A stretch of 64,000 bases of DNA from an uncultured Rhodobacteraceae bacterium (GCA_947503175.1 CANNCO010000006.1:62323-126322), one strand, 5' to 3'; positions 1 to 64,000 are shown, counted from the first letter of the stretch. Made by a program: numbers and translations. The notes: generated from the sequence alone by a model not told the origin.

Positions 1-901
1 CCATCCACCAGCCCTGGAACGCCACTCCCCAGATCATCACCGCGAAGGTCGCCGCGAAAAGAACGAGGATGATCGATTGTGTCGTCGTGAGGCGACCCTC
101 CTGCACCTCGGTATCCGCCGAAAGGAAATGTGCGCGATGCTCTTCGTATTGACGGGCCACGATCGACCGGCTGGGATCTTGCTTAACGCGCGCGGCATAC
201 CGCATCACGTACAGCACGCAGATCAGAAGGCCGCCCCCCAAGAGACCAAGCCGCAAGCCCAGCCCGTCCGTGAACGGGATTGCCGCCGCATTCGAGGCGA
301 TGATGGTCGCAAACGGGTTGATGGTAGAACCCAGAACTCCGATTCCCGCGCCGATCAGAATGATCGCGACCCCCGTGACGGCATCGTAGCCCGCTCGCAG
401 CACCACCGGTATCAGGATCGCGTAGAACGCAATCGTCTCTTCCGCCATGCCATAGGTCGTTCCGCCAAGCGCAAAAAGCGCCATAAGAACCGGGATCATC
501 CAGATCTCCCGACCCTCCACGCGACGCATGGCCGCGCGGATACCCGTATCGATGGCCCCCGTGGCGTTCACAACGCCTAGGAAACCACCCAGAAGAAGGA
601 CAAACAGCGCCACGTCAATCGCGTTCGCGGCATAGCTGTCTGGATCGTAGAAACCCGCGATCGGCGCGAGCAGAACGTCAACCGGACCCTGTGGATTGGC
701 CTCGACCACGGTGTAGGTTCCCGGGACGGCGACCTCGCGGCCCACTTCCTCATTCATCGCGCGATCATACTGGCCCGCCGGAATGATCCAGGTTAGCGCC
801 GCGACGAGAACGATCAGAAGAAACAGGATCGTATAGGCTGTCGGAAAACGAGACCCACCACCCTTTCCGTTCTCTACTGTGGCTGACTGGTTCGCGTTCA
901 T
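1..901 (-). CDS. YfcC family membrane transporter (ArcD-like/C4-dicarboxylate anaerobic carrier family); 3' end runs off the window
   Basis: Manual translation, absent from the ORF track because there is no stop in the window. Gives MNANQSATVENGKGGGSRFPTAYTILFLLIVLVAALTWIIPAGQYDR...FGGTTYGMAEETIAFY-like segment...STINPFATIIAS, typical YfcC motifs. GGAGG RBS upstream of the ATG at 901. Confidence 0.85.
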   Translation of the reverse strand, partial: MNANQSATVENGKGGGSRFPTAYTILFLLIVLVAALTWIIPAGQYDRAMNEEVGREVAVPGTYTVVEANPQGPVDVLLAPIAGFYDPDSYAANAIDVALFVLLLGGFLGVVNATGAIDTGIRAAMRRVEGREIWMIPVLMALFALGGTTYGMAEETIAFYAILIPVVLRAGYDAVTGVAIILIGAGIGVLGSTINPFATIIASNAAAIPFTDGLGLRLGLLGGGLLICVLYVMRYAARVKQDPSRSIVARQYEEHRAHFLSADTEVQEGRLTTTQSIILVLFAATFAVMIWGVAFQGWWM

Positions 902-964
902 TTCGTGTCCTCCAAAGAACCGCATGCTTCATTAATCTCTTACTGAATCACTCAGGTAACAGAG

Positions 965-978
965 TTGAGATTAATCAA
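965..978. promoter_or_regulatory. FNR/FixK-type box TTGAG-ATTA-ATCAA upstream of the YfcC gene
   Basis: One mismatch to TTGAT-N4-ATCAA; centre about 70 bp upstream of the ATG at 901. Confidence 0.7.
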
Positions 979-1254
979 CTCATGTCACGCAATGCGGAAG
1001 AATCGGCCTGCCGTAGAGTGAGCATTAGAGGCGCGACTTACGACAATTGGCGAAGGCGGCTCGGCAGGATCGGACGTTCGCAGTTTTCGGAGCGGCGGGC
1101 CCTCAAACAGGTGGCGCCCATTGCCCGGCAGGCGAAACATAGTTTCGATGAGACGGGATCATGACGTCTTCTGGCCAGAAAGGTTCGCTCGTATCACCGC
1201 CCGGTTTTCGACCGGCGAAGCATGCCGCGTCGCCAGAATCACGGGGTCCCGACC

Positions 1255-2355
1255 CTAGATCCAGAAATTCTCCCGCACCGTTCCCTGCACCGGGCCATCG
1301 GGCGTTTCGATCCGCAACGCGGTGCCCGGGTCCCAATGGGTCATCCGGACCATGCCGATGGCCACCGAGCAGTCGAAATCGGGAGACCACGCGGCAGATG
1401 TGACTTGGCCGATCTTTTTGTCCTTCGCCATGATTGGCCAGGCCCGGTCACAGGTCGGCACACGATCCGATATCTCAATGGCGCGAATCTGGCGGATTGG
1501 TCCGTCTTTTGCGACCCGAAGCAACGCGTCCCGGCCAATGCAGCCAATGGCCGTCTGCGTATTGCAGAACTTTCCCAAACCGCATTCGTGGGGGGTGTTG
1601 TCGCGGGTCATGTCATTGCCGTAGCTGAGCAACCCGCCCTCGATCCGTTCTGCGCCGCTCGGACAGCCAGCGCGGACGTTCAGATCCTCACCGGCCTTGA
1701 AAAGCGCGTTCCAGATCGGCATGCCGAGATCGGTTCCTTCGACGTAGATCTCAAAGCCGCCCTGCTTGGAATAGCCCGAGCGCGCGATCACAACATCACG
1801 ACCTTCAAAGTTGAAAACGCCGAAGCGGAAGAAGCGCAGGTTACGGATGTCGTCGCCAAAGACGCGTGCGGCCAGATCGTCGGACTTCGGTCCCTGGATC
1901 GCCAGTGGGCTGATATCTGGCTCGTCCACCAGCACTTCGAAGCGATAGGCGTTCGCGATCCCCTTTACCCAAAGCAAAAGATCGGAGTCGGCAATGGAAA
2001 TCCAATAGCGATCCTCGCTGATCTTGACCGCGACCGGATCATTCAGCATGCCGCCCGTTTCATCGACAATGGGAACATAGAGGCACTGGCCCGGCAGCAT
2101 TCCCCGCAGGTCGCGCGGTGTCAGCGTTTGCATCAGGCGCGTGGCGTCCGGGCCCCGCAACTCCACTTGGCGTTCGCAGGCCACGTCCCAGACCTGAACA
2201 TGCTTTTTTAGGTGGTGATAGTCGGCCTCCGGACTTTCAAAGTATGTCGGCAGAAGCATGTGGTTGTAGACGGTGTAAGCACCTACGCCCGCGGCCTCTA
2301 CACCTTCGGAGAACGGCGTGCGGCGCAAACGCCGTGAAGGAGAAATCAGGGCCAT
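1255..2355 (-). CDS. dmdA: DMSP demethylase (GcvT family aminomethyltransferase)
   Basis: N-terminus SRRLRRTPFSEGVEAAGV.YTVYNHMLLPT, HVQVWDVACERQV, GGMLNDPVAVK and ARSGYSKQGGFEIY match the roseobacter DmdA sequence as I recall it; the neighbouring dmdB/dmdD support the call. Confidence 0.88.
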   Translation of the reverse strand: MALISPSRRLRRTPFSEGVEAAGVGAYTVYNHMLLPTYFESPEADYHHLKKHVQVWDVACERQVELRGPDATRLMQTLTPRDLRGMLPGQCLYVPIVDETGGMLNDPVAVKISEDRYWISIADSDLLLWVKGIANAYRFEVLVDEPDISPLAIQGPKSDDLAARVFGDDIRNLRFFRFGVFNFEGRDVVIARSGYSKQGGFEIYVEGTDLGMPIWNALFKAGEDLNVRAGCPSGAERIEGGLLSYGNDMTRDNTPHECGLGKFCNTQTAIGCIGRDALLRVAKDGPIRQIRAIEISDRVPTCDRAWPIMAKDKKIGQVTSAAWSPDFDCSVAIGMVRMTHWDPGTALRIETPDGPVQGTVRENFWI

Positions 2356-2360
2356 CGGAG

Positions 2361-3980
2361 CTATCCTTTTGCACGGGCCTGTTGGCGCAACTCGAATTTC
2401 TTGATCTTGCCGGTGGCTGTTTTGGGCAAAGTTCCAAAGACAACCGCCTTGGGTGTCTTGAACCCGGCCAGATGGCCCCGACAGAATGTGATGATGTCTT
2501 CATCGCTGGGTGCCGAGCCATCGCGCAGCTCGACATAAGCGCAAGGGACTTCACCCCATTTGGCGTCGGGTTTGGCAACGACCGCAGCGGCTTGAACGTC
2601 CGGATGGCGATAGAGCACCGCCTCGACCTCGACCGAAGAGATGTTCTCGCCGCCCGAGATGATCACATCCTTCAGACGGTCTCGGATCTGCATATAACCG
2701 TTCTCGTGCACCACAGCCGCGTCGCCGGACCAGAACCAGCCGTCCGCAAACGCCTTGGCGCTCGCCTCTTCGTCCTTGTAGTAGCCCTTCATAACCGTGT
2801 TCGAGCGTATCGCGACCTCACCCTGGGTCGCGCCGTCCATCGGCACGGGATCGCCTGTTTCGCGGTCAAGAACGGCGACATCCTGAACCATCGGAAAAGC
2901 GACCCCCTGATGCGCCTGCAACTCGGCCTGCTCAGATGGCGAAAGAGTATCCCAGTCTTCTTGCCAAAGGCATTGAGAGATATGGCCAAAGGTCTCGGTA
3001 AGCCCATAGACCTGCATGACATCAAGGCCCATCTGTCCTGTCTTTTCAAGAATTGCGGGCGGTGGCGGGGCGCCTGCCGTCATTACGCGGATACGCGGGG
3101 AATAGGGTTCGCTCGGCCCGGACGGGCTTTCCGCAAGCATCTGCAGAACGATCGGGGCGGCACCGAAATGGGTGATGTTCTCTGCCGCGATTTCTTCAAA
3201 GATCCGCTGCGGGACCGGGTCCCGGGTGAACACCATCTTCCCGCCCACCAACGGCAGCATCCACGGGTGACACCAGCCGTTGCAATGAAACATCGGCACG
3301 ATGGACAGGTACGAGACGTAATGCGGCACCTGCCACGCGTTCACCGTGCCCATGGCCATGAGCGCAGCGCCACGATGGTGATAGACGACCCCCTTTGGCC
3401 GACCCGAGGTGCCCGATGTATAATTCAGCGCAAGCGCCTGCCATTCGTCATCGGGCAGCCCGGTGTCACTGAACCCAGGACCATCCAGAAGATCGTCATA
3501 GCCGGACTCGCCCACCGTCCCGGCATCGGGGCCTTGGGCATCCCGGATCGTGATCAGCGGGCGGGTATCGCCGAGGATATCGAACGCGGCATGGACAAGG
3601 CTTGCAAACGTAGTGTCCGCGATCACCAGCTTGGTATCGGCATGGCCAAAGATGTAGGCGATGGTTTCGGCCTCAAGCCGGAAGTTTATCGTGTTCAGAA
3701 CCGCCCCGATCATCGGTACGGCAAAGTGCAGCTCGAACAACTCCGGTATATTCGGACAGATGACGGAAACCGTGTCACCTTTTCCGATGCCGCGGGCTTG
3801 TAACGCGCCCGCGACCGCACGCACCCGCTCTGCGAATGTCTGCCAATCATAGCGAAGGTCGCCATAGACCACGGCGGGGCGCGATCTGTGGACGACGGCG
3901 GCACGGTTCAGATGGGAAACCGGGGAAAGCGGCACGTAGTTTGCCGCATTTGCCGCACTGGCCTCGAAATGGGTTTGCAT
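2361..3980 (-). CDS. dmdB: AMP-dependent acyl-CoA synthetase, probable 3-methylmercaptopropionate-CoA ligase (DmdB-like)
   Basis: YTSGTSGRPKG AMP-binding motif, NYVPLSP N-terminus, RLKDVIISGGENISS; lies 5 bp upstream of dmdA. Substrate is inferred from context. Confidence 0.75.
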   Translation of the reverse strand: MQTHFEASAANAANYVPLSPVSHLNRAAVVHRSRPAVVYGDLRYDWQTFAERVRAVAGALQARGIGKGDTVSVICPNIPELFELHFAVPMIGAVLNTINFRLEAETIAYIFGHADTKLVIADTTFASLVHAAFDILGDTRPLITIRDAQGPDAGTVGESGYDDLLDGPGFSDTGLPDDEWQALALNYTSGTSGRPKGVVYHHRGAALMAMGTVNAWQVPHYVSYLSIVPMFHCNGWCHPWMLPLVGGKMVFTRDPVPQRIFEEIAAENITHFGAAPIVLQMLAESPSGPSEPYSPRIRVMTAGAPPPPAILEKTGQMGLDVMQVYGLTETFGHISQCLWQEDWDTLSPSEQAELQAHQGVAFPMVQDVAVLDRETGDPVPMDGATQGEVAIRSNTVMKGYYKDEEASAKAFADGWFWSGDAAVVHENGYMQIRDRLKDVIISGGENISSVEVEAVLYRHPDVQAAAVVAKPDAKWGEVPCAYVELRDGSAPSDEDIITFCRGHLAGFKTPKAVVFGTLPKTATGKIKKFELRQQARAKG

Positions 3981-4006
3981 GGCGTGCCCTCCTCCGCGAA
4001 AGACGC

Positions 4007-4642
4007 CTACTTGGGTCCATGCCAGTCGATCTGACAGATTTCGGCCGAACGGCCCTCGAAATCCCAGACCCGCCCGAAGGCGCGCAAACGACCCTGATTC
4101 GCCGTGGCAACGGTAATATCGGCGCCCATCCAGTATTGACTGTTGGTGATGACCAGGTCTTTTTCGGGATCTTTGCCTGCGACCGGCACAACCTCGCCCT
4201 TGATCCTCTTGCCAACGGTAATGCGACGCGCCTTGCCCTCGTTCTCATAGGTGATCGGCTGACGCTCATGGCCCAGAAGCTCGGAGACAAGAATGCTGAA
4301 CAGTCCCGTCGTGCCCCGCGCCTTCCCCGACATGATCGTGACGATCGCGTCATAGGCTTCGTCACTGGAACGATCGTCGATGAACAGGGCGACCTTCCAG
4401 TTGCCGCGCGCCATCCGTTCGGGGATCTCGATCATCAGACCGATATTGAGACCCGAAAGGTCCACATCCCCGTATTGGCCCTTGTCGATCCGGATGCCGC
4501 CCCAGGTCTGACAATGCCCTTCGGTGGGCGGGTGCTGGCCCAGAGACACAACGCAAGGGCAAAACACCGTGCAGTTGCAGTTGAGGATTAGTTCCCCCTT
4601 CATCGTCCAGGGAACGGTACCGATCTCGCCATCCAGTGCCAT
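4007..4642 (-). CDS. DUF1326 family Cys-rich protein
   Basis: W.MKGELILNCNCTVFCPC...C motif and GNW.VALFIDDR; start moved to the ATG at 4642 with a GGGAG RBS. Confidence 0.8.
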   Translation of the reverse strand: MALDGEIGTVPWTMKGELILNCNCTVFCPCVVSLGQHPPTEGHCQTWGGIRIDKGQYGDVDLSGLNIGLMIEIPERMARGNWKVALFIDDRSSDEAYDAIVTIMSGKARGTTGLFSILVSELLGHERQPITYENEGKARRITVGKRIKGEVVPVAGKDPEKDLVITNSQYWMGADITVATANQGRLRAFGRVWDFEGRSAEICQIDWHGPK

Positions 4643-4656
4643 GCCGTCTACTCCCG

Positions 4657-5424
4657 CTAAAGTCCTGTGGTTGCCATCCATCCGGCCCCGCCAAGCAGGG
4701 CGTATCCCAGAGGCCGGCTGAGCCAGCGCCCGATCTCGGGCAGTTTCTCAAGTGTCATTATCAGTGTTGCGAGCCCCATGAAGGCGAGGCTCATCACCCC
4801 CCCGACAAAGGCTAAAAGCATCAGCGCCCAGCAGCAGCCAAGGCAGGTCGCACCAAGGCGCAGACCCATGCGCGAGGCGCCTTCGTCCCAATGCTGCATG
4901 TAGAATGTCACCGGCGCGCGGCACTTGCTGAGACATGCCTCTTTCAGCGTCGAGAACTGATATCCCCCCGCGATTGCCAGAAGAAGCATCGAAAGCCAGA
5001 CCGAGCGGCTGTCGCCAAAACCGCTGACCAGATCAAACTGAAATAGCGCCATTTGCAGGCCCGCAGCCAGTAACGAAAATCCTGCCCAGACCGCGATGAA
5101 CCCTGTCGCGAGGTGCGGGAACTCTGTTTTAGCACCTGTCTGGCCGATATCGTCATAGGCGGCAAAGGCGGGCAGCGCTGTGGGAAGCATCATTGCCGTG
5201 CACATCAGAAGCCACATCAGCGCAACGCGGCCGTAGCCCGCCAGATCGGGGGTGACGGTGCAAAGCGCGACCCAGAACTCGGCGCCGAACAGGCGCGAGG
5301 CATTGCGCAACTCCGCTGGGATCGCCATTGCATAAAGGACGACCCACGACGCAAGAATTGCGCCAAACAGCATAAGCCAATGCGCCCCAAGCATGGATCG
5401 GATCCTGTCTGCGAACACCGGCAT
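4657..5424 (-). CDS. DUF2182 family predicted metal-binding integral membrane protein
   Basis: WLLMCTAMMLP, YQFSTLKEACLSKCRAP and CLGCCWALM motifs, several TM segments. The ORF-track start at 5706 overlaps the regulator, so the real start is about 5424 (alternative 5394). Confidence 0.8.
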   Translation of the reverse strand: MPVFADRIRSMLGAHWLMLFGAILASWVVLYAMAIPAELRNASRLFGAEFWVALCTVTPDLAGYGRVALMWLLMCTAMMLPTALPAFAAYDDIGQTGAKTEFPHLATGFIAVWAGFSLLAAGLQMALFQFDLVSGFGDSRSVWLSMLLLAIAGGYQFSTLKEACLSKCRAPVTFYMQHWDEGASRMGLRLGATCLGCCWALMLLAFVGGVMSLAFMGLATLIMTLEKLPEIGRWLSRPLGYALLGGAGWMATTGL

Positions 5425-5445
5425 CTCCCGAGTCAGCGGTTGCAA

Positions 5446-5475
5446 TTTAAATGTCAGACTTTTAAATGTCTGACA
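5446..5475. promoter_or_regulatory. Tandem FadR-type operator sites TTTAAATGTC(A/T)GAC x2 in the divergent promoter
   Basis: 14-bp direct repeats at 5446-5459 and 5461-5474. They also form the inverted repeat TGTCAGAC-N8-GTCTGACA (5452-5475), ending 1 bp before the regulator ATG. Confidence 0.7.
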
Positions 5476-5476
5476 A

Positions 5477-6280
5477 ATGAAAATTGATCCCGAAAACACC
5501 GCGGGCCTCTCGGCCCAGATCGCCGAGGCGATCCGCGGCTCGATTGTATCCGGCGCGCTTATCGTTGACGAACGCCTTCCGTCAGAGGCGGAGCTCGCCG
5601 AACAATTCGAGGTTTCCCGGCCGACGATCCGCGAAGCCCTCAAACGCCTGGCCGCGCAGTCACTGATCCGCACACAACGCGGCGCCTTCGGCGGGGCCTT
5701 CGTCAACCGCCTGTCCTACGAAGATGCCCGCACGCAATTCGTTACGACATCGACACTGCTTCTCAGCATGAACCAAGTGAGTTTCGATACCGCCTGCGAA
5801 GCGCGTTTTGCTCTTGAACGGGCCTGTGCGCCCATGGCTGCCGCGCGCCGGGAACCGGATCAATTGGCGATCATGCGCGCAGAGATTGCACGCCAGAGCG
5901 AACCAAACCTGAGTGACGAGGCATTCTGCGCCTCCGACGTGACCTTTCACCGGGCGCTTGTCGACGGCGCGCAGAATCCGGTGCTGTCCTATCAGCTTTC
6001 CGGTTCCATTGAGGCAATGCAGCCCCTTATGAACATGATTACATTCTCTGCACGGTCCCGCGCCGAGATCGTCGCGATCCACGCCAACATCGCAGGTGCA
6101 TTGGAAAGCCGCGATGGCGAGGCAACGATGTCGCATCTGGAACGGCTTGAGAACTATACCAAAAAACTCGCGCATACCGTCATGGCGGCGAGGCAAAAGG
6201 CGCGTGACGGTAAGGGTTCTGCTACGCTGGCCACGGGCGACCGCACATTGGTTTCTCAGTCCGAGGCCAAGGATACCTGA
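5477..6280 (+). CDS. GntR/FadR family transcriptional regulator (DmdR-like by context)
   Basis: N-terminal w[25 protein letters not shown] plus FCD domain (DVTFHRAL); divergent from the dmd operon. Confidence 0.9.
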
Positions 6281-6357
6281 ACTTGGAGTTAGCGCGACCG
6301 AAACGCTCCGGCTCAAACAACATCGCAAATTCTGTCGCACCAATACGGAGGGACGGC

Positions 6358-7164
6358 ATGTCCATAGAGATCGATATCTCCCACTACAAAAACCTTGCAA
6401 TCGAAGCGCAGGAAGGCGGGGTCTGGATCGTCACTCTGAACCGCCCGGCCAAGCGTAACGCCCTTGATATCGAAACCATCGAAGAGCTGGTTCGGTTCTT
6501 CTCGGATGCCCCGCGGGCAGGCGTCGGGGCCGTCGTGCTGGCCGGCGCCGGTGATCACTTTTGCGCCGGGCTCGATCTGATCGAACACCATGATGCCGAC
6601 AGAAGCCCGGCCGACTTCATGCATGTATGTCTGCGCTGGCATGAGGCCTTCAACAAGATGGAGTACGGCGGCGTTCCCATCATCGCTGCCTTACAAGGTG
6701 CCGTGGTCGGCGGTGGCCTCGAACTGGCTAGTGCGGCACATATCAGGGTCATGGACGAGACCGCCTATGTGGCGTTACCAGAGGGGCAGCGCGGCCTCTT
6801 CACGGGCGGCGGGGCGACAATCCGGGTCACCGATCTGGTCGGCAAGGCCCGCATGATCGACATGATGCTGACCGGACGCGTCTACAAGGGACAGGAAGCG
6901 CTCGATCTCGGTTTTGCACAGTACCTTGTTGACGGGTCGAGCTTTGACGCCGCGGTCGAACTTGCACGGAAGGCCGCGCAGAACCTGCCACTGTCCAACT
7001 TCGCGATCTGCTCTGCCGTGAGCCATATGCAGAACATGTCGGCAATGGATGCCGCCTATGCCGAGGCTGTCGTGGCGGGTGTGGTCAATACCCAGGCCGA
7101 AGCCCGCACCCGACTGGCGGCCTTCGCAGATAAGACAGCGGCACGGGTTCGCCCGACAACCTGA
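6358..7164 (+). CDS. dmdD: Methylthioacryloyl-CoA hydratase (crotonase superfamily)
   Basis: [45 protein letters not shown] and C-terminal [12 protein letters not shown] closely match R. pomeroyi DmdD as recalled. ATG at 6358 with GGAGGG RBS. Confidence 0.88.
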
Positions 7165-7230
7165 TCGGAATCGCAGGTTCTATTCGCCACGTCGGACCGA
7201 ACGATGCCGGGCCGTGCCTCAGAGCAGTGG

Positions 7231-8073
7231 TCAGCGCCGATCCTGGGACCGCTGCAGCAGATAGCAACCGATCGCATCAAGCGCCGCCCTGATCGGACGT
7301 TCGTTGCGCGCGTCGTGATGTGAGACGAGCCATTGCTCGCTGCGCAGTTCCTCGATCGGATCCGACAGACGCATGAGGCCTGCTATGCGCTCGCCCACAA
7401 ACATCGGCAGCACCACCCGCCCTATCCCAGCCTGCGCGACCGCGGCTGCAAGATGCGGGCTGTTCGCCTTTGTGACGATCCGGTCGCCGTGGCATTCCTG
7501 CACCCAGCGGACCGAGGGTGTCACCGGGGCGCCCCAGGCCGGGCCGATCCAGCCCTCGACATCTTCGTTTGCGGCGTAGACGGCATAGTCCACCCACCCG
7601 ATTTGCCGACGCGCGACCCAGGGCTGATCGGGGCGGCGGTTGCGGATACCGATGTCGACCTCACGACGCGCGATATCGAGATCAAGGTCGCAATACATGA
7701 ACTCGGGCAACCATGGCTCCTCCGGGCTCCAGTATTCCGACAGTCGTTCTGCCAGATCCAGCGCGGTCCAGGTACCCGCAGAGATCCGGACGCAAACAGG
7801 CCCGCTCGCTTCATCCCGCCACATTCCGATCTGCCTTGCCGCGTCCTCCATGCTGCGGGTTTTCTGGGCCAAAGCATGACCATCGCCGGTCAGCGTATAG
7901 CCATCCGCCCCATGCAGGAAAAGCCGCCGTCCAAGAGCTGTCTCGAAGGCCTTCATCCGGCGGCTCAGGGTCGCAGGGCTGACGCCAAGCTCGACCGAGG
8001 CACGCGACAACCCTCCGGCGCGCGCAACCGCCGCGAAATAGGCGAGATCGTTCCAGTCCGTTCCGGTTTTCAT
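7231..8073 (-). CDS. LysR family transcriptional regulator
   Basis: DWNDLAYFAAVARAGGLSRASVELGVSPATLSRRM HTH; start set at the ATG at 8073. Confidence 0.9.
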   Translation of the reverse strand: MKTGTDWNDLAYFAAVARAGGLSRASVELGVSPATLSRRMKAFETALGRRLFLHGADGYTLTGDGHALAQKTRSMEDAARQIGMWRDEASGPVCVRISAGTWTALDLAERLSEYWSPEEPWLPEFMYCDLDLDIARREVDIGIRNRRPDQPWVARRQIGWVDYAVYAANEDVEGWIGPAWGAPVTPSVRWVQECHGDRIVTKANSPHLAAAVAQAGIGRVVLPMFVGERIAGLMRLSDPIEELRSEQWLVSHHDARNERPIRAALDAIGCYLLQRSQDRR

Positions 8074-8157
8074 TTGTGAAAGTCTACATTCGGTTTCCGG
8101 GGCTGAACAGTCTGGGGGCGGCTGTCTACCTCTGGACAAGACCAAAGGAGAGCCCCC

Positions 8158-8412
8158 ATGATGCCCATCATTCGACCCATGCCTAGCCAATGCAGCCTGC
8201 TGACGGAATACAAGAAAGAGCAGGAAATCTTTGCAAAAATGGAAACTGAGTTTCGTGCGCGGAAAAGGATCTTGTCTCGTACGATCCGGCTTCTGGCGTC
8301 TTTGAGGAACCGCGGCCCGCGCCGCCAAGGCGCCGGGTCGGGTTCCGGACCAAAAAGGCGACCGGATCGCGACATGGGCATCCCCAACGACCCTGCACCT
8401 TTGCAGGTCTGA
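8158..8412 (+). CDS. Small basic hypothetical protein divergent from the LysR gene
   Basis: GGAGAG RBS before the ATG; fills an otherwise empty gap; no recognisable domain. Confidence 0.5.
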   Translation: MMPIIRPMPSQCSLLTEYKKEQEIFAKMETEFRARKRILSRTIRLLASLRNRGPRRQGAGSGSGPKRRPDRDMGIPNDPAPLQV

Positions 8413-8540
8413 ACTGCAGCGAACATGAACGTGGCGGTTTGACAGCAGCAGGGTGGGATCAGGCAAAACCCTCTCAGCCCTTTGCAGATCACGCATAAGC
8501 GCCGGACGTCATTCGTGCGTCCGGGGTCAAGTAACTCCAC

Positions 8541-8789
8541 TCACCCGATCTCTTTCAGAAGCCATTCCGCGCGGCTGATCTGTTCGCGCGCAATCTTGAG
8601 TTTACCCGTGAGGCGAACCTGTTTGTTATAGTCGTGGGAAGCCGCAAGCTCCTTGGCAAGCTGGGATTCCTTGCTCCGCAGCTTCTCAAGCACCTTCCGA
8701 ACGTGCTCGGGCTTGATCTTGCGCGCCTGACCGTCGGCAAGTCGTTCGTTGTAATCGCTTACTTTCGCAGCCAGCTTTTCGAATTTCAT
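8541..8789 (-). CDS. Small helical/coiled-coil hypothetical protein (82 aa)
   Basis: Protein-like charged heptad pattern; follows the Na/Pi transporter gene on the same strand. Confidence 0.7.
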   Translation of the reverse strand: MKFEKLAAKVSDYNERLADGQARKIKPEHVRKVLEKLRSKESQLAKELAASHDYNKQVRLTGKLKIAREQISRAEWLLKEIG

Positions 8790-8825
8790 TCACAGGTTCC
8801 CTGCATTGCGGGCATTCGAGGGATC

Positions 8826-10658
8826 TTAGGTTGGCTCTGTAACATCTCTGTTACGTTCCTCTCTGTCCGAAATCCCGGAAGTAATCTCTTCCTGTTCCAG
8901 CGACAGGAGCTGTTCAACCTCGGCAAGGGCACTGTCACGCTCAAGGAAATAGGTGCGCGCAGCTTCGATCAGGTCTCGCATAGCGGCGTAGGCATAGCCA
9001 GAATCGTTAAGAAAGGATGTCGCGGACTCGGGCGTAAGATCCTGACTGCGGATCAGCATGTCGATACGGTGCGCCGTCGAACGCGCATCCTCTTCGATCT
9101 GTGCCCGTTCCTGATCCAGCCAAAGGGCACTGCGCTCTTCAGTCGGGGTATCGCTGAGTTTGTCGATCTCAATCACGATCCGTGCGATCTCGGTTCTCAG
9201 CGTGTCATAGAGATCGGTCACCCTGCCCTGTGGCCGGGTGGTGTAACGCAGCGTGTTCTTGCGCAGGTGTTTCACAGATTTCACAGCCTGCACGACCTTG
9301 CCCGCGACGTCGCGCAATGCATCGATCCGATCAGCTATTTCGGGATAATAGCTTCGACTGCCTGCGCGCGACGAGTAATCGACAATCGCCGCATAAAGCG
9401 TTTTGACCCGGCGCTCATACTCCGCCTCGATGTCCATCTCGATTTCCCGACGACTCTTGCGAACGGTCTCTGCGACGCTTGCAGCTTCGGATATCTCATC
9501 CCGGTGGAGGTTCAGGCCATGCAGGATCAGTTCCGTCGCATTCCGGTAAAGGTGGAAAACCTCCTGACGTAAGGCGCTCTCAAGTGTCTGGGGAAACTCA
9601 TCGACGGCCTTGTTCAGGAAGTGTGGACGGCTGACTTCCTGCACCGGTTCCGCGATCCTCCGTTCAAGGAACCCGACCAGTTGCTTCAGCAAAGGCAGCG
9701 TCAGGACAACGCCAAGCAGGTTGAAGACCGTGTGGAATACGGCAAGCTTCAGCGCAAAGTCGCTCTGCGCAATGCCGGCAAGATCGCTGAGCCAGTCCAC
9801 GGACATGCGCAGGGGGTCGATGAGCGCCAGCGCGACCGCGGCTGTCGCCATGTTGAAGATAAGATGCGCCAGCGCCAGCCGCCTGCCCTGATAGTTGGCA
9901 CTGAGCGAGCCGATGACCGCCGTGATCGTCGTGCCGATATTGGCGCCAATGGCCAGCGCAAGGGCATTGTCATAAGTGATCTGTCCCGCAGCCAAAGCCG
10001 TTATCGTCAGAACCATCGTGGCATGGCTCGATTGCATAACGACCGTCGCCATCGCCCCGATCAACGTATAAACGCCCAGCCCCAGAAGGCCGGCAAGGGC
10101 GAAACGGGTCAGGTCGATCTGGTCCCGAAATGCCTCGAACCCTTCCTTCATGTGATGGATGCCGAGGAACAGGAACCCCAACCCCCCAAGGGCAAAGCCG
10201 ATCCCGCGTATGGCTTTGGACTTTTGGAACACCAGAACGATGCTGAGCGCGATCAAGGGCATCGCGTAGGATGCGATATTGACCTTCAGACCCAGACCCG
10301 CGACGAGCCAAGCGCCGGTCGTCGTTCCGATATTGGCGCCGAGGATCACGCCGACCCCGGCAACAAGAGGAATCAGCCCGGCGCTGAGAAACGAGATGGT
10401 AATGACGGAGACGAGCGAACTGGATTGCAAGACGGTCGTTGAAACGAAGCCAAACAGAAGCGAGCGCGAGACAGATCCCGTCGCCCGCTCCAGAAGCCGC
10501 TCCAACGCACCGCCGCCGAACAGCTTGAAACCATCCTCCAGCATCAGCATCCCGAACAGGAAGATCGCCACACCGGCTGCGATCTCCTGAACTTCCGGCT
10601 TCAGCCAGAAGGCAAGGATAAGCACTCCGATGGCGGACGGAAGGAGGTATTTTTTCAA
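8826..10658 (-). CDS. Na+/Pi cotransporter family protein (NptA-like with PhoU-like C-terminus)
   Basis: Repeated motifs LQSSSLVS..GANIGTTTG and MQSSHAT..GANIGTTIT; TTG start. Confidence 0.9.
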   Translation of the reverse strand: MKKYLLPSAIGVLILAFWLKPEVQEIAAGVAIFLFGMLMLEDGFKLFGGGALERLLERATGSVSRSLLFGFVSTTVLQSSSLVSVITISFLSAGLIPLVAGVGVILGANIGTTTGAWLVAGLGLKVNIASYAMPLIALSIVLVFQKSKAIRGIGFALGGLGFLFLGIHHMKEGFEAFRDQIDLTRFALAGLLGLGVYTLIGAMATVVMQSSHATMVLTITALAAGQITYDNALALAIGANIGTTITAVIGSLSANYQGRRLALAHLIFNMATAAVALALIDPLRMSVDWLSDLAGIAQSDFALKLAVFHTVFNLLGVVLTLPLLKQLVGFLERRIAEPVQEVSRPHFLNKAVDEFPQTLESALRQEVFHLYRNATELILHGLNLHRDEISEAASVAETVRKSRREIEMDIEAEYERRVKTLYAAIVDYSSRAGSRSYYPEIADRIDALRDVAGKVVQAVKSVKHLRKNTLRYTTRPQGRVTDLYDTLRTEIARIVIEIDKLSDTPTEERSALWLDQERAQIEEDARSTAHRIDMLIRSQDLTPESATSFLNDSGYAYAAMRDLIEAARTYFLERDSALAEVEQLLSLEQEEITSGISDREERNRDVTEPT

Positions 10659-10823
10659 GTCGCCCCGATATTCATGACAGAAACATAACGAAAAAGATGG
10701 ATGAGACCATCGCCGGGAAAAACGACCGAGACAAGCGGTACGGGCGCCGTACCGGACCGGGTTCAGGCAAGAGGTCTGCGGACGGTTTGCAGTTTCCGCA
10801 GTTCCGGCCTTGCGTCGAGGCTG

Positions 10824-11504
10824 CTACTCCGTCTCTGCCGCATCCGACAAACCGGCGGCATCGCGGATGATCACCATTTGCGCCGTATCGAAGCCGATAA
10901 TGCCGTTCTTGCGCAGTTGCGTGAATGTCCGGCTGACTGTTTCGGTTGTCAGACCAAGGAAATCCGCGATATCGGCACGCCGCATCGACAGGTGCACATG
11001 GCGTTCTCCCTTAACCTCGACACCGATCTTGTCAGACAGAACTTCGAGAAACGACGCGACTTTTTCTGTCGCCGACTTGCAGGCCAGCATCATGAAATGG
11101 TCCTGCATGGCGCAGATTTCACCCAGCGCAGCCTTCAGAAGTCGGATCCGGGTCGGATCGTCATCCGGCGCGTGTTCCAGCGCCGATCGCCGATGCGCGA
11201 CAAGCTCGGCCGTTGCGATCACGTCGCAATCGGCATGGTAGAATCTCCCGTTCGGGAATCCCACGAAATCGCCCGGATATCCGAAGGCAATGACCTGCCT
11301 CTTTCCGTTTTCAAGAACGCGTGTCAGGCGAACGACGCCGCTTTTGACTTCATAGATGTGTTCCGCTTCGTCACCTTCATGAAAGAGATTGGCCCCTTGG
11401 CGCAAAAACCGGGCACAGCCAAACGCAGGCTTGGTGTTCTTGGCTTCGGGGGGTTCCGCGGGATCACTGGTTGCACCGTAATTGTTTAGAAGAGTAACAT
11501 ACAT
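10824..11504 (-). CDS. fixK: Crp/Fnr family regulator, FixK-type
   Basis: cNMP-binding barrel and IADFLGLTTETVSR recognition helix; no N-terminal FNR Cys cluster. Likely start at 11504 (GGAG RBS); ORF-track start is 11543. Confidence 0.8.
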   Translation of the reverse strand: MYVTLLNNYGATSDPAEPPEAKNTKPAFGCARFLRQGANLFHEGDEAEHIYEVKSGVVRLTRVLENGKRQVIAFGYPGDFVGFPNGRFYHADCDVIATAELVAHRRSALEHAPDDDPTRIRLLKAALGEICAMQDHFMMLACKSATEKVASFLEVLSDKIGVEVKGERHVHLSMRRADIADFLGLTTETVSRTFTQLRKNGIIGFDTAQMVIIRDAAGLSDAAETE

Positions 11505-11579
11505 GGCATGCTCCATCTCTAAGGCCGGAGCATTCTGACTCATTCGTGTCGCACGATGTTTGCGGCGACGTAGGACATT

Positions 11580-11595
11580 TGTAACGAATTGTATC
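11580..11595 (-). promoter_or_regulatory. K-box-like site GATACA-ATTC-GTTACA upstream of fixK
   Basis: One mismatch to the GTTACA-N4-GTTACA K-box bound by FxkR in rhizobia; lies between fixK and the OmpR-type regulator. Confidence 0.7.
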
Positions 11596-11664
11596 GCTCG
11601 CTCCCGGGCTTTGGTTTTGGACGCGCACGATGCTTCGATGCGGTCTATTGCACAGGAAACAAAG

Positions 11665-12402
11665 GTGGCCGAGACACATATTCTCGTCGTTGACGATGAC
11701 CCGAAGGTGCGGGTGCTGCTGCGGCGTTGCCTGGAATCCGACGGCTATCGTGTCGGCGAGGCAACCGGGCGCGCCGGGATCGAGGCCGCCTTTCGAACCA
11801 AACCACCGAATCTCGTGACGCTCGATTTGAACCTTGGGGAAGAGAACGGACTCGATCTGGCGCGCGAGATCCGACGTGACCGGCAGGTTCCGATCATCAT
11901 GGTCACCAGCAGGGATGATATCATTGACCGGGTTGTCGGACTTGAGCTGGGTGCCGATGACTACATCACCAAGCCGTTTCATGTCCGGGAAGTTCTGGCC
12001 CGCGTTCGCAGTGTCTTGCGACGTGCCACGGCTCCCGCCGACACGACCGCCCCCGAGCCGGAGCATCGACCTGTATCTCCGGAACTGCAGCAGATGGACG
12101 ATCTGACAATCGATGTCGAACGCATGATCCTGACCGACCGGGACGGACAACCCTGCGATCTTACCACGGCAGACTTCAAGCTCTTGACGGCGTTCCTGCG
12201 CAATCCGAAGCGGCCCCTGTCGCGTGACCGGTTGATGGATCTGATCGACGGGCCGGAATGGGTGCCGCTTGATCGGACGATCGACAATCAGGTGGCCCGA
12301 CTGCGCAAGAAGATCGAGCGCGATCCTTCCCATCCAAAACTGATCAAGACCGTCCGGGGGGTCGGATACATGCTAACGGAATCAGCCGTACCGGCCAGCT
12401 AG
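11665..12402 (+). CDS. fxkR: OmpR family response regulator, FxkR-like
   Basis: HILVVDDD...LDL...KPF receiver plus wHTH (PLDRTIDNQVARLRKKIE...IKTVRGVGY); GTG start at 11665. Symbol assigned from context (hybrid FixL, FixK, K-box). Confidence 0.75.
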   Translation: MAETHILVVDDDPKVRVLLRRCLESDGYRVGEATGRAGIEAAFRTKPPNLVTLDLNLGEENGLDLAREIRRDRQVPIIMVTSRDDIIDRVVGLELGADDYITKPFHVREVLARVRSVLRRATAPADTTAPEPEHRPVSPELQQMDDLTIDVERMILTDRDGQPCDLTTADFKLLTAFLRNPKRPLSRDRLMDLIDGPEWVPLDRTIDNQVARLRKKIERDPSHPKLIKTVRGVGYMLTESAVPAS

Positions 12403-13964
12403 GTCCCACCCAGACCCGCCTGAATCGCCTCTGCCAGCGCATCGTTACGGTAAGGCTTACCCAGAACCGGAAACTCCGGCCCGACCTTGCCATCGCGTAG
12501 CAGACCCTCGGAAAAACCCGATGTGATGAGCACGCCAATTTCAGGGAACTCATCCGAGATACGGCAAGCCAGATCGTATCCGGTCATCTCGCCCGGCATC
12601 ACCAGATCGGTGAAGACAAGATCAATATCCGTTCTGCTTTGAAGGATATCCATGGCGTCGGCGGCGTTGGGCACCGACAGGCAGGCATAGCCGAGCGAGA
12701 TGAGGCGGGTTTCCGTCAGGCGGCGAATCCTAGGATCGTCCTCGACGATCAGGATAAGCTGCCCCTGGCCTCTCGACACCTTCGTTGAGGATGTCGCGGC
12801 ACTGTCCGCCGCAATGGCTCCGGTCGGATCGAGCGCGGGGAAATAAAGGCTGACCTTCGTGCCCTCTCCCGGTTCGCTATAGATCGCAAAGTGGCCTCCT
12901 GACTGCTTCACAAAGCCGTAGACCATCGACAGACCCAGCCCCGTGCCCTTGCCGGCGGGTTTTGTTGTATAGAACGGTTCGATCGCGCGGGCTCTTGCCG
13001 CCGCACTCATCCCCTCGCCATCGTCGCTGACGGTCAGCCGGACAAAACTGCCTTTCCGGAACTCGATATCCTGGGCAAGGTACCGTTCGTCGACGACCAC
13101 GTTATCGACCTCGATCATGATCCGTCCGCCTTCCGGCATCGCGTCCTGGGCGTTCAGAGTGAGATTGAGGATCGCAGTCTGCAACTGTGTGGGATCTATC
13201 ATCGCCATCCAGGCATCCTTGGCCGCAGAGAAATCGATCCGGCATTGCGGGTTTATTGTACGCCGAAGCAGGCGAATGGAGGTCTTGAGAATCTCCTCGA
13301 GATTGGTCGGCTCCGACCTGAGCGCGCTCTTACGGGCAAAGACCAGAAGGCGCGATGTCAGTTCCTCGCCCAGACCTGCGGCCTCAAGAGCATCCTTGAT
13401 CAGCGGCTTGGCGGCATCGCTGGTCTCGATTGCCTGGAGCAGTTCGAGATTACCGATGATGACCGTCAACAGGTTATTGAAATCATGAGATATTCCGCCG
13501 GTCAATTGCCCGATAGCGTCCATACGCTGAGCGAGCATCATCGCTTCCTCAGTGCTACGTTCAGGACCCAGATCGTGCAGGATCGTAACGAAAGTCGGTT
13601 CGTCCTCGATCACGGCCTCACCGACTGACAAACGCAGAGGAAAGACCGTGCCATCCTTGCGCCTGCCTTCGACATCGCGCCCGACACCGTTGGTCCGCGT
13701 CTCGTTCGTTCTTGAGTGCCCCTTTATGAACTCCGGGTGGCCGGCAGCCATGCCGCCCGGAACAAGAAGCAGCAGGTTCTCTCCGACAAGTGCATCGGCG
13801 GGATATCCGAAAAGTCGTGAAGCCGCAGAGTTGGCGCGCGTGATCACACCTGCCTTGTCCGTGACGATAATGGCATCGGCGGCCGCTTCCAGCAGCGCCT
13901 TCAGCAGCGCGGGTTCCCGGGCATCGGACAATTGGCTGGTCCCATTCATCGGCTGACCCGACAT
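12399..13964 (-). CDS. Hybrid PAS histidine kinase with receiver domain (hFixL-like oxygen sensor)
   Basis: PAS ...AGHPEFI...GVGRDVEGRRKDGTVFPLRLSVGE aligns with the FixL haem-PAS including the axial His. H-box ISHDFNNLL, GKGTGLGL G-box, C-terminal REC. Start 13964 or 13949. Confidence 0.85.
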   Translation of the reverse strand: MSGQPMNGTSQLSDAREPALLKALLEAAADAIIVTDKAGVITRANSAASRLFGYPADALVGENLLLLVPGGMAAGHPEFIKGHSRTNETRTNGVGRDVEGRRKDGTVFPLRLSVGEAVIEDEPTFVTILHDLGPERSTEEAMMLAQRMDAIGQLTGGISHDFNNLLTVIIGNLELLQAIETSDAAKPLIKDALEAAGLGEELTSRLLVFARKSALRSEPTNLEEILKTSIRLLRRTINPQCRIDFSAAKDAWMAMIDPTQLQTAILNLTLNAQDAMPEGGRIMIEVDNVVVDERYLAQDIEFRKGSFVRLTVSDDGEGMSAAARARAIEPFYTTKPAGKGTGLGLSMVYGFVKQSGGHFAIYSEPGEGTKVSLYFPALDPTGAIAADSAATSSTKVSRGQGQLILIVEDDPRIRRLTETRLISLGYACLSVPNAADAMDILQSRTDIDLVFTDLVMPGEMTGYDLACRISDEFPEIGVLITSGFSEGLLRDGKVGPEFPVLGKPYRNDALAEAIQAGLGGT

Positions 13965-14068
13965 TTGTACGCGCAAACCGCGGGATTGATCCAGCCTTTG
14001 GCCAAAGACCGCGGCCGCGCGGGCTTCCAAAGTCCGTCTATGCGACCGCTGAACATCAACAAGCCGCG

Positions 14069-14467
14069 CTAACCCCAGTTCTCGGCCATGGCCCGAAGGA
14101 TATCCGCCCGGCTGATCTGACCGACCAAGCGTCCTTCCTGAACGACCGGAAAACGGCGAAAGGTGCTGTTGATGAACGCTTCGCAGGCCGCAACGATATC
14201 CATGCCCGGATCAAGCGTGTGAACGTCATCGGCCATATAGCCCGAAACCGGCTTGCCCCATTCACGATAGTAACTGGCCTCCAACGCGGCGCGCAGACAG
14301 TCTTTCTTGGACAGGATGCCGACCAACCGGCCCGCCTCATCGACCACGGGAGCGCCAGAGATCTTGTACTTCAGCAGGACGGCCATTGCATCGTTGATCT
14401 CCTGACCGGGACTGAGCGTGATCAACTCCCGCGCCATGTAATCCGCAACGGTCGGAAGCTCGCTCAT
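14069..14467 (-). CDS. CBS domain-containing protein
   Basis: Two CBS repeats ([16 protein letters not shown]; [19 protein letters not shown]); ATGA-coupled to nqrM. Confidence 0.9.
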
Positions 14468-14637
14468 CTCCCACCCTCGCCGTCATTCCTGCGCGTACAT
14501 CCAGCACAGGCCCCTGTTTTGCCACAGGCGATACCGCCGCAGGATCCCTTGATCGGATCGCGCCCGAAAAGGACGCCGACCGCCAAACCCAGAACGGCAA
14601 GCAGTATCAGCAATAGGCTCAGAAGGAATGTTGTCAT
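14464..14637 (-). CDS. nqrM: Na+-NQR maturation factor NqrM (57 aa, below the ORF-track cutoff)
   Basis: Manual translation [57 protein letters not shown]: one TM helix, IKGSCGG motif, four Cys; follows apbE. Confidence 0.85.
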
Positions 14638-14652
14638 GTCCAGTCTCCCGCC

Positions 14653-15609
14653 TCAGACCATGAGATGATCGGCAAAAGCGCCGGTTGTAACGGTTTCCAG
14701 TACGGCGCCACCCGACAAAAGGAAAAGAGCATCGATTCCGTGGCGGCGCGCGAAACCGGCGCCGCGTTCGCCCATGGCACAAAGGGCCGTCGCAAGCGCG
14801 TCGGCCCGCTCCGCCGTTTCCGCCAGAACCGAGACCGACGCAACCGGGGACACCGCAGAACGCCTGACGCGCGGGTCGATGATATGGCTTGTCGATACCG
14901 AACCGGTCACCCCGTTCGCGCTGTGACCGGATGTGGCAAGGGCCAGATGCCCCGGCGCCACGATGTGTCTTGCGGTGAATGCGCCCGGTGTCGGATCCTC
15001 GATGGCCACCTGCCAGCTCCGTCCGGACGGATGCTGCCCGTGGGCCCGGACTTCGCCCCCCAGTTCGATCAGGAAAGGTCCAGACAGACGCACTTTCAGG
15101 GCGTCGAACATCCGATCCAGCGCATGCCCTTTGGCGATGCCGCACAGATCGAGCGTCAGACCCGATTGCGTTTTTCTAAGCGCACCCGGAACGGCCTCGA
15201 CCTGCCCGCCGATCTCGCCATGTCCCGAAATCGGCCCAAAGCCCATCCTGTGAACCAACGGCCCGACGCGCGGATCAAACACGCCACCTGTGAAAAGCGA
15301 CATAGAAATCGCATGTTCCGCAACCCGTGCCAATGGGCCGGGAACATCTTGCCAATCGGTCGACTGGCTCCGATTGAAACGCGACAGGGCTGACTCGGGC
15401 TTGTAAGGCGACATCTGACTGTCGACCTCCGCAACGATCCGAATGATCGCCGCGCGCATCCCGGCGACCTCCGCATCTGATGTCACAACCCGCCATATGC
15501 CTCCGAAAGCCGAGCCGCCGGTAACAGCCGTGCCGGCCGATGCACCACCGGGTCCGAACGCGGCAGCCGCGGCACCTATTGTCATCATGTATCGTCGGGT
15601 CAGCATCAT
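14653..15609 (-). CDS. apbE: FAD:protein FMN transferase
   Basis: LDLCGIAKGHALD, LIELGGE, LATSG, SHIIDPR, ADALATAL; N-terminal TRR suggests Tat export. Confidence 0.92.
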   Translation of the reverse strand: MMLTRRYMMTIGAAAAAFGPGGASAGTAVTGGSAFGGIWRVVTSDAEVAGMRAAIIRIVAEVDSQMSPYKPESALSRFNRSQSTDWQDVPGPLARVAEHAISMSLFTGGVFDPRVGPLVHRMGFGPISGHGEIGGQVEAVPGALRKTQSGLTLDLCGIAKGHALDRMFDALKVRLSGPFLIELGGEVRAHGQHPSGRSWQVAIEDPTPGAFTARHIVAPGHLALATSGHSANGVTGSVSTSHIIDPRVRRSAVSPVASVSVLAETAERADALATALCAMGERGAGFARRHGIDALFLLSGGAVLETVTTGAFADHLMV

Positions 15610-15613
15610 CAGC

Positions 15614-16834
15614 CTATACTCCGAAATCGTCGTTGAAGATGCTGTCGGGCTCGACGCCCAGCTCGTCCAGCATGTGCATCACCGCCGAGATCATCATCGG
15701 CGGGCCGCAGAGATAGTATTCGCAGTCTTCGGGCGCCGGATGGTCGCGAAGGTAATTCTCAAGAGCAATCCGATGGACAAAACCGGTGGCGCCGGACCAA
15801 TCGTCCGTGGGTTCCGGATCAGAAAGCGCAACCGTCCAGTCGAAATTCTCGTGCTTTGCCGCAAGCGCGTTCAACTCATCCTCGTAGAACAGGTCTACCT
15901 TGCTGCGGGCACCGTACCAGAAAGTGACCTTCCGCCCGCTCTTCAGCCCTTCAAGCTGTTCGAACAGCATCGCCCGCAACGGAGCCATACCGACGCCGCC
16001 ACCGATAAAGACCATCTCGCGGTCGCTGTCGCGGGCCCGGAACGACCCGAACGGCCCGGCAGTTGACACCGTGTCGCCCGGGCTCAGATTGAACAGCCAA
16101 GACGATACGATCCCCGGTTTCGCGTCGCGCACCCCAGGGGGTGGCAGAGCCAGCCGGATATTCAGAACGATGCGGCCCGCAGCCGTGTCTTCTGGTCGGT
16201 TGGCGATGGAGTAGGCACGCGTTACGGGCTCGGATGTGTCCACCGAAAGCGAGCGTAGCGGTGCCCAGATGTCCGCGTGTTCGTCCGGAACCTTGATCTT
16301 GGCGTAGTCCAGCGCGAATGGCGGCGCGGTAAGCTGCACGAAAGCGCCTGCGAAAATGTCGGGGCGGCTGTCGTCGGGCAGGTCCAGAACGATCTCGCGG
16401 ATCAGCGGTGTCAGCGCCCGCACAGACGCAACCCGGCACATCACGGCCTCGGCGGCCAGAAGGTCATCGGGGACGCGCACGGCCATATCGCCGCGCATCG
16501 TAACCTGACAGGCCAGATGAACACCCGAATGAAGTTCCGATGGCGACAACCGCGCTGTCTCGATCGGCAACGGATCGGGTCCACCTTCAACGATCTGCAC
16601 CCTGCAGAGACCACACGTCCCCGCCCCGGCGCAGGCCGACGGTATCATCACACCGTTTTCGTTAAGAGCAGCCAAAAGCTTCCGTCCGGTTTCGGTCGCA
16701 ATACGGGTCGTGCCATTCAGGGTCAGTGTGGCGGGGCGCGCCGGGTTGAGAATGGCCCTGGCGGCGATCACCAAGCCCGACAAAAGCAGGATCAGAACGA
16801 TCAGAACACCGCTTCCCAGAAGGATACTGGTCAT
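15614..16834 (-). CDS. nqrF: NQR subunit F (NADH dehydrogenase, FAD and 2Fe-2S)
   Basis: TM anchor, [12 protein letters not shown]...[32 protein letters not shown]. Confidence 0.95.
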
Positions 16835-17430
16835 GGCCCCACCCCCGCAAAGGCAGAAAACCCAAGCGACATGAGGCCGGTGACCAGAAACGCGCTTGCC
16901 AGCCCCTGAACGCCATCGGGCATATTGCTGTAGCGCAGCCTTTCGCGGATCGCGGCGAAGGTGACAATCGCCAAAGCCCAGCCGACACCGCTTCCGAAAC
17001 CATAGACGACTGCTTCCAGCGGCTCATAGCGCCGTTCGACCATGAACAGGCTGCCGCCAAGTATCGCGCAGTTCACCGTGATCAGGGGCAGGAAGATGCC
17101 AAGAGCGCGGTAAAGGACCGGCACATAGCGTTCCAAGGTCATTTCGAGAATCTGCACCATGGCGGCGATGACGCCGATAAAGGCGATCAGTTTCAGAAAC
17201 GACAGATCCACGTCGGGCAGCCCCAGCCAACGCCACGCACCATCAATCAGCAAACCCTGAAAGATCAATGCGTTGACGGGAACCGTGATGCTTTGCACGA
17301 CGATCACTGCTGCACCAAGGCCCAATGCCGTTTCGACCCGCTCGGAAACCGCCAAAAACGTACAGATGCCCAGAAAGAACGACAGGGCGAGGTTCTCCTG
17401 AAAGATGGCGGCGATCAGCAGGTCGGTCAT
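16831..17430 (-). CDS. nqrE: NQR subunit E
   Basis: [18 protein letters not shown] and [13 protein letters not shown]; both Fe-S Cys present. Confidence 0.93.
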
Positions 17431-18080
17431 GACCCTGCCCTTTCACGCACCAGCGGGAACTTTGCGGGCTCTGCCTGCCGGGTCCAGTAGCTGCGGATGC
17501 CCCAGATCAGGAACCCGATGATGAAGAACGCGCTAGGTGCCAGTTGCATCAGGCCGAGCGGCTGGAACCATCCACCCTCGGAAACCGGGAGGAAAATGAA
17601 ATAGCCCAAGAGACTGCCCTGTCCCAAGAGTTCGCGTAATCCGCCGACGATCAGGAGGATCAGACTGTACCCGAGACCGTTGCCCAAGGCGTCCATGAAC
17701 GACCGCCCGGGCGGGTTGTGCATCGCAAAGGCCTCTGCCCGTCCCAGAACAAGACAGTTCGTCACGATCAGCCCGACAAAGATCGACAAGGCCCGGCTCA
17801 GTTCGAATGCAAAGGCTTGCATCAGCTCATCGATGACGATGACGAGTGACGCGATAATCGTGATCTGAACGATCAGGCGGATCACATTCGGAATGTGATG
17901 ACGCAACAGGCTGATCAGAACCGAAGACAGGCAAATCACGACCGTAAGGGCCACCGACATCATCAGCGCGGTGTTGACGGATGTGGTGACGGCAAGTGCC
18001 GAACACACGCCAAGTATCTGGCGAGTCACCGGGTTTTCGTCGATCAGCGGAGCGATCAAACGGTTCCATGCCTGTGCCAC
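17427..18080 (-). CDS. nqrD: NQR subunit D
   Basis: [12 protein letters not shown] and [14 protein letters not shown]; GTG start at 18080. Confidence 0.93.
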
Positions 18081-18081
18081 G

Positions 18082-18867
18082 CTAAAGCCCCCCGCTGCGA
18101 AGGCGTTCAAGAAACGGCCCGTAGCCGTGGGGCCCCAACCAGTAGCGCAGCATGTTGGCAACACCGCTGCCCGTCTGCGTCGCACCCGTGATTCCGTCCA
18201 CTTCGTAGGGTTTGGTTGCTTCGCCCTTCACGACCGAGATCACGATCTCGCCCGCCTCGTTCGCGACCTCCTTTCCGGGCCACAGCGCCTGCCATTCCGG
18301 GTCTTCGATCCGGGCGCCGAGGCCAGGGGTCTCGCCCTGTTCAAGGATCGTCAATGCAGCGACAGTCCGGAGATCGGCTTCCAGCGCGAGCAAGGCGCGT
18401 ATCATGGATTGATATCCCGTGCCCCGAACCGGAAGGACGACCAGTTGTACTCGGCCATTTCCTTCAAGGATGTGGACCGCCGCGTTAGGGCCTCTTTGGC
18501 CCAGTCCGGCGACGTCCAGCTCTGACGGCACCGGGACGGCGGCGTCCGGGTCACCGGCGGCCTCCATCTCATCATAGGCCGCCGGATCGTCACTCGCCAC
18601 GAACTCACCCGACGACAGATCGACCAGCCGGGTTTCGAGGTTCTCCGCACCCGCCTCTTCCAGCAGTTCCCGCATTCCCGGCAGGGTATCCAGCATCGCG
18701 GCCATCCGCGCTTCGCGCTCGGCCTCCAGATGGGCATCCTGTATGGGTTTCAGCAGAACCGACGCCGTCGAAACGACAAGGGCACACACGAAAGCCACAA
18801 TGACGGCCATCCCGATGACCTTGGCCGGGCTTTCCTTGGTTTGGGCGGTCGCCTGTGGATCACCCAT
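18082..18867 (-). CDS. nqrC: NQR subunit C (periplasmic FMN-binding)
   Basis: GETPGLGARI and VDGITGATQT flavinylation motif; start ATG at 18867. Confidence 0.92.
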   Translation of the reverse strand: MGDPQATAQTKESPAKVIGMAVIVAFVCALVVSTASVLLKPIQDAHLEAEREARMAAMLDTLPGMRELLEEAGAENLETRLVDLSSGEFVASDDPAAYDEMEAAGDPDAAVPVPSELDVAGLGQRGPNAAVHILEGNGRVQLVVLPVRGTGYQSMIRALLALEADLRTVAALTILEQGETPGLGARIEDPEWQALWPGKEVANEAGEIVISVVKGEATKPYEVDGITGATQTGSGVANMLRYWLGPHGYGPFLERLRSGGL

Positions 18868-19630
18868 GACGCAATCCCCTCTGTAACGCGTTGGCACGAA
18901 TGGCAAAGTAGTCGGCAAGCGGCGCGAAGATACTGGCAAGCAGCGACGCAAAAACGACGGCTTGCACATCAAGGCCAAAAATCCAGATCAGTGCGCCCGC
19001 CAGAATAGCATATGCGACACGCCCCGCATTCGTACTCGCCGCGGCAACGGGATCGCCGACCAGAAATACCAGCGGAAAGGCGGCAATGATCGCAACTGCC
19101 ACAATCTCATCCATTCCGACGGCAAGCCACAGAACCAGCAGGCTCGTCACCACGACCCGCCATGACAGGACGCCCATGATAAGCAGCAACGCCGCACCCG
19201 GCACCGTGGCAAGCGCCAGCGCGAGGGTCGGTTCGGGCAACGCCGTTCCAGGGAACGAAAACAGAAGCAACGCCAGCGACACAGCAGCCGCGTTCAGAAA
19301 TCCAAAGCCGCGGCCGCCGAACACCAACTCTCCAACGACTGCGCCAAGCGAGACGACAACGGCCACTTGCCAGACTGCGACATCCGCCGGGGTCAGAACG
19401 GCAAAGATCATCGCCGTCGTTATGCCTCCGGCACCCGGTGCCCCGTTTCGGACGCGCCAGAACACCGCATCCCAGAACAATGCCACCGCCGCTGCCACCA
19501 GAAAGACCCACAGCGCAGGCAATCCGCGTTCGGCAAGCACTACGGCCAGCGCAGGCAAAAGCGCAATCACCTGAACGACAGTCATGCCCAAGGCGCCCTG
19601 ACCGGCAAGAAGCCGTGCCGCAGCCGTCAT
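18860..19630 (-). CDS. nqrB: Shortened NqrB/RnfD-family membrane subunit (256 aa) lacking the SGAT FMN loop
   Basis: Retains VWQV...VFGG.GF.FLNAA, SWR, GDPV..A.TN.G, FAPLADY; the N-terminal extension and the central FMN segment are absent. Confidence 0.85.
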   Translation of the reverse strand: MTAAARLLAGQGALGMTVVQVIALLPALAVVLAERGLPALWVFLVAAAVALFWDAVFWRVRNGAPGAGGITTAMIFAVLTPADVAVWQVAVVVSLGAVVGELVFGGRGFGFLNAAAVSLALLLFSFPGTALPEPTLALALATVPGAALLLIMGVLSWRVVVTSLLVLWLAVGMDEIVAVAIIAAFPLVFLVGDPVAAASTNAGRVAYAILAGALIWIFGLDVQAVVFASLLASIFAPLADYFAIRANALQRGLRHG

Positions 19631-20829
19631 ACGGTCTGCTTTCGCAGGGTGTCCAGGACGTCACGCAGGCACTTACCGTAATCGGTCCCGCTCGTACAAA
19701 GGGCAGTAAGCGGGGCCACGTCATCCTCCAAAAGCTCAAAACATCCCAGCCGGCGTGCCGTTTCGGCATCACCCGTGCTCAGCGCACGCATCATCGGGAC
19801 GGGCAGGATATTCATAGGCAGCGCACGTTCAAGGGGCGACAATGCAAAAAGGGGCTGCGGCGCGCCCGTCCGGGCACCCGAAGCGGCACGGCGTCGATCG
19901 GTGACGGTGATCTCATCATGATGGCGGCCCAGATAGGCCGCCGGCCGCCCGCGCAACTCCGAGCCGGATATGAGGTCGGGCGGGGGATCGTCGTCATCGC
20001 TCCTGTCCTGAACGAGCACACGCAGATCAACGCCAAGCGGGATGCGCAGCACCGCCGGATCTGTGCATCGCGGCCCATGGAGCGCGACACTGCGAAACGG
20101 ATCATACCGCCCTGTGCGGAACAGATGCCCGATTGCAAGGACCTCCTGATATCCGATCGTCCAGACGCTTCGCTCCGAATGTACCGGAAAGAGCCGGTGA
20201 ACATGAGTTCCCGGCAGGCCCTGCCCATCACGATCGGGAAAATAGGATATCTTCACGGAAGAGGGGACGTCGTCCAGCGCGGGCGCACCGTTCGCCTGAC
20301 ACAAATGGACATGTCCTTTGGTCAGGGCCGCCAGCACTTCCAGACCGCGCGTCAGATCGGCGGCGCGTCCATCCATGACATTCGCCGGATGGGGCGCAGC
20401 GGTGCTCGTCCGTGTCGCCGTGACGAATATCGCGTCCGGGGACGCGTCGGGATCGGGGATACCGCCAAACGGGCGTGTGACAATGGCGGGCCAAAGCCCC
20501 CGTTCAAGCAACGTGCCGCGGATTGCGGCGGCGCTGCTATCATCGCAGGAACCTGTTTCCACCTCAGCGGAAGCGGCGGGGCCGGGCAGTATCTCGAAGA
20601 CCGAAAGCATACGCCGCGGGGCCATGCTGATGTCCCCGACGGTTCCGGAAATAGGGGAAACAAATGCGATCTCAGGGCGTTTCCTATCGCGGAAGACAAC
20701 CTGTCCGATGCTCACCGCGTCTCCGCGTTCGACTTCCTGCCGGATACGTAACTCGGAATAGTCGGCACCCAGAATACCAACGGGCAGCTCTCGCGCGTAC
20801 GTAGCTTCGCCATGCTGCGTCTCTGTCAT
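19627..20829 (-). CDS. nqrA: Shortened NqrA (about 400 aa)
   Basis: V..GD.V..GQ.VF.D.K.P.I.FVSP.SG, GLWPAIVTRPF, LGCFELLEDDVA.L..LC.SG.DYG; start ATG at 20829. Confidence 0.85.
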   Translation of the reverse strand: MTETQHGEATYARELPVGILGADYSELRIRQEVERGDAVSIGQVVFRDRKRPEIAFVSPISGTVGDISMAPRRMLSVFEILPGPAASAEVETGSCDDSSAAAIRGTLLERGLWPAIVTRPFGGIPDPDASPDAIFVTATRTSTAAPHPANVMDGRAADLTRGLEVLAALTKGHVHLCQANGAPALDDVPSSVKISYFPDRDGQGLPGTHVHRLFPVHSERSVWTIGYQEVLAIGHLFRTGRYDPFRSVALHGPRCTDPAVLRIPLGVDLRVLVQDRSDDDDPPPDLISGSELRGRPAAYLGRHHDEITVTDRRRAASGARTGAPQPLFALSPLERALPMNILPVPMMRALSTGDAETARRLGCFELLEDDVAPLTALCTSGTDYGKCLRDVLDTLRKQTV

Positions 20830-20897
20830 CTTGCCCGATTTCCGCCCTGTCTGGAGAGATTCTCCGACGAAGTTCTGCGAGGTTGGCGGGCAACTCA

Positions 20898-20911
20898 TTG
20901 AGATATATCAA
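20898..20911. promoter_or_regulatory. FNR/FixK-type box TTGAG-ATAT-ATCAA between nqrA and the cytochrome c gene
   Basis: One mismatch to consensus; centre about 75 bp from the nqrA start and about 70 bp from the cytochrome start. Confidence 0.72.
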
Positions 20912-20974
20912 ATCAAAAGATTTTGTATCGTGACCATATGCTCTGGAACGCTCTCGTCGGCAGGAGGAATCTCG

Positions 20975-22078
20975 ATGATCACCGCATTGCGCCAAAGGCT
21001 GCTTTGGCTTGTCTCGATCCTTGCACTTCTTATCGCACCAGTTGCAGCGCAAGCGCAGGATCAGGATGACGGGCCGAGCTTGTCCCAGATCGTCGATGCC
21101 TGGATAGCCTCGCCGCATGCAGACCGGTCTGCGGATGCCTTCACGCACTGGAACGAAGATGGCGAGATACCGGGCTCCTGCGCCACCTGCCATTCCGGGA
21201 TCGGATTCACCGACTATGTCAGCGGGTCGATGAGTACGGTCGGACGGATCGATCATCCGGTCCCGCTGGGCAACGTCGTCGATTGCGCGACATGTCACAG
21301 CGGAGCCGCCACGGCACTTGAATCCGTGCCGATGCTGTCCGGCGCGGTTGCCGAGAACGTCGGGTCATCTGCTGTCTGCTCTGTCTGTCATCAGGGCCGG
21401 AACTGGACGGGCTCGGTGGAGGCTGCCGTTGAAGGGCTCGGGATCGATACGGTGTCAGCCGAACTCGGTTTTGTGAACATCCACTATGCCGCCGCAGCCG
21501 CGACGCTGATGGGCGGCGATGCCCGTGGCGGCTACGAATATGCCGGCAAGGACTATAAGGGTCAGTTCACCCATGTGCCCGACTTGAACACCTGCACCGC
21601 CTGCCATTCGCCACACTCGCTCAAAGTCGAACTGACAAGCTGTTCAAGCTGTCACAGGGATGTCGCCAGCTTCCGTGACATCCGAACCACGCAGGTCGAT
21701 TTCGATGGCGATGGCGATGTCTCAGAGGGAATCGCTCGCCCGATCGCATCACTCCATGAGCAGTTGGGAGAGGCCATCGCGCTCTACGCTCGCGAAGTGG
21801 TCGGGGTGCCGGTGGTCTATGCCGCAGACAGCTATCCGTATTTCTTTGCCGACGGGGATGCGGACGGCGCGGTGTCAGAGGGCGAGGCGTCCTATCCCAA
21901 CCGCTACCAGAACTGGACCCCGCGCATGTTGCGTGCCGCCTACAACTATCAGTATGTAGCGAAGGACAAGGGTGCTTTCTCCCACAACCCGCATTATGCG
22001 CTCCAACTGCTTTACGATAGCCTCGAAGACCTGTCACAGGCTGTCGATGTGGATATCGCATCGCTGACCCGCCCCTAG
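20975..22078 (+). CDS. Periplasmic pentahaem cytochrome c (367 aa)
   Basis: Sec-type signal peptide ending AQA and five CxxCH motifs (CATCH, CATCH, CSVCH, CTACH, CSSCH); AGGAGG RBS. Confidence 0.9.
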   Translation: MITALRQRLLWLVSILALLIAPVAAQAQDQDDGPSLSQIVDAWIASPHADRSADAFTHWNEDGEIPGSCATCHSGIGFTDYVSGSMSTVGRIDHPVPLGNVVDCATCHSGAATALESVPMLSGAVAENVGSSAVCSVCHQGRNWTGSVEAAVEGLGIDTVSAELGFVNIHYAAAAATLMGGDARGGYEYAGKDYKGQFTHVPDLNTCTACHSPHSLKVELTSCSSCHRDVASFRDIRTTQVDFDGDGDVSEGIARPIASLHEQLGEAIALYAREVVGVPVVYAADSYPYFFADGDADGAVSEGEASYPNRYQNWTPRMLRAAYNYQYVAKDKGAFSHNPHYALQLLYDSLEDLSQAVDVDIASLTRP

Positions 22079-22090
22079 GGCGGGGTCGCC

Positions 22091-23272
22091 TTGGAACACG
22101 CGCTCCTGATCCTGATTCTTGGCGTCCTGTTTCTGGGTGCTCTGGCTCTCGATACGATCGGGCACATCGTCCATGTGCCTCGGGTTACACTGCTCATGCT
22201 TCTGGGGGCCCTTCTGGGCCCTCCGATACTTGATGTCCTCCCTCCGGCGCTTGCAGGCGCGAATGATGGCTTTGCCGCGGTCGCGCTGACAATGGTGGCC
22301 TTTCTCCTGGGCGGTACTCTCAAACGGGATACGCTTGCGGAGCATGGGCGCGAAATACTGATCATGTCGCTCAGCGTGGTGGGCATATCGATCCTGTTCG
22401 TGGCTGCCGGTCTGTACCTGGCTGGCATGGCCATCGTTCCGGCGCTTATCCTCGCGGCCATTTCGGCGGCGACGGCTCCGGCAGCGACGCGTGACGTCAT
22501 TCTTCAGTCAGGTCAGACCGGTCGCTTTGCGACGAACATCCTCGGAATCGTGGCGATCGATGATGCCTGGGGTCTTCTGGCGTTTAGCATCATCCTGATG
22601 GTTGCCGGTGCAATCGCAGGCGATGGGGCGGCGGCCTCGGTGCTTCACGGGGTCTGGGAGGCCGGCGGCGGCATTGCGCTTGGCGCGGCCATCGGATTTC
22701 CCGCGGCCTATCTGACCGGGCGGCTCAAACGCGGCGAGCCTTCCCTTCTCGAAGCCCTGGGCATCGTCCTCATCTGCGCCGGTGCATCGCTTTTGCTTGA
22801 GGTATCTTTCCTGCTCGCAGGCATGGTGGCGGGTGCGATTGTCGTCAACCTGGCACGTCATCACCGGTATCCCTTCCATGAAATCGAGCGGATCGAATGG
22901 CCTTTTCTACTGATATTCTTCATCATGGCGGGCGCATCTCTTGAAATCGGACTTATCGTGGAGTTCGGGGTTGTTGGCCTTGCCTATGTCACGGCCCGAA
23001 TGCTGGCTCGTGTGGTCGGCGGCTGGATGGGGGGGCGGCTTGCGCATCTCAGCGGGCAGGAAGGCATCATGACCGGGATTGCGCTGACCCCGCAGGCGGG
23101 CGTTGCCATCGGAATGGCACTCGCGGCAAGCAACAGGTTTCCCGAATACGCTGAACAGATCATGGCAATTACGATTGCCAGCACGATTATCTTCGAAATC
23201 ATCGGACCGCTTATGACACAGACGGCACTGAACCGGATGTCCGAAACAGAAGCTTCGAAGAGCGCCACTTAA
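22091..23272 (+). CDS. Monovalent cation:proton antiporter (CPA superfamily)
   Basis: About 12 TM segments, ATAPAAT, VAIDDAWG, PQAGVAIGMAL; TTG start 12 bp after the cytochrome stop. Confidence 0.88.
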   Translation: MEHALLILILGVLFLGALALDTIGHIVHVPRVTLLMLLGALLGPPILDVLPPALAGANDGFAAVALTMVAFLLGGTLKRDTLAEHGREILIMSLSVVGISILFVAAGLYLAGMAIVPALILAAISAATAPAATRDVILQSGQTGRFATNILGIVAIDDAWGLLAFSIILMVAGAIAGDGAAASVLHGVWEAGGGIALGAAIGFPAAYLTGRLKRGEPSLLEALGIVLICAGASLLLEVSFLLAGMVAGAIVVNLARHHRYPFHEIERIEWPFLLIFFIMAGASLEIGLIVEFGVVGLAYVTARMLARVVGGWMGGRLAHLSGQEGIMTGIALTPQAGVAIGMALAASNRFPEYAEQIMAITIASTIIFEIIGPLMTQTALNRMSETEASKSAT

Positions 23273-23293
23273 GGCCGGATTTCATCCTGCCAA

Positions 23294-24490
23294 TCAAGTC
23301 GCCCGGGTTCGGTCACGTGTCTCGGTTTGTGGCGGAACCTGCGCCGCAACGTTCAGATATGCCGTGAAGTCCGACAGCGTGACAACGCCCGCCAGCCGCC
23401 CATCATCAATAACAAGGAACTTGCGCTGACCCGTTCTGGTAATCCGCTCAAGCAGATCCGGCGCGGAGTCTCGGGGGCCGACAACATCTCTGGCAGAAAG
23501 ACCCTCGAACACATCGTTCACGGTTGTTGTCGCCCAGTTTTCCCGATCGATCCTGGTGAGCAGATGAAGATCGATATACCCGATCGGCCGCGCGCCGGCC
23601 ATCACAGGCGCAAAACTGACCGAATGATTCAGAAAAACCTGATCCACGAGATCCTGGAGCGTCTGGTCGGGCTCTGCGGTCCAGGGCGCAGTGGTCATGA
23701 GATTGGCCACGAAAAGCCCGTGAAGCGCTTTACGTGTCAAAAGCTGCCGGTAGGTTGCGGTGGATGCCGCCAGTAGAAAAAGCCCGATCATGATCGGCCA
23801 GATCCCGGCCGCCACAGCACCGTTGAACAGCGTGAATATCCCAAGGGCAATAAGGCCATAGGCTGTGACCGTAGAAAGCCGCGCGGCGCGGCGCGTCGCC
23901 TCAAGCTGATCGCCGATCTGGCCCCAGAGAATCGCGCGATAGACCCGGCCTCCATCCAGCGGAAAGGCCGGCAAGAGGTTGAACACGGCAAGGATAAGGT
24001 TCGCCACCGCAAGGTAAAGCAGGACCGCCTGTACCGCTTCCATACCGGGCAGGCCCATGGTGAGCATGGCGAGAACCCAAAACGCGAGGGACAAGGCAAA
24101 GCTGGCCAGCGGTCCGGCCACGGCTACACGGAATTCGGTCGCGGCATCCGGCGGCTCGTCTTCCATCTCGGCGACACCGCCGAACAGAAAGAGAGTAATG
24201 CTTTTGATGCGAATACCGTGGCGGCGGGCGACAAGTGAATGGGCAAGCTCGTGCAGGATCAGCGATCCGAACAACGCAATCGCTGCGGCAACCGACATGG
24301 TGAAGAGCGTTTCCGGAGACGCGCCGGGGAGGACTGACGGAAAATACCCTTGCGACAGACTCCAGACCACAAGCGCGGCAATCAGAACCCAGCTTATATC
24401 GATCTTTACGTCAAAGCCGACAAGGCGCGCGATCCTGACAGACCGCCCCCAAAGCGTATGGCCGTCTTCAGACACAGGGCACCAGCCCAA
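23294..24490 (-). CDS. Site-2 protease (M50) with C-terminal CBS pair
   Basis: HELAH zinc motif, NLLPAFPLDGGR, CBS repeats; start 24490 or 24475. Confidence 0.9.
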   Translation of the reverse strand: MGWCPVSEDGHTLWGRSVRIARLVGFDVKIDISWVLIAALVVWSLSQGYFPSVLPGASPETLFTMSVAAAIALFGSLILHELAHSLVARRHGIRIKSITLFLFGGVAEMEDEPPDAATEFRVAVAGPLASFALSLAFWVLAMLTMGLPGMEAVQAVLLYLAVANLILAVFNLLPAFPLDGGRVYRAILWGQIGDQLEATRRAARLSTVTAYGLIALGIFTLFNGAVAAGIWPIMIGLFLLAASTATYRQLLTRKALHGLFVANLMTTAPWTAEPDQTLQDLVDQVFLNHSVSFAPVMAGARPIGYIDLHLLTRIDRENWATTTVNDVFEGLSARDVVGPRDSAPDLLERITRTGQRKFLVIDDGRLAGVVTLSDFTAYLNVAAQVPPQTETRDRTRAT

Positions 24491-24599
24491 ACCTCAGGAA
24501 GGTATTCTGTTTCTTGTGAACCCGGTCGAGCATCTTCTCCCTCCCGAACGCTCCTTTGTCGAAAAGAGCATGAATTCCGGCACAACCCGTTGAGGAAGA

Positions 24600-27209
24600 T
24601 CAAATCGGTGCAGAGTTCCGGCGCATCACGATCCATTTGAACAACTCCGGAACGACGATCAGCGGTAGGGCCAAAACAGCAATCATGATCCAGTTATCGA
24701 CGCCCAGCGGTACGGTGTGAAGCACCGTTTGCAGCGGCGGCCAATACACCGCCGCAACCTGTGCCGAAAGGGTCAGGGCCAATGCCCCCAAGAGGACCGG
24801 GTTCGAAAACCATCCCAGAGTCGAGCAACTGTGGCGAAGCGAACGGAACGCAAAGACACTCATCTTTTCGAAGACAACCATCGCGCTGAAGGCGGCCGTC
24901 CGCGCGATGTCGGTTCCGAACGGCAAGGTCTGATAGAACACCCAAAGGCTGGCACCGCCCGTGTAAAGTGCGAAGATCACGATCACGGCCATGCCGTTCC
25001 ATCCGATAATCGGCGTATCAATCTCGCGTGGCGGCGTTTTCATCTGGTCCGGTTCGGACTTTTCAAGACCCAGCGCCACTGCCGTGATCCCGTCGGTCAC
25101 GAGGTTCATCCAGAGGATCTGGGTCGCCAGAAAGACAAGCGGGCCCCCGATCATTATGTTCGCGAGGATCGCGAGCACTTCGCCCGCATTCGAGGTCAGC
25201 AGATAGCGCACGAACTTGCGGATATTGTTGAACTGCCTGCGCCCTTCGCTGATCGCGGCGACGATCGTGGCAAAATTGTCGTCAAGCAGGACGAGATCGC
25301 TGGAATCGCGGGCGACTTCGGTCCCGCGCCCGCCCATGGCGATGCCGATATCGGCCTGTTTCAACGCGGGCGCATCATTCACCCCGTCGCCCGTCATCGC
25401 GACGATCTGCCTGCGGGCCTGCAAAGCCCGAACGAGCCGGATCTTGTGAGCGGGCTTTGTCCGCGCGAACAGGACCGGCTGATCCAGGACGTCGGCAAGT
25501 GCCCCGTCGTCCATCTCATCGAGATCGCGCCCGGTCAGGGTGCGCCGGGTTTGAAGTCCGATCTGGTTTGCAATCGCCTGCGCGGTAATGGGGTTGTCGC
25601 CGGTGATCATAACAACCCGGATGCCAGCGCTCCCCGCAGCCGCGACCGCGGCGGGGACCGAAGCACGCGGCGGGTCAATCAGGCCGACAAGGGCGGTGAG
25701 CACAAGATCGCGTTCAGCGATATCGCCAGCATTCGACGCCGGTCTGTCGGCAAGAGCGATGACGCGCAGCCCATCCGACGCCATGTCCGAAAGCGCGGCT
25801 TCGATCTGCGCTCTGATTTCGGCGCTAAGGGGCACCGGGCCATCCGGTGTCAACAGGGCTGTGCAGATCGCCAGAACCTGTTCGGGCGCCCCCTTGCAAT
25901 GCAACGTGAACGGCGCACGAGACAGCACGCTCATGCGTTTCCGCTCGCTGGTGAACGCGGTCTCGTGAAGGATCGCATCCGGGCCGGGCAGAGGTACCCA
26001 TCCCTTATAGGCCAGCGTGATAAGCGCCCCTTCCGTCGGATCGCCCATCATATGCCACCCATCGGTATCATGGCTGAGGAGCGCATGGGTGCATGTCACG
26101 GCAGTCGTCAATGCCCGGGCAAGAACCGGGTCGTCAGCGGCCCTGACGCGATCCCCGCTGAGTGAGATGTGACCTGCGGGATCATAGCCGGTTCCGGTCA
26201 CGGGCGCCAAGCCATGGGCCATCCAGATCTGCGTCGCGGTCATCCGGTTTTCAGTCAGCGTCCCGGTCTTGTCTGTACAGATCACGGACGCCGCCCCCAA
26301 AGTCTCGACCGCCTGCAGCCTGCGCGCCACGGCTTTCTGCCGCGCCATCGCCATCGCGCCAAGCGCAAGGGTGATGGTGACGACGGCGGGCAGGCCCTCC
26401 GGCACGATCGCAACCGCCAGAGACAGGCCGGTCAGAAAAATGTCAGACAGCGCACGGCCCGATAAGAGACCGATGATGACAACCAGCACGGCAATCCCCA
26501 GCGCTGCCGCCCCCAACTGGGTTGCCAGTCGCGAAAGCTGAGTTTGCAGAGCGGTGGGGGGCTCTTCGGCACGCCTCGCCAGATCGGCGATGCGGCCAAA
26601 CTCGGTCTTCAGGCCGATCTCCGAAACCTCACCCTCGGCCCGCCCCTGAACCACCGACGTCCCGGCATAAAGGCGCTCGGATTCTGTTTCGCCGGATTTC
26701 TCGACCGGGACGCTCTCGCCCGTCAGAACGCTTTCATCGATCATGAGCTGTTGCTGACGCAGCGGCTTCAGATCAGCGGGTATCACGTCTCCCGCCGCGA
26801 CAAGCACATGGTCCCCCGGAACCAGATCGCGTGCCGGTATCGTCTGACGTCGCCCGTCACGGATCACCGTGGCCATCGGCGCCATCATCGAGCGCAAGGC
26901 CTCCAACTGGTTCTCGGCGCGCCACTCCTGCACGAAACCGAAGGCGGCATTGAGCACGATCACCGCCGTTATGGCGGCCGCATCCACCACCTCGCCCAAT
27001 GCATAGGCAATAACTGCGGCGACGATCAGTATGACGACAAGCAGACTCGCGAACTGCCGCAGAAACAGCCGCACCGGATGCGCACGGGCGGCCCGGGGCA
27101 ATTCGTTCCATCCTGTCGCCGCGCGCCTTCGCAGAACCTCGTCGGTACCGAGGCCGGGCGCACCTTCAGGCGGTTCTAGCTGCACGGGCGAAATCCTTAT
27201 CTGCTTCAC
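24600..27209 (-). CDS. Type II P-type cation-transporting ATPase
   Basis: [40 protein letters not shown]. Confidence 0.95.
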
Positions 27210-27244
27210 GTCGGCCCGTTATCAGCATGCAATCGCCTTATTGA

Positions 27245-27258
27245 TTGATGCGCGTCAA
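27245..27258. promoter_or_regulatory. FNR/FixK-type box TTGAT-GCGC-GTCAA
   Basis: Between the divergent ATPase and phasin genes; centre about 68 bp from the phasin ATG. Confidence 0.75.
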
Positions 27259-27319
27259 GCGTCTGCGTGGAAACAACAGCTAGAATCCCCATACCCGGAA
27301 GCCAATCAGGAGAACGGCA

Positions 27320-27658
27320 ATGGTTCGCAAATCCCCGACACAGGAAGAGAAGACCGAAACCCCGGATCCGACTGCTGCATTTGCACAAATGGCCCCGGTC
27401 GCATGGATGAGCCGCGCCTGGATCGAGAACATGTCGGATCTCGGCTCCGAGATCACGACATTCGTTGCGCAAAGGATCAGCGAAGACGTACGGACGCAGC
27501 ACGCCATTCTGCACTGCAAGACGCTGCCGGAGTTGCAGCATATCCAGGCTGAATTCATGCAGCGCGCCCTCGACGATTACAGCGCCGAGACAGGCAAGCT
27601 CGTGAAAATGAGTAACGAGATCATCGAACGCATCCGATCGCAGCCCGAGGCTGACTGA
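27320..27658 (+). CDS. Phasin family (PHA granule-associated) protein
   Basis: E...FV..RI.ED......L..CK...EL..IQ.EF...A..DY..E..K pattern of alphaproteobacterial phasins; GGAG RBS. Confidence 0.75.
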   Translation: MVRKSPTQEEKTETPDPTAAFAQMAPVAWMSRAWIENMSDLGSEITTFVAQRISEDVRTQHAILHCKTLPELQHIQAEFMQRALDDYSAETGKLVKMSNEIIERIRSQPEAD

Positions 27659-27685
27659 AGCGGATCAGAAATTGGAGACAGACTT

Positions 27686-28033
27686 ATGGAAGACGTGGAA
27701 CGACTGCTGAAGGGGACGGTTGACGAGCTTGACCGGTTGCTCAATGCCAAGAACGTGCTCGGCGATCCGATCGAAAAGGACGGTGCGACGGTGATCCCGA
27801 TTGTCAGCTACGGCTTCGGTTTCGGCGCCGGCGGCGGTGAAAGCGAAAAGAACGGCAACGGTGGCGGCACCGGAGGCGGCGGCGGTATCAGGCCACTTGG
27901 CGCGATCATCATCGATGCCGATGGCGCAAGGGTCGAGGCGGTGCAGGGTCCGATGACCACGCTGGTCGAGACGGTCGGCGAAACGGCCAAACGGGCTATC
28001 GACAGCCGGGCCGCACGCGCAGCCAAAACCTGA
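27686..28033 (+). CDS. GerW/YtfJ family protein
   Basis: VLGDPIEKDGATVIPIVSYGFGFGAGGG...GGTGGGGGIRPLGAIII motif. Confidence 0.85.
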   Translation: MEDVERLLKGTVDELDRLLNAKNVLGDPIEKDGATVIPIVSYGFGFGAGGGESEKNGNGGGTGGGGGIRPLGAIIIDADGARVEAVQGPMTTLVETVGETAKRAIDSRAARAAKT

Positions 28034-28043
28034 CCCCCGGATA

Positions 28044-28598
28044 ATGGCCATCGCCCTGACCATCGTGCTCTGGGCAACGCTCGCACTTGCCACCATTTGC
28101 CTTGCGGCACTCCTTTTGCCGGTGCGGATCGAAATGCACATCCGCACCGAGCCGCGACTGCGTTACGGGATGATCTTGCGACCGTTTTTCGGACGCGGCC
28201 CGGGGTTTTCCGTGACCGGCGCAGCGTGGCGCAAACGGAAACCCCCGCGAAAGCAGAAATCGCGCACAAGTCGCGTGTCGGCGAAACGCGGAAGGGCGAT
28301 GATACGGGCTGCGCCAGACCTCCTGCGCGGGCTTTTGGACTCGGTCCGGCTGGAAACCCTTCGCCTGGATGCCACCTTCGGCACGGATGACCCGGCCGAT
28401 ACGGGCCATCTGTTCGGATTTGTGTCGCCGGTTCTCTACGGACTTCCGCCATCCGACAAGTATCACGTTCGGCTTCGGCCCGATTTCAACGGGCCCGTGT
28501 TTGATGGCAGCTTCGAAGCCCATCTCCGCGTGCTACCGTTCTGGATTGCCGGAACGCTCGTGCGATTTGGGTGGCGCGTCTTTTGGCCGGGCCGATGA
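28044..28598 (+). CDS. DUF2953 (YtfI-like) protein
   Basis: N-terminal TM helix, basic linker, L.LDATFGTDDPADTGHLFG..., P.F....F.G. Confidence 0.75.
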   Translation: MAIALTIVLWATLALATICLAALLLPVRIEMHIRTEPRLRYGMILRPFFGRGPGFSVTGAAWRKRKPPRKQKSRTSRVSAKRGRAMIRAAPDLLRGLLDSVRLETLRLDATFGTDDPADTGHLFGFVSPVLYGLPPSDKYHVRLRPDFNGPVFDGSFEAHLRVLPFWIAGTLVRFGWRVFWPGR

Positions 28599-28837
28599 CC
28601 TATCACGTCGAAGGCCCGATCATGACGGGCGCATCACAGGTTCTTGTTGTGAGCAAGACCGAGGTTGCGGGAGCGCGGATCCGGGGTATCGACCTTTTCA
28701 ATGCGTCCAAAAAACCGATCTGCGTCGTGGTCCGGTCAGGCTCGAAAGTGCAAAGGTTCGACATACCCGGCACTGGCGTGGACCCGGCAAAAATCGATGC
28801 GCTCATACCCGATCTGAGAGATGCTGACCCGCCGTAA
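28595..28837 (+). CDS. Small hypothetical protein (80 aa)
   Basis: ATGA overlap with the DUF2953 stop; KKPICVVVRS is weakly reminiscent of the YtfJ P-x-x-V-V strand. Confidence 0.6.
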   Translation: MTYHVEGPIMTGASQVLVVSKTEVAGARIRGIDLFNASKKPICVVVRSGSKVQRFDIPGTGVDPAKIDALIPDLRDADPP

Positions 28838-28859
28838 GTCGGCAATTCACGCCCGTAGA

Positions 28860-28873
28860 TTGACCTGTGTCAT
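28860..28873. promoter_or_regulatory. Weaker FNR/FixK-type box TTGAC-CTGT-GTCAT
   Basis: Centre about 66 bp upstream of the adaptor gene ATG at 28933; imperfect right half. Confidence 0.5.
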
Positions 28874-28932
28874 CGTCTTCGATCGACACGCTGCTATCGA
28901 TCATCCGAGTCTAAGCGCGAATGAGGATCGGA

Positions 28933-30174
28933 ATGAACGACACCAACAGGGATGTGGCCGAAGTTCTGGGTGTGGGGCGCAAGAACAGGCGCGGTCTGCG
29001 CTGGGCCGGTTACGCGATAGCTGCGGCGGTTATCGGTGGTGGTGTCGTCTACTGGATCCAAAGCGCGGATGCGGTACGCGCGGTCCAATATGCCACGGCA
29101 CCGGCCGAGGTTTCCAGCTTTGTCGTGACCGTAACGGCAACGGGCTCGGTCGAGCCAACAAACCTCGTCGAAATCTCCAGCGAGCTTTCCGGGACCATCA
29201 AGAACGTCAATGTGGATTACAACGATCAGGTCGAGGTCGGCACGATTCTGGCCGAGCTGGATACGACCAAACTCAATGCCCAACTCGACGTCAGCCGCGC
29301 CGCGCTGGATGCCGCCATCGCCCGGGTGGCGATGGCCCGGGCAACACTGGACGAAGCCAAGGAACGCTATGAGGCCTCTCTGGACCTGCAACAAAGGGGC
29401 GTGGACTCTCGCCAGGCCCTGATCGCGCAAAAAGCGGCATATGACCGTGCCCGGGCATCGCTGCAATCCGCAGAGGCAGATCAAAAACTGGCCGAAGCCA
29501 ATCTGGACCTTCAGAAGACCGAACTGGATAAGGCCTGCATCTGCGCACCGATTCGCGGCGTCGTGCTGGACCGTGCGGCTGACACCGGCCAGATTGTCGC
29601 CTCCGCTCTCTCGGCACCGATCCTGTTCACGCTGGCGGAAGACCTGACCCAGATGGAGTTGCGGGTGGATGTCGACGAGGCGGATATCGGACAAGTCGCC
29701 GTTGGGGACAAGGCGACTTTCACGGTCGATGCCTATGACGACCAGCTTTTTCCCGCCGAGATTTCAGAGATCCGCTTCGCGCCCGAGATCATCGAGGGTG
29801 TCGTAACCTACAAGGCCGTTCTCACGATCGACAATTCCGAGATGTTGCTGCGCCCGGGCATGACGGCGACAGCCGACATCACCGTGGATGAAAAAACGGA
29901 TGTCCTCACAGTTCCGAATGCGGCCCTGCGCTATGCGCCGCCCGTTGAGCAGACCGGCGACGAGGACGAACGGAGCGGTCTGTTGGGAATGCTGATCCCG
30001 TCGGACAGCGACATGAGACAACGGGGCGATGACCGCGCGATATGGGTGTTGCGCGACGATCAGGCCGTCCAGACCGAGGTTCGCCCCGGCGCCACGAACG
30101 GGCAGATTACCGAAATCCTTGAAGGCGATCTTTCCGAGGGCGATCTGGTGATCGTGGACCGGATCGATGGCTGA
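28933..30174 (+). CDS. MacA-like periplasmic adaptor (membrane fusion protein)
   Basis: TM anchor, VTATGSVEP..VEISSELSG, alpha-hairpin, VDVDEADIG; GAGGA RBS. Confidence 0.9.
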   Translation: MNDTNRDVAEVLGVGRKNRRGLRWAGYAIAAAVIGGGVVYWIQSADAVRAVQYATAPAEVSSFVVTVTATGSVEPTNLVEISSELSGTIKNVNVDYNDQVEVGTILAELDTTKLNAQLDVSRAALDAAIARVAMARATLDEAKERYEASLDLQQRGVDSRQALIAQKAAYDRARASLQSAEADQKLAEANLDLQKTELDKACICAPIRGVVLDRAADTGQIVASALSAPILFTLAEDLTQMELRVDVDEADIGQVAVGDKATFTVDAYDDQLFPAEISEIRFAPEIIEGVVTYKAVLTIDNSEMLLRPGMTATADITVDEKTDVLTVPNAALRYAPPVEQTGDEDERSGLLGMLIPSDSDMRQRGDDRAIWVLRDDQAVQTEVRPGATNGQITEILEGDLSEGDLVIVDRIDG

Positions 30175-30883
30175 GAGCACGGGGAAAAACGCGCTGATCG
30201 ATCTGCGCGGGATCAGCCGGGTCTATGGTGAGGGCGAAACAGAGGTTCGCGCGCTTGACGGGATCGATCTGGCCATCGACGAGGGCGAGTTCGTCGCCAT
30301 CATGGGGCCCAGCGGCTCCGGCAAATCGACGGCGATGAACGTTATCGGTTGCCTCGACAGCCCGACAAGCGGAACCTACCTGTTCGATGGTGTCGAGGTG
30401 GCGAATCTGACCCGGGATCAGCGCGCGCTGCTCAGGCGTCACTATCTGGGCTTTATTTTTCAGGGCTACAATCTGATCGCCCGCTCAAGCGCGCTCCACA
30501 ACGTCGAACTGCCCTTGATCTACAAGGGCATGCCGCGTGCCGAGCGGATCAGGGCCGCTACGGCCGCGCTTGAGAAAGTTGGGCTGGCGCACCGGGATCA
30601 TCACGATCCGTCCGAGCTGTCGGGCGGGCAGCAGCAACGCGTCGCCATCGCCCGTGCGCTTGCGGGTAATCCGCGTGTCGTGTTGGCCGACGAACCGACC
30701 GGCAACCTTGATACGACACGATCGATCGAGATCATGGAGGTGTTGCGCGACCTGAACCGCAACGAGGGGCTGACCATCGTAATGGTCACCCATGAGGACG
30801 ACATGGCGCAGTTCGCGGATCGCCTAGTCTGGATGGTTGACGGCCGGATCGAAAGCGACAGCCCGACACAGAGGGCCGCCTGA
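30167..30883 (+). CDS. ABC transporter ATP-binding protein (MacB/LolD type)
   Basis: GPSGSGKST, LSGGQQQRVAIARAL, LADEPTGNLD. Confidence 0.95.
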   Translation: MAESTGKNALIDLRGISRVYGEGETEVRALDGIDLAIDEGEFVAIMGPSGSGKSTAMNVIGCLDSPTSGTYLFDGVEVANLTRDQRALLRRHYLGFIFQGYNLIARSSALHNVELPLIYKGMPRAERIRAATAALEKVGLAHRDHHDPSELSGGQQQRVAIARALAGNPRVVLADEPTGNLDTTRSIEIMEVLRDLNRNEGLTIVMVTHEDDMAQFADRLVWMVDGRIESDSPTQRAA

Positions 30884-30884
30884 G

Positions 30885-32096
30885 ATGATCTGGGAAGCCG
30901 TCAAACTTGCGGTGCAGGCAATCTTCCGAAACGCATTGCGTTCGTTTCTGACCGTTCTCGGGATCGTGATCGGCGTCTCGGCCGTCATCGCGATGGTTAC
31001 CGTCGGACAGGGATCGACAGAGCAGGTCACAGCGGATGTCGAGAAGTTGGGAACGAACGTCCTTATGGTCATGCCGGGACAGGACGCAATGCAGGGCGGT
31101 CCGGCCACCACCGCGATCCAGCAGTTCAACATACGCGACAACGAGGCCCTGCAAGAGCAACTGGCCATAGTCGACATCTCCGCGCCGCTCTCCTTCTCCC
31201 GCGCGCGGGCTGTTTTCGGAAATGAAAACCGCCGTACCGATATCATCGGCACCGACAACCGGTACTTCGAGGCAGCACGATGGGAAGTCGCCATCGGCCG
31301 GGTTTTCGAACCTTCGGAAATCCAGTCTGGCAAGCCTGTATGCGTGTTGGGCGAAACCGTGCGGAAAAGCCTGTTCGGATATGCCGACCCGGTGGGCGAA
31401 ACGATCCGGATCAAGACGCTGTCCTGCACGGTGATCGGGCTGTTGCAGTCGAAGGGCGCCTCGACCTTCGGCAGCGATCAAGACGACTTCGTGATCATGC
31501 CGATCAAGGCGTTCCAGCGGCGCATCGCGGGAAACACCGACGTCTCCACCCTCTATCTCTCGGTACATGAAGGCGTCTCAACGGACCGCGCAAAGGAAGA
31601 AATCGAGCGTTTCATGCGCGAAATCCGTCATATAGGCGCGAACGAAGACGATGATTTCACTGTCATGGACATGAAACAAATCTCGACCATGCTGTCCGGG
31701 ATAACCGACATCCTCACCGGGCTGTTGTCGGCGGTCGCGGCTGTCAGTCTTCTTGTCGGCGGGATTGGGATTATGAACATCATGCTCGTGTCGGTCACCG
31801 AAAGGACCCGCGAAATCGGCATCCGACTGGCCATCGGCGCACAGGCGCGACAGGTGCTGACACAGTTCCTGGTCGAGGCAATCGTGCTGTCCCTGATCGG
31901 CGGGTTGATTGGGGTCGTGCTCGGGCTTGTCCTGGGCTTTGTCGGCGCTCAGATGCTTGCCGTGCCTTTCGCGCCCGAGCCTGGCGTTGTCCTACTTGCC
32001 TTTGCGTTCTCGTTCGCAGTGGGGGTGATCTTTGGCTACTTTCCGGCACGGCGCGCCGCAAACCTTGATCCGATCGAGGCATTAAGGCGCGAATAG
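30885..32096 (+). CDS. MacB/FtsX-type ABC permease
   Basis: RSFLTVLGIVIGV, LLVGGIGIMNIMLVSVTERTREIGIR, PARRAANLDPIEALR. Confidence 0.93.
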   Translation: MIWEAVKLAVQAIFRNALRSFLTVLGIVIGVSAVIAMVTVGQGSTEQVTADVEKLGTNVLMVMPGQDAMQGGPATTAIQQFNIRDNEALQEQLAIVDISAPLSFSRARAVFGNENRRTDIIGTDNRYFEAARWEVAIGRVFEPSEIQSGKPVCVLGETVRKSLFGYADPVGETIRIKTLSCTVIGLLQSKGASTFGSDQDDFVIMPIKAFQRRIAGNTDVSTLYLSVHEGVSTDRAKEEIERFMREIRHIGANEDDDFTVMDMKQISTMLSGITDILTGLLSAVAAVSLLVGGIGIMNIMLVSVTERTREIGIRLAIGAQARQVLTQFLVEAIVLSLIGGLIGVVLGLVLGFVGAQMLAVPFAPEPGVVLLAFAFSFAVGVIFGYFPARRAANLDPIEALRRE

Positions 32097-32133
32097 CACA
32101 ACACTTCCGCAAAAGCCGTCAGGCGCCACACGT

Positions 32134-32147
32134 TTGACCACGATCAA
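32134..32147. promoter_or_regulatory. FNR/FixK-type box TTGAC-CACG-ATCAA upstream of ppsA
   Basis: Centre about 64 bp upstream of the ppsA ATG. Confidence 0.78.
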
Positions 32148-32204
32148 AGCTGTACCTGCAGGGATCGTTAGCATCGCTGAGGATCGTCAAAAAAGGAGAA
32201 CTCG

Positions 32205-34598
32205 ATGGACCAGAGCAACACCCCGAAACAGAAGTCGCTGATATGGCTCGAACACCTGAAACGGGAGGATGTTGCAAAGGTTGGTGGCAAGAACTCGTCG
32301 CTTGGCGAGATGCTGCAATCCCTCGATGTGGCCCAGATCCGTGTGCCGCCGGGTTTCGCCACCACCTCCGACGCCTATCGTGCCTTCATGAAGGCCAATG
32401 CGTTCAGCGATGTCCTGAAGGAGGAACTCGCCAAACTGGAAGATGGCCGGTCGAGCCTCGCCGAAGCCGGGCGCGAGATCCGCGCCACGATTGCTAGCGG
32501 CGTCTGGCCCGAAGAAATCGAAACCGATATACGCGCCGCTTACCGCGAACTGGGCAACCGCGTCGGACGGGCCGACCCGTCCGTCGCCGTCCGGTCATCG
32601 GCAACAGCCGAGGATCTGCCGGATGCAAGCTTTGCCGGACAGCAGGAGACATTCCTGAATGTCGTGGGAGAAGAGGCACTGCTGGCCGCGTGCCGGCGCT
32701 GCTTCGCATCGCTCTTTACCGACCGGGCCATCACCTATCGCCAGATCAAAGGCTTCGACCACATGGAAGTGGCGTTGTCGATCGGCGTTCAGCTTATGGT
32801 CAGGTCCGACATCGGCGGCTCCGGCGTGATGTTCTCGATCGACACCGAAAGCGGCTTCGACAAGATCGTACTGATCAACGCGGCCTGGGGTCTGGGCGAA
32901 AATGTCGTCCAGGGCGCGGTCAGCCCCGATGAGTATCAGGTCTATAAACCGTTTCTGAACCGCGAAGGCCTGACGCCCATTGTCCACAAGGCCCTTGGCG
33001 CGAAGGAAATCAAGATGATCTACGGTCAGGCCGGGGCACCCGCAACGCGGAACGTCCCCACATCCAAGGCCGAACGGGGCAACTTCGTCCTGTCAGATGC
33101 CGACATTCTGGAACTCGCGCGGGCGGCCGTACTGATCGAGGATCACTATGGATGCGCGATGGACATGGAATGGGCCCGCGATGGCGAGGACGGGCTTCTC
33201 TATATCGTTCAGGCGCGTCCGGAGACGGTGCAATCACGCGTCGATGCGGGCGCGATGAAGACCTACACGCTTGGCGACCATGGCGAAGCATTGCTGACCG
33301 GGCTGAGTGTTGGCGGTGCCGTCGCGTCGGGTGAGGTTTGCATCATCGAAAGTGCGGCGGATATCGATCGGTTCGTCGACGGATCCGTTCTTGTCACATC
33401 CACGACCGACCCCGACTGGGTACCGATCATGAAACGCGCCGCGGCTATCGTCACCGATCATGGCGGGCGTACATCACACGCGGCCATCGTCAGCCGGGAA
33501 CTGGGCGTTCCCGCCATCGTCGGCACCGGAAACGCAACCCATGTTCTTCATGATCATCAGATGGTTACCGTCTCCTGCGCCGAGGGCGAAGAGGGCATGA
33601 TCTATGCCGGCGAAGCAGAAGTGACGGTCGCCGAGGTGCGCATAGATAAGGTTCCGGAGACCCGGACGAAGATCATGCTGAACCTCGCCAACCCACAGGC
33701 GGCGACACGTTGGTGGCGGCTTCCGGCAGATGGCGTTGGTCTTGCCCGCATGGAGTTCGTCGTCAGCAACGAGGTGAAGGTCCACCCCCTTGCGCTGACC
33801 CGCTACGACGAGCTGGACTCAGCCGAAGATCGTGCTGCAATTGACGCGCTGACCGAAGGTTACGAAGATCGGGCGGACTACTTCGTCCACAAGCTCGCCA
33901 TGGGGTTGTCGCGGATCGCGGCGGTTTGGTACCCGCATCCGACGATCATCCGGATGAGCGATTTCAAGACCAACGAATATGCAGACCTCCTGGGCGGGCG
34001 CATGTTCGAACCGCAAGAAGAAAACCCGATGATCGGGTTCCGTGGCGCGTCGCGTTACTACTCCGACCGGTACAAGGACGGGTTCGCTCTGGAATGCCGG
34101 GCAATCCGCTATCTGCGGGATCAGATGGGGTTCGACAACGTAGTGGTCATGATCCCGTTCTGCCGCACGCTTGACGAAGCCGACCGCGTCTTGGACGTAA
34201 TGGCCGAACAGGGTCTGAAGCGCGGCGAAAACGGGTTGCAGGTCTACGTGATGTGCGAGGTCCCCTCCAACGTGATCAGCGCCGAGGCGTTTGCCGAACG
34301 GTTTGACGGTTTCTCTGTCGGTTCGAACGATCTGACCCAGCTCACACTCGGGATCGACCGCGATTCCGAGGCGTTGGTCGGTCTGTTCGACGAGCGCGAT
34401 CCATCGGTTATCTGGATGATCGAGACGGTCATCACCAAAGCGCATGCGGCTGGGCGGAAAGTCGGGCTTTGCGGACAGGCGCCCAGCAACGATCCAGACT
34501 TCGCCCGGCTTCTGGTCAATGCGGAGATCGACACGATCTCGGTCACGCCGGACAGTTTTCTTGCGGTGAAAGAGCGCGTCGCCAAGGCGGAAAACTGA
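32205..34598 (+). CDS. ppsA: Phosphoenolpyruvate synthase
   Basis: VGGKNSSLGE, AVRSSATAEDLP, GGRTSHAAIV phospho-His, FSVGSNDLTQL, GLCGQAPS. Confidence 0.97.
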   Translation: MDQSNTPKQKSLIWLEHLKREDVAKVGGKNSSLGEMLQSLDVAQIRVPPGFATTSDAYRAFMKANAFSDVLKEELAKLEDGRSSLAEAGREIRATIASGVWPEEIETDIRAAYRELGNRVGRADPSVAVRSSATAEDLPDASFAGQQETFLNVVGEEALLAACRRCFASLFTDRAITYRQIKGFDHMEVALSIGVQLMVRSDIGGSGVMFSIDTESGFDKIVLINAAWGLGENVVQGAVSPDEYQVYKPFLNREGLTPIVHKALGAKEIKMIYGQAGAPATRNVPTSKAERGNFVLSDADILELARAAVLIEDHYGCAMDMEWARDGEDGLLYIVQARPETVQSRVDAGAMKTYTLGDHGEALLTGLSVGGAVASGEVCIIESAADIDRFVDGSVLVTSTTDPDWVPIMKRAAAIVTDHGGRTSHAAIVSRELGVPAIVGTGNATHVLHDHQMVTVSCAEGEEGMIYAGEAEVTVAEVRIDKVPETRTKIMLNLANPQAATRWWRLPADGVGLARMEFVVSNEVKVHPLALTRYDELDSAEDRAAIDALTEGYEDRADYFVHKLAMGLSRIAAVWYPHPTIIRMSDFKTNEYADLLGGRMFEPQEENPMIGFRGASRYYSDRYKDGFALECRAIRYLRDQMGFDNVVVMIPFCRTLDEADRVLDVMAEQGLKRGENGLQVYVMCEVPSNVISAEAFAERFDGFSVGSNDLTQLTLGIDRDSEALVGLFDERDPSVIWMIETVITKAHAAGRKVGLCGQAPSNDPDFARLLVNAEIDTISVTPDSFLAVKERVAKAEN

Positions 34599-34617
34599 TC
34601 CAACCGGGATCGAGCAG

Positions 34618-34644
34618 AGCCTCACCGTCACGGACGGTGAGGCT
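34618..34644. terminator. Perfect 12-bp stem-loop AGCCTCACCGTC-acg-GACGGTGAGGCT between convergent genes
   Basis: 20 bp after the ppsA stop; only a short T-run follows. Confidence 0.6.
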
Positions 34645-34809
34645 TCGCGAACCAGCCATCCGGCAATGACGCTGCGGCCCGTCCCTGCCCCGCCATAAGC
34701 GCGTACTCCGTCGGACTGCTACGAAAGATCTGCAGTCAGCCGTGCCAGACGAACCCTATCAGGACGTCGCAGGAAGGCGGCGGCAAACTGATTGCAGCAG
34801 TGACGGCAT

Positions 34810-35826
34810 TCAGGCTTTGGGGCCGATGATCGCCCTGATCTTCTCAAGGGTCGCCGCGCTGACCGCAACGCCGGTTCTCTGCGCTGTAAAGCGTTTCGCC
34901 CGACGGCCATCGCCCGGCAGATGCGCACCTTCCTGCGTACAGATGGCCTGAACCAGATCGGCGATGCGTGTTTCGAACACCTGGCCGGACGCCGCCGCCG
35001 GATCAATTGCCAGAAAGAACTGACCCGTGCGCGGCGGGCCACCCTTGGTTCCCGAAAACGGCGATGCGTCGATCCCAAGCTGTCCGCCCGAAAGCGCCGC
35101 CGCCATCACCTCGACCAGAAGCGCCACGCCGACACCCTTGTACCCCCCCGAGGGTGCCATTGAACCTTTGAGCCCCACCTCCGGATCGGTCGTGGGCTGC
35201 CCTTCGGCATCAAGCGCCCAGCCGACTGGAATGGCGCGGCCTTCACGGGCGTGTTTCATCACCTCGCTCTTCGCAATCGTGCTCGCGCTCTGGTCGATCA
35301 GGATCGCAGGCTCGACACCCGCGCCCGGAACTCCGATCGAAAAAGGGTTCGTTCCGACGACAGGCTTTGCCCCGCCTGAGGGCGCGATCGAGGCCGGCGC
35401 ATTGGTGAACCCGATTCCCACCAGACCCGCACGCGCAAGACGTCCCGTGTGATAGCCCAGTACCCCGCAGTTATAGCTGTTGCGAATGGCCAGCGCAGCC
35501 ACGCCCTGTTCGCGCGCGAGCGGGATAAGTCTTTCAAATCCCTTATCAATTGCCGAATGCGCAAACCCGGTCGCGGCATCCACCGTCAGCATCGCCGGTC
35601 GCGGCTGTGTCAGAACGGGGATCGCGCCTCCGTCGACCTTGCCACATTGCACATGCTCACAATAGATCGGGATATAGGCCAACCCGTGACTTGCCACGCC
35701 ATCGGCTTCGGTCGCCGCTGTCGCAACAGCCAGCGGGCGCGCATTCTCCGGTGTCGTTCCGGCTGCGACAAGCGCACGAAACGCTAGGTCTTCGACCGCT
35801 GTCAGGCTCAGTGTCTCGGTGTTCAT
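34810..35826 (-). CDS. Ldh_2 (malate/L-lactate/sulfolactate dehydrogenase-like) oxidoreductase
   Basis: EADGVASHGL, VGTNPF, GGYKG.G.AL..E; substrate unknown. Confidence 0.88.
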   Translation of the reverse strand: MNTETLSLTAVEDLAFRALVAAGTTPENARPLAVATAATEADGVASHGLAYIPIYCEHVQCGKVDGGAIPVLTQPRPAMLTVDAATGFAHSAIDKGFERLIPLAREQGVAALAIRNSYNCGVLGYHTGRLARAGLVGIGFTNAPASIAPSGGAKPVVGTNPFSIGVPGAGVEPAILIDQSASTIAKSEVMKHAREGRAIPVGWALDAEGQPTTDPEVGLKGSMAPSGGYKGVGVALLVEVMAAALSGGQLGIDASPFSGTKGGPPRTGQFFLAIDPAAASGQVFETRIADLVQAICTQEGAHLPGDGRRAKRFTAQRTGVAVSAATLEKIRAIIGPKA

Positions 35827-35838
35827 CTATCGCCCCTC

Positions 35839-36471
35839 TCAATCGGTATCGGTCAGTCCCGCACCCGCGCCCAAAAGACGGGATTCCGCGGTCGCGGGCG
35901 CATAGGTCCGGTGAGCAAAGCGGTTCAGCGTCTCCCACACGCCTTGTTCCGGCATCGCTCGGGACATCTGGCGGTTCGGTGCTCCCAGCAACCCTCCGCG
36001 GCACACGGTGATGAAATCAACCCGCGTGCCAATCGGACCCGTAAGGCTGATCCTGTCACCATCGGTCACAGCGGCGCCCGCAGGCCAGCTGACCGTCACC
36101 GTGTTTCGCAACTGACGCGCCGCGTGGGCCGCGAAGGGGAACAAAAGGCACGGCGCCGCGACCGGTCCCATCCGAATATCCCGGTCGGCAAGGTCCAGGG
36201 CACAATCCGAAAGGGCGGCCCCGGCGATCAGGGGACAAAGCACACTGCCCTTCCCATACCATCCCGTATCGTCCGGCAGCGGCACGCGCTCCGCGAGATC
36301 CACACCATCGAACCGCTCAATCAGACCGGCAAGCGCCCCGCAGCCGTCGATATCGTTGGCGCATAGCCAGCGAACGGCTTTCGCGGCCTCTTCGGCGAGG
36401 CCCCATTGATAGCCCGCGCCCCGCGTCGCTCTCTTCGCCGTCGCCTCGACCTCATTCAGCGAGACATTCAT
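35839..36471 (-). CDS. DUF3726-like protein
   Basis: SLNEVEATAKRATRGAGY.WGLAEEA and C-terminal RTYAPATAESRLLGAGAGL.D.D. Confidence 0.75.
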   Translation of the reverse strand: MNVSLNEVEATAKRATRGAGYQWGLAEEAAKAVRWLCANDIDGCGALAGLIERFDGVDLAERVPLPDDTGWYGKGSVLCPLIAGAALSDCALDLADRDIRMGPVAAPCLLFPFAAHAARQLRNTVTVSWPAGAAVTDGDRISLTGPIGTRVDFITVCRGGLLGAPNRQMSRAMPEQGVWETLNRFAHRTYAPATAESRLLGAGAGLTDTD

Positions 36472-38153
36472 TTCGCCTCGTCCGGATAGACCCAGAGATC
36501 GGCATTGGCCTCGGTCAGCTCCTCCGGATAAGGCGCGCCGGCATACATACAGATACGCACCCAGCGGTCAGATCGCGGATCGAAATGGGTTGCACCGAAA
36601 AACGAAAGCTTCGCACGCAGCATATCGATCGGAAGAACGTTTTTGCCGATCGTATTGTCGCGGATTTCACCATAGGGCGCGATCCGGCTCATCTGCGCGC
36701 GCCGGATCGTGTGGCGGTGCTCGGGATGCCGAAGCAGGAATGCGGCGACCGGCTGGTCATCCTGCCAATCGGCCAGTCCCGCATGGGCGGCGGCTGCATC
36801 GCGGGCCGGGGCGAGAGGTTGCTCGTACTCGGCAATCGGTTCCTCGAACCGAGCGCCCAGACGCGGTTCGAGCTTTTCTTCCGAAACATACCATGCGCGG
36901 GCGCAGTTTTCCGTCGCCTCCCAATCCCGTTTCAAAGCCCAGCCAAAGCTCTCCGCGATCAGGGCGCGCACCGTCCCGACCGGCATCCTGCCGTCGATCC
37001 GAAACGCATCGGCGTTGCTATCGGCCATGCAATCCGCCAACCCGTCCACAAGATCGGGATAGGGTTCGAGGATCAGCGACGCGATCAACTCCTGCCCTTC
37101 CTCGCTCAACGCCGCCATTGACCAGTTGCACAAACGATCCCACGAGCGTCCGGATTGCATGTCATCTCGGGCGACATAGTCGTTTATCGCTGCGAGGTCG
37201 CGGCGCAGGTCGGCCAGTTTCCGCATCTGGATCGGATGCTCGGAGGTCCATCGGTCGATGGATCGTCCACTCCGGCTCAGGATGCCACGAAAAGCACGTG
37301 CCTCCTCGGCACTCGCCTTCGTCAACCCGCGAACCCGCGAAATCGCTTCTTCCCGCGCGACGATCCAGTTGTTGAACAAAACCGGGTGGTTGACGATGAA
37401 CGGCGCCATCCCTAGGCCGGTGGAATTCCCGATCCCCAGACGGCGCGCAATCGCCGGGTCCAGATCGGCAGCACTGTTGCCGCCGGCGGCACGTGCCATA
37501 TGCTGAACCAGATCGCGAACGAAGGTGCGGGTCAGATAGACCGACAGCATCTCTGCCTGAAAGGGCACGTGCAGTTCAGGCCGGTCAGCGATTGTCTCGC
37601 GATCCGCTGCCCCGAACTTGCCGGACCCATAGACCGCCGTGGTCCGCATCAGATAGCCCACCGCGTCGATCTGACCGGGATCCGGTTGACGACCCGACGC
37701 CAGCGCATCGACCACATGCGCCCAAAGTCGGACAGAACGGTTCGCTCGTGACAGGCTCAGTTCAGTCTCATCTACACGCCCGGCTTCCTGCAACGGTACG
37801 TTCCGCGACAGCCGTTCGATATCCTCCGGTCCCGGGATCCCGTCGAACAGCGCAAACGTCGCGTCCCATGCGTCCGCTATGACCCGATCCGACCGTTTCT
37901 CCGGCGGAAGATCATGGGCAAAAGCCACAAGCGAATAGGATCGTGCCGGACCTGTCGCCGTATAGACCGCATGGCCGACGCCCTGCGCGTCGATATCGAA
38001 AACGGGGCGTGAAAACCGCCAATGCTCCCGCGACATCCGCCGGGTCAGCACACGCATGAAACTCAGACGACACTGGTGCAGCGACCCAAGCCGCTTCAGT
38101 CGCATGACGGTTTCCGGGGGCCGCCGGGGAATATGTGTCACATCCGGTGTCAT
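36468..38153 (-). CDS. Hypothetical protein, 561 aa, no recognisable domain
   Basis: Long ORF translationally coupled (ATGA) on both sides; contains YLMRTTAVYGSGKFG and LGIGNSTGLGMAPF. Confidence 0.85.
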   Translation of the reverse strand: MTPDVTHIPRRPPETVMRLKRLGSLHQCRLSFMRVLTRRMSREHWRFSRPVFDIDAQGVGHAVYTATGPARSYSLVAFAHDLPPEKRSDRVIADAWDATFALFDGIPGPEDIERLSRNVPLQEAGRVDETELSLSRANRSVRLWAHVVDALASGRQPDPGQIDAVGYLMRTTAVYGSGKFGAADRETIADRPELHVPFQAEMLSVYLTRTFVRDLVQHMARAAGGNSAADLDPAIARRLGIGNSTGLGMAPFIVNHPVLFNNWIVAREEAISRVRGLTKASAEEARAFRGILSRSGRSIDRWTSEHPIQMRKLADLRRDLAAINDYVARDDMQSGRSWDRLCNWSMAALSEEGQELIASLILEPYPDLVDGLADCMADSNADAFRIDGRMPVGTVRALIAESFGWALKRDWEATENCARAWYVSEEKLEPRLGARFEEPIAEYEQPLAPARDAAAAHAGLADWQDDQPVAAFLLRHPEHRHTIRRAQMSRIAPYGEIRDNTIGKNVLPIDMLRAKLSFFGATHFDPRSDRWVRICMYAGAPYPEELTEANADLWVYPDEAK

Positions 38154-39127
38154 GCGCCGCCAGGTCCGAAATTGTCGCGGAAAAACCGGTACCAGTTGCC
38201 GCCCATGATCCCCGAAACCTCCTTTTCGTTCATCCCGACCTGCCGCAGCCCGGCTTCGATGTTGGCGAAGTCACGGTTGTCGCGGAACCATTCCGGCATG
38301 GTTGGAAATCCCGGAGCCGCGGCCGAGCCCTCGCCATAATCGACTTCCTTGGTCCAGCGGCCCGTGCGCATCCATTCCACCACACTGTCCGGTTGATCCT
38401 GGCACAGGTCTGTCCCGATGCCGAGCTGATCCGTGCCGAACGTTTCCGCCGTGCGGGCAATCATTTCGCAAAAGCTCTGCAGCGTGCAGTCGGACTTGTC
38501 CTTCAGGTGATGCGGATAGACCGAAAAACCCAGCATACCGCCATTTTCGGCCACGGCACGGATCACATCGTCTTTCTTGTTACGCAGGGCCGGTGCCCAT
38601 GAATGGGGATTGGCATGGGTGATCGCAATGGGGCGCTGCGAAAGCTCGGCGGCTTCGATCGTCGAGCGGTCCGCCGAATGGCTCATGTCGATCACCAGAC
38701 CCACACGGTTCATCTCTCGGATCACCCGCTTACCCATGCGGGTGATGCCTGTGTCCTCGGCTTCGTAGCAACCGGTCGCCAGAAGCGACTGGTTGTTATA
38801 GCTCAGTTGCATGAACCGCGCGCCCAGCGTGTGCAGTATCTCGACCAGCCCGATATCGTCTTCGAGGGGCGACGGGTTCTGGAAACCAAAGAAAACCGCC
38901 GTGCGCCCGGTTTCGCGCGCCCTGTCGATATCGCTTGCCCACAGACCCTTCATGATGAGGTCGGGGAACTGCTCGAACCAGCGGTTCCACTTCTCGAAAT
39001 TCAGAACCGTCTCACGGAATGTCTCGTGATAGGCGATGGTGACATGGACAGCGTCCACACCCCCCTCCCGCATCTGCCGAAACACCTTTTCCGACCAGTT
39101 GGCATATTGCAGCCCGTCGATCCGCAT
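38150..39127 (-). CDS. Membrane dipeptidase (M19, amidohydrolase fold) family protein
   Basis: IDGLQY, FGFQN, QLSYNNQ, EMNRVGLVIDMSH, ITHAN, GIGTD, IMGGNW. Confidence 0.9.
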   Translation of the reverse strand: MRIDGLQYANWSEKVFRQMREGGVDAVHVTIAYHETFRETVLNFEKWNRWFEQFPDLIMKGLWASDIDRARETGRTAVFFGFQNPSPLEDDIGLVEILHTLGARFMQLSYNNQSLLATGCYEAEDTGITRMGKRVIREMNRVGLVIDMSHSADRSTIEAAELSQRPIAITHANPHSWAPALRNKKDDVIRAVAENGGMLGFSVYPHHLKDKSDCTLQSFCEMIARTAETFGTDQLGIGTDLCQDQPDSVVEWMRTGRWTKEVDYGEGSAAAPGFPTMPEWFRDNRDFANIEAGLRQVGMNEKEVSGIMGGNWYRFFRDNFGPGGA

Positions 39128-40578
39128 CAGTCTGGCGCTCCGGAACTGATATAGGCGGTCTTGACGGTGGTATAGAACTCCGCCGCCGCCTCGCCCTGTT
39201 CGCGCGGGCCGTAAGAGCTGTCACCGCGCCCGCCAAAAGGCACATGATAATCCGTACCCGCGGTCGGCAGATTGACCGTGACAACTCCGGTTCGCGCATT
39301 GCGCCGAAAGTGGGTCGCGCGGGCAAGGTTCTGCGTAACGATACCCGAGGTCAGCCCGAAATTCGTGTCGTTCACCGTGGCAAGCGCCTCATCGTAGCTG
39401 CCGACCCTAATGACCGAGGTCAGGGGCGCGAACATCTCTTCGCGGTTGATCCGCATATCGTTCGTGGTGTTCAGGAACACACCTGGGCTCATGTAGTGGC
39501 CCTGATACGGCATATCGAGCCGCGCGCCGCCGCAAGCCAGTTCCGCGCCCTCGGACTTGCCCAGATCGACATAGCCAAGGTTCTCGTTCAACTGCTGTTC
39601 ACTGACAACCGGACCCATCTGGGTGCCCTCTTCCAGCGCGTGACCAACCTTCATGGCTTTCGCCCCTGCAACCAGTTTTTCGACGAAGGCGTCATGGATG
39701 CCCGCATGTACGACCAAACGCGACGAGGCGGTACATTTCTGGCCGGAGCCGCCAAAAGCCCCGCCAAGGGCCAACGTGACAGCCAGATCGAGATCGGCGT
39801 CATCCATCACGGCGAGCGCGTTCTTCGATCCCATTTCCGCCTGGATCTTGGTGAAGTTCTGTACCGCCGCCGCCGTGATACCACGGCCCACGGACACCGA
39901 TCCGGTAAAGGAGATCGCATTCACCTTCGGGCTTTCGACCAGACGCTGCCCGATCGTGCGACCTGCGCCCATCACAAGGCTGAAAAGCCCGCGAGGGATG
40001 TCCTGGCGGTCGATGATTTCGGCCAGCGCCACGGCGGAGGCGGGCGTTACATTCGCGGGCTTCCACACAACCGCATTGCCATAACACAGGGCCGGAGCGA
40101 TCTTCCAAGACGCGGTTGCGGTCGGAAAGTTCCAAGGCGAGATGACGGCGACAACACCCACCGGTTCGCGACGTATGTCGACTTCGACCCCGGGGCGAAC
40201 GCTGTCGGCGTTCTCGCCGATCTGGCGTAGGCATTCAGCGGCATAATACGTAAAGAACTGCCCGGCGCGATAGACCTCGCCCTTGCCTTCTGCCAGCGGT
40301 TTGCCCTCCTCGCGGCTCAGCAGCGTGCCAAGCTCTTCGGCACGCGCCATGAGCTCCGTTCCGATCGCCATCAGCACGGCCTGCTTGCGCTCCATCCCGT
40401 AGGCTGCCCATTGCTCCTGCGCCACCCGCGCTGCATCCAGTGCGCTCTCGAGCTGATCCGAACCCGCTTGCGCAAAAACGCCGATCAAATCGCTCAAATC
40501 GGACGGATTGCGGTTCTCGACTTCGGCCTCGCCCTCCGTCCACTCTCCCGCGATGTAATTGCGTTTGATATCGGCCAT
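39127..40578 (-). CDS. Aldehyde dehydrogenase (KGSADH/YcbD-like)
   Basis: ISPWNFP, FTGS, EMGSKN, GQKCTASS, EEMFAP; ATG at 40578 with GGGAG RBS. Confidence 0.93.
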   Translation of the reverse strand: MADIKRNYIAGEWTEGEAEVENRNPSDLSDLIGVFAQAGSDQLESALDAARVAQEQWAAYGMERKQAVLMAIGTELMARAEELGTLLSREEGKPLAEGKGEVYRAGQFFTYYAAECLRQIGENADSVRPGVEVDIRREPVGVVAVISPWNFPTATASWKIAPALCYGNAVVWKPANVTPASAVALAEIIDRQDIPRGLFSLVMGAGRTIGQRLVESPKVNAISFTGSVSVGRGITAAAVQNFTKIQAEMGSKNALAVMDDADLDLAVTLALGGAFGGSGQKCTASSRLVVHAGIHDAFVEKLVAGAKAMKVGHALEEGTQMGPVVSEQQLNENLGYVDLGKSEGAELACGGARLDMPYQGHYMSPGVFLNTTNDMRINREEMFAPLTSVIRVGSYDEALATVNDTNFGLTSGIVTQNLARATHFRRNARTGVVTVNLPTAGTDYHVPFGGRGDSSYGPREQGEAAAEFYTTVKTAYISSGAPD

Positions 40579-40657
40579 TCCGGCACTCCCCGATCTTGTC
40601 ACGCACAGAGTGGACGGCGACCGCAATATCAGTCAAACTCAAACTTCTTAATAAAAT

Positions 40658-40672
40658 TTCAGAAATATTGAA
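40658..40672. promoter_or_regulatory. LysR-type site TTCA-GAAATAT-TGAA (T-N11-A)
   Basis: Inverted repeat in the AT-rich divergent promoter, 3 bp before the LysR ATG. Confidence 0.55.
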
Positions 40673-40675
40673 GTA

Positions 40676-41569
40676 ATGGCCATCAAGATCGAAATGCTCC
40701 GCTGTTTCGCCACGGTTGCCGAAACGGGCAATCTGTCAGAGGCTGCCACACGGCTTGGCCGCACCCAATCCGCGATATCCATGACGCTCAAGCAATTGGA
40801 AGAACATCTGGGGCAAAGGCTTTTCGAAAGCGAGCGCAAGAACCGGCTGAGCGCACTTGGACTACGGGTCTTCGAACTGGCCCAGCAACAGCTTCGGCAG
40901 TTCGACGACACGATCAGCGCGATCGAGGCCTCGGCAAGGTCGCCGCAGGGACTGTTGCGGATTGCATCGGTTCCCTCTGCCGCCGGACTTTTACTGCCAC
41001 CCGCCATCGAGGTTCTGATGCAACGGCATCCCGGCTTGAAGATCGAGATACGGGATGCCGACACGCGCACGGTTCTGGACGCGCTGGTCGGCGGCAAGGC
41101 GGACTTGGCGATTGTCTCGGGCCTCCACGCCCTGAATGGCATCCGGACCCAGCTATTGTTCGATGATCCCTTCGGGCTGATCTGCGGGCCGGATCATCCA
41201 CTTGCGCTCCGGACAGCGCCTGTCAGGTTGCATGATGTCCTCGCCTCCGACTTCATCGGCAACGAACTCTGCCGCCAGATCAAGCAGGACTCGATCCAGC
41301 GCGCGCTGTCCGAGGCACACTTGACGGTGCACAATACGCTATCGCTTATCGGGATGCTGCGGACGGGCAAGCGCGTGACGATCCTGCCGAAAACGGTGCA
41401 CGAGATGCTGCCGGGCCAGTTGGTGTTCAAGGAGATCCCGGACCTCCGCGTGCCACGCCCTGTCGTGGTGCTGGTGGCCGAAAGGTCGCCTCAAAGGGCC
41501 TTTGCCGATGAGTTCGCGACGATCATCCGGGCACTTACCCAGCAGATGCGGGCGGCGGAGGAGGCGTAG
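40676..41569 (+). CDS. LysR family transcriptional regulator
   Basis: LRCFATVAETGNLSEAA..LGRTQSAISM.LKQLE HTH. Confidence 0.93.
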   Translation: MAIKIEMLRCFATVAETGNLSEAATRLGRTQSAISMTLKQLEEHLGQRLFESERKNRLSALGLRVFELAQQQLRQFDDTISAIEASARSPQGLLRIASVPSAAGLLLPPAIEVLMQRHPGLKIEIRDADTRTVLDALVGGKADLAIVSGLHALNGIRTQLLFDDPFGLICGPDHPLALRTAPVRLHDVLASDFIGNELCRQIKQDSIQRALSEAHLTVHNTLSLIGMLRTGKRVTILPKTVHEMLPGQLVFKEIPDLRVPRPVVVLVAERSPQRAFADEFATIIRALTQQMRAAEEA

Positions 41570-42275
41570 GCACGGCCAGATACGCCTCGCGGGGGATGCG
41601 AACCAACTCGCGAATGCCCAACTGCCCCAGAAGCGCAGGACCGGCCTGTTCCAAGGCCCCGCTCACCGCCATGGCCACTTCATCCGCGTCATTCGTCTTT
41701 GCCGTGATCAGCGGCAGACCGGGGGTTGGCGGGGTCCGCCCGATAACGGCGATCCCGTCGAAAGCGGGCTCTGAGCCGATGTGGCGCCACGTCACCGCGT
41801 CGACAAACGCGACATCGGCGCGGTCCTCTGCCACCGCCAGCGCCGAAGAGCGGTGCGATCCGGTTGCCGTTGCACGCCCGAGCGCTGTTCCTCGCTCTTC
41901 CGCATATGCATGGGCTGCAGCCCAGCCCGACTGCGATAAAGCGTCGTTGTAGGCAAGCCGATACCCGGAAGCCGGAAAACCAGAATGCCTGCCATTTCGC
42001 GCAAGAATGACGCTGAAGTAATGGCCGGGCGGGCAATCGTCCAAGCCGTAATCCGGCGTCCCGACCAGACCAACCTCTTCCGACAACCGGGCGCGATAGG
42101 GAAACCCGCAGGTCTGCGACAGAGCAAGGTCCGGCGCGCGCCACTGTTGCCAGAGATCTCCGCCACGGGTCAGTTTCTGCGGCCCATATCCCAAATTGGC
42201 CCGGATCAGATCCCAGAAGGCATCGTTCGCCGCCGCCGTATGCGGGAAATCATACATGGGCAGGCTGGCAATCAA
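41535..42275 (-). CDS. PhnD/SsuA-like substrate-binding-fold protein without a signal peptide
   Basis: ASLPMYD, QTCGFPY, SQSGW, TGSHRSS..AVA..RADVA.VDAVTW; TTG start overlaps the upstream stop. Confidence 0.75.
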   Translation of the reverse strand: MIASLPMYDFPHTAAANDAFWDLIRANLGYGPQKLTRGGDLWQQWRAPDLALSQTCGFPYRARLSEEVGLVGTPDYGLDDCPPGHYFSVILARNGRHSGFPASGYRLAYNDALSQSGWAAAHAYAEERGTALGRATATGSHRSSALAVAEDRADVAFVDAVTWRHIGSEPAFDGIAVIGRTPPTPGLPLITAKTNDADEVAMAVSGALEQAGPALLGQLGIRELVRIPREAYLAVPTPPPPPASAG

Positions 42276-43495
42276 ATCACGGCCTTCTCGATCAACGGAG
42301 CATTGCGGCTGATCCGGTCGAAATGAAACGGCGACAGATCGAGCGCGCGATACTCGCCGTAAGTCAGCCATTCCGCCGTCGCCCGGCCCATTGCGGGGGA
42401 TTGCTGCAGGCCATGGCCCGAGAACCCGTTCAAGAAGATGAAATTCGCGACCTCCGGATGCGGCCCGAGGATCGCGTTATGATCGAACACGTTCATCGAG
42501 TACTGACCTGCCCATTCGCTCGTGACCCGGATCGCCTCGAACTGCGGGACGCGGTTGGCCAAAACAGGCCAGATGTGGGTTGCCCACAGGCTGTGATCCA
42601 TCTCGAAGTCGTCCGGATCAACCGCCGGATCAATGTCGGAATGACCACCGCACATATAGGTCCCTCCGCCGTTCTCCCGCACATGGACGCCCGAGGGGTC
42701 TATCGTCAGCGGCAGATCACCGTCAATCGGACGTTCGGCGGAAAAGATCCATGTATACCGTTTGCGCGGTTCCACGGGCACCTCGATCCCCACCATTGCC
42801 GCCGTGCGCGCCGCCCGCGGACCGGACGCATTTACGACCTGCCCGCAAGAGATGACCTGACCAGAGCGTAACGTGATGTTCTCTACCCTGGTTCCGGCCC
42901 TATTGCGGGTGATCGCAACCACTTCGCCGGCGACATATTCGACCCCCCGCTCCCGCGCCTGCCTGCGCCACCAGTCGAACACGGTGGCCCCATCCCAGTA
43001 CCCCTCGTCTACGGTATTGATCGACCCAAGGACGATACCATCGACATTGTAGAACGGGTATGCCCGCACAATCTCTTCCGGGGTCATGAGGTTCGTCGCC
43101 GCACCCGCCGCCCGCTGCACTTTCTGATTGTCGCGCAGAACCTGTGCGAACTCCTCTGTATCCGCCAGATACAGGTACCCGAAATTGCGGATCGACAGGT
43201 CGGGCACCCGCGCGTCGCCGCCCATATGGCGTCGGATATTTTTCACGAAATCCGCCGCGAACTGCGAGATGCGGATATTCAGCTCGGTCGAGAACTGCTG
43301 GCGCATGCACGAGTTCGTATGGGCGGTCGAACACTTCTCGTAACTCGGATCCTTTTCGATCACGAGCACCGACCCCTGAAAGTCCGGGTTGTCGGACAAA
43401 AACCACGCCGTAGACGACCCCATGATCGCGCCACCGATGATCACCACGTCATAGCTCGACTTGCTGGCCTGAGAGGAAAACCCCCGCGCCGCCAT
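42272..43495 (-). CDS. FAD-dependent oxidoreductase (DAO/sarcosine oxidase superfamily)
   Basis: YDVVIIGGAIMGSS, VVNASGP, GFSGHGLQQSPA.GR. Confidence 0.9.
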   Translation of the reverse strand: MAARGFSSQASKSSYDVVIIGGAIMGSSTAWFLSDNPDFQGSVLVIEKDPSYEKCSTAHTNSCMRQQFSTELNIRISQFAADFVKNIRRHMGGDARVPDLSIRNFGYLYLADTEEFAQVLRDNQKVQRAAGAATNLMTPEEIVRAYPFYNVDGIVLGSINTVDEGYWDGATVFDWWRRQARERGVEYVAGEVVAITRNRAGTRVENITLRSGQVISCGQVVNASGPRAARTAAMVGIEVPVEPRKRYTWIFSAERPIDGDLPLTIDPSGVHVRENGGGTYMCGGHSDIDPAVDPDDFEMDHSLWATHIWPVLANRVPQFEAIRVTSEWAGQYSMNVFDHNAILGPHPEVANFIFLNGFSGHGLQQSPAMGRATAEWLTYGEYRALDLSPFHFDRISRNAPLIEKAVI

Positions 43496-43779
43496 CAGAA
43501 GACCTCCCCCAGCTTCGCGCGGGCTAGAATGTCATCGATCTCGGAATACGTCAGCCCGTACTGGTCCCGGGCAACTTCAGCGGTGATGTAACCATGGGCC
43601 AGATCGCGCCGAATGTCCGGCATCGCCCGCTCCCTTGGCACCCCATGACCGGCACCGCCCGGAAACGCCATCTGCACCCGGCGGCCATGGGCGACAAACT
43701 GCGTGCCCTTCCCTTTCATCTCCATGCCGTCATCCCGCGCTATGCGCGTCGGCGCACCGGGTCGGCCGCCAGCGCCATA
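43495..43779 (-). pseudogene. C-terminal remnant of a hydantoinase B/oxoprolinase gene
   Basis: Frame reads YGAGGRPGAPTRIARDDGMEMKGKG...FPGGAGHG...RDLAHGYIT....YG (HyuB-type C-terminus). In-frame stop at 43782-43780; no N-terminal part present. Confidence 0.65.
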
Positions 43780-43811
43780 TCAAAAAGCTACGCCCGAAAG
43801 CGATGATTGCC

Positions 43812-44864
43812 TCAACCGGACGCCTGCCGGTTCTCCGCGATGCGGCCATCGACGGTTTTTGAAACCGCGTCGATCCTCGCATCCGACAATCCGACCTGAT
43901 CGGAGATCAGCTTCACCAGCAGGTCGACGCGCTCGATATTCTCGGCACCGCTATCGATGGCCCGCGCAACCGAAGACGGCTTCAAAAGCCCCTCGGCGGC
44001 AGCACTGTATTTCGCAAAGGGCACGCCATCCTCGGGATCGGCGCCAAGCTTCCGCACGATCTCGTCCACATGGGCATAGATGCTTTCCGACAGCGCAAGA
44101 TCGCTATGCACCGCCTCGCGGATCGGACGCACGCCCTCCGCTTCGATACAGCGGTAGTTCCCGGTCAGAAGCATGCTCCATTTCGCGAAGGGAACGAACA
44201 GGGAGGCGTAGACCCGCAGCTTCACGGGCACGTCGTGCCCATCAAGGCGCACATCGGCGATATCGGCCTCCAGTGTCCGCAGAATTTCGTTATGGGCCTC
44301 GTCGGCAAATGCCGCCGCCTTGAAATTGGTGGGCAGCCCCACGAACAGGACATTGGCTTTCTCGTCCGGCAGCCGGAATGCCTGCGGATCAGGGCTGCAT
44401 AGCGTCACGACATCCGGGTCAAACCCGGCCCAGACATCCGGCGCGGTATAGGCTGCGTCCAGCTTGCTCGCATCCAGGCCCGGAATGCGGTGCAGATAGG
44501 GCAAGGGCGGCATGTTCATGATCGACAGGCAGGGCAGCCGCGCCTCTGCGATCCGCCGCATCAGCGCGCGAATGTCCGCCGTCCCGTATTGCGGCTCGGC
44601 CATCGCAAGGGCGACCATATCGTAATTCGCGATATCGACGTTCTCGGGCGCAACCGCGTCCAGCTTGCCCGGCTGATCCCCTGACAGGATCGATCGATGC
44701 GTATCTTCACCGCGCAGCTTGATCCGCACATCCGTGCCTTCGGCGTTGATCAGATCCGCCGTCGCCTGACGGCACACAAGGGTCACATCATGCCCCGCCA
44801 TCAAAAGCTTGGTTCCAAGCAGAGAGCCGTATGAGGCGCCAAGGATCAGGATTTTATAGGCCAT
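43812..44864 (-). CDS. Ketopantoate-reductase-like Rossmann-fold protein
   Basis: KILILGASYGSLLG N-terminus, PFAKW, KPSS; function unknown. Confidence 0.7.
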   Translation of the reverse strand: MAYKILILGASYGSLLGTKLLMAGHDVTLVCRQATADLINAEGTDVRIKLRGEDTHRSILSGDQPGKLDAVAPENVDIANYDMVALAMAEPQYGTADIRALMRRIAEARLPCLSIMNMPPLPYLHRIPGLDASKLDAAYTAPDVWAGFDPDVVTLCSPDPQAFRLPDEKANVLFVGLPTNFKAAAFADEAHNEILRTLEADIADVRLDGHDVPVKLRVYASLFVPFAKWSMLLTGNYRCIEAEGVRPIREAVHSDLALSESIYAHVDEIVRKLGADPEDGVPFAKYSAAAEGLLKPSSVARAIDSGAENIERVDLLVKLISDQVGLSDARIDAVSKTVDGRIAENRQASG

Positions 44865-44918
44865 TGAAGGTCCCCCAATATGTAAGCTGCCCGCACGCTT
44901 TACGCGAACCTGCGATTA

Positions 44919-46436
44919 TCATCCAGCGGCATTGCCTTCGCGCATCCTGCGGCGGACGAGATTGATCAGCGGAAGGAACAGCAGGATAATCGCGATGACG
45001 GTGATCGGGCCCGCGATGGGCCGGGTGAAGAAGATCGACGGATCGCCCGATGACAGCAGAAGCGATTGCCGCAATGTCGGCTCGGCAATCGGGCCAAGAA
45101 CGATGGCCAGAACCGCCGGGGCCAGCGGATAGTCGAATTTCCGCAGGAAGAAGGCACTCAGCCCGAACAGGACCATCAGCCAGACGTCATGCATGTCCTT
45201 GGTCGCGGCATAGCCACCGACGATGGACAGCACAAAGATCAGCGGCGCCAGCACGGTGAACGGCATCCGCAACATCCAGATGAACAGCGGGATGAAGGCA
45301 AGGTTGATCACCAGCGCAGCCACGTTCGAGACATAGAACGACCCGATCAGGCCCCAGACGAACTCGCTCTGCTCGACAAACAAGCGCGGACCCGGGGTCA
45401 GGCCCCAGATCACCATCCCGCCCAAGAGAATGGCCGTTGTGGGCGAGCCGGGGATACCCAGCGTCAGCATCGGCAGCATGGACCCGGTCGAGGCAGAGTT
45501 GTTCGCGGCTTCGGGCGCGGCGACACCACCCGGATGGCCCTGCCCGAACTCCTTGGGGTTCTTCGACACCATCTTGGCCACGCCATAGGCCATGAGCGAA
45601 CCCGGCGTCGCGCCCGCCGCTGGCAGGATGCCGACGAAGAAGCCAAGGAACGACCCGATCGTGGTACCCTTCCAGCCGCGCTTCATGCCCTCTTTCGAGT
45701 CGTTGACGATGCCCTTGACCGACATCTTGGCCTCGGATGTCGTGACCTTCCCGCGCGTGGTTTCAATCGTCCAAAGCATCTCGCCGATGCCATAGACGCC
45801 GATGGCGAGGACAAGGAAGTTGATGCCCTGCAGAAAGCCGGTGATGTCAAAAAACACCAGACGCGGCGCGCCGGAAATCTGGTCAAACCCGACAGCGGCC
45901 AGAACAAGGCCAAGGCAGATCGAGAAGATCGTCTTGGGGATATCGTCGCCGCCAAGCCCCACGAAGGTCGCAAAAGCCAGAAGCATCAGGGCAAAGATCT
46001 CTGGCGGACCGAAACTCAGCGCGACGGCGGCCAGAAGCGGCGCGAAGGCGGTGAACAGGATGTTCGCCACGCTCCCGCCGATGAAAGACGCAATCGCAGC
46101 CGTGACAAGCGCAAGGCTCGCCCGGCCTCTTAACGCCAACGGCCTGCCGTCAAACGTCGTGGCGACTGCAGTCGATGCGCCCGGAATGCCAAGCGTGATC
46201 GAACTGATCGCGCCCCCGTACATCGCCCCGTAATAGATCGCGGCCAGAAAGATGATCGCCGATCCCGGCGGCACCAGAAATGTTATCGGCAACAGGATCG
46301 CGACCCCGTTGACCGAACCCAAACCCGGCATCGCACCGATGAAAAGCCCCAGCGTTACACCCACAAGGATCAGCGCAAGATTCAGCGGCTGAACCGCCAA
46401 CAGCATTCCATCGCCAAGAAGTCCGAGAATTTCCAT
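44919..46436 (-). CDS. tctA: Tripartite tricarboxylate transporter large subunit
   Basis: GAMPGLG, YGGAISSI..GIPG, APEAANNS, LTLGIPGS. Confidence 0.95.
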   Translation of the reverse strand: MEILGLLGDGMLLAVQPLNLALILVGVTLGLFIGAMPGLGSVNGVAILLPITFLVPPGSAIIFLAAIYYGAMYGGAISSITLGIPGASTAVATTFDGRPLALRGRASLALVTAAIASFIGGSVANILFTAFAPLLAAVALSFGPPEIFALMLLAFATFVGLGGDDIPKTIFSICLGLVLAAVGFDQISGAPRLVFFDITGFLQGINFLVLAIGVYGIGEMLWTIETTRGKVTTSEAKMSVKGIVNDSKEGMKRGWKGTTIGSFLGFFVGILPAAGATPGSLMAYGVAKMVSKNPKEFGQGHPGGVAAPEAANNSASTGSMLPMLTLGIPGSPTTAILLGGMVIWGLTPGPRLFVEQSEFVWGLIGSFYVSNVAALVINLAFIPLFIWMLRMPFTVLAPLIFVLSIVGGYAATKDMHDVWLMVLFGLSAFFLRKFDYPLAPAVLAIVLGPIAEPTLRQSLLLSSGDPSIFFTRPIAGPITVIAIILLFLPLINLVRRRMREGNAAG

Positions 46437-46484
46437 GGGTCTTCCAGTTCTCTTCTGAGAAACCAGGCGCGACCGGTCGGGCGC

Positions 46485-46988
46485 CTAGTAGATAATCTCG
46501 TACATCACGTTGAAGAACGGCTCGGTGAAATCCATGCCCTTCGGCATCGTGATCCGCATCAGGCCCTCAAAGAAAAAGAAGAAACCGATCGGCAGGCAGA
46601 TCGCCAGACTGAGCGTCAGGAACCACGAATGCCGCCCGAGGAACTTCAGGTAGTACAGCAGGAACAGGAACATCGCGCCGTACATCGAGATCACGTCGAT
46701 CAGGGCTACAAAGCCCAGGATCCCGCCACCCACGAACAGAAGCGTCTTCCAGCCTTCGCGGTCCAGCACCGGTTCTTCGGAGCGGGAAGGCGGAGAGGTC
46801 CGCCTTACCCAGTTGATTGCGATGAACACGGTCGTGACCAGCATGATGGCAGACAGCCAGAACGGCCATGCGCCACCTCCGGGGCCTTCGCCCCGGACAT
46901 AGCCGATCTCAAGTTCGGCACTTTCGGACATAAGATAGATGGACAGAAGCGCCAGCACGCCAGCCGTAATAATCTCACCCAGCCGCAT
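46485..46988 (-). CDS. tctB: Tripartite tricarboxylate transporter small subunit
   Basis: Four TM segments, GPGGGAWPFW; lies between tctC and tctA. Confidence 0.9.
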   Translation of the reverse strand: MRLGEIITAGVLALLSIYLMSESAELEIGYVRGEGPGGGAWPFWLSAIMLVTTVFIAINWVRRTSPPSRSEEPVLDREGWKTLLFVGGGILGFVALIDVISMYGAMFLFLLYYLKFLGRHSWFLTLSLAICLPIGFFFFFEGLMRITMPKGMDFTEPFFNVMYEIIY

Positions 46989-47032
46989 GCTGGCTCCCCC
47001 TTATCCCTTGGTCCGAACCGCCCCGGTCAGGC

Positions 47033-48004
47033 TTACTCGCCCATCGCGGCAAGCAGCTCCTTGTGACGCTCGACCTGGGTGTTCCAATACTCTTTCTGAG
47101 CACCGGCATCCATCCAGAGGGGATCGAGGCTTTCCGAAGTCATGTAGCCCTGCCACTCTTCCGAGTTATAGATCGTCTCAAACATCGACTGGTAATAAGC
47201 CGCCGCTTCGTCCGACATGCCCGGGGCGCCAACAACCGCACGCTGATTGTAGTAGCTGAAGTCATGGCCCTTTTCCTTCATCGTCGGAACGTCCGGGAAA
47301 CCGGCCATACGCTCATCCGAGAAGCTCAAAAGCGGGACGAAATCGCCAGCGGCGAAAAAGCCCTTGGCTTCGGCAGGGTTGTTCACGCTCGCCATGATCT
47401 GCTTGCCAGCCAGATCCTTGGCAACCGCACCGCCACCATCATAAGGGATGTACTTGATTCTCAGGTCAAATGCCTGCTCCATGAAGGTGATGACCAGCGA
47501 GTCTTCCTGACCCTTGCCGGTGCCGCCCATGACATACTCGCCATCGGCCGCCTTGACGGCGTCTACCCACTCTTCGAACGTCGTGATTCCGCTGTCCTTG
47601 TGGACCCACAGGACGAACGGATCGACGCCCATCATCGCGACCGGCGTGAAGGTCTGGATATCGATACCCAGGTTTGTCTGACGCAGGGGTGTCGTGAAGA
47701 ACGAGTTCAGCGTCACGAGAATCGTGTGATCGGCGTCGCTCGCGCCTTGCAATGCGATCAGCGCCTCGGCGCCGGAACCGCCGCCCTTGTTGTTCGGGAT
47801 CAGCGGGCGCGGCATCAGGTCCTTCTGCTCCGCCACCGACTGAATGAAACGGGCGATCTGGTCAGCGCCGCCGCCGGCACCCGCCATGATCACGAAATCA
47901 ATCGGTTTGGTCGGCTCAAATGCCGCCGCCTGACCTGGGGCCTGAGCGAACGCAAAAGCCGCCGCGCCGATCATCGCCGTAAAGCTTCTTCTTCCAAAGA
48001 TCAT
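47033..48004 (-). CDS. tctC: TTT substrate-binding protein (Bug/TctC)
   Basis: Signal peptide, AGAGGGADQIAR, NKGGGSG, YIPYDGGG; ATG at 48004 with GGAGG RBS. Confidence 0.92.
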   Translation of the reverse strand: MIFGRRSFTAMIGAAAFAFAQAPGQAAAFEPTKPIDFVIMAGAGGGADQIARFIQSVAEQKDLMPRPLIPNNKGGGSGAEALIALQGASDADHTILVTLNSFFTTPLRQTNLGIDIQTFTPVAMMGVDPFVLWVHKDSGITTFEEWVDAVKAADGEYVMGGTGKGQEDSLVITFMEQAFDLRIKYIPYDGGGAVAKDLAGKQIMASVNNPAEAKGFFAAGDFVPLLSFSDERMAGFPDVPTMKEKGHDFSYYNQRAVVGAPGMSDEAAAYYQSMFETIYNSEEWQGYMTSESLDPLWMDAGAQKEYWNTQVERHKELLAAMGE

Positions 48005-48426
48005 CTTCTTCCTCCCATAGGATGATGGTCGTTTTTTGCCCGCCGGGTTCCCGGTTCTCTTTCTTGAAAAGGGCGGCAATCTTGCCAAACCGCCCTTTCT
48101 TGGACGCTGCAATGTAGCGGCGATTTGCCACCCTTCAACGTATTTCAGATCGGGATGGGCCGTCGGACGGCCTGCTCCGGGGCCGCTTTCATGACCCGTC
48201 GCTGGACAGGACGACGCGGGATCCCTTACACGCAAGGCGCAACGCGTTTCGGTGCACTAAAGTATGCAAAAACAAAAGAAATTTGCGAAAATAGGACTAG
48301 GAGCCCATCCGGCGGGATTCAGCCCCGAAATGACCGCCAAACACAGCGAATCACTTGCTCGAATCGGCTGAGATTCGTCCGGATATCCGACGTCGCAATC
48401 CGCGCGCTTCGAGTTCAAATCTGCTC

Positions 48427-49314
48427 CTACGGGCCGACGAGCCGACGCAGCGCCTCCGCCGCGGGCAATCCGTGCGGCCGCAGGGGTGTCGCCAGACAGA
48501 TCGCGCGTCGCAGTTCCGGGTCGACCAACCGCAGCGCGACCGTGCCGCGAAACGCGCCCATGGCCTCGGTCAGGACTGCGGGCACGACCGTCGCCGCCAG
48601 ACCCTCCTGCGCCATAATGATCGACGCGACGAACCCGTTCGTCTCCGCAACGACCTGAGGCACAGCACCGACCTCACGGAACATCCGGTCAAGAATACGC
48701 CGGTTCTGCATCCCCGGCTCCAGAAGCGTCATCGGAATTTCCGCCGCGTCGGCCCATGAGATCTCTGACCGGTCTTTCGGCATCATCGACCGGGGTACGA
48801 CAAGCACGTAATCCTCGTCGTAAAGGTGCTGAAGCCGAACCATGTCCTCTGAAAGACTGTCATCATAAGTGATCCCGGCATCCAGTGTTCCGGCATCAAG
48901 CCCTTGCTGGATCGCGATGGACGAGGTCGAGGATATGTTGGTCACGATGCCCGGATGTGCGTTGTAAAGCCGGGTACAAAGCTGGGCAGCAAAGGCCAGC
49001 GCCGTCGGGATCACACCGATCGTCAGGTTGCCGCTGATCGTACCGTCAGCAGAGCCAAGCTCCTGTTCCAGCGCTTTTACGTCTTCCAGAATTTCGCGCG
49101 CCCGCCGCAACAGAAACTCGCCCTGTTCGGTAAATCCCAGAAACCGGTTCCCGCGCCGGACAATCGACCGGCCGATCTTGTCTTCAAGGTTGCGGATCCG
49201 CATCGAGAAGGCAGGTTGCGAGATCTGACAGGCTTCTGCCGCCTTCGCGAAATGCTGATGCCGGGCCAAAGCGACCAACAACTCCATCTCGCGCAATTCA
49301 AGGTGCTGACGCAT
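48427..49314 (-). CDS. LysR family transcriptional regulator
   Basis: LARHQHFAKAAEACQISQPAFSMRIRNLE; start 49314. Confidence 0.92.
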   Translation of the reverse strand: MRQHLELREMELLVALARHQHFAKAAEACQISQPAFSMRIRNLEDKIGRSIVRRGNRFLGFTEQGEFLLRRAREILEDVKALEQELGSADGTISGNLTIGVIPTALAFAAQLCTRLYNAHPGIVTNISSTSSIAIQQGLDAGTLDAGITYDDSLSEDMVRLQHLYDEDYVLVVPRSMMPKDRSEISWADAAEIPMTLLEPGMQNRRILDRMFREVGAVPQVVAETNGFVASIIMAQEGLAATVVPAVLTEAMGAFRGTVALRLVDPELRRAICLATPLRPHGLPAAEALRRLVGP

Positions 49315-49418
49315 CCCGCTCCCCTGCCTATCGCCCCCGCCCTCAAACCCCCGGGTGGCCAAGCGAAGGCCTATATGATTAATCCGGTGACGTCCTGCAA
49401 ACAATGCGCGAGCCTGCC

Positions 49419-50402
49419 ATGACCCAGACCGAGATGACCGTCATCGAAATGCGTGAACCCGGCGGGCCCGAGGTTCTGGAAACCGGAACGCGACCCGTGC
49501 CGGAACCCCGCGAGGGCGAAGTGCTGATCAAGGTCACCGCGGCCGGGATCAACGGCCCGGATCTGGTGCAGCGACGCGGCCATTATCCACCGCCCGAAGG
49601 CGCGTCAGACCTTCTGGGGCTCGAAGTGTCCGGCGAGGTCGTCGGGATCGGCAGCGGCCAGAGCCCCTGGAAACTCGGCGACCGCGTCTGCGCCCTGACG
49701 AACGGCGGCGGCTATGCGGAATACGTGGCGGTCGATGCGCGCCATTGCCTGCCGATCCCCGATGGTGTGAGCGAACAGGACGCTGCGGGTCTGCCCGAGA
49801 CGTTCTTTACCGTCTGGAGCAATGTCTTTCACAGCCATGCCGTTCCGGCGGGGTCGAATTTCCTTGTCCATGGCGGCGCGGGCGGTATCGGATCGACGGC
49901 GATCCAGATCGGGGCGGCGCTGGGCCTGAACGTCCTGACCACCGCCGGTAGCGACGAAGACTGCGCCTTCTGCCGCGATATAGGCGCGGCAACCGCGATC
50001 AATTTCCAGATCGCGGATTTCGTCGAGGTCACTCGCGCCGCGGGCGGCGCCGATATCGTGCTCGACATCATCGGCGGCGATTATTTCGCCCGAAACATCA
50101 AGGCCTGCCGCCATGACGCACGGATCATCCAGCTTGCCTTCAACGGCGGTAGCAAGGTCGAGGTCAACCTGATGCCGATCATGCTGAAACGGCTCAGCTA
50201 TACCGGCTCCACCCTTCGCACCCGCCCCGACACGTTCAAGGCTGAGATTGCCGGAGAACTGACATCGCAGGTCTGGCCGTTCTTCGCAGACGGCACGATC
50301 CGGACACTGACCCATACCGTCCTGCCGCTTGCAGACGCAGCCGAAGGGCACCGCATGATGGAAGCCGCCCGGCATCGAGGAAAAATCCTGCTAAGCGTCT
50401 GA
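49419..50402 (+). CDS. NAD(P)H:quinone oxidoreductase, PIG3/MDR family
   Basis: AGINGPDLVQR.G.YP, LGLEVSG, GLPETFFTVW, HGGAGGIG, GKILL. Confidence 0.92.
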   Translation: MTQTEMTVIEMREPGGPEVLETGTRPVPEPREGEVLIKVTAAGINGPDLVQRRGHYPPPEGASDLLGLEVSGEVVGIGSGQSPWKLGDRVCALTNGGGYAEYVAVDARHCLPIPDGVSEQDAAGLPETFFTVWSNVFHSHAVPAGSNFLVHGGAGGIGSTAIQIGAALGLNVLTTAGSDEDCAFCRDIGAATAINFQIADFVEVTRAAGGADIVLDIIGGDYFARNIKACRHDARIIQLAFNGGSKVEVNLMPIMLKRLSYTGSTLRTRPDTFKAEIAGELTSQVWPFFADGTIRTLTHTVLPLADAAEGHRMMEAARHRGKILLSV

Positions 50403-50408
50403 ACTGGC

Positions 50409-51215
50409 TCAGATAACCACGTCCGAGCGGCGATTGTTGATTTCGCGCAGAACGCTATAGACCGTAGCCACGGATGTCCGCGCATTGCCAGACGAGGCGG
50501 CGTTTTCGATGGTCATCGAATAGCGTGCAAGCGGGCTTTCCACGCTGTAGCTGTGGCTGTTACCGGGGGCTGCGGGATCGGCGACAAGTTCCACCGACGT
50601 ATCCTCGAACCCCGCCCCGGCCAGCGCTAGCGTCGCCGCGACATTGGCGTTCTTGGGATAGGCCATCGCCGCCTCGCGCGCCGTGCCGCGAAAGAACACC
50701 GAAGGTTCCGTCAGCGATACCAGATCGAGCAGCGTCTCCGCCTGCGTGCCCTTCCACGCCATGGGGGGTTTGACGCCCCGGTATGTCACCTTCAGATCGC
50801 CTCCCGCCGCAAGCGAGGCCAGAATATCGATCCCGCCGATAGCTCCTGCCGGCAGGATCAGCTGCGCCTTGCCGACCGCCGCGCGATGTAACGCGGCATC
50901 GGTTGCCTCATCCGCCATTGCCCCGATGGAGGCCAGGATAACGTCAATGCCCGCGGCCAGGATCCCCGGCACATCCGCCGAGACGACCGCATGGCCCGCA
51001 CACTCCACCACAAGATCCGGCTGCGCGGCGATCAGATCGACCGCCGTCCCGACGATTTCGATTGTCGGCGCCGCTGGGCAGGCCGCCAGTTCCGCCTTGA
51101 CCTGGCCTACCTTCTCCGGACGCACTAGAACGCACAACGCATCGACCGGCCGCGCCCCCAACAACCCGATCAGTGTCCGCCCGATATTGCCGTATCCGAT
51201 GATCCCAAGCCGCAT
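50409..51215 (-). CDS. nadX: L-aspartate dehydrogenase
   Basis: GIIGYGNIG, VECAGH, GAIGGID, YPKNANVAA. Confidence 0.88.
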   Translation of the reverse strand: MRLGIIGYGNIGRTLIGLLGARPVDALCVLVRPEKVGQVKAELAACPAAPTIEIVGTAVDLIAAQPDLVVECAGHAVVSADVPGILAAGIDVILASIGAMADEATDAALHRAAVGKAQLILPAGAIGGIDILASLAAGGDLKVTYRGVKPPMAWKGTQAETLLDLVSLTEPSVFFRGTAREAAMAYPKNANVAATLALAGAGFEDTSVELVADPAAPGNSHSYSVESPLARYSMTIENAASSGNARTSVATVYSVLREINNRRSDVVI

Positions 51216-51288
51216 GTCCGTTCACTCCACTCTCATCCGCCCGAAACCCATTCTGGACGCATTGCCCGGCCTGCGCTACAGGAAGAGA

Positions 51289-51426
51289 ATGGAAAAAAAG
51301 ACCCCGAAAGCCGGGCGCGACAAAGCCGGGACCAGCCGTGACGACCGGCTGAAAGCGGCGCTGAAGGCCAATCTTCAGCGCCGGAAGGCACAGGCACGCG
51401 CGCGGAAAACGACGGGGAAAAGCTGA
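51289..51426 (+). CDS. Small basic protein (45 aa) upstream of murA
   Basis: R.DRLKAALKANLQRRKAQARAR pattern that I recall upstream of murA in alphaproteobacteria; GGAAG RBS-like sequence. Confidence 0.65.
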   Translation: MEKKTPKAGRDKAGTSRDDRLKAALKANLQRRKAQARARKTTGKS

Positions 51427-51435
51427 GGCAGGCAG

Positions 51436-52704
51436 ATGGATTCAATTCTTGTAACAGGCGGGGCAGAGCTTCGCGGCGATATTCCCATTGCGGGGGCGAA
51501 GAATGCGTGTCTGACGCTGATGCCCGCAACACTCCTGACCGACGGACCGCTGACGCTCACGAACGCGCCGCGGCTCTCGGACATCCAGACGATGACGGTT
51601 CTCCTGCAGTCGCTGGGGGCAGAGGTGCAGGCATTGCAGGACGGGCGCGTCCTGGCGCTGTCCAGCCACGCGCTGACAAGCCAGCGGGCCGAATATGACA
51701 TCGTGCGGAAGATGCGCGCATCGATCCTTGTCCTCGGGCCGCTTCTCGCGCGCTACGGTCAGGCCGAGGTGTCCTTGCCCGGCGGCTGCGCGATTGGTGC
51801 ACGCCCCGTCGATCTGCATCTGAACGGACTCGAGGCACTTGGCGCCAAGCTCGACCTGCGCGACGGCTACGTGCACGCATCTGCACCCAAGGGGCTGAAG
51901 GGCGGAACCATCGAATTTCCTTTCGTCTCGGTCGGAGCGACCGAAAACGTCCTGATGGCGGCGACGCTGGCGAAGGGAACGACCGTCCTGAAAAACGCCG
52001 CGCGCGAACCGGAAATCGTCGATCTGGCCCGATGCCTGCGCGCGATGGGCGCACAGATCGAGGGCGAAGGCACTGCGACGATCACCGTCGAAGGGGTCGA
52101 TACGCTGAACGGCGCGACCCATCAGGTCGTGACCGACCGGATCGAACTGGGCACCTATATGCTGGCCCCCGCGATATGCGGCGGTCAGGTCGAATGCCTT
52201 GGCGGCAAGCGCGCGCTTCTGGAGGTTTTCTGCGACAAGCTGGAAGAGGCCGGCATCTCCATCGAAGAAACGCCACGCGGCCTCAAGGTTGCGCGCAAGA
52301 ATGGGCGGATCAATGCGGTGGACGTTGAAACGGCACCGTTCCCCGGCTTTCCGACCGATCTTCAGGCCCAGATGATGGCGCTACTCTGCACCGCGAACGG
52401 GAAAAGCACGCTGCATGAGAACATCTTCGAAAACCGCTTCATGCACGCGCCCGAACTGATGCGGATGGGAGCCGAGATCGACGTGCATGGCGGCACCGCC
52501 ACGGTGACGGGCGTCGAACGCCTGCGCGGCGCGCCCGTGATGGCCACCGATCTCCGGGCTTCGGTCTCGCTCATTCTCGCGGGGCTCGCGGCAGAGGGGG
52601 AGACCATGGTAAACCGTGTCTATCATCTCGACAGGGGGTACGAGCGGGTGGAAGAGAAACTGTCGGCCTGCGGGGCGAGTATCGAGCGGGTACAAGGCTC
52701 GTGA
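51436..52704 (+). CDS. murA: UDP-N-acetylglucosamine 1-carboxyvinyltransferase
   Basis: [44 protein letters not shown]. Confidence 0.98.
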
Positions 52705-53180
52705 CGAATGATGCTCGGTTCGAAGACGGCGAAGAAGAACCGCTTCGCCTGAAGGCGCTGGATGCCGATGATCTGGCGATCCTGTCCGCCGCGGTGCAGG
52801 ATTCGGTCTTTCCCATTGGGGAAATGCGCTGGCAAAAGCCGTGGCGCCGGTTCGCCCTGCTCCTGAACAGGTTCCGTTGGGAAGACGCAGATGCCGCGAA
52901 AAGCACCGGCCGTCCGGTGGAACGTGTGCAAAGCGTCCTTGCCATCGAAGACGTCCAGAATGTCGTGAGCCAGGGCATCGACCGGTCGGACAGTGATATG
53001 GTCCTCTCTCTCCTGTCCGTCACCTTCGAGCCGGGCGAGGACGGCATGGGCCGTGTCCTTCTGACGCTCGCGGGCGACGGTGCAATAGGCGTGGATGTCG
53101 AAGCGCTCGAGGTCACGCTCAGGGACGTAACCCGGCCCTATCGCGCGGTATCGGGCAAAGTGCCCGAACATGGCGACTAA
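52701..53180 (+). CDS. DUF2948 family protein
   Basis: [23 protein letters not shown]; conserved position between murA and hisD. Confidence 0.85.
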
Positions 53181-53676
53181 CCGGGTCATCCGGCGTCTGC
53201 GCGGGGCGAAGGACGTGCCCCTGTTTCGGGAGATTCGATTTGAGGGTCTCAGGACCAATCCCGAAGCCTTTGCCAGCACGGCGCAGGATTGGGAGCGGCT
53301 GAGCGACGCCGAATGGCTGGCGCGCCTCGACACCCCGGTATTCGCAGCCCTGGCCGGGGATCGCCCGATCGGCCTGATGGGCTATCTCCCGGAACGCGCA
53401 AGCAAGATGTCCCACCGTGCGTCTCTGGTCATGGTGTTCATAACCCCAGCCCTTCGCCGAACGGGCGTGGCCGCCGACCTCTTGTCCCATGCCTGCGATG
53501 CGGCCCGCGCCGATGGCATCGACCAGATGGAACTGGCCGTCGCGGTCGACAATGCCGCCGCCATCCGATTCTACCGGCGGGCGGGGTTCGAAACCGTCGG
53601 CACGATCCCGCGAGGGTTTCGCCATGAAGGCGGGGACATCGACGAGCTTTTGATGGTGCGGCGGCTCGACGCTTGA
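53170..53676 (+). CDS. GNAT family N-acetyltransferase
   Basis: VFITPALRRTGVA motif A, NAAAIRFYRRAGF motif B. Confidence 0.9.
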   Translation: MATNRVIRRLRGAKDVPLFREIRFEGLRTNPEAFASTAQDWERLSDAEWLARLDTPVFAALAGDRPIGLMGYLPERASKMSHRASLVMVFITPALRRTGVAADLLSHACDAARADGIDQMELAVAVDNAAAIRFYRRAGFETVGTIPRGFRHEGGDIDELLMVRRLDA

Positions 53677-53720
53677 GGCTACCGCCCCCCACGGCTATGT
53701 CCTGCGGCGGGAGTTCAGAC

Positions 53721-55031
53721 ATGCCGCAGACGCTATCCATCAAAGACGACGATTTCGACGCCCGGTTCACGGCAATCCTGTCGATGAAGCGCGAGGATGC
53801 CCTGGATGTGGGCGAAACGGTCGCCAGGATCATCGCGGATGTGCGCGCGCGGGGCGACGCGGCGGTGATCGAACTGACCGAACGGTTCGACCGGCTCGCC
53901 CTTACGCCGGAAACCCTCGCATTCTCCCGGGATGAAATCGATGCAGCCTGCGCCGCCGTACCGGCCGCGGAACGCGCGGCACTGGAACTCGCCGCAACCC
54001 GCATCCGGGCCTATCACGAGCGGCAAAAGCCGCAGGACGACCGCTGGACCGACGAAACAGGCGCAATCCTCGGCTGGCGCTGGACGCCGGTATCGGCGGC
54101 GGGCCTCTATGTGCCCGGCGGCCTCGCCTCCTACCCCTCATCCGTTCTAATGAACGCCATCCCGGCGGCGGTGGCCGGGGTCGAGGATCTGGTGATATCT
54201 GCGCCCACACCCGACGGGGTGGCCAATCCGCTGGTCTTGCTGGCGGCCCGTCTATCGGGCGTCAGGACAGTCTACCGGATTGGTGGGGCGCAGGCGATTG
54301 CGGCGATGGCCTATGGGACCGAGACGATCACGGCGGTCGACAAGATCACCGGCCCCGGCAACGCCTATGTCGCCGCCGCGAAACGTCAGGTCTTCGGTCA
54401 GGTCGGCATAGACATGATCGCCGGTCCGTCCGAAATCCTCGTGATCGCCGATGCGGATAACGACCCCGACTGGATCGCGGTCGACCTGCTCAGTCAGGCC
54501 GAACATGACGAAAGCGCACAATCCATCCTGATCACCACCGATGCCGGGTTTGCAACGGCAGTCGCCGACGCGGTCGACAAACGGCTCGAAACGCTGGAAC
54601 GGGCCAGGATCGCCGGCGCAAGCTGGCGCGATTTCGGCGTGATCATCGTGACCGACACGCTGGAAAAGGCAGCGCAGCTATCCAACCGGATCGCCCCCGA
54701 ACATCTCGAGCTTTGCGTCGAAGACCCCGAGGCGCTTCTGACCCGCATCCACCATGCGGGCGCGGTGTTTCTGGGCCGCTGGACGCCCGAGGCCATCGGC
54801 GACTATATCGGCGGCCCGAACCATGTCCTGCCGACCGCGCGTTCCGCCCGGTTCTCCTCGGGCCTGTCGGTGCTGGATTTCATGAAACGCACGACCATCG
54901 CACAGATGACGCCGGGCGCCCTGGCCGCCATCGGGCCAGCCGCCGAAACACTGGCCCGGTCGGAAAGCCTCGAAGCACATGGGCTTTCGATCAGGGCGCG
55001 CTTGAACAAGTTGAATGAGGCTACGGAATGA
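53721..55031 (+). CDS. hisD: Histidinol dehydrogenase
   Basis: GLYVPGG, IDMIAGPSE, SQAEHD, APEHLE, GPNHVLPT. Confidence 0.97.
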   Translation: MPQTLSIKDDDFDARFTAILSMKREDALDVGETVARIIADVRARGDAAVIELTERFDRLALTPETLAFSRDEIDAACAAVPAAERAALELAATRIRAYHERQKPQDDRWTDETGAILGWRWTPVSAAGLYVPGGLASYPSSVLMNAIPAAVAGVEDLVISAPTPDGVANPLVLLAARLSGVRTVYRIGGAQAIAAMAYGTETITAVDKITGPGNAYVAAAKRQVFGQVGIDMIAGPSEILVIADADNDPDWIAVDLLSQAEHDESAQSILITTDAGFATAVADAVDKRLETLERARIAGASWRDFGVIIVTDTLEKAAQLSNRIAPEHLELCVEDPEALLTRIHHAGAVFLGRWTPEAIGDYIGGPNHVLPTARSARFSSGLSVLDFMKRTTIAQMTPGALAAIGPAAETLARSESLEAHGLSIRARLNKLNEATE

Positions 55032-55510
55032 CCGGACGCATCTGTCACATCGATATCGACGACGCAGGGCTTCCGACGCCCACGCATGAGATCGAACAGG
55101 AACGGAAGGTCGCGATCTTCGACCTTCTGGAAGAGAACAGCTTTGCCCTTCCTCCCCGCGATGGCCGGGCGGCACCCGATGGTCCCTACCGGCTGCATCT
55201 GGCAATCCGGAACAAACGGCTTGTATTCGAGGTTGCGACCGAAGACGAACGGCCCGCCGGAGAGTTCCACCTGTCCCTCGGGCCCTTCCGTCAGGTCGTC
55301 AAAGACTACTTCCAGATCTGCGAAAGCTATTTCGACGCCGTCAAGAAACTCCCCCCCAGCCAGATCGAAACCATCGACATGGCCCGGCGCGGTATCCACA
55401 ACGAAGGCGCGCGCGTCCTGCAAGAACGGCTTGAGGGCAAGGCGGAAGTCGATACCGATACGGCACGGCGCCTTTTCACACTCATCTGCGTCCTGCATTT
55501 CGGGGGCTGA
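55028..55510 (+). CDS. UPF0262 family protein
   Basis: EQERKVAIFDLLEEN, IETIDMARRGIHNEG, RRLFTLICVL. Confidence 0.88.
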   Translation: MTGRICHIDIDDAGLPTPTHEIEQERKVAIFDLLEENSFALPPRDGRAAPDGPYRLHLAIRNKRLVFEVATEDERPAGEFHLSLGPFRQVVKDYFQICESYFDAVKKLPPSQIETIDMARRGIHNEGARVLQERLEGKAEVDTDTARRLFTLICVLHFGG

Positions 55511-55511
55511 C

Positions 55512-55982
55512 TTGGCGGGTCCGCTTCCAAACTCGGTCCTGTTTTGTTGCGATCACAACGCGGTGCGCTCCCCCATGGCCGAGGGTCTGATGAAGCGGTT
55601 TCACGGGCACGAGACCTATGTGCAGTCAGCCGGGGTCAAGGCAGACATGGAAATCGACGGCTTCTCGATTGCCGTCTGCGCCGAGATGGGGATCGAACTT
55701 TCGCGCCATAGGTCGCGATCCTTCGACGAGATGCAGGAATGGGGCGATGACCTGTCGAGTTTCGAACTGATCGTCGCCCTGTCACCGGCGGCCCAGCGCA
55801 AGGCACTGGAATTCACGCGCTACCACCATATCGACGTCGTCTACTGGCCCATTCTGGACCCGACGGGACTGGGGGAGACGCGCGAGGCAAAACTCGCCAG
55901 CTACAGGCAGGCGCGCGACCAGATCATCGAACGCATGATCAACGCCTGGGGGCCGCCGAAGGATCCTCTGCCCGAGACCTGA
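55512..55982 (+). CDS. Low-molecular-weight phosphatase/arsenate reductase family protein
   Basis: CDHNAVRS (CX5RS) P-loop, SAGV, DP motif; TTG start at 55512 (the ORF-track start at 55086 is a shadow extension). Confidence 0.88.
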   Translation: MAGPLPNSVLFCCDHNAVRSPMAEGLMKRFHGHETYVQSAGVKADMEIDGFSIAVCAEMGIELSRHRSRSFDEMQEWGDDLSSFELIVALSPAAQRKALEFTRYHHIDVVYWPILDPTGLGETREAKLASYRQARDQIIERMINAWGPPKDPLPET

Positions 55983-56136
55983 ACCGCCACCCAAGGCTCT
56001 GCCGGTTTCCGCAACGCCAAACCGTTTCAGAAGCGGCGGCACCCTCCGCATAACACAGATTTAACTTGAAAATCCGTGAACACGCGCTCATTTAGGGATC
56101 GTCCGCAAAAAGCGGGCGACGCAATGAGGAGAAAAC

Positions 56137-56355
56137 ATGGCCAAGGAAGAACTGCTCGAATTCCCCGGTGTCGTGAAGGAACTCCTGCCTAATGCGACAT
56201 TCAGGGTCGAGCTGGAAAACGGCCATGAAGTCTTTGCGCATATGGCGGGCAAGATGCGAAAGAACCGGATCCGCGTCCTTGCAGGCGACAAGGTACAGGT
56301 CGCGATGACGCCCTACGACCTGACGAAGGGCCGGATCAATTACCGCTTCAAGTAA
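56137..56355 (+). CDS. infA: Translation initiation factor IF-1
   Basis: [25 protein letters not shown]...[14 protein letters not shown]. Confidence 0.98.
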
Positions 56356-56961
56356 GTGACGACCGCGACCGACACGGGCAACAGACCCGGACTCGTCCTT
56401 GGCTCCGGCAGCCCAAGGCGGCTGGAACTGCTTGAACAGATCGGAATAGTTCCCGACCGCGTTGTTGCGGCGGATATCGATGAAACACCTTTGTCAGGCG
56501 AAGATCCGCGGGGCTACTGCCGCCGGATCACAAAAGCAAAGTCCGACGCGATCCGGATCGAGCCCGGCGAGGTCTTGTTGACCGCCGACACCACAGTGGC
56601 GGTCGGACGACGGATACTTGGAAAACCCGCCGACGCTGCCGAGGCGCGCGCGTTCTTGACACTTTTGTCCGGGCGGCGGCACCGCGTCATCACCGCGATG
56701 ACGCTGCGCACCGGGTCGCGGGTCACGACGCGGGACCAGATCACCACGGTTCGTATGAAACGGCTGACCGAAGACGAAATCAGACGGTATCTCGACAGCG
56801 GTGAATGGCAGGGCAAGGCTGGCGGCTACGGCATTCAGGGGCTGGCTTCGACCTTTATCCCATGGATTTCCGGCTCTTACTCGGGGGTGATGGGTCTTCC
56901 CTTGGCAGAGGCCGGCACGCTTCTGGGCTCCGTCGGAATCCTCGGGACGGGAGCGCAATGA
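56356..56961 (+). CDS. maf: Maf family nucleotide pyrophosphatase
   Basis: [33 protein letters not shown]. Confidence 0.95.
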
Positions 56962-58076
56962 AGGGCCGCGTCATCGCAATCGACGATGGTGGCCGAAGGG
57001 CGGCCCTTGTCGTCGACGGTCGGCTCGAAGACCTGATAATCGCACCGTCGGGCAAGGATTCCGCCACCCTGCCAGGCACGATCCAGATGGCCCGGGTCAC
57101 CCGCGTCCTGCCCAACGGTCGCGGTGCGTTCTGCACGACCGATGCCGGAACCGAAGGGTACCTGCGCGACGCCAAGTCGCTGAAGCAGGGCATGCGGATC
57201 AAGGTCCAGATCGTCAGCCTCGCCGGTGCGGGGAAAGCCGTGCCGATGACGACGCGCGTTCTCTACAAGGGTCCGCGCCTGATCCTGACCCCGAACGCAC
57301 CAGGCATCAACGTCTCCCGCCGGATCGGCAACCTGGCGGAACGCGAACGTCTTGAGACCGTCGTGACGAAGGCGCTGGCCGGATCGGATGTCGATGAGGG
57401 AACCGCGGGAGTGATCATAAGGTCTGCCGCGCGGGGAGCCGAGGAACAGACACTTTCGTGCGAACTCTCAATTCATCTGCGCCGCGCCGGGCTGACTGGG
57501 GAACAGAACGACCTGCTCGCCGATCCGTTATCTGAAATGCTGCGGGACTGGCTGGACCCCCTGCCCGACGAGATTCTGTGTCACACCGATCTGGCCGGTT
57601 CCCTGGCCGAGATCGGCTCCGATAACGGCCCAACCCGTCTTTGGGGCGATGACAGGCTGCCCTCACTTCTGAAGCCGCATCCCGCCCCCTTCGAAGCTTC
57701 CGGCGCCGGCGATCAGATCCGCAAGCTGCAAAGCCCGATCGTGTCCTTCAGCGAAGGCTCCATGATCATCGAATCCACCAGCGCCTTCGTTGCCGTCGAT
57801 GTCAACACGGGCGCAGACTTCAGTTCCGCCGCCGGGCTGAAAGCCAACCTAGCGGCCATTCGCGATCTGCCCCGGCAACTTCGCCTGCGCGGTCTGGGCG
57901 GGCAGATCGTCATCGATTTCGCCCCGGTTCCAAAGGCCCAGCGCCGGACGATGGAAGAGGCGCTGAAAAAGGCGTTCCGCTCCGATCCCGTCGAGACGGC
58001 CCTGGTCGGCTGGACGAATATGGGCCTCTATGAAGCCCAACGAAAACGCGAACGCCTGCCCACCGGAGGGGCCTGA
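56958..58076 (+). CDS. Short ribonuclease E/G family protein
   Basis: S1-like N-terminus, [26 protein letters not shown]; ATGA overlap with maf. Confidence 0.88.
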
Positions 58077-58080
58077 CAAG

Positions 58081-58272
58081 ATGAACTGTCCGATCTGCCA
58101 GAAACCGCAGTCCAAGGCGTATCGCCCGTTCTGTTCAGGCCGCTGCGCCGACGTGGATCTGGGGCGCTGGATGTCGGGCAGCTATGCCATCCCGGACACC
58201 GACCTCCCGTCGGACGAAACACCACGCGGCACACCGGAAACGGATGCGCGCCATCCCCCGGAAAAGCCCTGA
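58081..58272 (+). CDS. yacG: DNA gyrase inhibitor YacG
   Basis: MNCPICQK....YRPFCSGRCADVDLGRW. Confidence 0.93.
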   Translation: MNCPICQKPQSKAYRPFCSGRCADVDLGRWMSGSYAIPDTDLPSDETPRGTPETDARHPPEKP

Positions 58273-58348
58273 GTTTTCCTCCCATAAACACTGGACAGCA
58301 CCCCGCACCGGGTCTAGAAGACGCTCCGACAGGTCCGCATGGTCCTGC

Positions 58349-58423
58349 GCCCGGGTAGCTCAGGGGTAGAGCAGTGGATTGAAAATCCTCGTGTCGGTGG
58401 TTCGATTCCGCCCCCGGGCACCA
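58349..58423 (+). tRNA. tRNA-Phe (GAA)
   Basis: Cloverleaf GCCCGGG...CCCGGGC-A-CCA, anticodon loop TTGAAAA, GTTCGATT T-loop, encoded CCA. Confidence 0.97.
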
Positions 58424-58489
58424 TTTTTCAAAATAATAACAGTACCTTGCTGGTATTCGCCGTTTCTAGGCGATGTGTGGATTTTGAGC

Positions 58490-58508
58490 TGGGTGCCGTA
58501 TGGGTGCC
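58490..58508 (+). repeat. TGGGTGCC-gta-TGGGTGCC direct repeat (putative integrase arm-type sites)
   Basis: 11-bp period, about 66 bp from the tRNA 3' end; flanked by a second repeat TTGCTGGTATT at 58447-58457 and 58512-58522. Confidence 0.55.
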
Positions 58509-58573
58509 ATGTTGCTGGTATTGCAAATTTCGGCTGTGCTTTCGAGGTATGCACAACTTGGTTCGAACTCAAA

Positions 58574-59224
58574 CTATTGAAAGTAATTGGGTAGTTCAGA
58601 CTTCAGGCGGTCTAGGTCCCAGAGGGGATCGACATAAGGGCACTGATAGTTGGGACCCAAATTTTCTGTCTCTGCGTCTTTGAAGAACGATCTGGCCGCT
58701 TCGTGAGACTCTTCTGGAATTACCAAGAATGCAACATCAGCGGGCTTAAAGTCGATGTTGTTCGCGACACGCCACTCGCGCTCCCAATCAAAGAGGTACT
58801 TTGATTTTCCATAGATTCCTGGAGCATCGATGAATGGAGCAATCTGCCAGAATGGGTTTGAACCGTCAGATTCTGCTTGATCTCTAAGTTGCAAGACGGC
58901 CTTGTGCTGGGGTGAATCTTTGTAGGCATAAAGAATGGGGCCACCTCCCACAGATTGTATGAAATCCTTGGTGAAAACTATCCCATAGGGGCTTTCCCTC
59001 TCTGCAGACAAGCGACCGATCTGGTGCAAAGGTATCTCACTCAGACAAGCAGAAGGCACACAATGCTTGCTCTTTCGCGCAAAACCATACCTCGCCTTAG
59101 CCTCAATCCGTTGCGAAGAAAGGATGCCCATCATCTTGTCGTAAGCTGTTTTCTTGCCCTTACCGTCCGAGAAGTGCACTAACCACGGCGACATGTCTTC
59201 CCAGCTTTTCTTCAAGTGGCTCAT
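58574..59224 (-). CDS. AbiGi-like / ADP-ribosyltransferase-fold protein
   Basis: LVHFS, CLSEIPL, YGIVFTK, GGGPILY, DWEREWR pattern. Confidence 0.6.
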   Translation of the reverse strand: MSHLKKSWEDMSPWLVHFSDGKGKKTAYDKMMGILSSQRIEAKARYGFARKSKHCVPSACLSEIPLHQIGRLSAERESPYGIVFTKDFIQSVGGGPILYAYKDSPQHKAVLQLRDQAESDGSNPFWQIAPFIDAPGIYGKSKYLFDWEREWRVANNIDFKPADVAFLVIPEESHEAARSFFKDAETENLGPNYQCPYVDPLWDLDRLKSELPNYFQ

Positions 59225-59303
59225 GATACGATCCTATGGCAATTGCTCTAAAAAATGATCAACCAGTACGCGTCTAAGAAACCGAAGCATTGAAAAAATG
59301 GGA

Positions 59304-60710
59304 CTAGGCAGTCGGCAAGTATTGAGACGTGGAACACACCACAATCCTCTTTGCACCTCGTGTCAGCGCAACATACAGGTTCTTTGCATCCATTCCTTGC
59401 GTGTCGACCAATACAACCTGATCAGCCTCCAAGCCTTTCAGTAAAAGAGTGCTACCGACAGACCTCTTTCCCAAAGCACGACTATGGAAACGTCGTTCTT
59501 CTCGCGCCTTGAGGACCATGTCAGAAAAATCTTCTGCAGTTTCGGATGAATGCAATGCTTTCAGCAGATTCCTGAACACTTCCCCTCTGAAAGCCGAAAC
59601 ACCTGACTGATTGCTTAGCGCCGACAACAACGCAGCAGCCTTCTGGGGGGTTTTGTCAGCGTCGAAGGCTAAGGCCGCTGTTTCAGCATCGGTCGCCTCA
59701 TTCCGGTTGGTACCTGCCTTTAATGACGAAAGGCGTGAGATCATTTCAGTCGCGTTGATGCCACGAAGAATGCTTGCTGCTTCTCTGAGCAAAGCAGAAG
59801 TGGCATTGGCCGCGGTGAAGTCAAAGCGACTTGCGAAATCCACAAGGTCAGTCAGATCAGCATTCTCCACAACGGAAGCACCCTTGGTCTTCTGTGCAAT
59901 TTGTTGCTGTCGCTGACGGTTTCTGCTGCTGCAAATAATCAAAGAGCTCTCGATACCCTTCGGCATACCGTGAGTTGCCGCGAGTATCTTTTCGAAATCT
60001 TGATCTCCCGAGATAGGGGTCCATTCGAGTTCAGGGGGAGCGCTCTTTAGGTCGATTTGGCCACCACTCACGAGAGTTGGCCGCACGCTCAATAGCCATA
60101 GGCCTAACCTCCCTGCTCCAGCTTGGTTCCATCGCCACGGCGTGGCCAATTCAGCCACAAGAGGAAAGTCACGAAGTACCTCGGTATTCCAATCAACGGT
60201 AGTGTCACCGAAATCAAAAATACCTTGGAGGACATCGCCAAAGATGCATGTTGGCAAGACCCGCGCCAGTTCGCACAATATGGCATGCTGAGTTTGCAAG
60301 CAGTCTTGGTATTCATCAACGAGAAGGCGAGAGTAGTTGGCCAGAAGCAAGTTGTCGATGTGCTGGCCCTTCAGCAAATGAAGAACTGCATTCTTGATAG
60401 CTGGATAGTCAGTTCCGGGATTAGATAGTTCCAAAATCGATGGGTCAGCAGCGCTTCTCATTGGAAACATGCCGACCATTCTCATGGCCCACCCATCAAT
60501 TGTCGCGAGACGATAGTTGGACCTAGGAACTTCGCCTTTGTCTAACCTCTGCCTGAGCGCGGCGACTGCCGCATTCGTGTGGGTTAGCACAAGAATTGGC
60601 TTCTGGTCTGTATTGCGCTTCAAACTATCTGAAATTAGATGAGTTTTACCGCAACCGGCAGGAGCTTGTATGCACCCTCGAGCAATTTGTAGGGGATCAG
60701 GCTCGGTCAT
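59304..60710 (-). CDS. gajB: UvrD/Rep-like helicase, Gabija GajB
   Basis: APAGCGKT, LTHTN.A, VDEYQD, FGD.LQGIF, KGLEAD, LYVALTRG; overlaps gajA by 14 bp. Confidence 0.85.
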   Translation of the reverse strand: MTEPDPLQIARGCIQAPAGCGKTHLISDSLKRNTDQKPILVLTHTNAAVAALRQRLDKGEVPRSNYRLATIDGWAMRMVGMFPMRSAADPSILELSNPGTDYPAIKNAVLHLLKGQHIDNLLLANYSRLLVDEYQDCLQTQHAILCELARVLPTCIFGDVLQGIFDFGDTTVDWNTEVLRDFPLVAELATPWRWNQAGAGRLGLWLLSVRPTLVSGGQIDLKSAPPELEWTPISGDQDFEKILAATHGMPKGIESSLIICSSRNRQRQQQIAQKTKGASVVENADLTDLVDFASRFDFTAANATSALLREAASILRGINATEMISRLSSLKAGTNRNEATDAETAALAFDADKTPQKAAALLSALSNQSGVSAFRGEVFRNLLKALHSSETAEDFSDMVLKAREERRFHSRALGKRSVGSTLLLKGLEADQVVLVDTQGMDAKNLYVALTRGAKRIVVCSTSQYLPTA

Positions 60711-62427
60711 TCTTCCCCCATGCCCAATCCATTAAGGATGTGGTTGTGCTCGTGAAGTCTGAATTAAGCGAAGCCCACTGAGGGGCCAATATGTTCTTCG
60801 CTATATGCTCGTATGGTGCGATTTGTTTAAACCACCCTTTACCACTGCGTGCCGCTTGCCCGAGTATTACGGCGTGTTCAGGTCGAAGTGTATTGGTGTT
60901 TGCCCAAGCTTTTGCTTGCGCAAGGTTGAACTGGTTAGTTGAGGCTGTTGATATCTGCGCATCAACCTTGTCACCCTTGGGCAACGTACATGCATAGTCC
61001 AACAATTTTTCAACGACGGGCCCAGCAGCGCATTGGAAAATAGTGTCTTCAAGCGCGCGGCTGTTTGCCCACTTAAAGACTGTTCCACCAGCGCTGACGA
61101 ATGCTTGTTCGTCAGTGGTCTCTAGGGGAACGTCACTGTCCATGAAAATCGATACGTTGTATCCGAGACGCAGGAGTTCGTTGGCCGGTGCGAGAACTTT
61201 CTGAGCTCCACCACCGTCAACCAGCACAGTTCCTAAAGCTTCCATCGATACGTTCCCACTGGCGCAGCTATGCTGGTCAAAACCTCTTATAAAGCCCATT
61301 TCGGACTTACCTTCACAAACGATTATTCGCTTAGCTAGAAATGCTTCAGGGTTGCTTCTAAGTAGGCCCTGAGCACTCTCAGACGCAGCTATCGCTTCGT
61401 GTTTTCCATTGGTTTGATCTGAACGTAGCAGAGTTAGCTGGGTGTGGTTGAGTTCCCTTAGAACAACTGGTGAATGCGTTGTCGCAAATACCTGCTGGGT
61501 TACCGATACATCCTTTGCGCCCAAGGTGTTGAGCAAACTGCGTATCCGATGTGGCTCAAGGCCCGTTTCGAACTCATCGACCAAGGAGATGCTAGCCGAC
61601 GTAGCAACTTTCCTTGCTAGGCCTGCGACTAGTAGGCGTTTCGAACCAGTGCCCAATGATGAAAGTGGAATGTTGTTTGCGTCGTGTAGTGCAATTGCCC
61701 CAGTCCCGAATTTTACTGACTTTGCATCAAGCAAAGCATTTACCTGTCCCGAGGTTGGCACGCCTAACTCGTCGGCTGATTTTTGCACTGTATCTAGGCT
61801 ATCGGTCAGTTCTTTGTTTGCCGATGAACCAAAATCAGCTCGCGCCTTTCTCGCCGCATCCGACAAACCGTCGTTTAGCGCCAGCTTCTCATCTGTCAGT
61901 CTTTCAAAAAGTGCGCCACGTCGCCATGAAAGATGCCAGTCAGGATGATCTCCGAGACGCAATGGGGAAGCGTTCTGACGGTCTTCCCACCGAAGATTGC
62001 GTTCAACCCCTTTTGCCTTGGCTCGTTGTGACAATAGTGACCAATGTGGCTCCAAGTCCTTTTCGACTTTCAACTGCAGGACCAAAATTGTCTCTAAGCC
62101 GTGCCCCGGCTCGGGTTCAAATTTTCCAGTGGTTTGATTGTAGCCGCAAAAATAGTCACCGTAGGCATCCATAGAAAGAAGTGAAGATTCAAGCACGCCA
62201 AGTGCAACCAAGATTTTTATGGGTTCATTGGTATCAGTTTTATGAAAATCATAATCTGAGAACTGCGCTGAACGCCTAGCGCCAAGGCAGAAGTCAATTG
62301 CATCCAGTACAGTGGTCTTGCCGCTATCTCCGCCGCCTACTAAGCAATTCATGCCTTGGCTGGGTTTCCAAGAAAATTCCTTTATTGATCTAAAGTTATC
62401 AATTTTGAGAAAAACGATCTTCGGCAC
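60697..62427 (-). CDS. gajA: OLD-family ATP-dependent nuclease (ABC ATPase + TOPRIM), Gabija GajA
   Basis: I.NFRSI, GGGDSGKTT, DEFETGLEPH, TTHSP, VCEGKSE, MDSD; GTG start at 62427. Confidence 0.87.
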   Translation of the reverse strand: MPKIVFLKIDNFRSIKEFSWKPSQGMNCLVGGGDSGKTTVLDAIDFCLGARRSAQFSDYDFHKTDTNEPIKILVALGVLESSLLSMDAYGDYFCGYNQTTGKFEPEPGHGLETILVLQLKVEKDLEPHWSLLSQRAKAKGVERNLRWEDRQNASPLRLGDHPDWHLSWRRGALFERLTDEKLALNDGLSDAARKARADFGSSANKELTDSLDTVQKSADELGVPTSGQVNALLDAKSVKFGTGAIALHDANNIPLSSLGTGSKRLLVAGLARKVATSASISLVDEFETGLEPHRIRSLLNTLGAKDVSVTQQVFATTHSPVVLRELNHTQLTLLRSDQTNGKHEAIAASESAQGLLRSNPEAFLAKRIIVCEGKSEMGFIRGFDQHSCASGNVSMEALGTVLVDGGGAQKVLAPANELLRLGYNVSIFMDSDVPLETTDEQAFVSAGGTVFKWANSRALEDTIFQCAAGPVVEKLLDYACTLPKGDKVDAQISTASTNQFNLAQAKAWANTNTLRPEHAVILGQAARSGKGWFKQIAPYEHIAKNILAPQWASLNSDFTSTTTSLMDWAWGKNDRA

Positions 62428-62521
62428 AATACAGGCCCCCAGAATAAGTACACCCCTGCAACTTAACCGCGAACGCAAGGGAACCTAAAGGACATTCTTA
62501 GACCAGGATCTGCCGAATTCC

Positions 62522-62544
62522 CGAGGCCACGAAACATGGCCTCG
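62522..62544. other. 8-bp stem-loop CGAGGCCA-cgaaaca-TGGCCTCG
   Basis: Between the 66-aa gene and gajA; no U-tract on the coding strand. Confidence 0.4.
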
Positions 62545-62566
62545 CGAAACTCTGTTTGGAAATGTG

Positions 62567-62767
62567 CTAACTTGAAAGCACTTTTCTTGCCTCCTTCTCG
62601 GCAGCTGATCCCTTCACCCATTGCCACGGTGTGCGTGGCTTGCGTGCCTTCGCCAGTTCAGGGTTTGCCTTAGCATCGCTGACGGCAGCGCGTAGCTTTT
62701 CGCGAGCCTCGCGAGCGTCGATCTTCAGTTCTGCGCAAAGGGCTTTCAGCGTGACGATGTCGGACAT
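62567..62767 (-). CDS. Small basic hypothetical protein (66 aa), possibly HTH-like
   Basis: AGGAG RBS; TLKALCAELKIDAREAREKLR helix pattern and a W.W motif. Confidence 0.7.
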   Translation of the reverse strand: MSDIVTLKALCAELKIDAREAREKLRAAVSDAKANPELAKARKPRTPWQWVKGSAAEKEARKVLSS

Positions 62768-62881
62768 GTCGATCTCCTAGATTTCTGATGCAGATCGATA
62801 AGATGAGGTGGGCAGGCTTGTCAGGGACAACCCCATCGACCGGGGCTGATGGATTCTGGAGCGAAGCCCGCCAACTGGTTT

Positions 62882-63580
62882 TCACTTTGAAAGTCGTCGT
62901 CTGTTCGGAGTTACCTTGAAATCTTGAAATGCAATTCTCGTCGGAACTATGTCTTTCGGCGACAGTTCGGTTACCCGTTCAATTTCTTGGCGACGTATCT
63001 CGCAGCGAGGCCCTATATAGACTCGTTTGAGAGCCATATCGGCGTCAAATTTCTTAAAAAACATACTTCCAGACTTCTCGACTTTCTCTAGGGCGACTTT
63101 TAGGCGAACCTCTTCTTCATACTGCCAATGTCGGTACTTGGTCGCGAACAATTCCTGTGAATTGGTCTGCTGTGAGAGCTGCTGAAAACTCTCAACCCCC
63201 TCAGGAACCTCAGCCATTTTGTCAACGTAGTTGACTTCAAGAAGGTCTGGGCCGCTTTGCATCTCAAGCTGCAAGCAAAGACCTTGATGTCTTTGCGCGT
63301 AATGCCCCCATACCACAGGGTTCTGCCAGCTTTCGCAAAAGCAGATCAGCCCAAATGTTTGGTCAATTTCCCGCTGTATTCGCCTGAACGTCGGCCTGAC
63401 CTCTTTGTTTCTAAGATTGAAGGCGAACAACTCGAAGGGATCATTGCAGCCCGAAAATCTCGACACCTTGAGCCAGCCGTTCTTTAGATTTTCTACGGCG
63501 TGACTTGGTGATGTGAAATAATACAGCGTTCTGGCGGTCACTACGATATCCCTTGGTACATAGAAATTCGGTTCCCACAA
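62882..63580 (-). CDS. DUF2971 domain protein
   Basis: LYYFT, CNDPFE, CFCE...NPVVWGHYA..H.GLC, TKY.HW.YEEEVR. Confidence 0.82.
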   Translation of the reverse strand: MWEPNFYVPRDIVVTARTLYYFTSPSHAVENLKNGWLKVSRFSGCNDPFELFAFNLRNKEVRPTFRRIQREIDQTFGLICFCESWQNPVVWGHYAQRHQGLCLQLEMQSGPDLLEVNYVDKMAEVPEGVESFQQLSQQTNSQELFATKYRHWQYEEEVRLKVALEKVEKSGSMFFKKFDADMALKRVYIGPRCEIRRQEIERVTELSPKDIVPTRIAFQDFKVTPNRRRLSK

Positions 63581-63967
63581 TATAACAATTTTGGCAACCG
63601 AAAGTCATGCATCCATGATCCCGCGAGACACTGATCAGATGTCGATTGCCCTGTCCCTCAGCCTGAGCATGACAGGTCGTCTACTCAGATTCACACTGAG
63701 CGTCAGACTCTGCGCGCCGCGATAGCGTTAACCGCGCCTGCTGCTAAGCCCCAGTAGGTAGAGCGATAGGCGCACGTGGCCGCGTTGTATTGAGCCAGCA
63801 GGACGTGTGACCGGCATTCGTGACATATCCAGCCCGACGCAACACCGAGCCTGACACTGGCCCTTGTGCGCCGCGCAGGCAGGTACCTCACCGGGAAATA
63901 CCCTGACGACCGCTGCTGCCCGATCTTATTGCGCTGTTACGACTGCAATCAGTGAAAGGAGATCGCA

Positions 63968-64000
63968 ATGGTCATTCGCGCGACTTGGAGCTTCAACGGG
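63968..64000 (+). CDS. Start of an unidentified gene, truncated by the window edge
   Basis: AAAGGAG RBS then ATG; reads MVIRATWSFNG with no stop. Confidence 0.5.
   Translation, partial: MVIRATWSFNG

Follow-up and report, generated by a model that had tools for sequence, protein, structure and literature searches.

A probable homarine catabolic operon with a DpkA-like reductase gene in an uncultured Rhodobacteraceae bacterium

The gene cluster at positions 34810-41569 of the window (the whole stretch of 64,000 nucleotides analysed, from an uncultured Rhodobacteraceae bacterium) is very probably a homarine (N-methylpicolinate) catabolic operon, composed of homD, homC, homB, and homA together with a gene encoding a DpkA-like reductase, under a divergent HomR regulator that would bind TTCA-N7-TGAA. 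Orthology was assigned from gene layout, family specificity, and published descriptions. While the pathway, its substrate, and its product are already known, the co-transcribed sixth gene, which encodes a protein of the Ldh_2 family, lies beyond the published gene set.

Background

The homarine catabolic operon was published in March 2026 by Ferrer-Gonzalez et al. (Nat Microbiol; PMC13236597), who defined homABCD-homR through transcriptomics, knock-outs, and metabolomics in Cobetia sp. OBi1 (ACFLL8_11490-11520) and Ruegeria pomeroyi DSS-3 (SPO3188-3192). Growth on homarine needs homB, homC, homD, and homR: homD knock-outs of both model strains do not grow on it, DSS-3 needs SPO3190 (homC) and SPO3192 (homR), and a Vibrio isolate carrying the operon grows on homarine (PMC13236597). 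Homarine is converted to N-methylglutamate, with the ring opened, the N-methyl group still on, and one carbon lost, and NMGDH (mgdABCD) then removes the methyl group to give glutamate; C7H9NO5, C6H9NO4, and C6H9NO3 rose in abundance on homarine and took up label from 13C/15N homarine (PMC13236597). The gene order in Cobetia is homE-homA-homB-homT-homC-homD-homR, and in DSS-3 SPO3189 is homB, SPO3190 homC (described as a peptidase), SPO3191 homD (an aldehyde dehydrogenase, ALDH), and SPO3192 homR (PMC13236597); SPO3188 is homA and is annotated 'hypothetical'. The homB and homA genes are adjacent in 97.7% of cases, their profiles are reported as highly specific, and their products were modelled as a heterodimer (PMC13236597). 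The homE gene is auxiliary and variable, and 94% of Alphaproteobacteria are without it (PMC13236597).

Gene organization and related loci

ORF calls and Pfam searches place five genes on the minus strand, in the order ALDH (homD, ORF 39127-40626), M19 (homC, 38150-39127; 325 aa), a 561-aa protein with no Pfam family (homB, 36468-38153), DUF3726 (homA, 35839-36471; 210 aa), and Ldh_2 (34810-35826; 338 aa), divergent from a homR-type LysR regulator gene on the plus strand (40676-41569; 297 aa). Both the order and the tight packing agree with the sequence-only reading, an earlier account of this DNA: one base is shared at the ALDH/M19 junction (39127) and four bases at each of the M19/561-aa (38150-38153) and 561-aa/DUF3726 (36468-36471) junctions, followed by a 12-base gap before Ldh_2 (35827-35838). 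The homC and homD genes thus lie directly upstream of homB in the same operon.

The six genes correspond one-to-one with DSS-3 SPO3187-SPO3192, with the same families in the same order, homA and homB adjacent, and the Ldh_2 gene as the positional counterpart of SPO3187. The window differs from the published operon in having neither homT/BCCT nor homE, and in carrying the DpkA-like reductase gene. The sequence-only reading had called the operon an orphan acting on an unidentified metabolite, while naming a match to a characterised pathway as what would refute it; the cluster matches the characterised homarine pathway homABCD-homR (PMC13236597), and 'orphan' therefore fails. Its wider proposal, that a LysR-linked operon here serves to break down a small, betaine-type marine metabolite containing nitrogen, was correct.

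Of 80 species-level loci related to the window, 76 have homB and homA adjacent, 73 have M19 upstream of the 561-aa gene, and 55 include an ALDH gene, so that the arrangement is far from chance and the genes do co-occur in other genomes. The Ldh_2 gene directly follows homA in 33/80 loci, across genera, and 47/80 are without it, as are the SAR11 hom loci (PMC13236597). Vibrio and Phaeobacter loci carry DUF3726, a HomB homologue, BCCT, M19, ALDH, and LysR, as in Cobetia. HomB of the window is 64-74% identical to HomB of Phaeobacter and Aliiroseovarius, 67% to that of Ruegeria sp. TM1040, and 38% to the Vibrio HomB of a Cobetia-type operon.

Control region and expression

The most likely start of the ALDH is the ATG at 40578, which has GGAG 7 nt upstream; the longer ORF reaches a TTG at 40626, and NCBIfam alignments start at ORF residue 17. 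From this ATG (39127-40578) the ALDH has 483 aa, and the intergenic control region is 97 bp long (40579-40675). The regulator (Pfam HTH_1 3.4e-17, LysR_substrate 2.9e-35) has a divergent LysR counterpart in the same position in the closest related loci. The T-N11-A palindrome noted earlier was found within TTCAGAAATATTGAA at 40658-40672, which reads TTCA-N7-TGAA, is kept in other genera, and constitutes a putative HomR binding box. The region further contains the conserved TTTGAGTTTGACTGA (40629-40643), with a TTGACT -35-like hexamer, and a conserved GTCCAC (40610-40615); when 18 intergenic regions of other genera are aligned, the phylogenetic footprint consists of invariant T4 T5 C6 A7 ... 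T39-A47, and C63 C64 A65.

In three public runs, whose library type, like that of a further run, X4, is not on record, the operon was covered by contigs at 34646-40592 (X1, depth 66.6), 34321-40591 (X2, depth 46.6), and 35748-40513 (X3, depth 90), about 99.3% identical to the window. Flanking genes had depths of 0-12 and the LysR gene 0, the operon-length contig reaching about 10 times the flanking depth over just the span from ALDH to Ldh_2. The X1 interval on the minus strand is a putative polycistronic transcript, and in both X1 and X2 the Ldh_2 gene lies within the same contig as homDCBA. Contigs from three runs end at 40591-40592, a point 14 nt ahead of the ALDH start codon.

Encoded enzymes

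HomB was rightly described as unrecognisable: it gave no Pfam match even at E<=10, no NCBIfam match, and no PDB sequence match. The fold search that had been suggested returned a confident AF2 model (pLDDT 95.2, pTM 0.94) with no fold match in the PDB by Foldseek (best E 0.12, TM about 0.1). All four motifs quoted for the protein occur in its translation, on invariant or near-invariant columns (S31, F32, Y167, R170, G178, G181, G240, G242, N243, G246, and G248) of a 49-sequence HomB family alignment. HomA matches DUF3726 (6.2e-23) in its N-terminal 60 residues and has a conserved C-terminal S-x4-AG motif. In two homologues (P0121 and P0135) a full-length HomA follows on the C-terminal end of HomB within a single chain (E 6e-12 and 3e-13); judged from these fusions and from gene adjacency, the two proteins act as components of a single enzyme, with HomA as the putative partner subunit. 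The earlier suggestion that they are subunits of one enzyme is thus borne out by natural fusions and by the published heterodimer model (PMC13236597), and the idea of HomB as a new enzyme survives within the homarine explanation.

HomC (Pfam Peptidase_M19 3.8e-73) has as its best PDB relative 2i5g, an 'amidohydrolase' (203 bits), and we propose that this M19-family metallo-amidohydrolase is a deformylase. HomD, an NAD(P)-dependent aldehyde dehydrogenase (Pfam Aldedh 3.5e-151), is nearest to the curated 2,5-dioxovalerate and alpha-ketoglutarate-semialdehyde dehydrogenase families (482 and 476 bits, below equivalog cut-offs), which act on C5 2-oxo-semialdehydes; most related roseobacter-clade loci that have an ALDH carry it in synteny, at 76-88% identity.

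Alternative explanations and the proposed role of the Ldh_2 gene

A paralogous operon, in which the same HomAB/M19/ALDH module acts on another N-heterocyclic or betaine-type substrate (trigonelline, picolinate derivatives, or another pyridinium compound), is improbable. The HomB family is indeed large and diverse (1482 representative clusters at E<=1e-3), and modules of HomAB-like plus M19 proteins are also met beside different regulators, transporters, and partner enzymes; a HomB-family paralogue on S. meliloti pSymB, 30% identical, has IclR, an ABC transporter, and an aminotransferase as neighbours. Since paralogues occur in such contexts, belonging to the family is not enough to fix the substrate, and the match to the validated proteins is one of layout, family specificity, and published descriptions. 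Against this, gene order, regulator type, and the Ldh_2 neighbour are all as in the validated DSS-3 operon, BCCT and mgd-like genes adjoin the operon in the closest relatives, identity to the divergent paralogues is only about 30% and these have no ALDH, and the homB/homA profiles are highly specific (PMC13236597). A truly orphan pathway with an unidentified metabolite and a new enzyme, as first read from the sequence, is the least probable explanation of all: HomB does lack any Pfam, NCBIfam, PDB sequence, or PDB fold match, and its more than 8000 homologues are every one labelled 'hypothetical', but the pathway, substrate, and product have been published with genetics and isotope tracing (PMC13236597).

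For the Ldh_2 gene itself (Pfam Ldh_2 6.9e-94), the alternative is an (R)-sulfolactate dehydrogenase, ComC, functionally unrelated to its hom neighbours, as would follow from the 2014 DSS-3 re-annotation, where SPO3187 is listed as comC, an Ldh_2-family annotation. We consider this unlikely, if somewhat less so than the paralogue. The top NCBIfam match is L-sulfolactate dehydrogenase (NF040650), but at 178.8 bits it fails the cut-off of 500, and sulfolactate dehydrogenase 2x06 (131 bits) is a far poorer PDB match than DpkA, delta1-piperideine-2-carboxylate reductase (1wtj/2cwf/2cwh; 206 bits, 37.7% identity over 332 positions). The gene moreover lies 12 bp after homA, keeps this position across genera, and shares the high-depth contig with homDCBA, and no sulfonate genes (suyAB, slcD-like) were found nearby in the window. 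We therefore return to the DpkA-like reductase. DpkA of Pseudomonas, also a delta1-pyrroline-2-carboxylate reductase and N-methyl-L-amino acid dehydrogenase, is the best solved relative and aligns end to end, with an identity (38%) too low to transfer substrate specificity. As substrates DpkA takes cyclic and N-methyl 2-imino acids, which it reduces with NADPH; this is the reaction type needed for N-methylglutamate, and from it we infer that the Ldh_2 enzyme would reduce N-methyl-2-iminoglutarate to N-methylglutamate.

Proposed pathway and neighbouring genes

The trigonelline pathway of Acinetobacter baylyi ADP1 (TgnAB-TgnC-TgnD), reportedly described by Perchat et al. (PNAS 2018), is said to proceed by oxidative C5-C6 cleavage of the pyridinium ring with the N-methyl group kept, giving an N-methylformamido aldehyde or lactol, which an aldehyde dehydrogenase reportedly converts to a C7H9NO5 diacid prior to hydrolysis. 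The homarine route would follow the same logic, the likeness being one of chemistry only: trigonelline ends in succinate semialdehyde and methylamine, whereas the hom end product is N-methylglutamate, and HomA and HomB are without the flavin-reductase domain and the known oxygenase fold, respectively, that TgnAB would suggest. Given that HomA has no flavin-reductase domain and HomB no known flavoenzyme fold, membership of HomAB in the TgnAB family was downgraded as a candidate, leaving the notion that it works like TgnAB unaffected. A Pfam search of HomA and HomB at E<=10 returned no domain that binds flavin or NAD, and the HomAB oxygenase mechanism for this reason remains a proposal.

Four steps may be drawn from the trigonelline pathway and the published formulas (PMC13236597). 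HomB and HomA would cleave the ring C5-C6 bond with O2 to give an N-formyl-N-methyl enamine aldehyde; HomD would oxidise the C5 aldehyde to 2-(N-methylformamido)pent-2-enedioate (C7H9NO5); HomC would remove the formyl group as formate, yielding N-methyl-2-iminoglutarate or the enamine (C6H9NO4); and the DpkA-like Ldh_2 enzyme, with NAD(P)H, would reduce the imine to N-methyl-L-glutamate. The order of HomC and HomD could be reversed, C6H9NO3 then being the deformylated aldehyde. The formulas of these intermediates equal the three reported (PMC13236597). Of the steps foreseen by the sequence-only reading, aldehyde oxidation and amide hydrolysis are retained, and imine reduction stands as probable.

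Gammaproteobacterial operons (Vibrio harveyi, Vibrio sp. THAF190c, and Pseudomonas sp. MPC6) have as their accessory gene one for a RidA-family enamine/imine deaminase, and from the Vibrio and Pseudomonas loci homE would appear to be this gene. It takes up the operon's accessory slot, and its family acts on enamine/imine intermediates; it would, however, hydrolyse an imine, not reduce it as Ldh_2 would. An imine intermediate is thus indicated by both of these lineage-specific accessory genes. No RidA or SnoaL homologue was found at the locus, and the absence of a homE-type gene does not exclude membership among hom operons, as homE is optional.

Because the route runs from homarine to N-methylglutamate, BCCT and mgd-like neighbours are to be expected in the closest relatives. 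Sarcosine-oxidase-family (mgd-like) genes adjoin the operon in Aliiroseovarius, Phaeobacter, and Ruegeria sp. TM1040, and sox/mgd-type genes also lie beside it in several GTDB loci. The suggested search for a linked transporter succeeded in the Vibrio and Phaeobacter loci (BCCT) and failed in the 64-kb window, where no BCCT transporter was found; nor were sox/mgd-type genes found in the scanned part of the window, several smaller ORFs lying outside the scan. A DAO protein encoded at 42272-43495 gave a weak soxB-subfamily match.

Identification as a probable homarine operon

Five minus-strand ORFs encode an aldehyde dehydrogenase (ALDH; 39127-40626), an M19 amidohydrolase (38150-39127), a 561-aa protein (36468-38153), a DUF3726 protein (35839-36471), and an Ldh_2-family protein (34810-35826). 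From ALDH to Ldh_2, the first three junctions are overlaps of 1, 4, and 4 bp and the fourth is a gap of 12 bp; a LysR gene (40676-41569) is divergent from the five ORFs. ORF calls and Pfam searches confirmed this five-gene layout and the Pfam assignments as put forward in the sequence-only reading.

An operon for the catabolism of homarine (N-methylpicolinate), homABCDER, has been described in Cobetia sp. OBi1 and Ruegeria pomeroyi DSS-3 (PMC13236597). It encodes a protein without known function (HomB), its small partner (HomA), a peptidase-like protein (HomC), an aldehyde dehydrogenase (HomD), a regulator (HomR), and the product of an optional accessory gene, homE, which is missing in DSS-3 and in 94% of alphaproteobacterial operons. 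Growth on homarine is lost in DSS-3 homB, homC, homD, and homR mutants (SPO3189-3192) and in a Cobetia homD deletion, and metabolomics and isotope tracing indicate that the homarine ring is opened with retention of the N-methyl group, yielding N-methylglutamate, from which NMGDH (mgdABCD) makes glutamate (PMC13236597).

The DSS-3 gene order corresponds one-to-one with that of the window, as judged from layout and published descriptions rather than direct protein alignment: SPO3187 (annotated 'ComC', Ldh_2 family) with Ldh_2, SPO3188 (homA, 'hypothetical') with DUF3726, SPO3189 (homB) with the 561-aa ORF, SPO3190 (homC) with M19, SPO3191 (homD) with ALDH, and SPO3192 (homR) with LysR. By gene content and order, the window cluster is very probably the homarine operon, a system already known. 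The locus had been taken for an orphan operon acting on a metabolite yet to be identified, which the match to the operon published in 2026 rules out (PMC13236597); the more general reading, a catabolic operon for a betaine-type compound, was right. Given that a homarine-to-glutamate operon was described only in 2026, recognizing the locus keeps it off the list of unknown pathways. The residual novelty lies in a DpkA-like gene as candidate final reductase and in a HomAB enzyme lacking a known fold. In marine phytoplankton and invertebrates, homarine is one of the nitrogen-containing metabolites of highest abundance. Neither BCCT nor mgd genes were found among the scanned ORFs of the 64-kb window.

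Regulatory region and expression

The most likely ALDH start is the ATG at 40578, which has GGAG 7 nt upstream; alignments to curated NCBIfam ALDH models begin at residue 17 of the ORF. This start would therefore leave a 97-bp intergenic region to the LysR gene. Common to the intergenic regions of 18 genera are TTCA-N7-TGAA (40658-40672), TTTGAGTTTGACTGA with a -35-like TTGACT (40629-40643), and GTCCAC/T (40610-40615). The T-N11-A palindrome reported earlier is thus real and under selection, given that TTCA-N7-TGAA is kept across all 18 genera. Scans of the hom region for classical sigma-70 promoters and terminators gave nothing useful.

Near-identical sequence from four public runs of one 2024 study (X1-X4; strain approximately 99.3% identical to the window, library type and treatment not on record) was mapped to window positions 30000-46000. 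Single contigs were obtained from X1 (34646-40592, depth 66.6), X2 (34321-40591, depth 46.6), and X3 (35748-40513, depth 90), the profile beginning approximately 14 nt 5' of the ALDH start codon and extending through the Ldh_2 gene. In three of the four runs word depth was 47-90x over the hom operon versus 0-12x over neighbouring genes, with a depth of 0 over the LysR gene, and the fourth run was low throughout. This is the profile expected of a polycistronic mRNA and not of genomic DNA, and the division into three high runs and one low run would fit homarine-exposed versus unexposed samples.

HomB and HomA as probable parts of one enzyme

Searches of Pfam, NCBIfam, and PDB sequences gave no match to HomB, the 561-aa protein. 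An AF2 model built with a 49-sequence alignment reached a pLDDT of 95.2 and a pTM of 0.94 (pLDDT of 34 in single-sequence mode), and a Foldseek search of the model against the PDB returned no fold match (best E 0.12, TM approximately 0.1). The four motifs quoted from HomB in the sequence-only reading are present in the translation and fall on invariant or near-invariant columns of the family alignment. Conserved residues in these 49 sequences are mainly Gly and Arg; a single His is near-invariant, and no Cys is conserved. In the model, a GIGNSTGLG stretch adopts a strand-loop-helix arrangement, which might, speculatively, be a phosphate- or nucleotide-binding loop.

HomA matches DUF3726 only, over its first 60 residues, and an S-x4-AG motif near its C-terminus is conserved; nothing on DUF3726 was found in the literature searched. 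The FAD-binding annotation mentioned in the hom paper was not reproduced by our domain search of HomA and HomB, and HomAB shows no recognizable domain beyond DUF3726, no cofactor motif, and no solved fold. Independent support for HomB and HomA acting as one enzyme comes from natural single-chain fusions in other taxa (representative homologous proteins P0121, P0123, P0135, P0220, and P0270; 760-960 aa, 32-57% identity to the window HomB), in which HomB carries a C-terminal DUF3726 (HomA) domain. These support the suggestion that the two proteins are subunits of a new enzyme, and would be of use for structural studies of the complex. A second ORF in the window (2118-3803, plus strand; no Pfam match) also encodes 561 aa but is not related to HomB.

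Comparative genomics of hom loci

Protein database searches yielded more than 8000 HomB homologues, every one labelled hypothetical, and 1482 representative clusters were obtained at E<=1e-3. Genomes were scanned with a 17-sequence HomB alignment, and neighbours were identified by tblastn in the best 80 species-level loci. DUF3726 follows HomB in 76/80 of these, M19 precedes it in 73/80, and ALDH is present in 55/80. An Ldh_2 gene lies immediately 3' of homA in 33/80, including 22 of the 26 loci in which HomB identity is at least 68%. Neither R. pomeroyi nor Cobetia was among these best 80 loci, and when R. lacuscaerulensis HomB served as the query of a protein search, DSS-3 HomB was not among the matches listed.

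Annotated copies on plasmids of Aliiroseovarius crassostreae, Phaeobacter piscinae, and Ruegeria sp. TM1040 have a common layout, with sarcosine-oxidase-family (mgd-like) genes, an HTH regulator, and LysR on one side, and ALDH, dipeptidase, (BCCT), hypothetical, DUF3726, Ldh oxidoreductase, and (BCCT) on the divergent side. Vibrio and Pseudomonas loci follow the Cobetia gene order with an internal BCCT (homT), and a RidA-family gene adjoins ALDH or the transporter (annotated loci L085/L086, Vibrio harveyi; L084, Vibrio sp. THAF190c; L087, Pseudomonas sp. MPC6 plasmid). V. harveyi has an additional SnoaL-like gene after homA, and on the conjugative MPC6 plasmid ALDH-M19-BCCT-RidA and HomB-HomA form two separate parts of the operon around a LysR gene. 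Because these loci of Cobetia order carry RidA, we infer that homE is a RidA-family gene.

A paralogous HomAB-like module occurs on Sinorhizobium meliloti pSymB (L003; CP130053.1, 1323375-1333006), where IclR, a HomB-like protein (30% identity), a 242-aa HomA-like protein, an M19 dipeptidase, an ABC transporter, and a class-III aminotransferase are encoded without an ALDH; modules of this type are present in approximately 64 Sinorhizobium plasmid records. The pSymB module probably serves a different nitrogen compound, and the occurrence of a HomAB-like pair with M19 in this other context suggests that the module is probably used for other substrates too.

Proposed pathway and possible role of the Ldh_2 gene

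Of the homarine ring, N-methylglutamate retains N1 and C2-C5 but not C6, so that cleavage must fall on the C5-C6 bond, as happens in the trigonelline pathway, which the hom paper cites as an analogy (PMC13236597). By that analogy, HomAB would open the ring at C5-C6, hypothetically by an oxygenase mechanism. Three unidentified formulas, C7H9NO5, C6H9NO4, and C6H9NO3, are enriched and isotope-labelled from homarine (PMC13236597). All three fit this route: the first matches 2-(N-methylformamido)pent-2-enedioate, which would form after HomAB and ALDH, and from which deformylation by the M19 amidohydrolase would give C6H9NO4 as N-methyl-2-iminoglutarate or its enamine; if HomC acted before HomD, C6H9NO3 would be the deformylated aldehyde. 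The curated NCBIfam families nearest to ALDH are alpha-ketoglutarate-semialdehyde and 2,5-dioxovalerate dehydrogenases, which act on the oxygen analogue of the proposed ALDH substrate. The last step would be a two-electron imine reduction to N-methylglutamate (C6H11NO4), for which none of HomA-D is equipped; the reported intermediates call for such a reduction, and no gene of the published set encodes an enzyme for it (PMC13236597).

The putatively co-transcribed Ldh_2 gene is a concrete and cheaply testable candidate for this step, and would act as an N-methyl-2-iminoglutarate reductase producing N-methyl-L-glutamate. Its best PDB relative is the delta1-piperideine-2-carboxylate reductase DpkA (206 bits, 37.7% identity, end to end), compared with 131 bits for archaeal sulfolactate dehydrogenase and 178.8 against a cut-off of 500 for the NCBIfam sulfolactate model. 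DpkA additionally acts as an N-methyl-L-amino acid dehydrogenase. The DSS-3 counterpart SPO3187, next to homA, bears the annotation (2R)-3-sulfolactate dehydrogenase ComC (PMC4334477); since its window counterpart is more similar to DpkA than to sulfolactate dehydrogenase, and putatively shares a transcript with the hom genes, that label may be wrong, and the reductase role, if true, would correct it in a model organism. In gammaproteobacteria the same accessory slot holds a RidA-type imine deaminase instead of the DpkA-like Ldh_2 gene of roseobacters, an alternative that would fit a branch point at the imine. That the DpkA-like protein is the missing last enzyme of roseobacter homarine catabolism and, jointly, that HomB/HomA is a ring-opener with a fold lacking any solved relative is a tentative proposal, to which we give somewhat less than an even chance.

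Other gene clusters in the window

Beside homR lies a second LysR-linked cluster (41535-49404, minus strand), with genes for a phosphonate-binding-like SBP fragment, a DAO-family FAD oxidoreductase (42272-43495), an ApbA-like NAD-binding protein (43812-44864), a TctA/TctB/TctC tripartite transporter (44919-48235), and a LysR (48427-49404). In other genomes, hom genes co-occur with neither the FAD-oxidoreductase/TctABC cluster nor the DAO gene, and for this reason these are not counted in the hom system.

A Gabija anti-phage system (59304-62478, minus strand) comprises GajA (60697-62478; PADLOC 3.3e-212) and GajB (59304-60710; PADLOC 8e-171) within a low-GC stretch (58000-64000); because GC drops there from approximately 0.62 to 0.51, the segment was probably acquired horizontally as a defence island. 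An ORF at 62882-63580 matches candidate system PDC-S31 (1.2e-23). Elsewhere, a 437-aa ORF (19438-20751, plus strand) with no Pfam match is followed by a multihaem cytochrome c gene (20831-22078). A minus-strand cluster at 14653-18978 resembles a flavin-based membrane redox module; it encodes an ApbE flavin transferase (14653-15609), a Fer2/FAD_binding_6/NAD_binding_1 reductase (15614-16834), and an FMN_bind protein (18082-18978).
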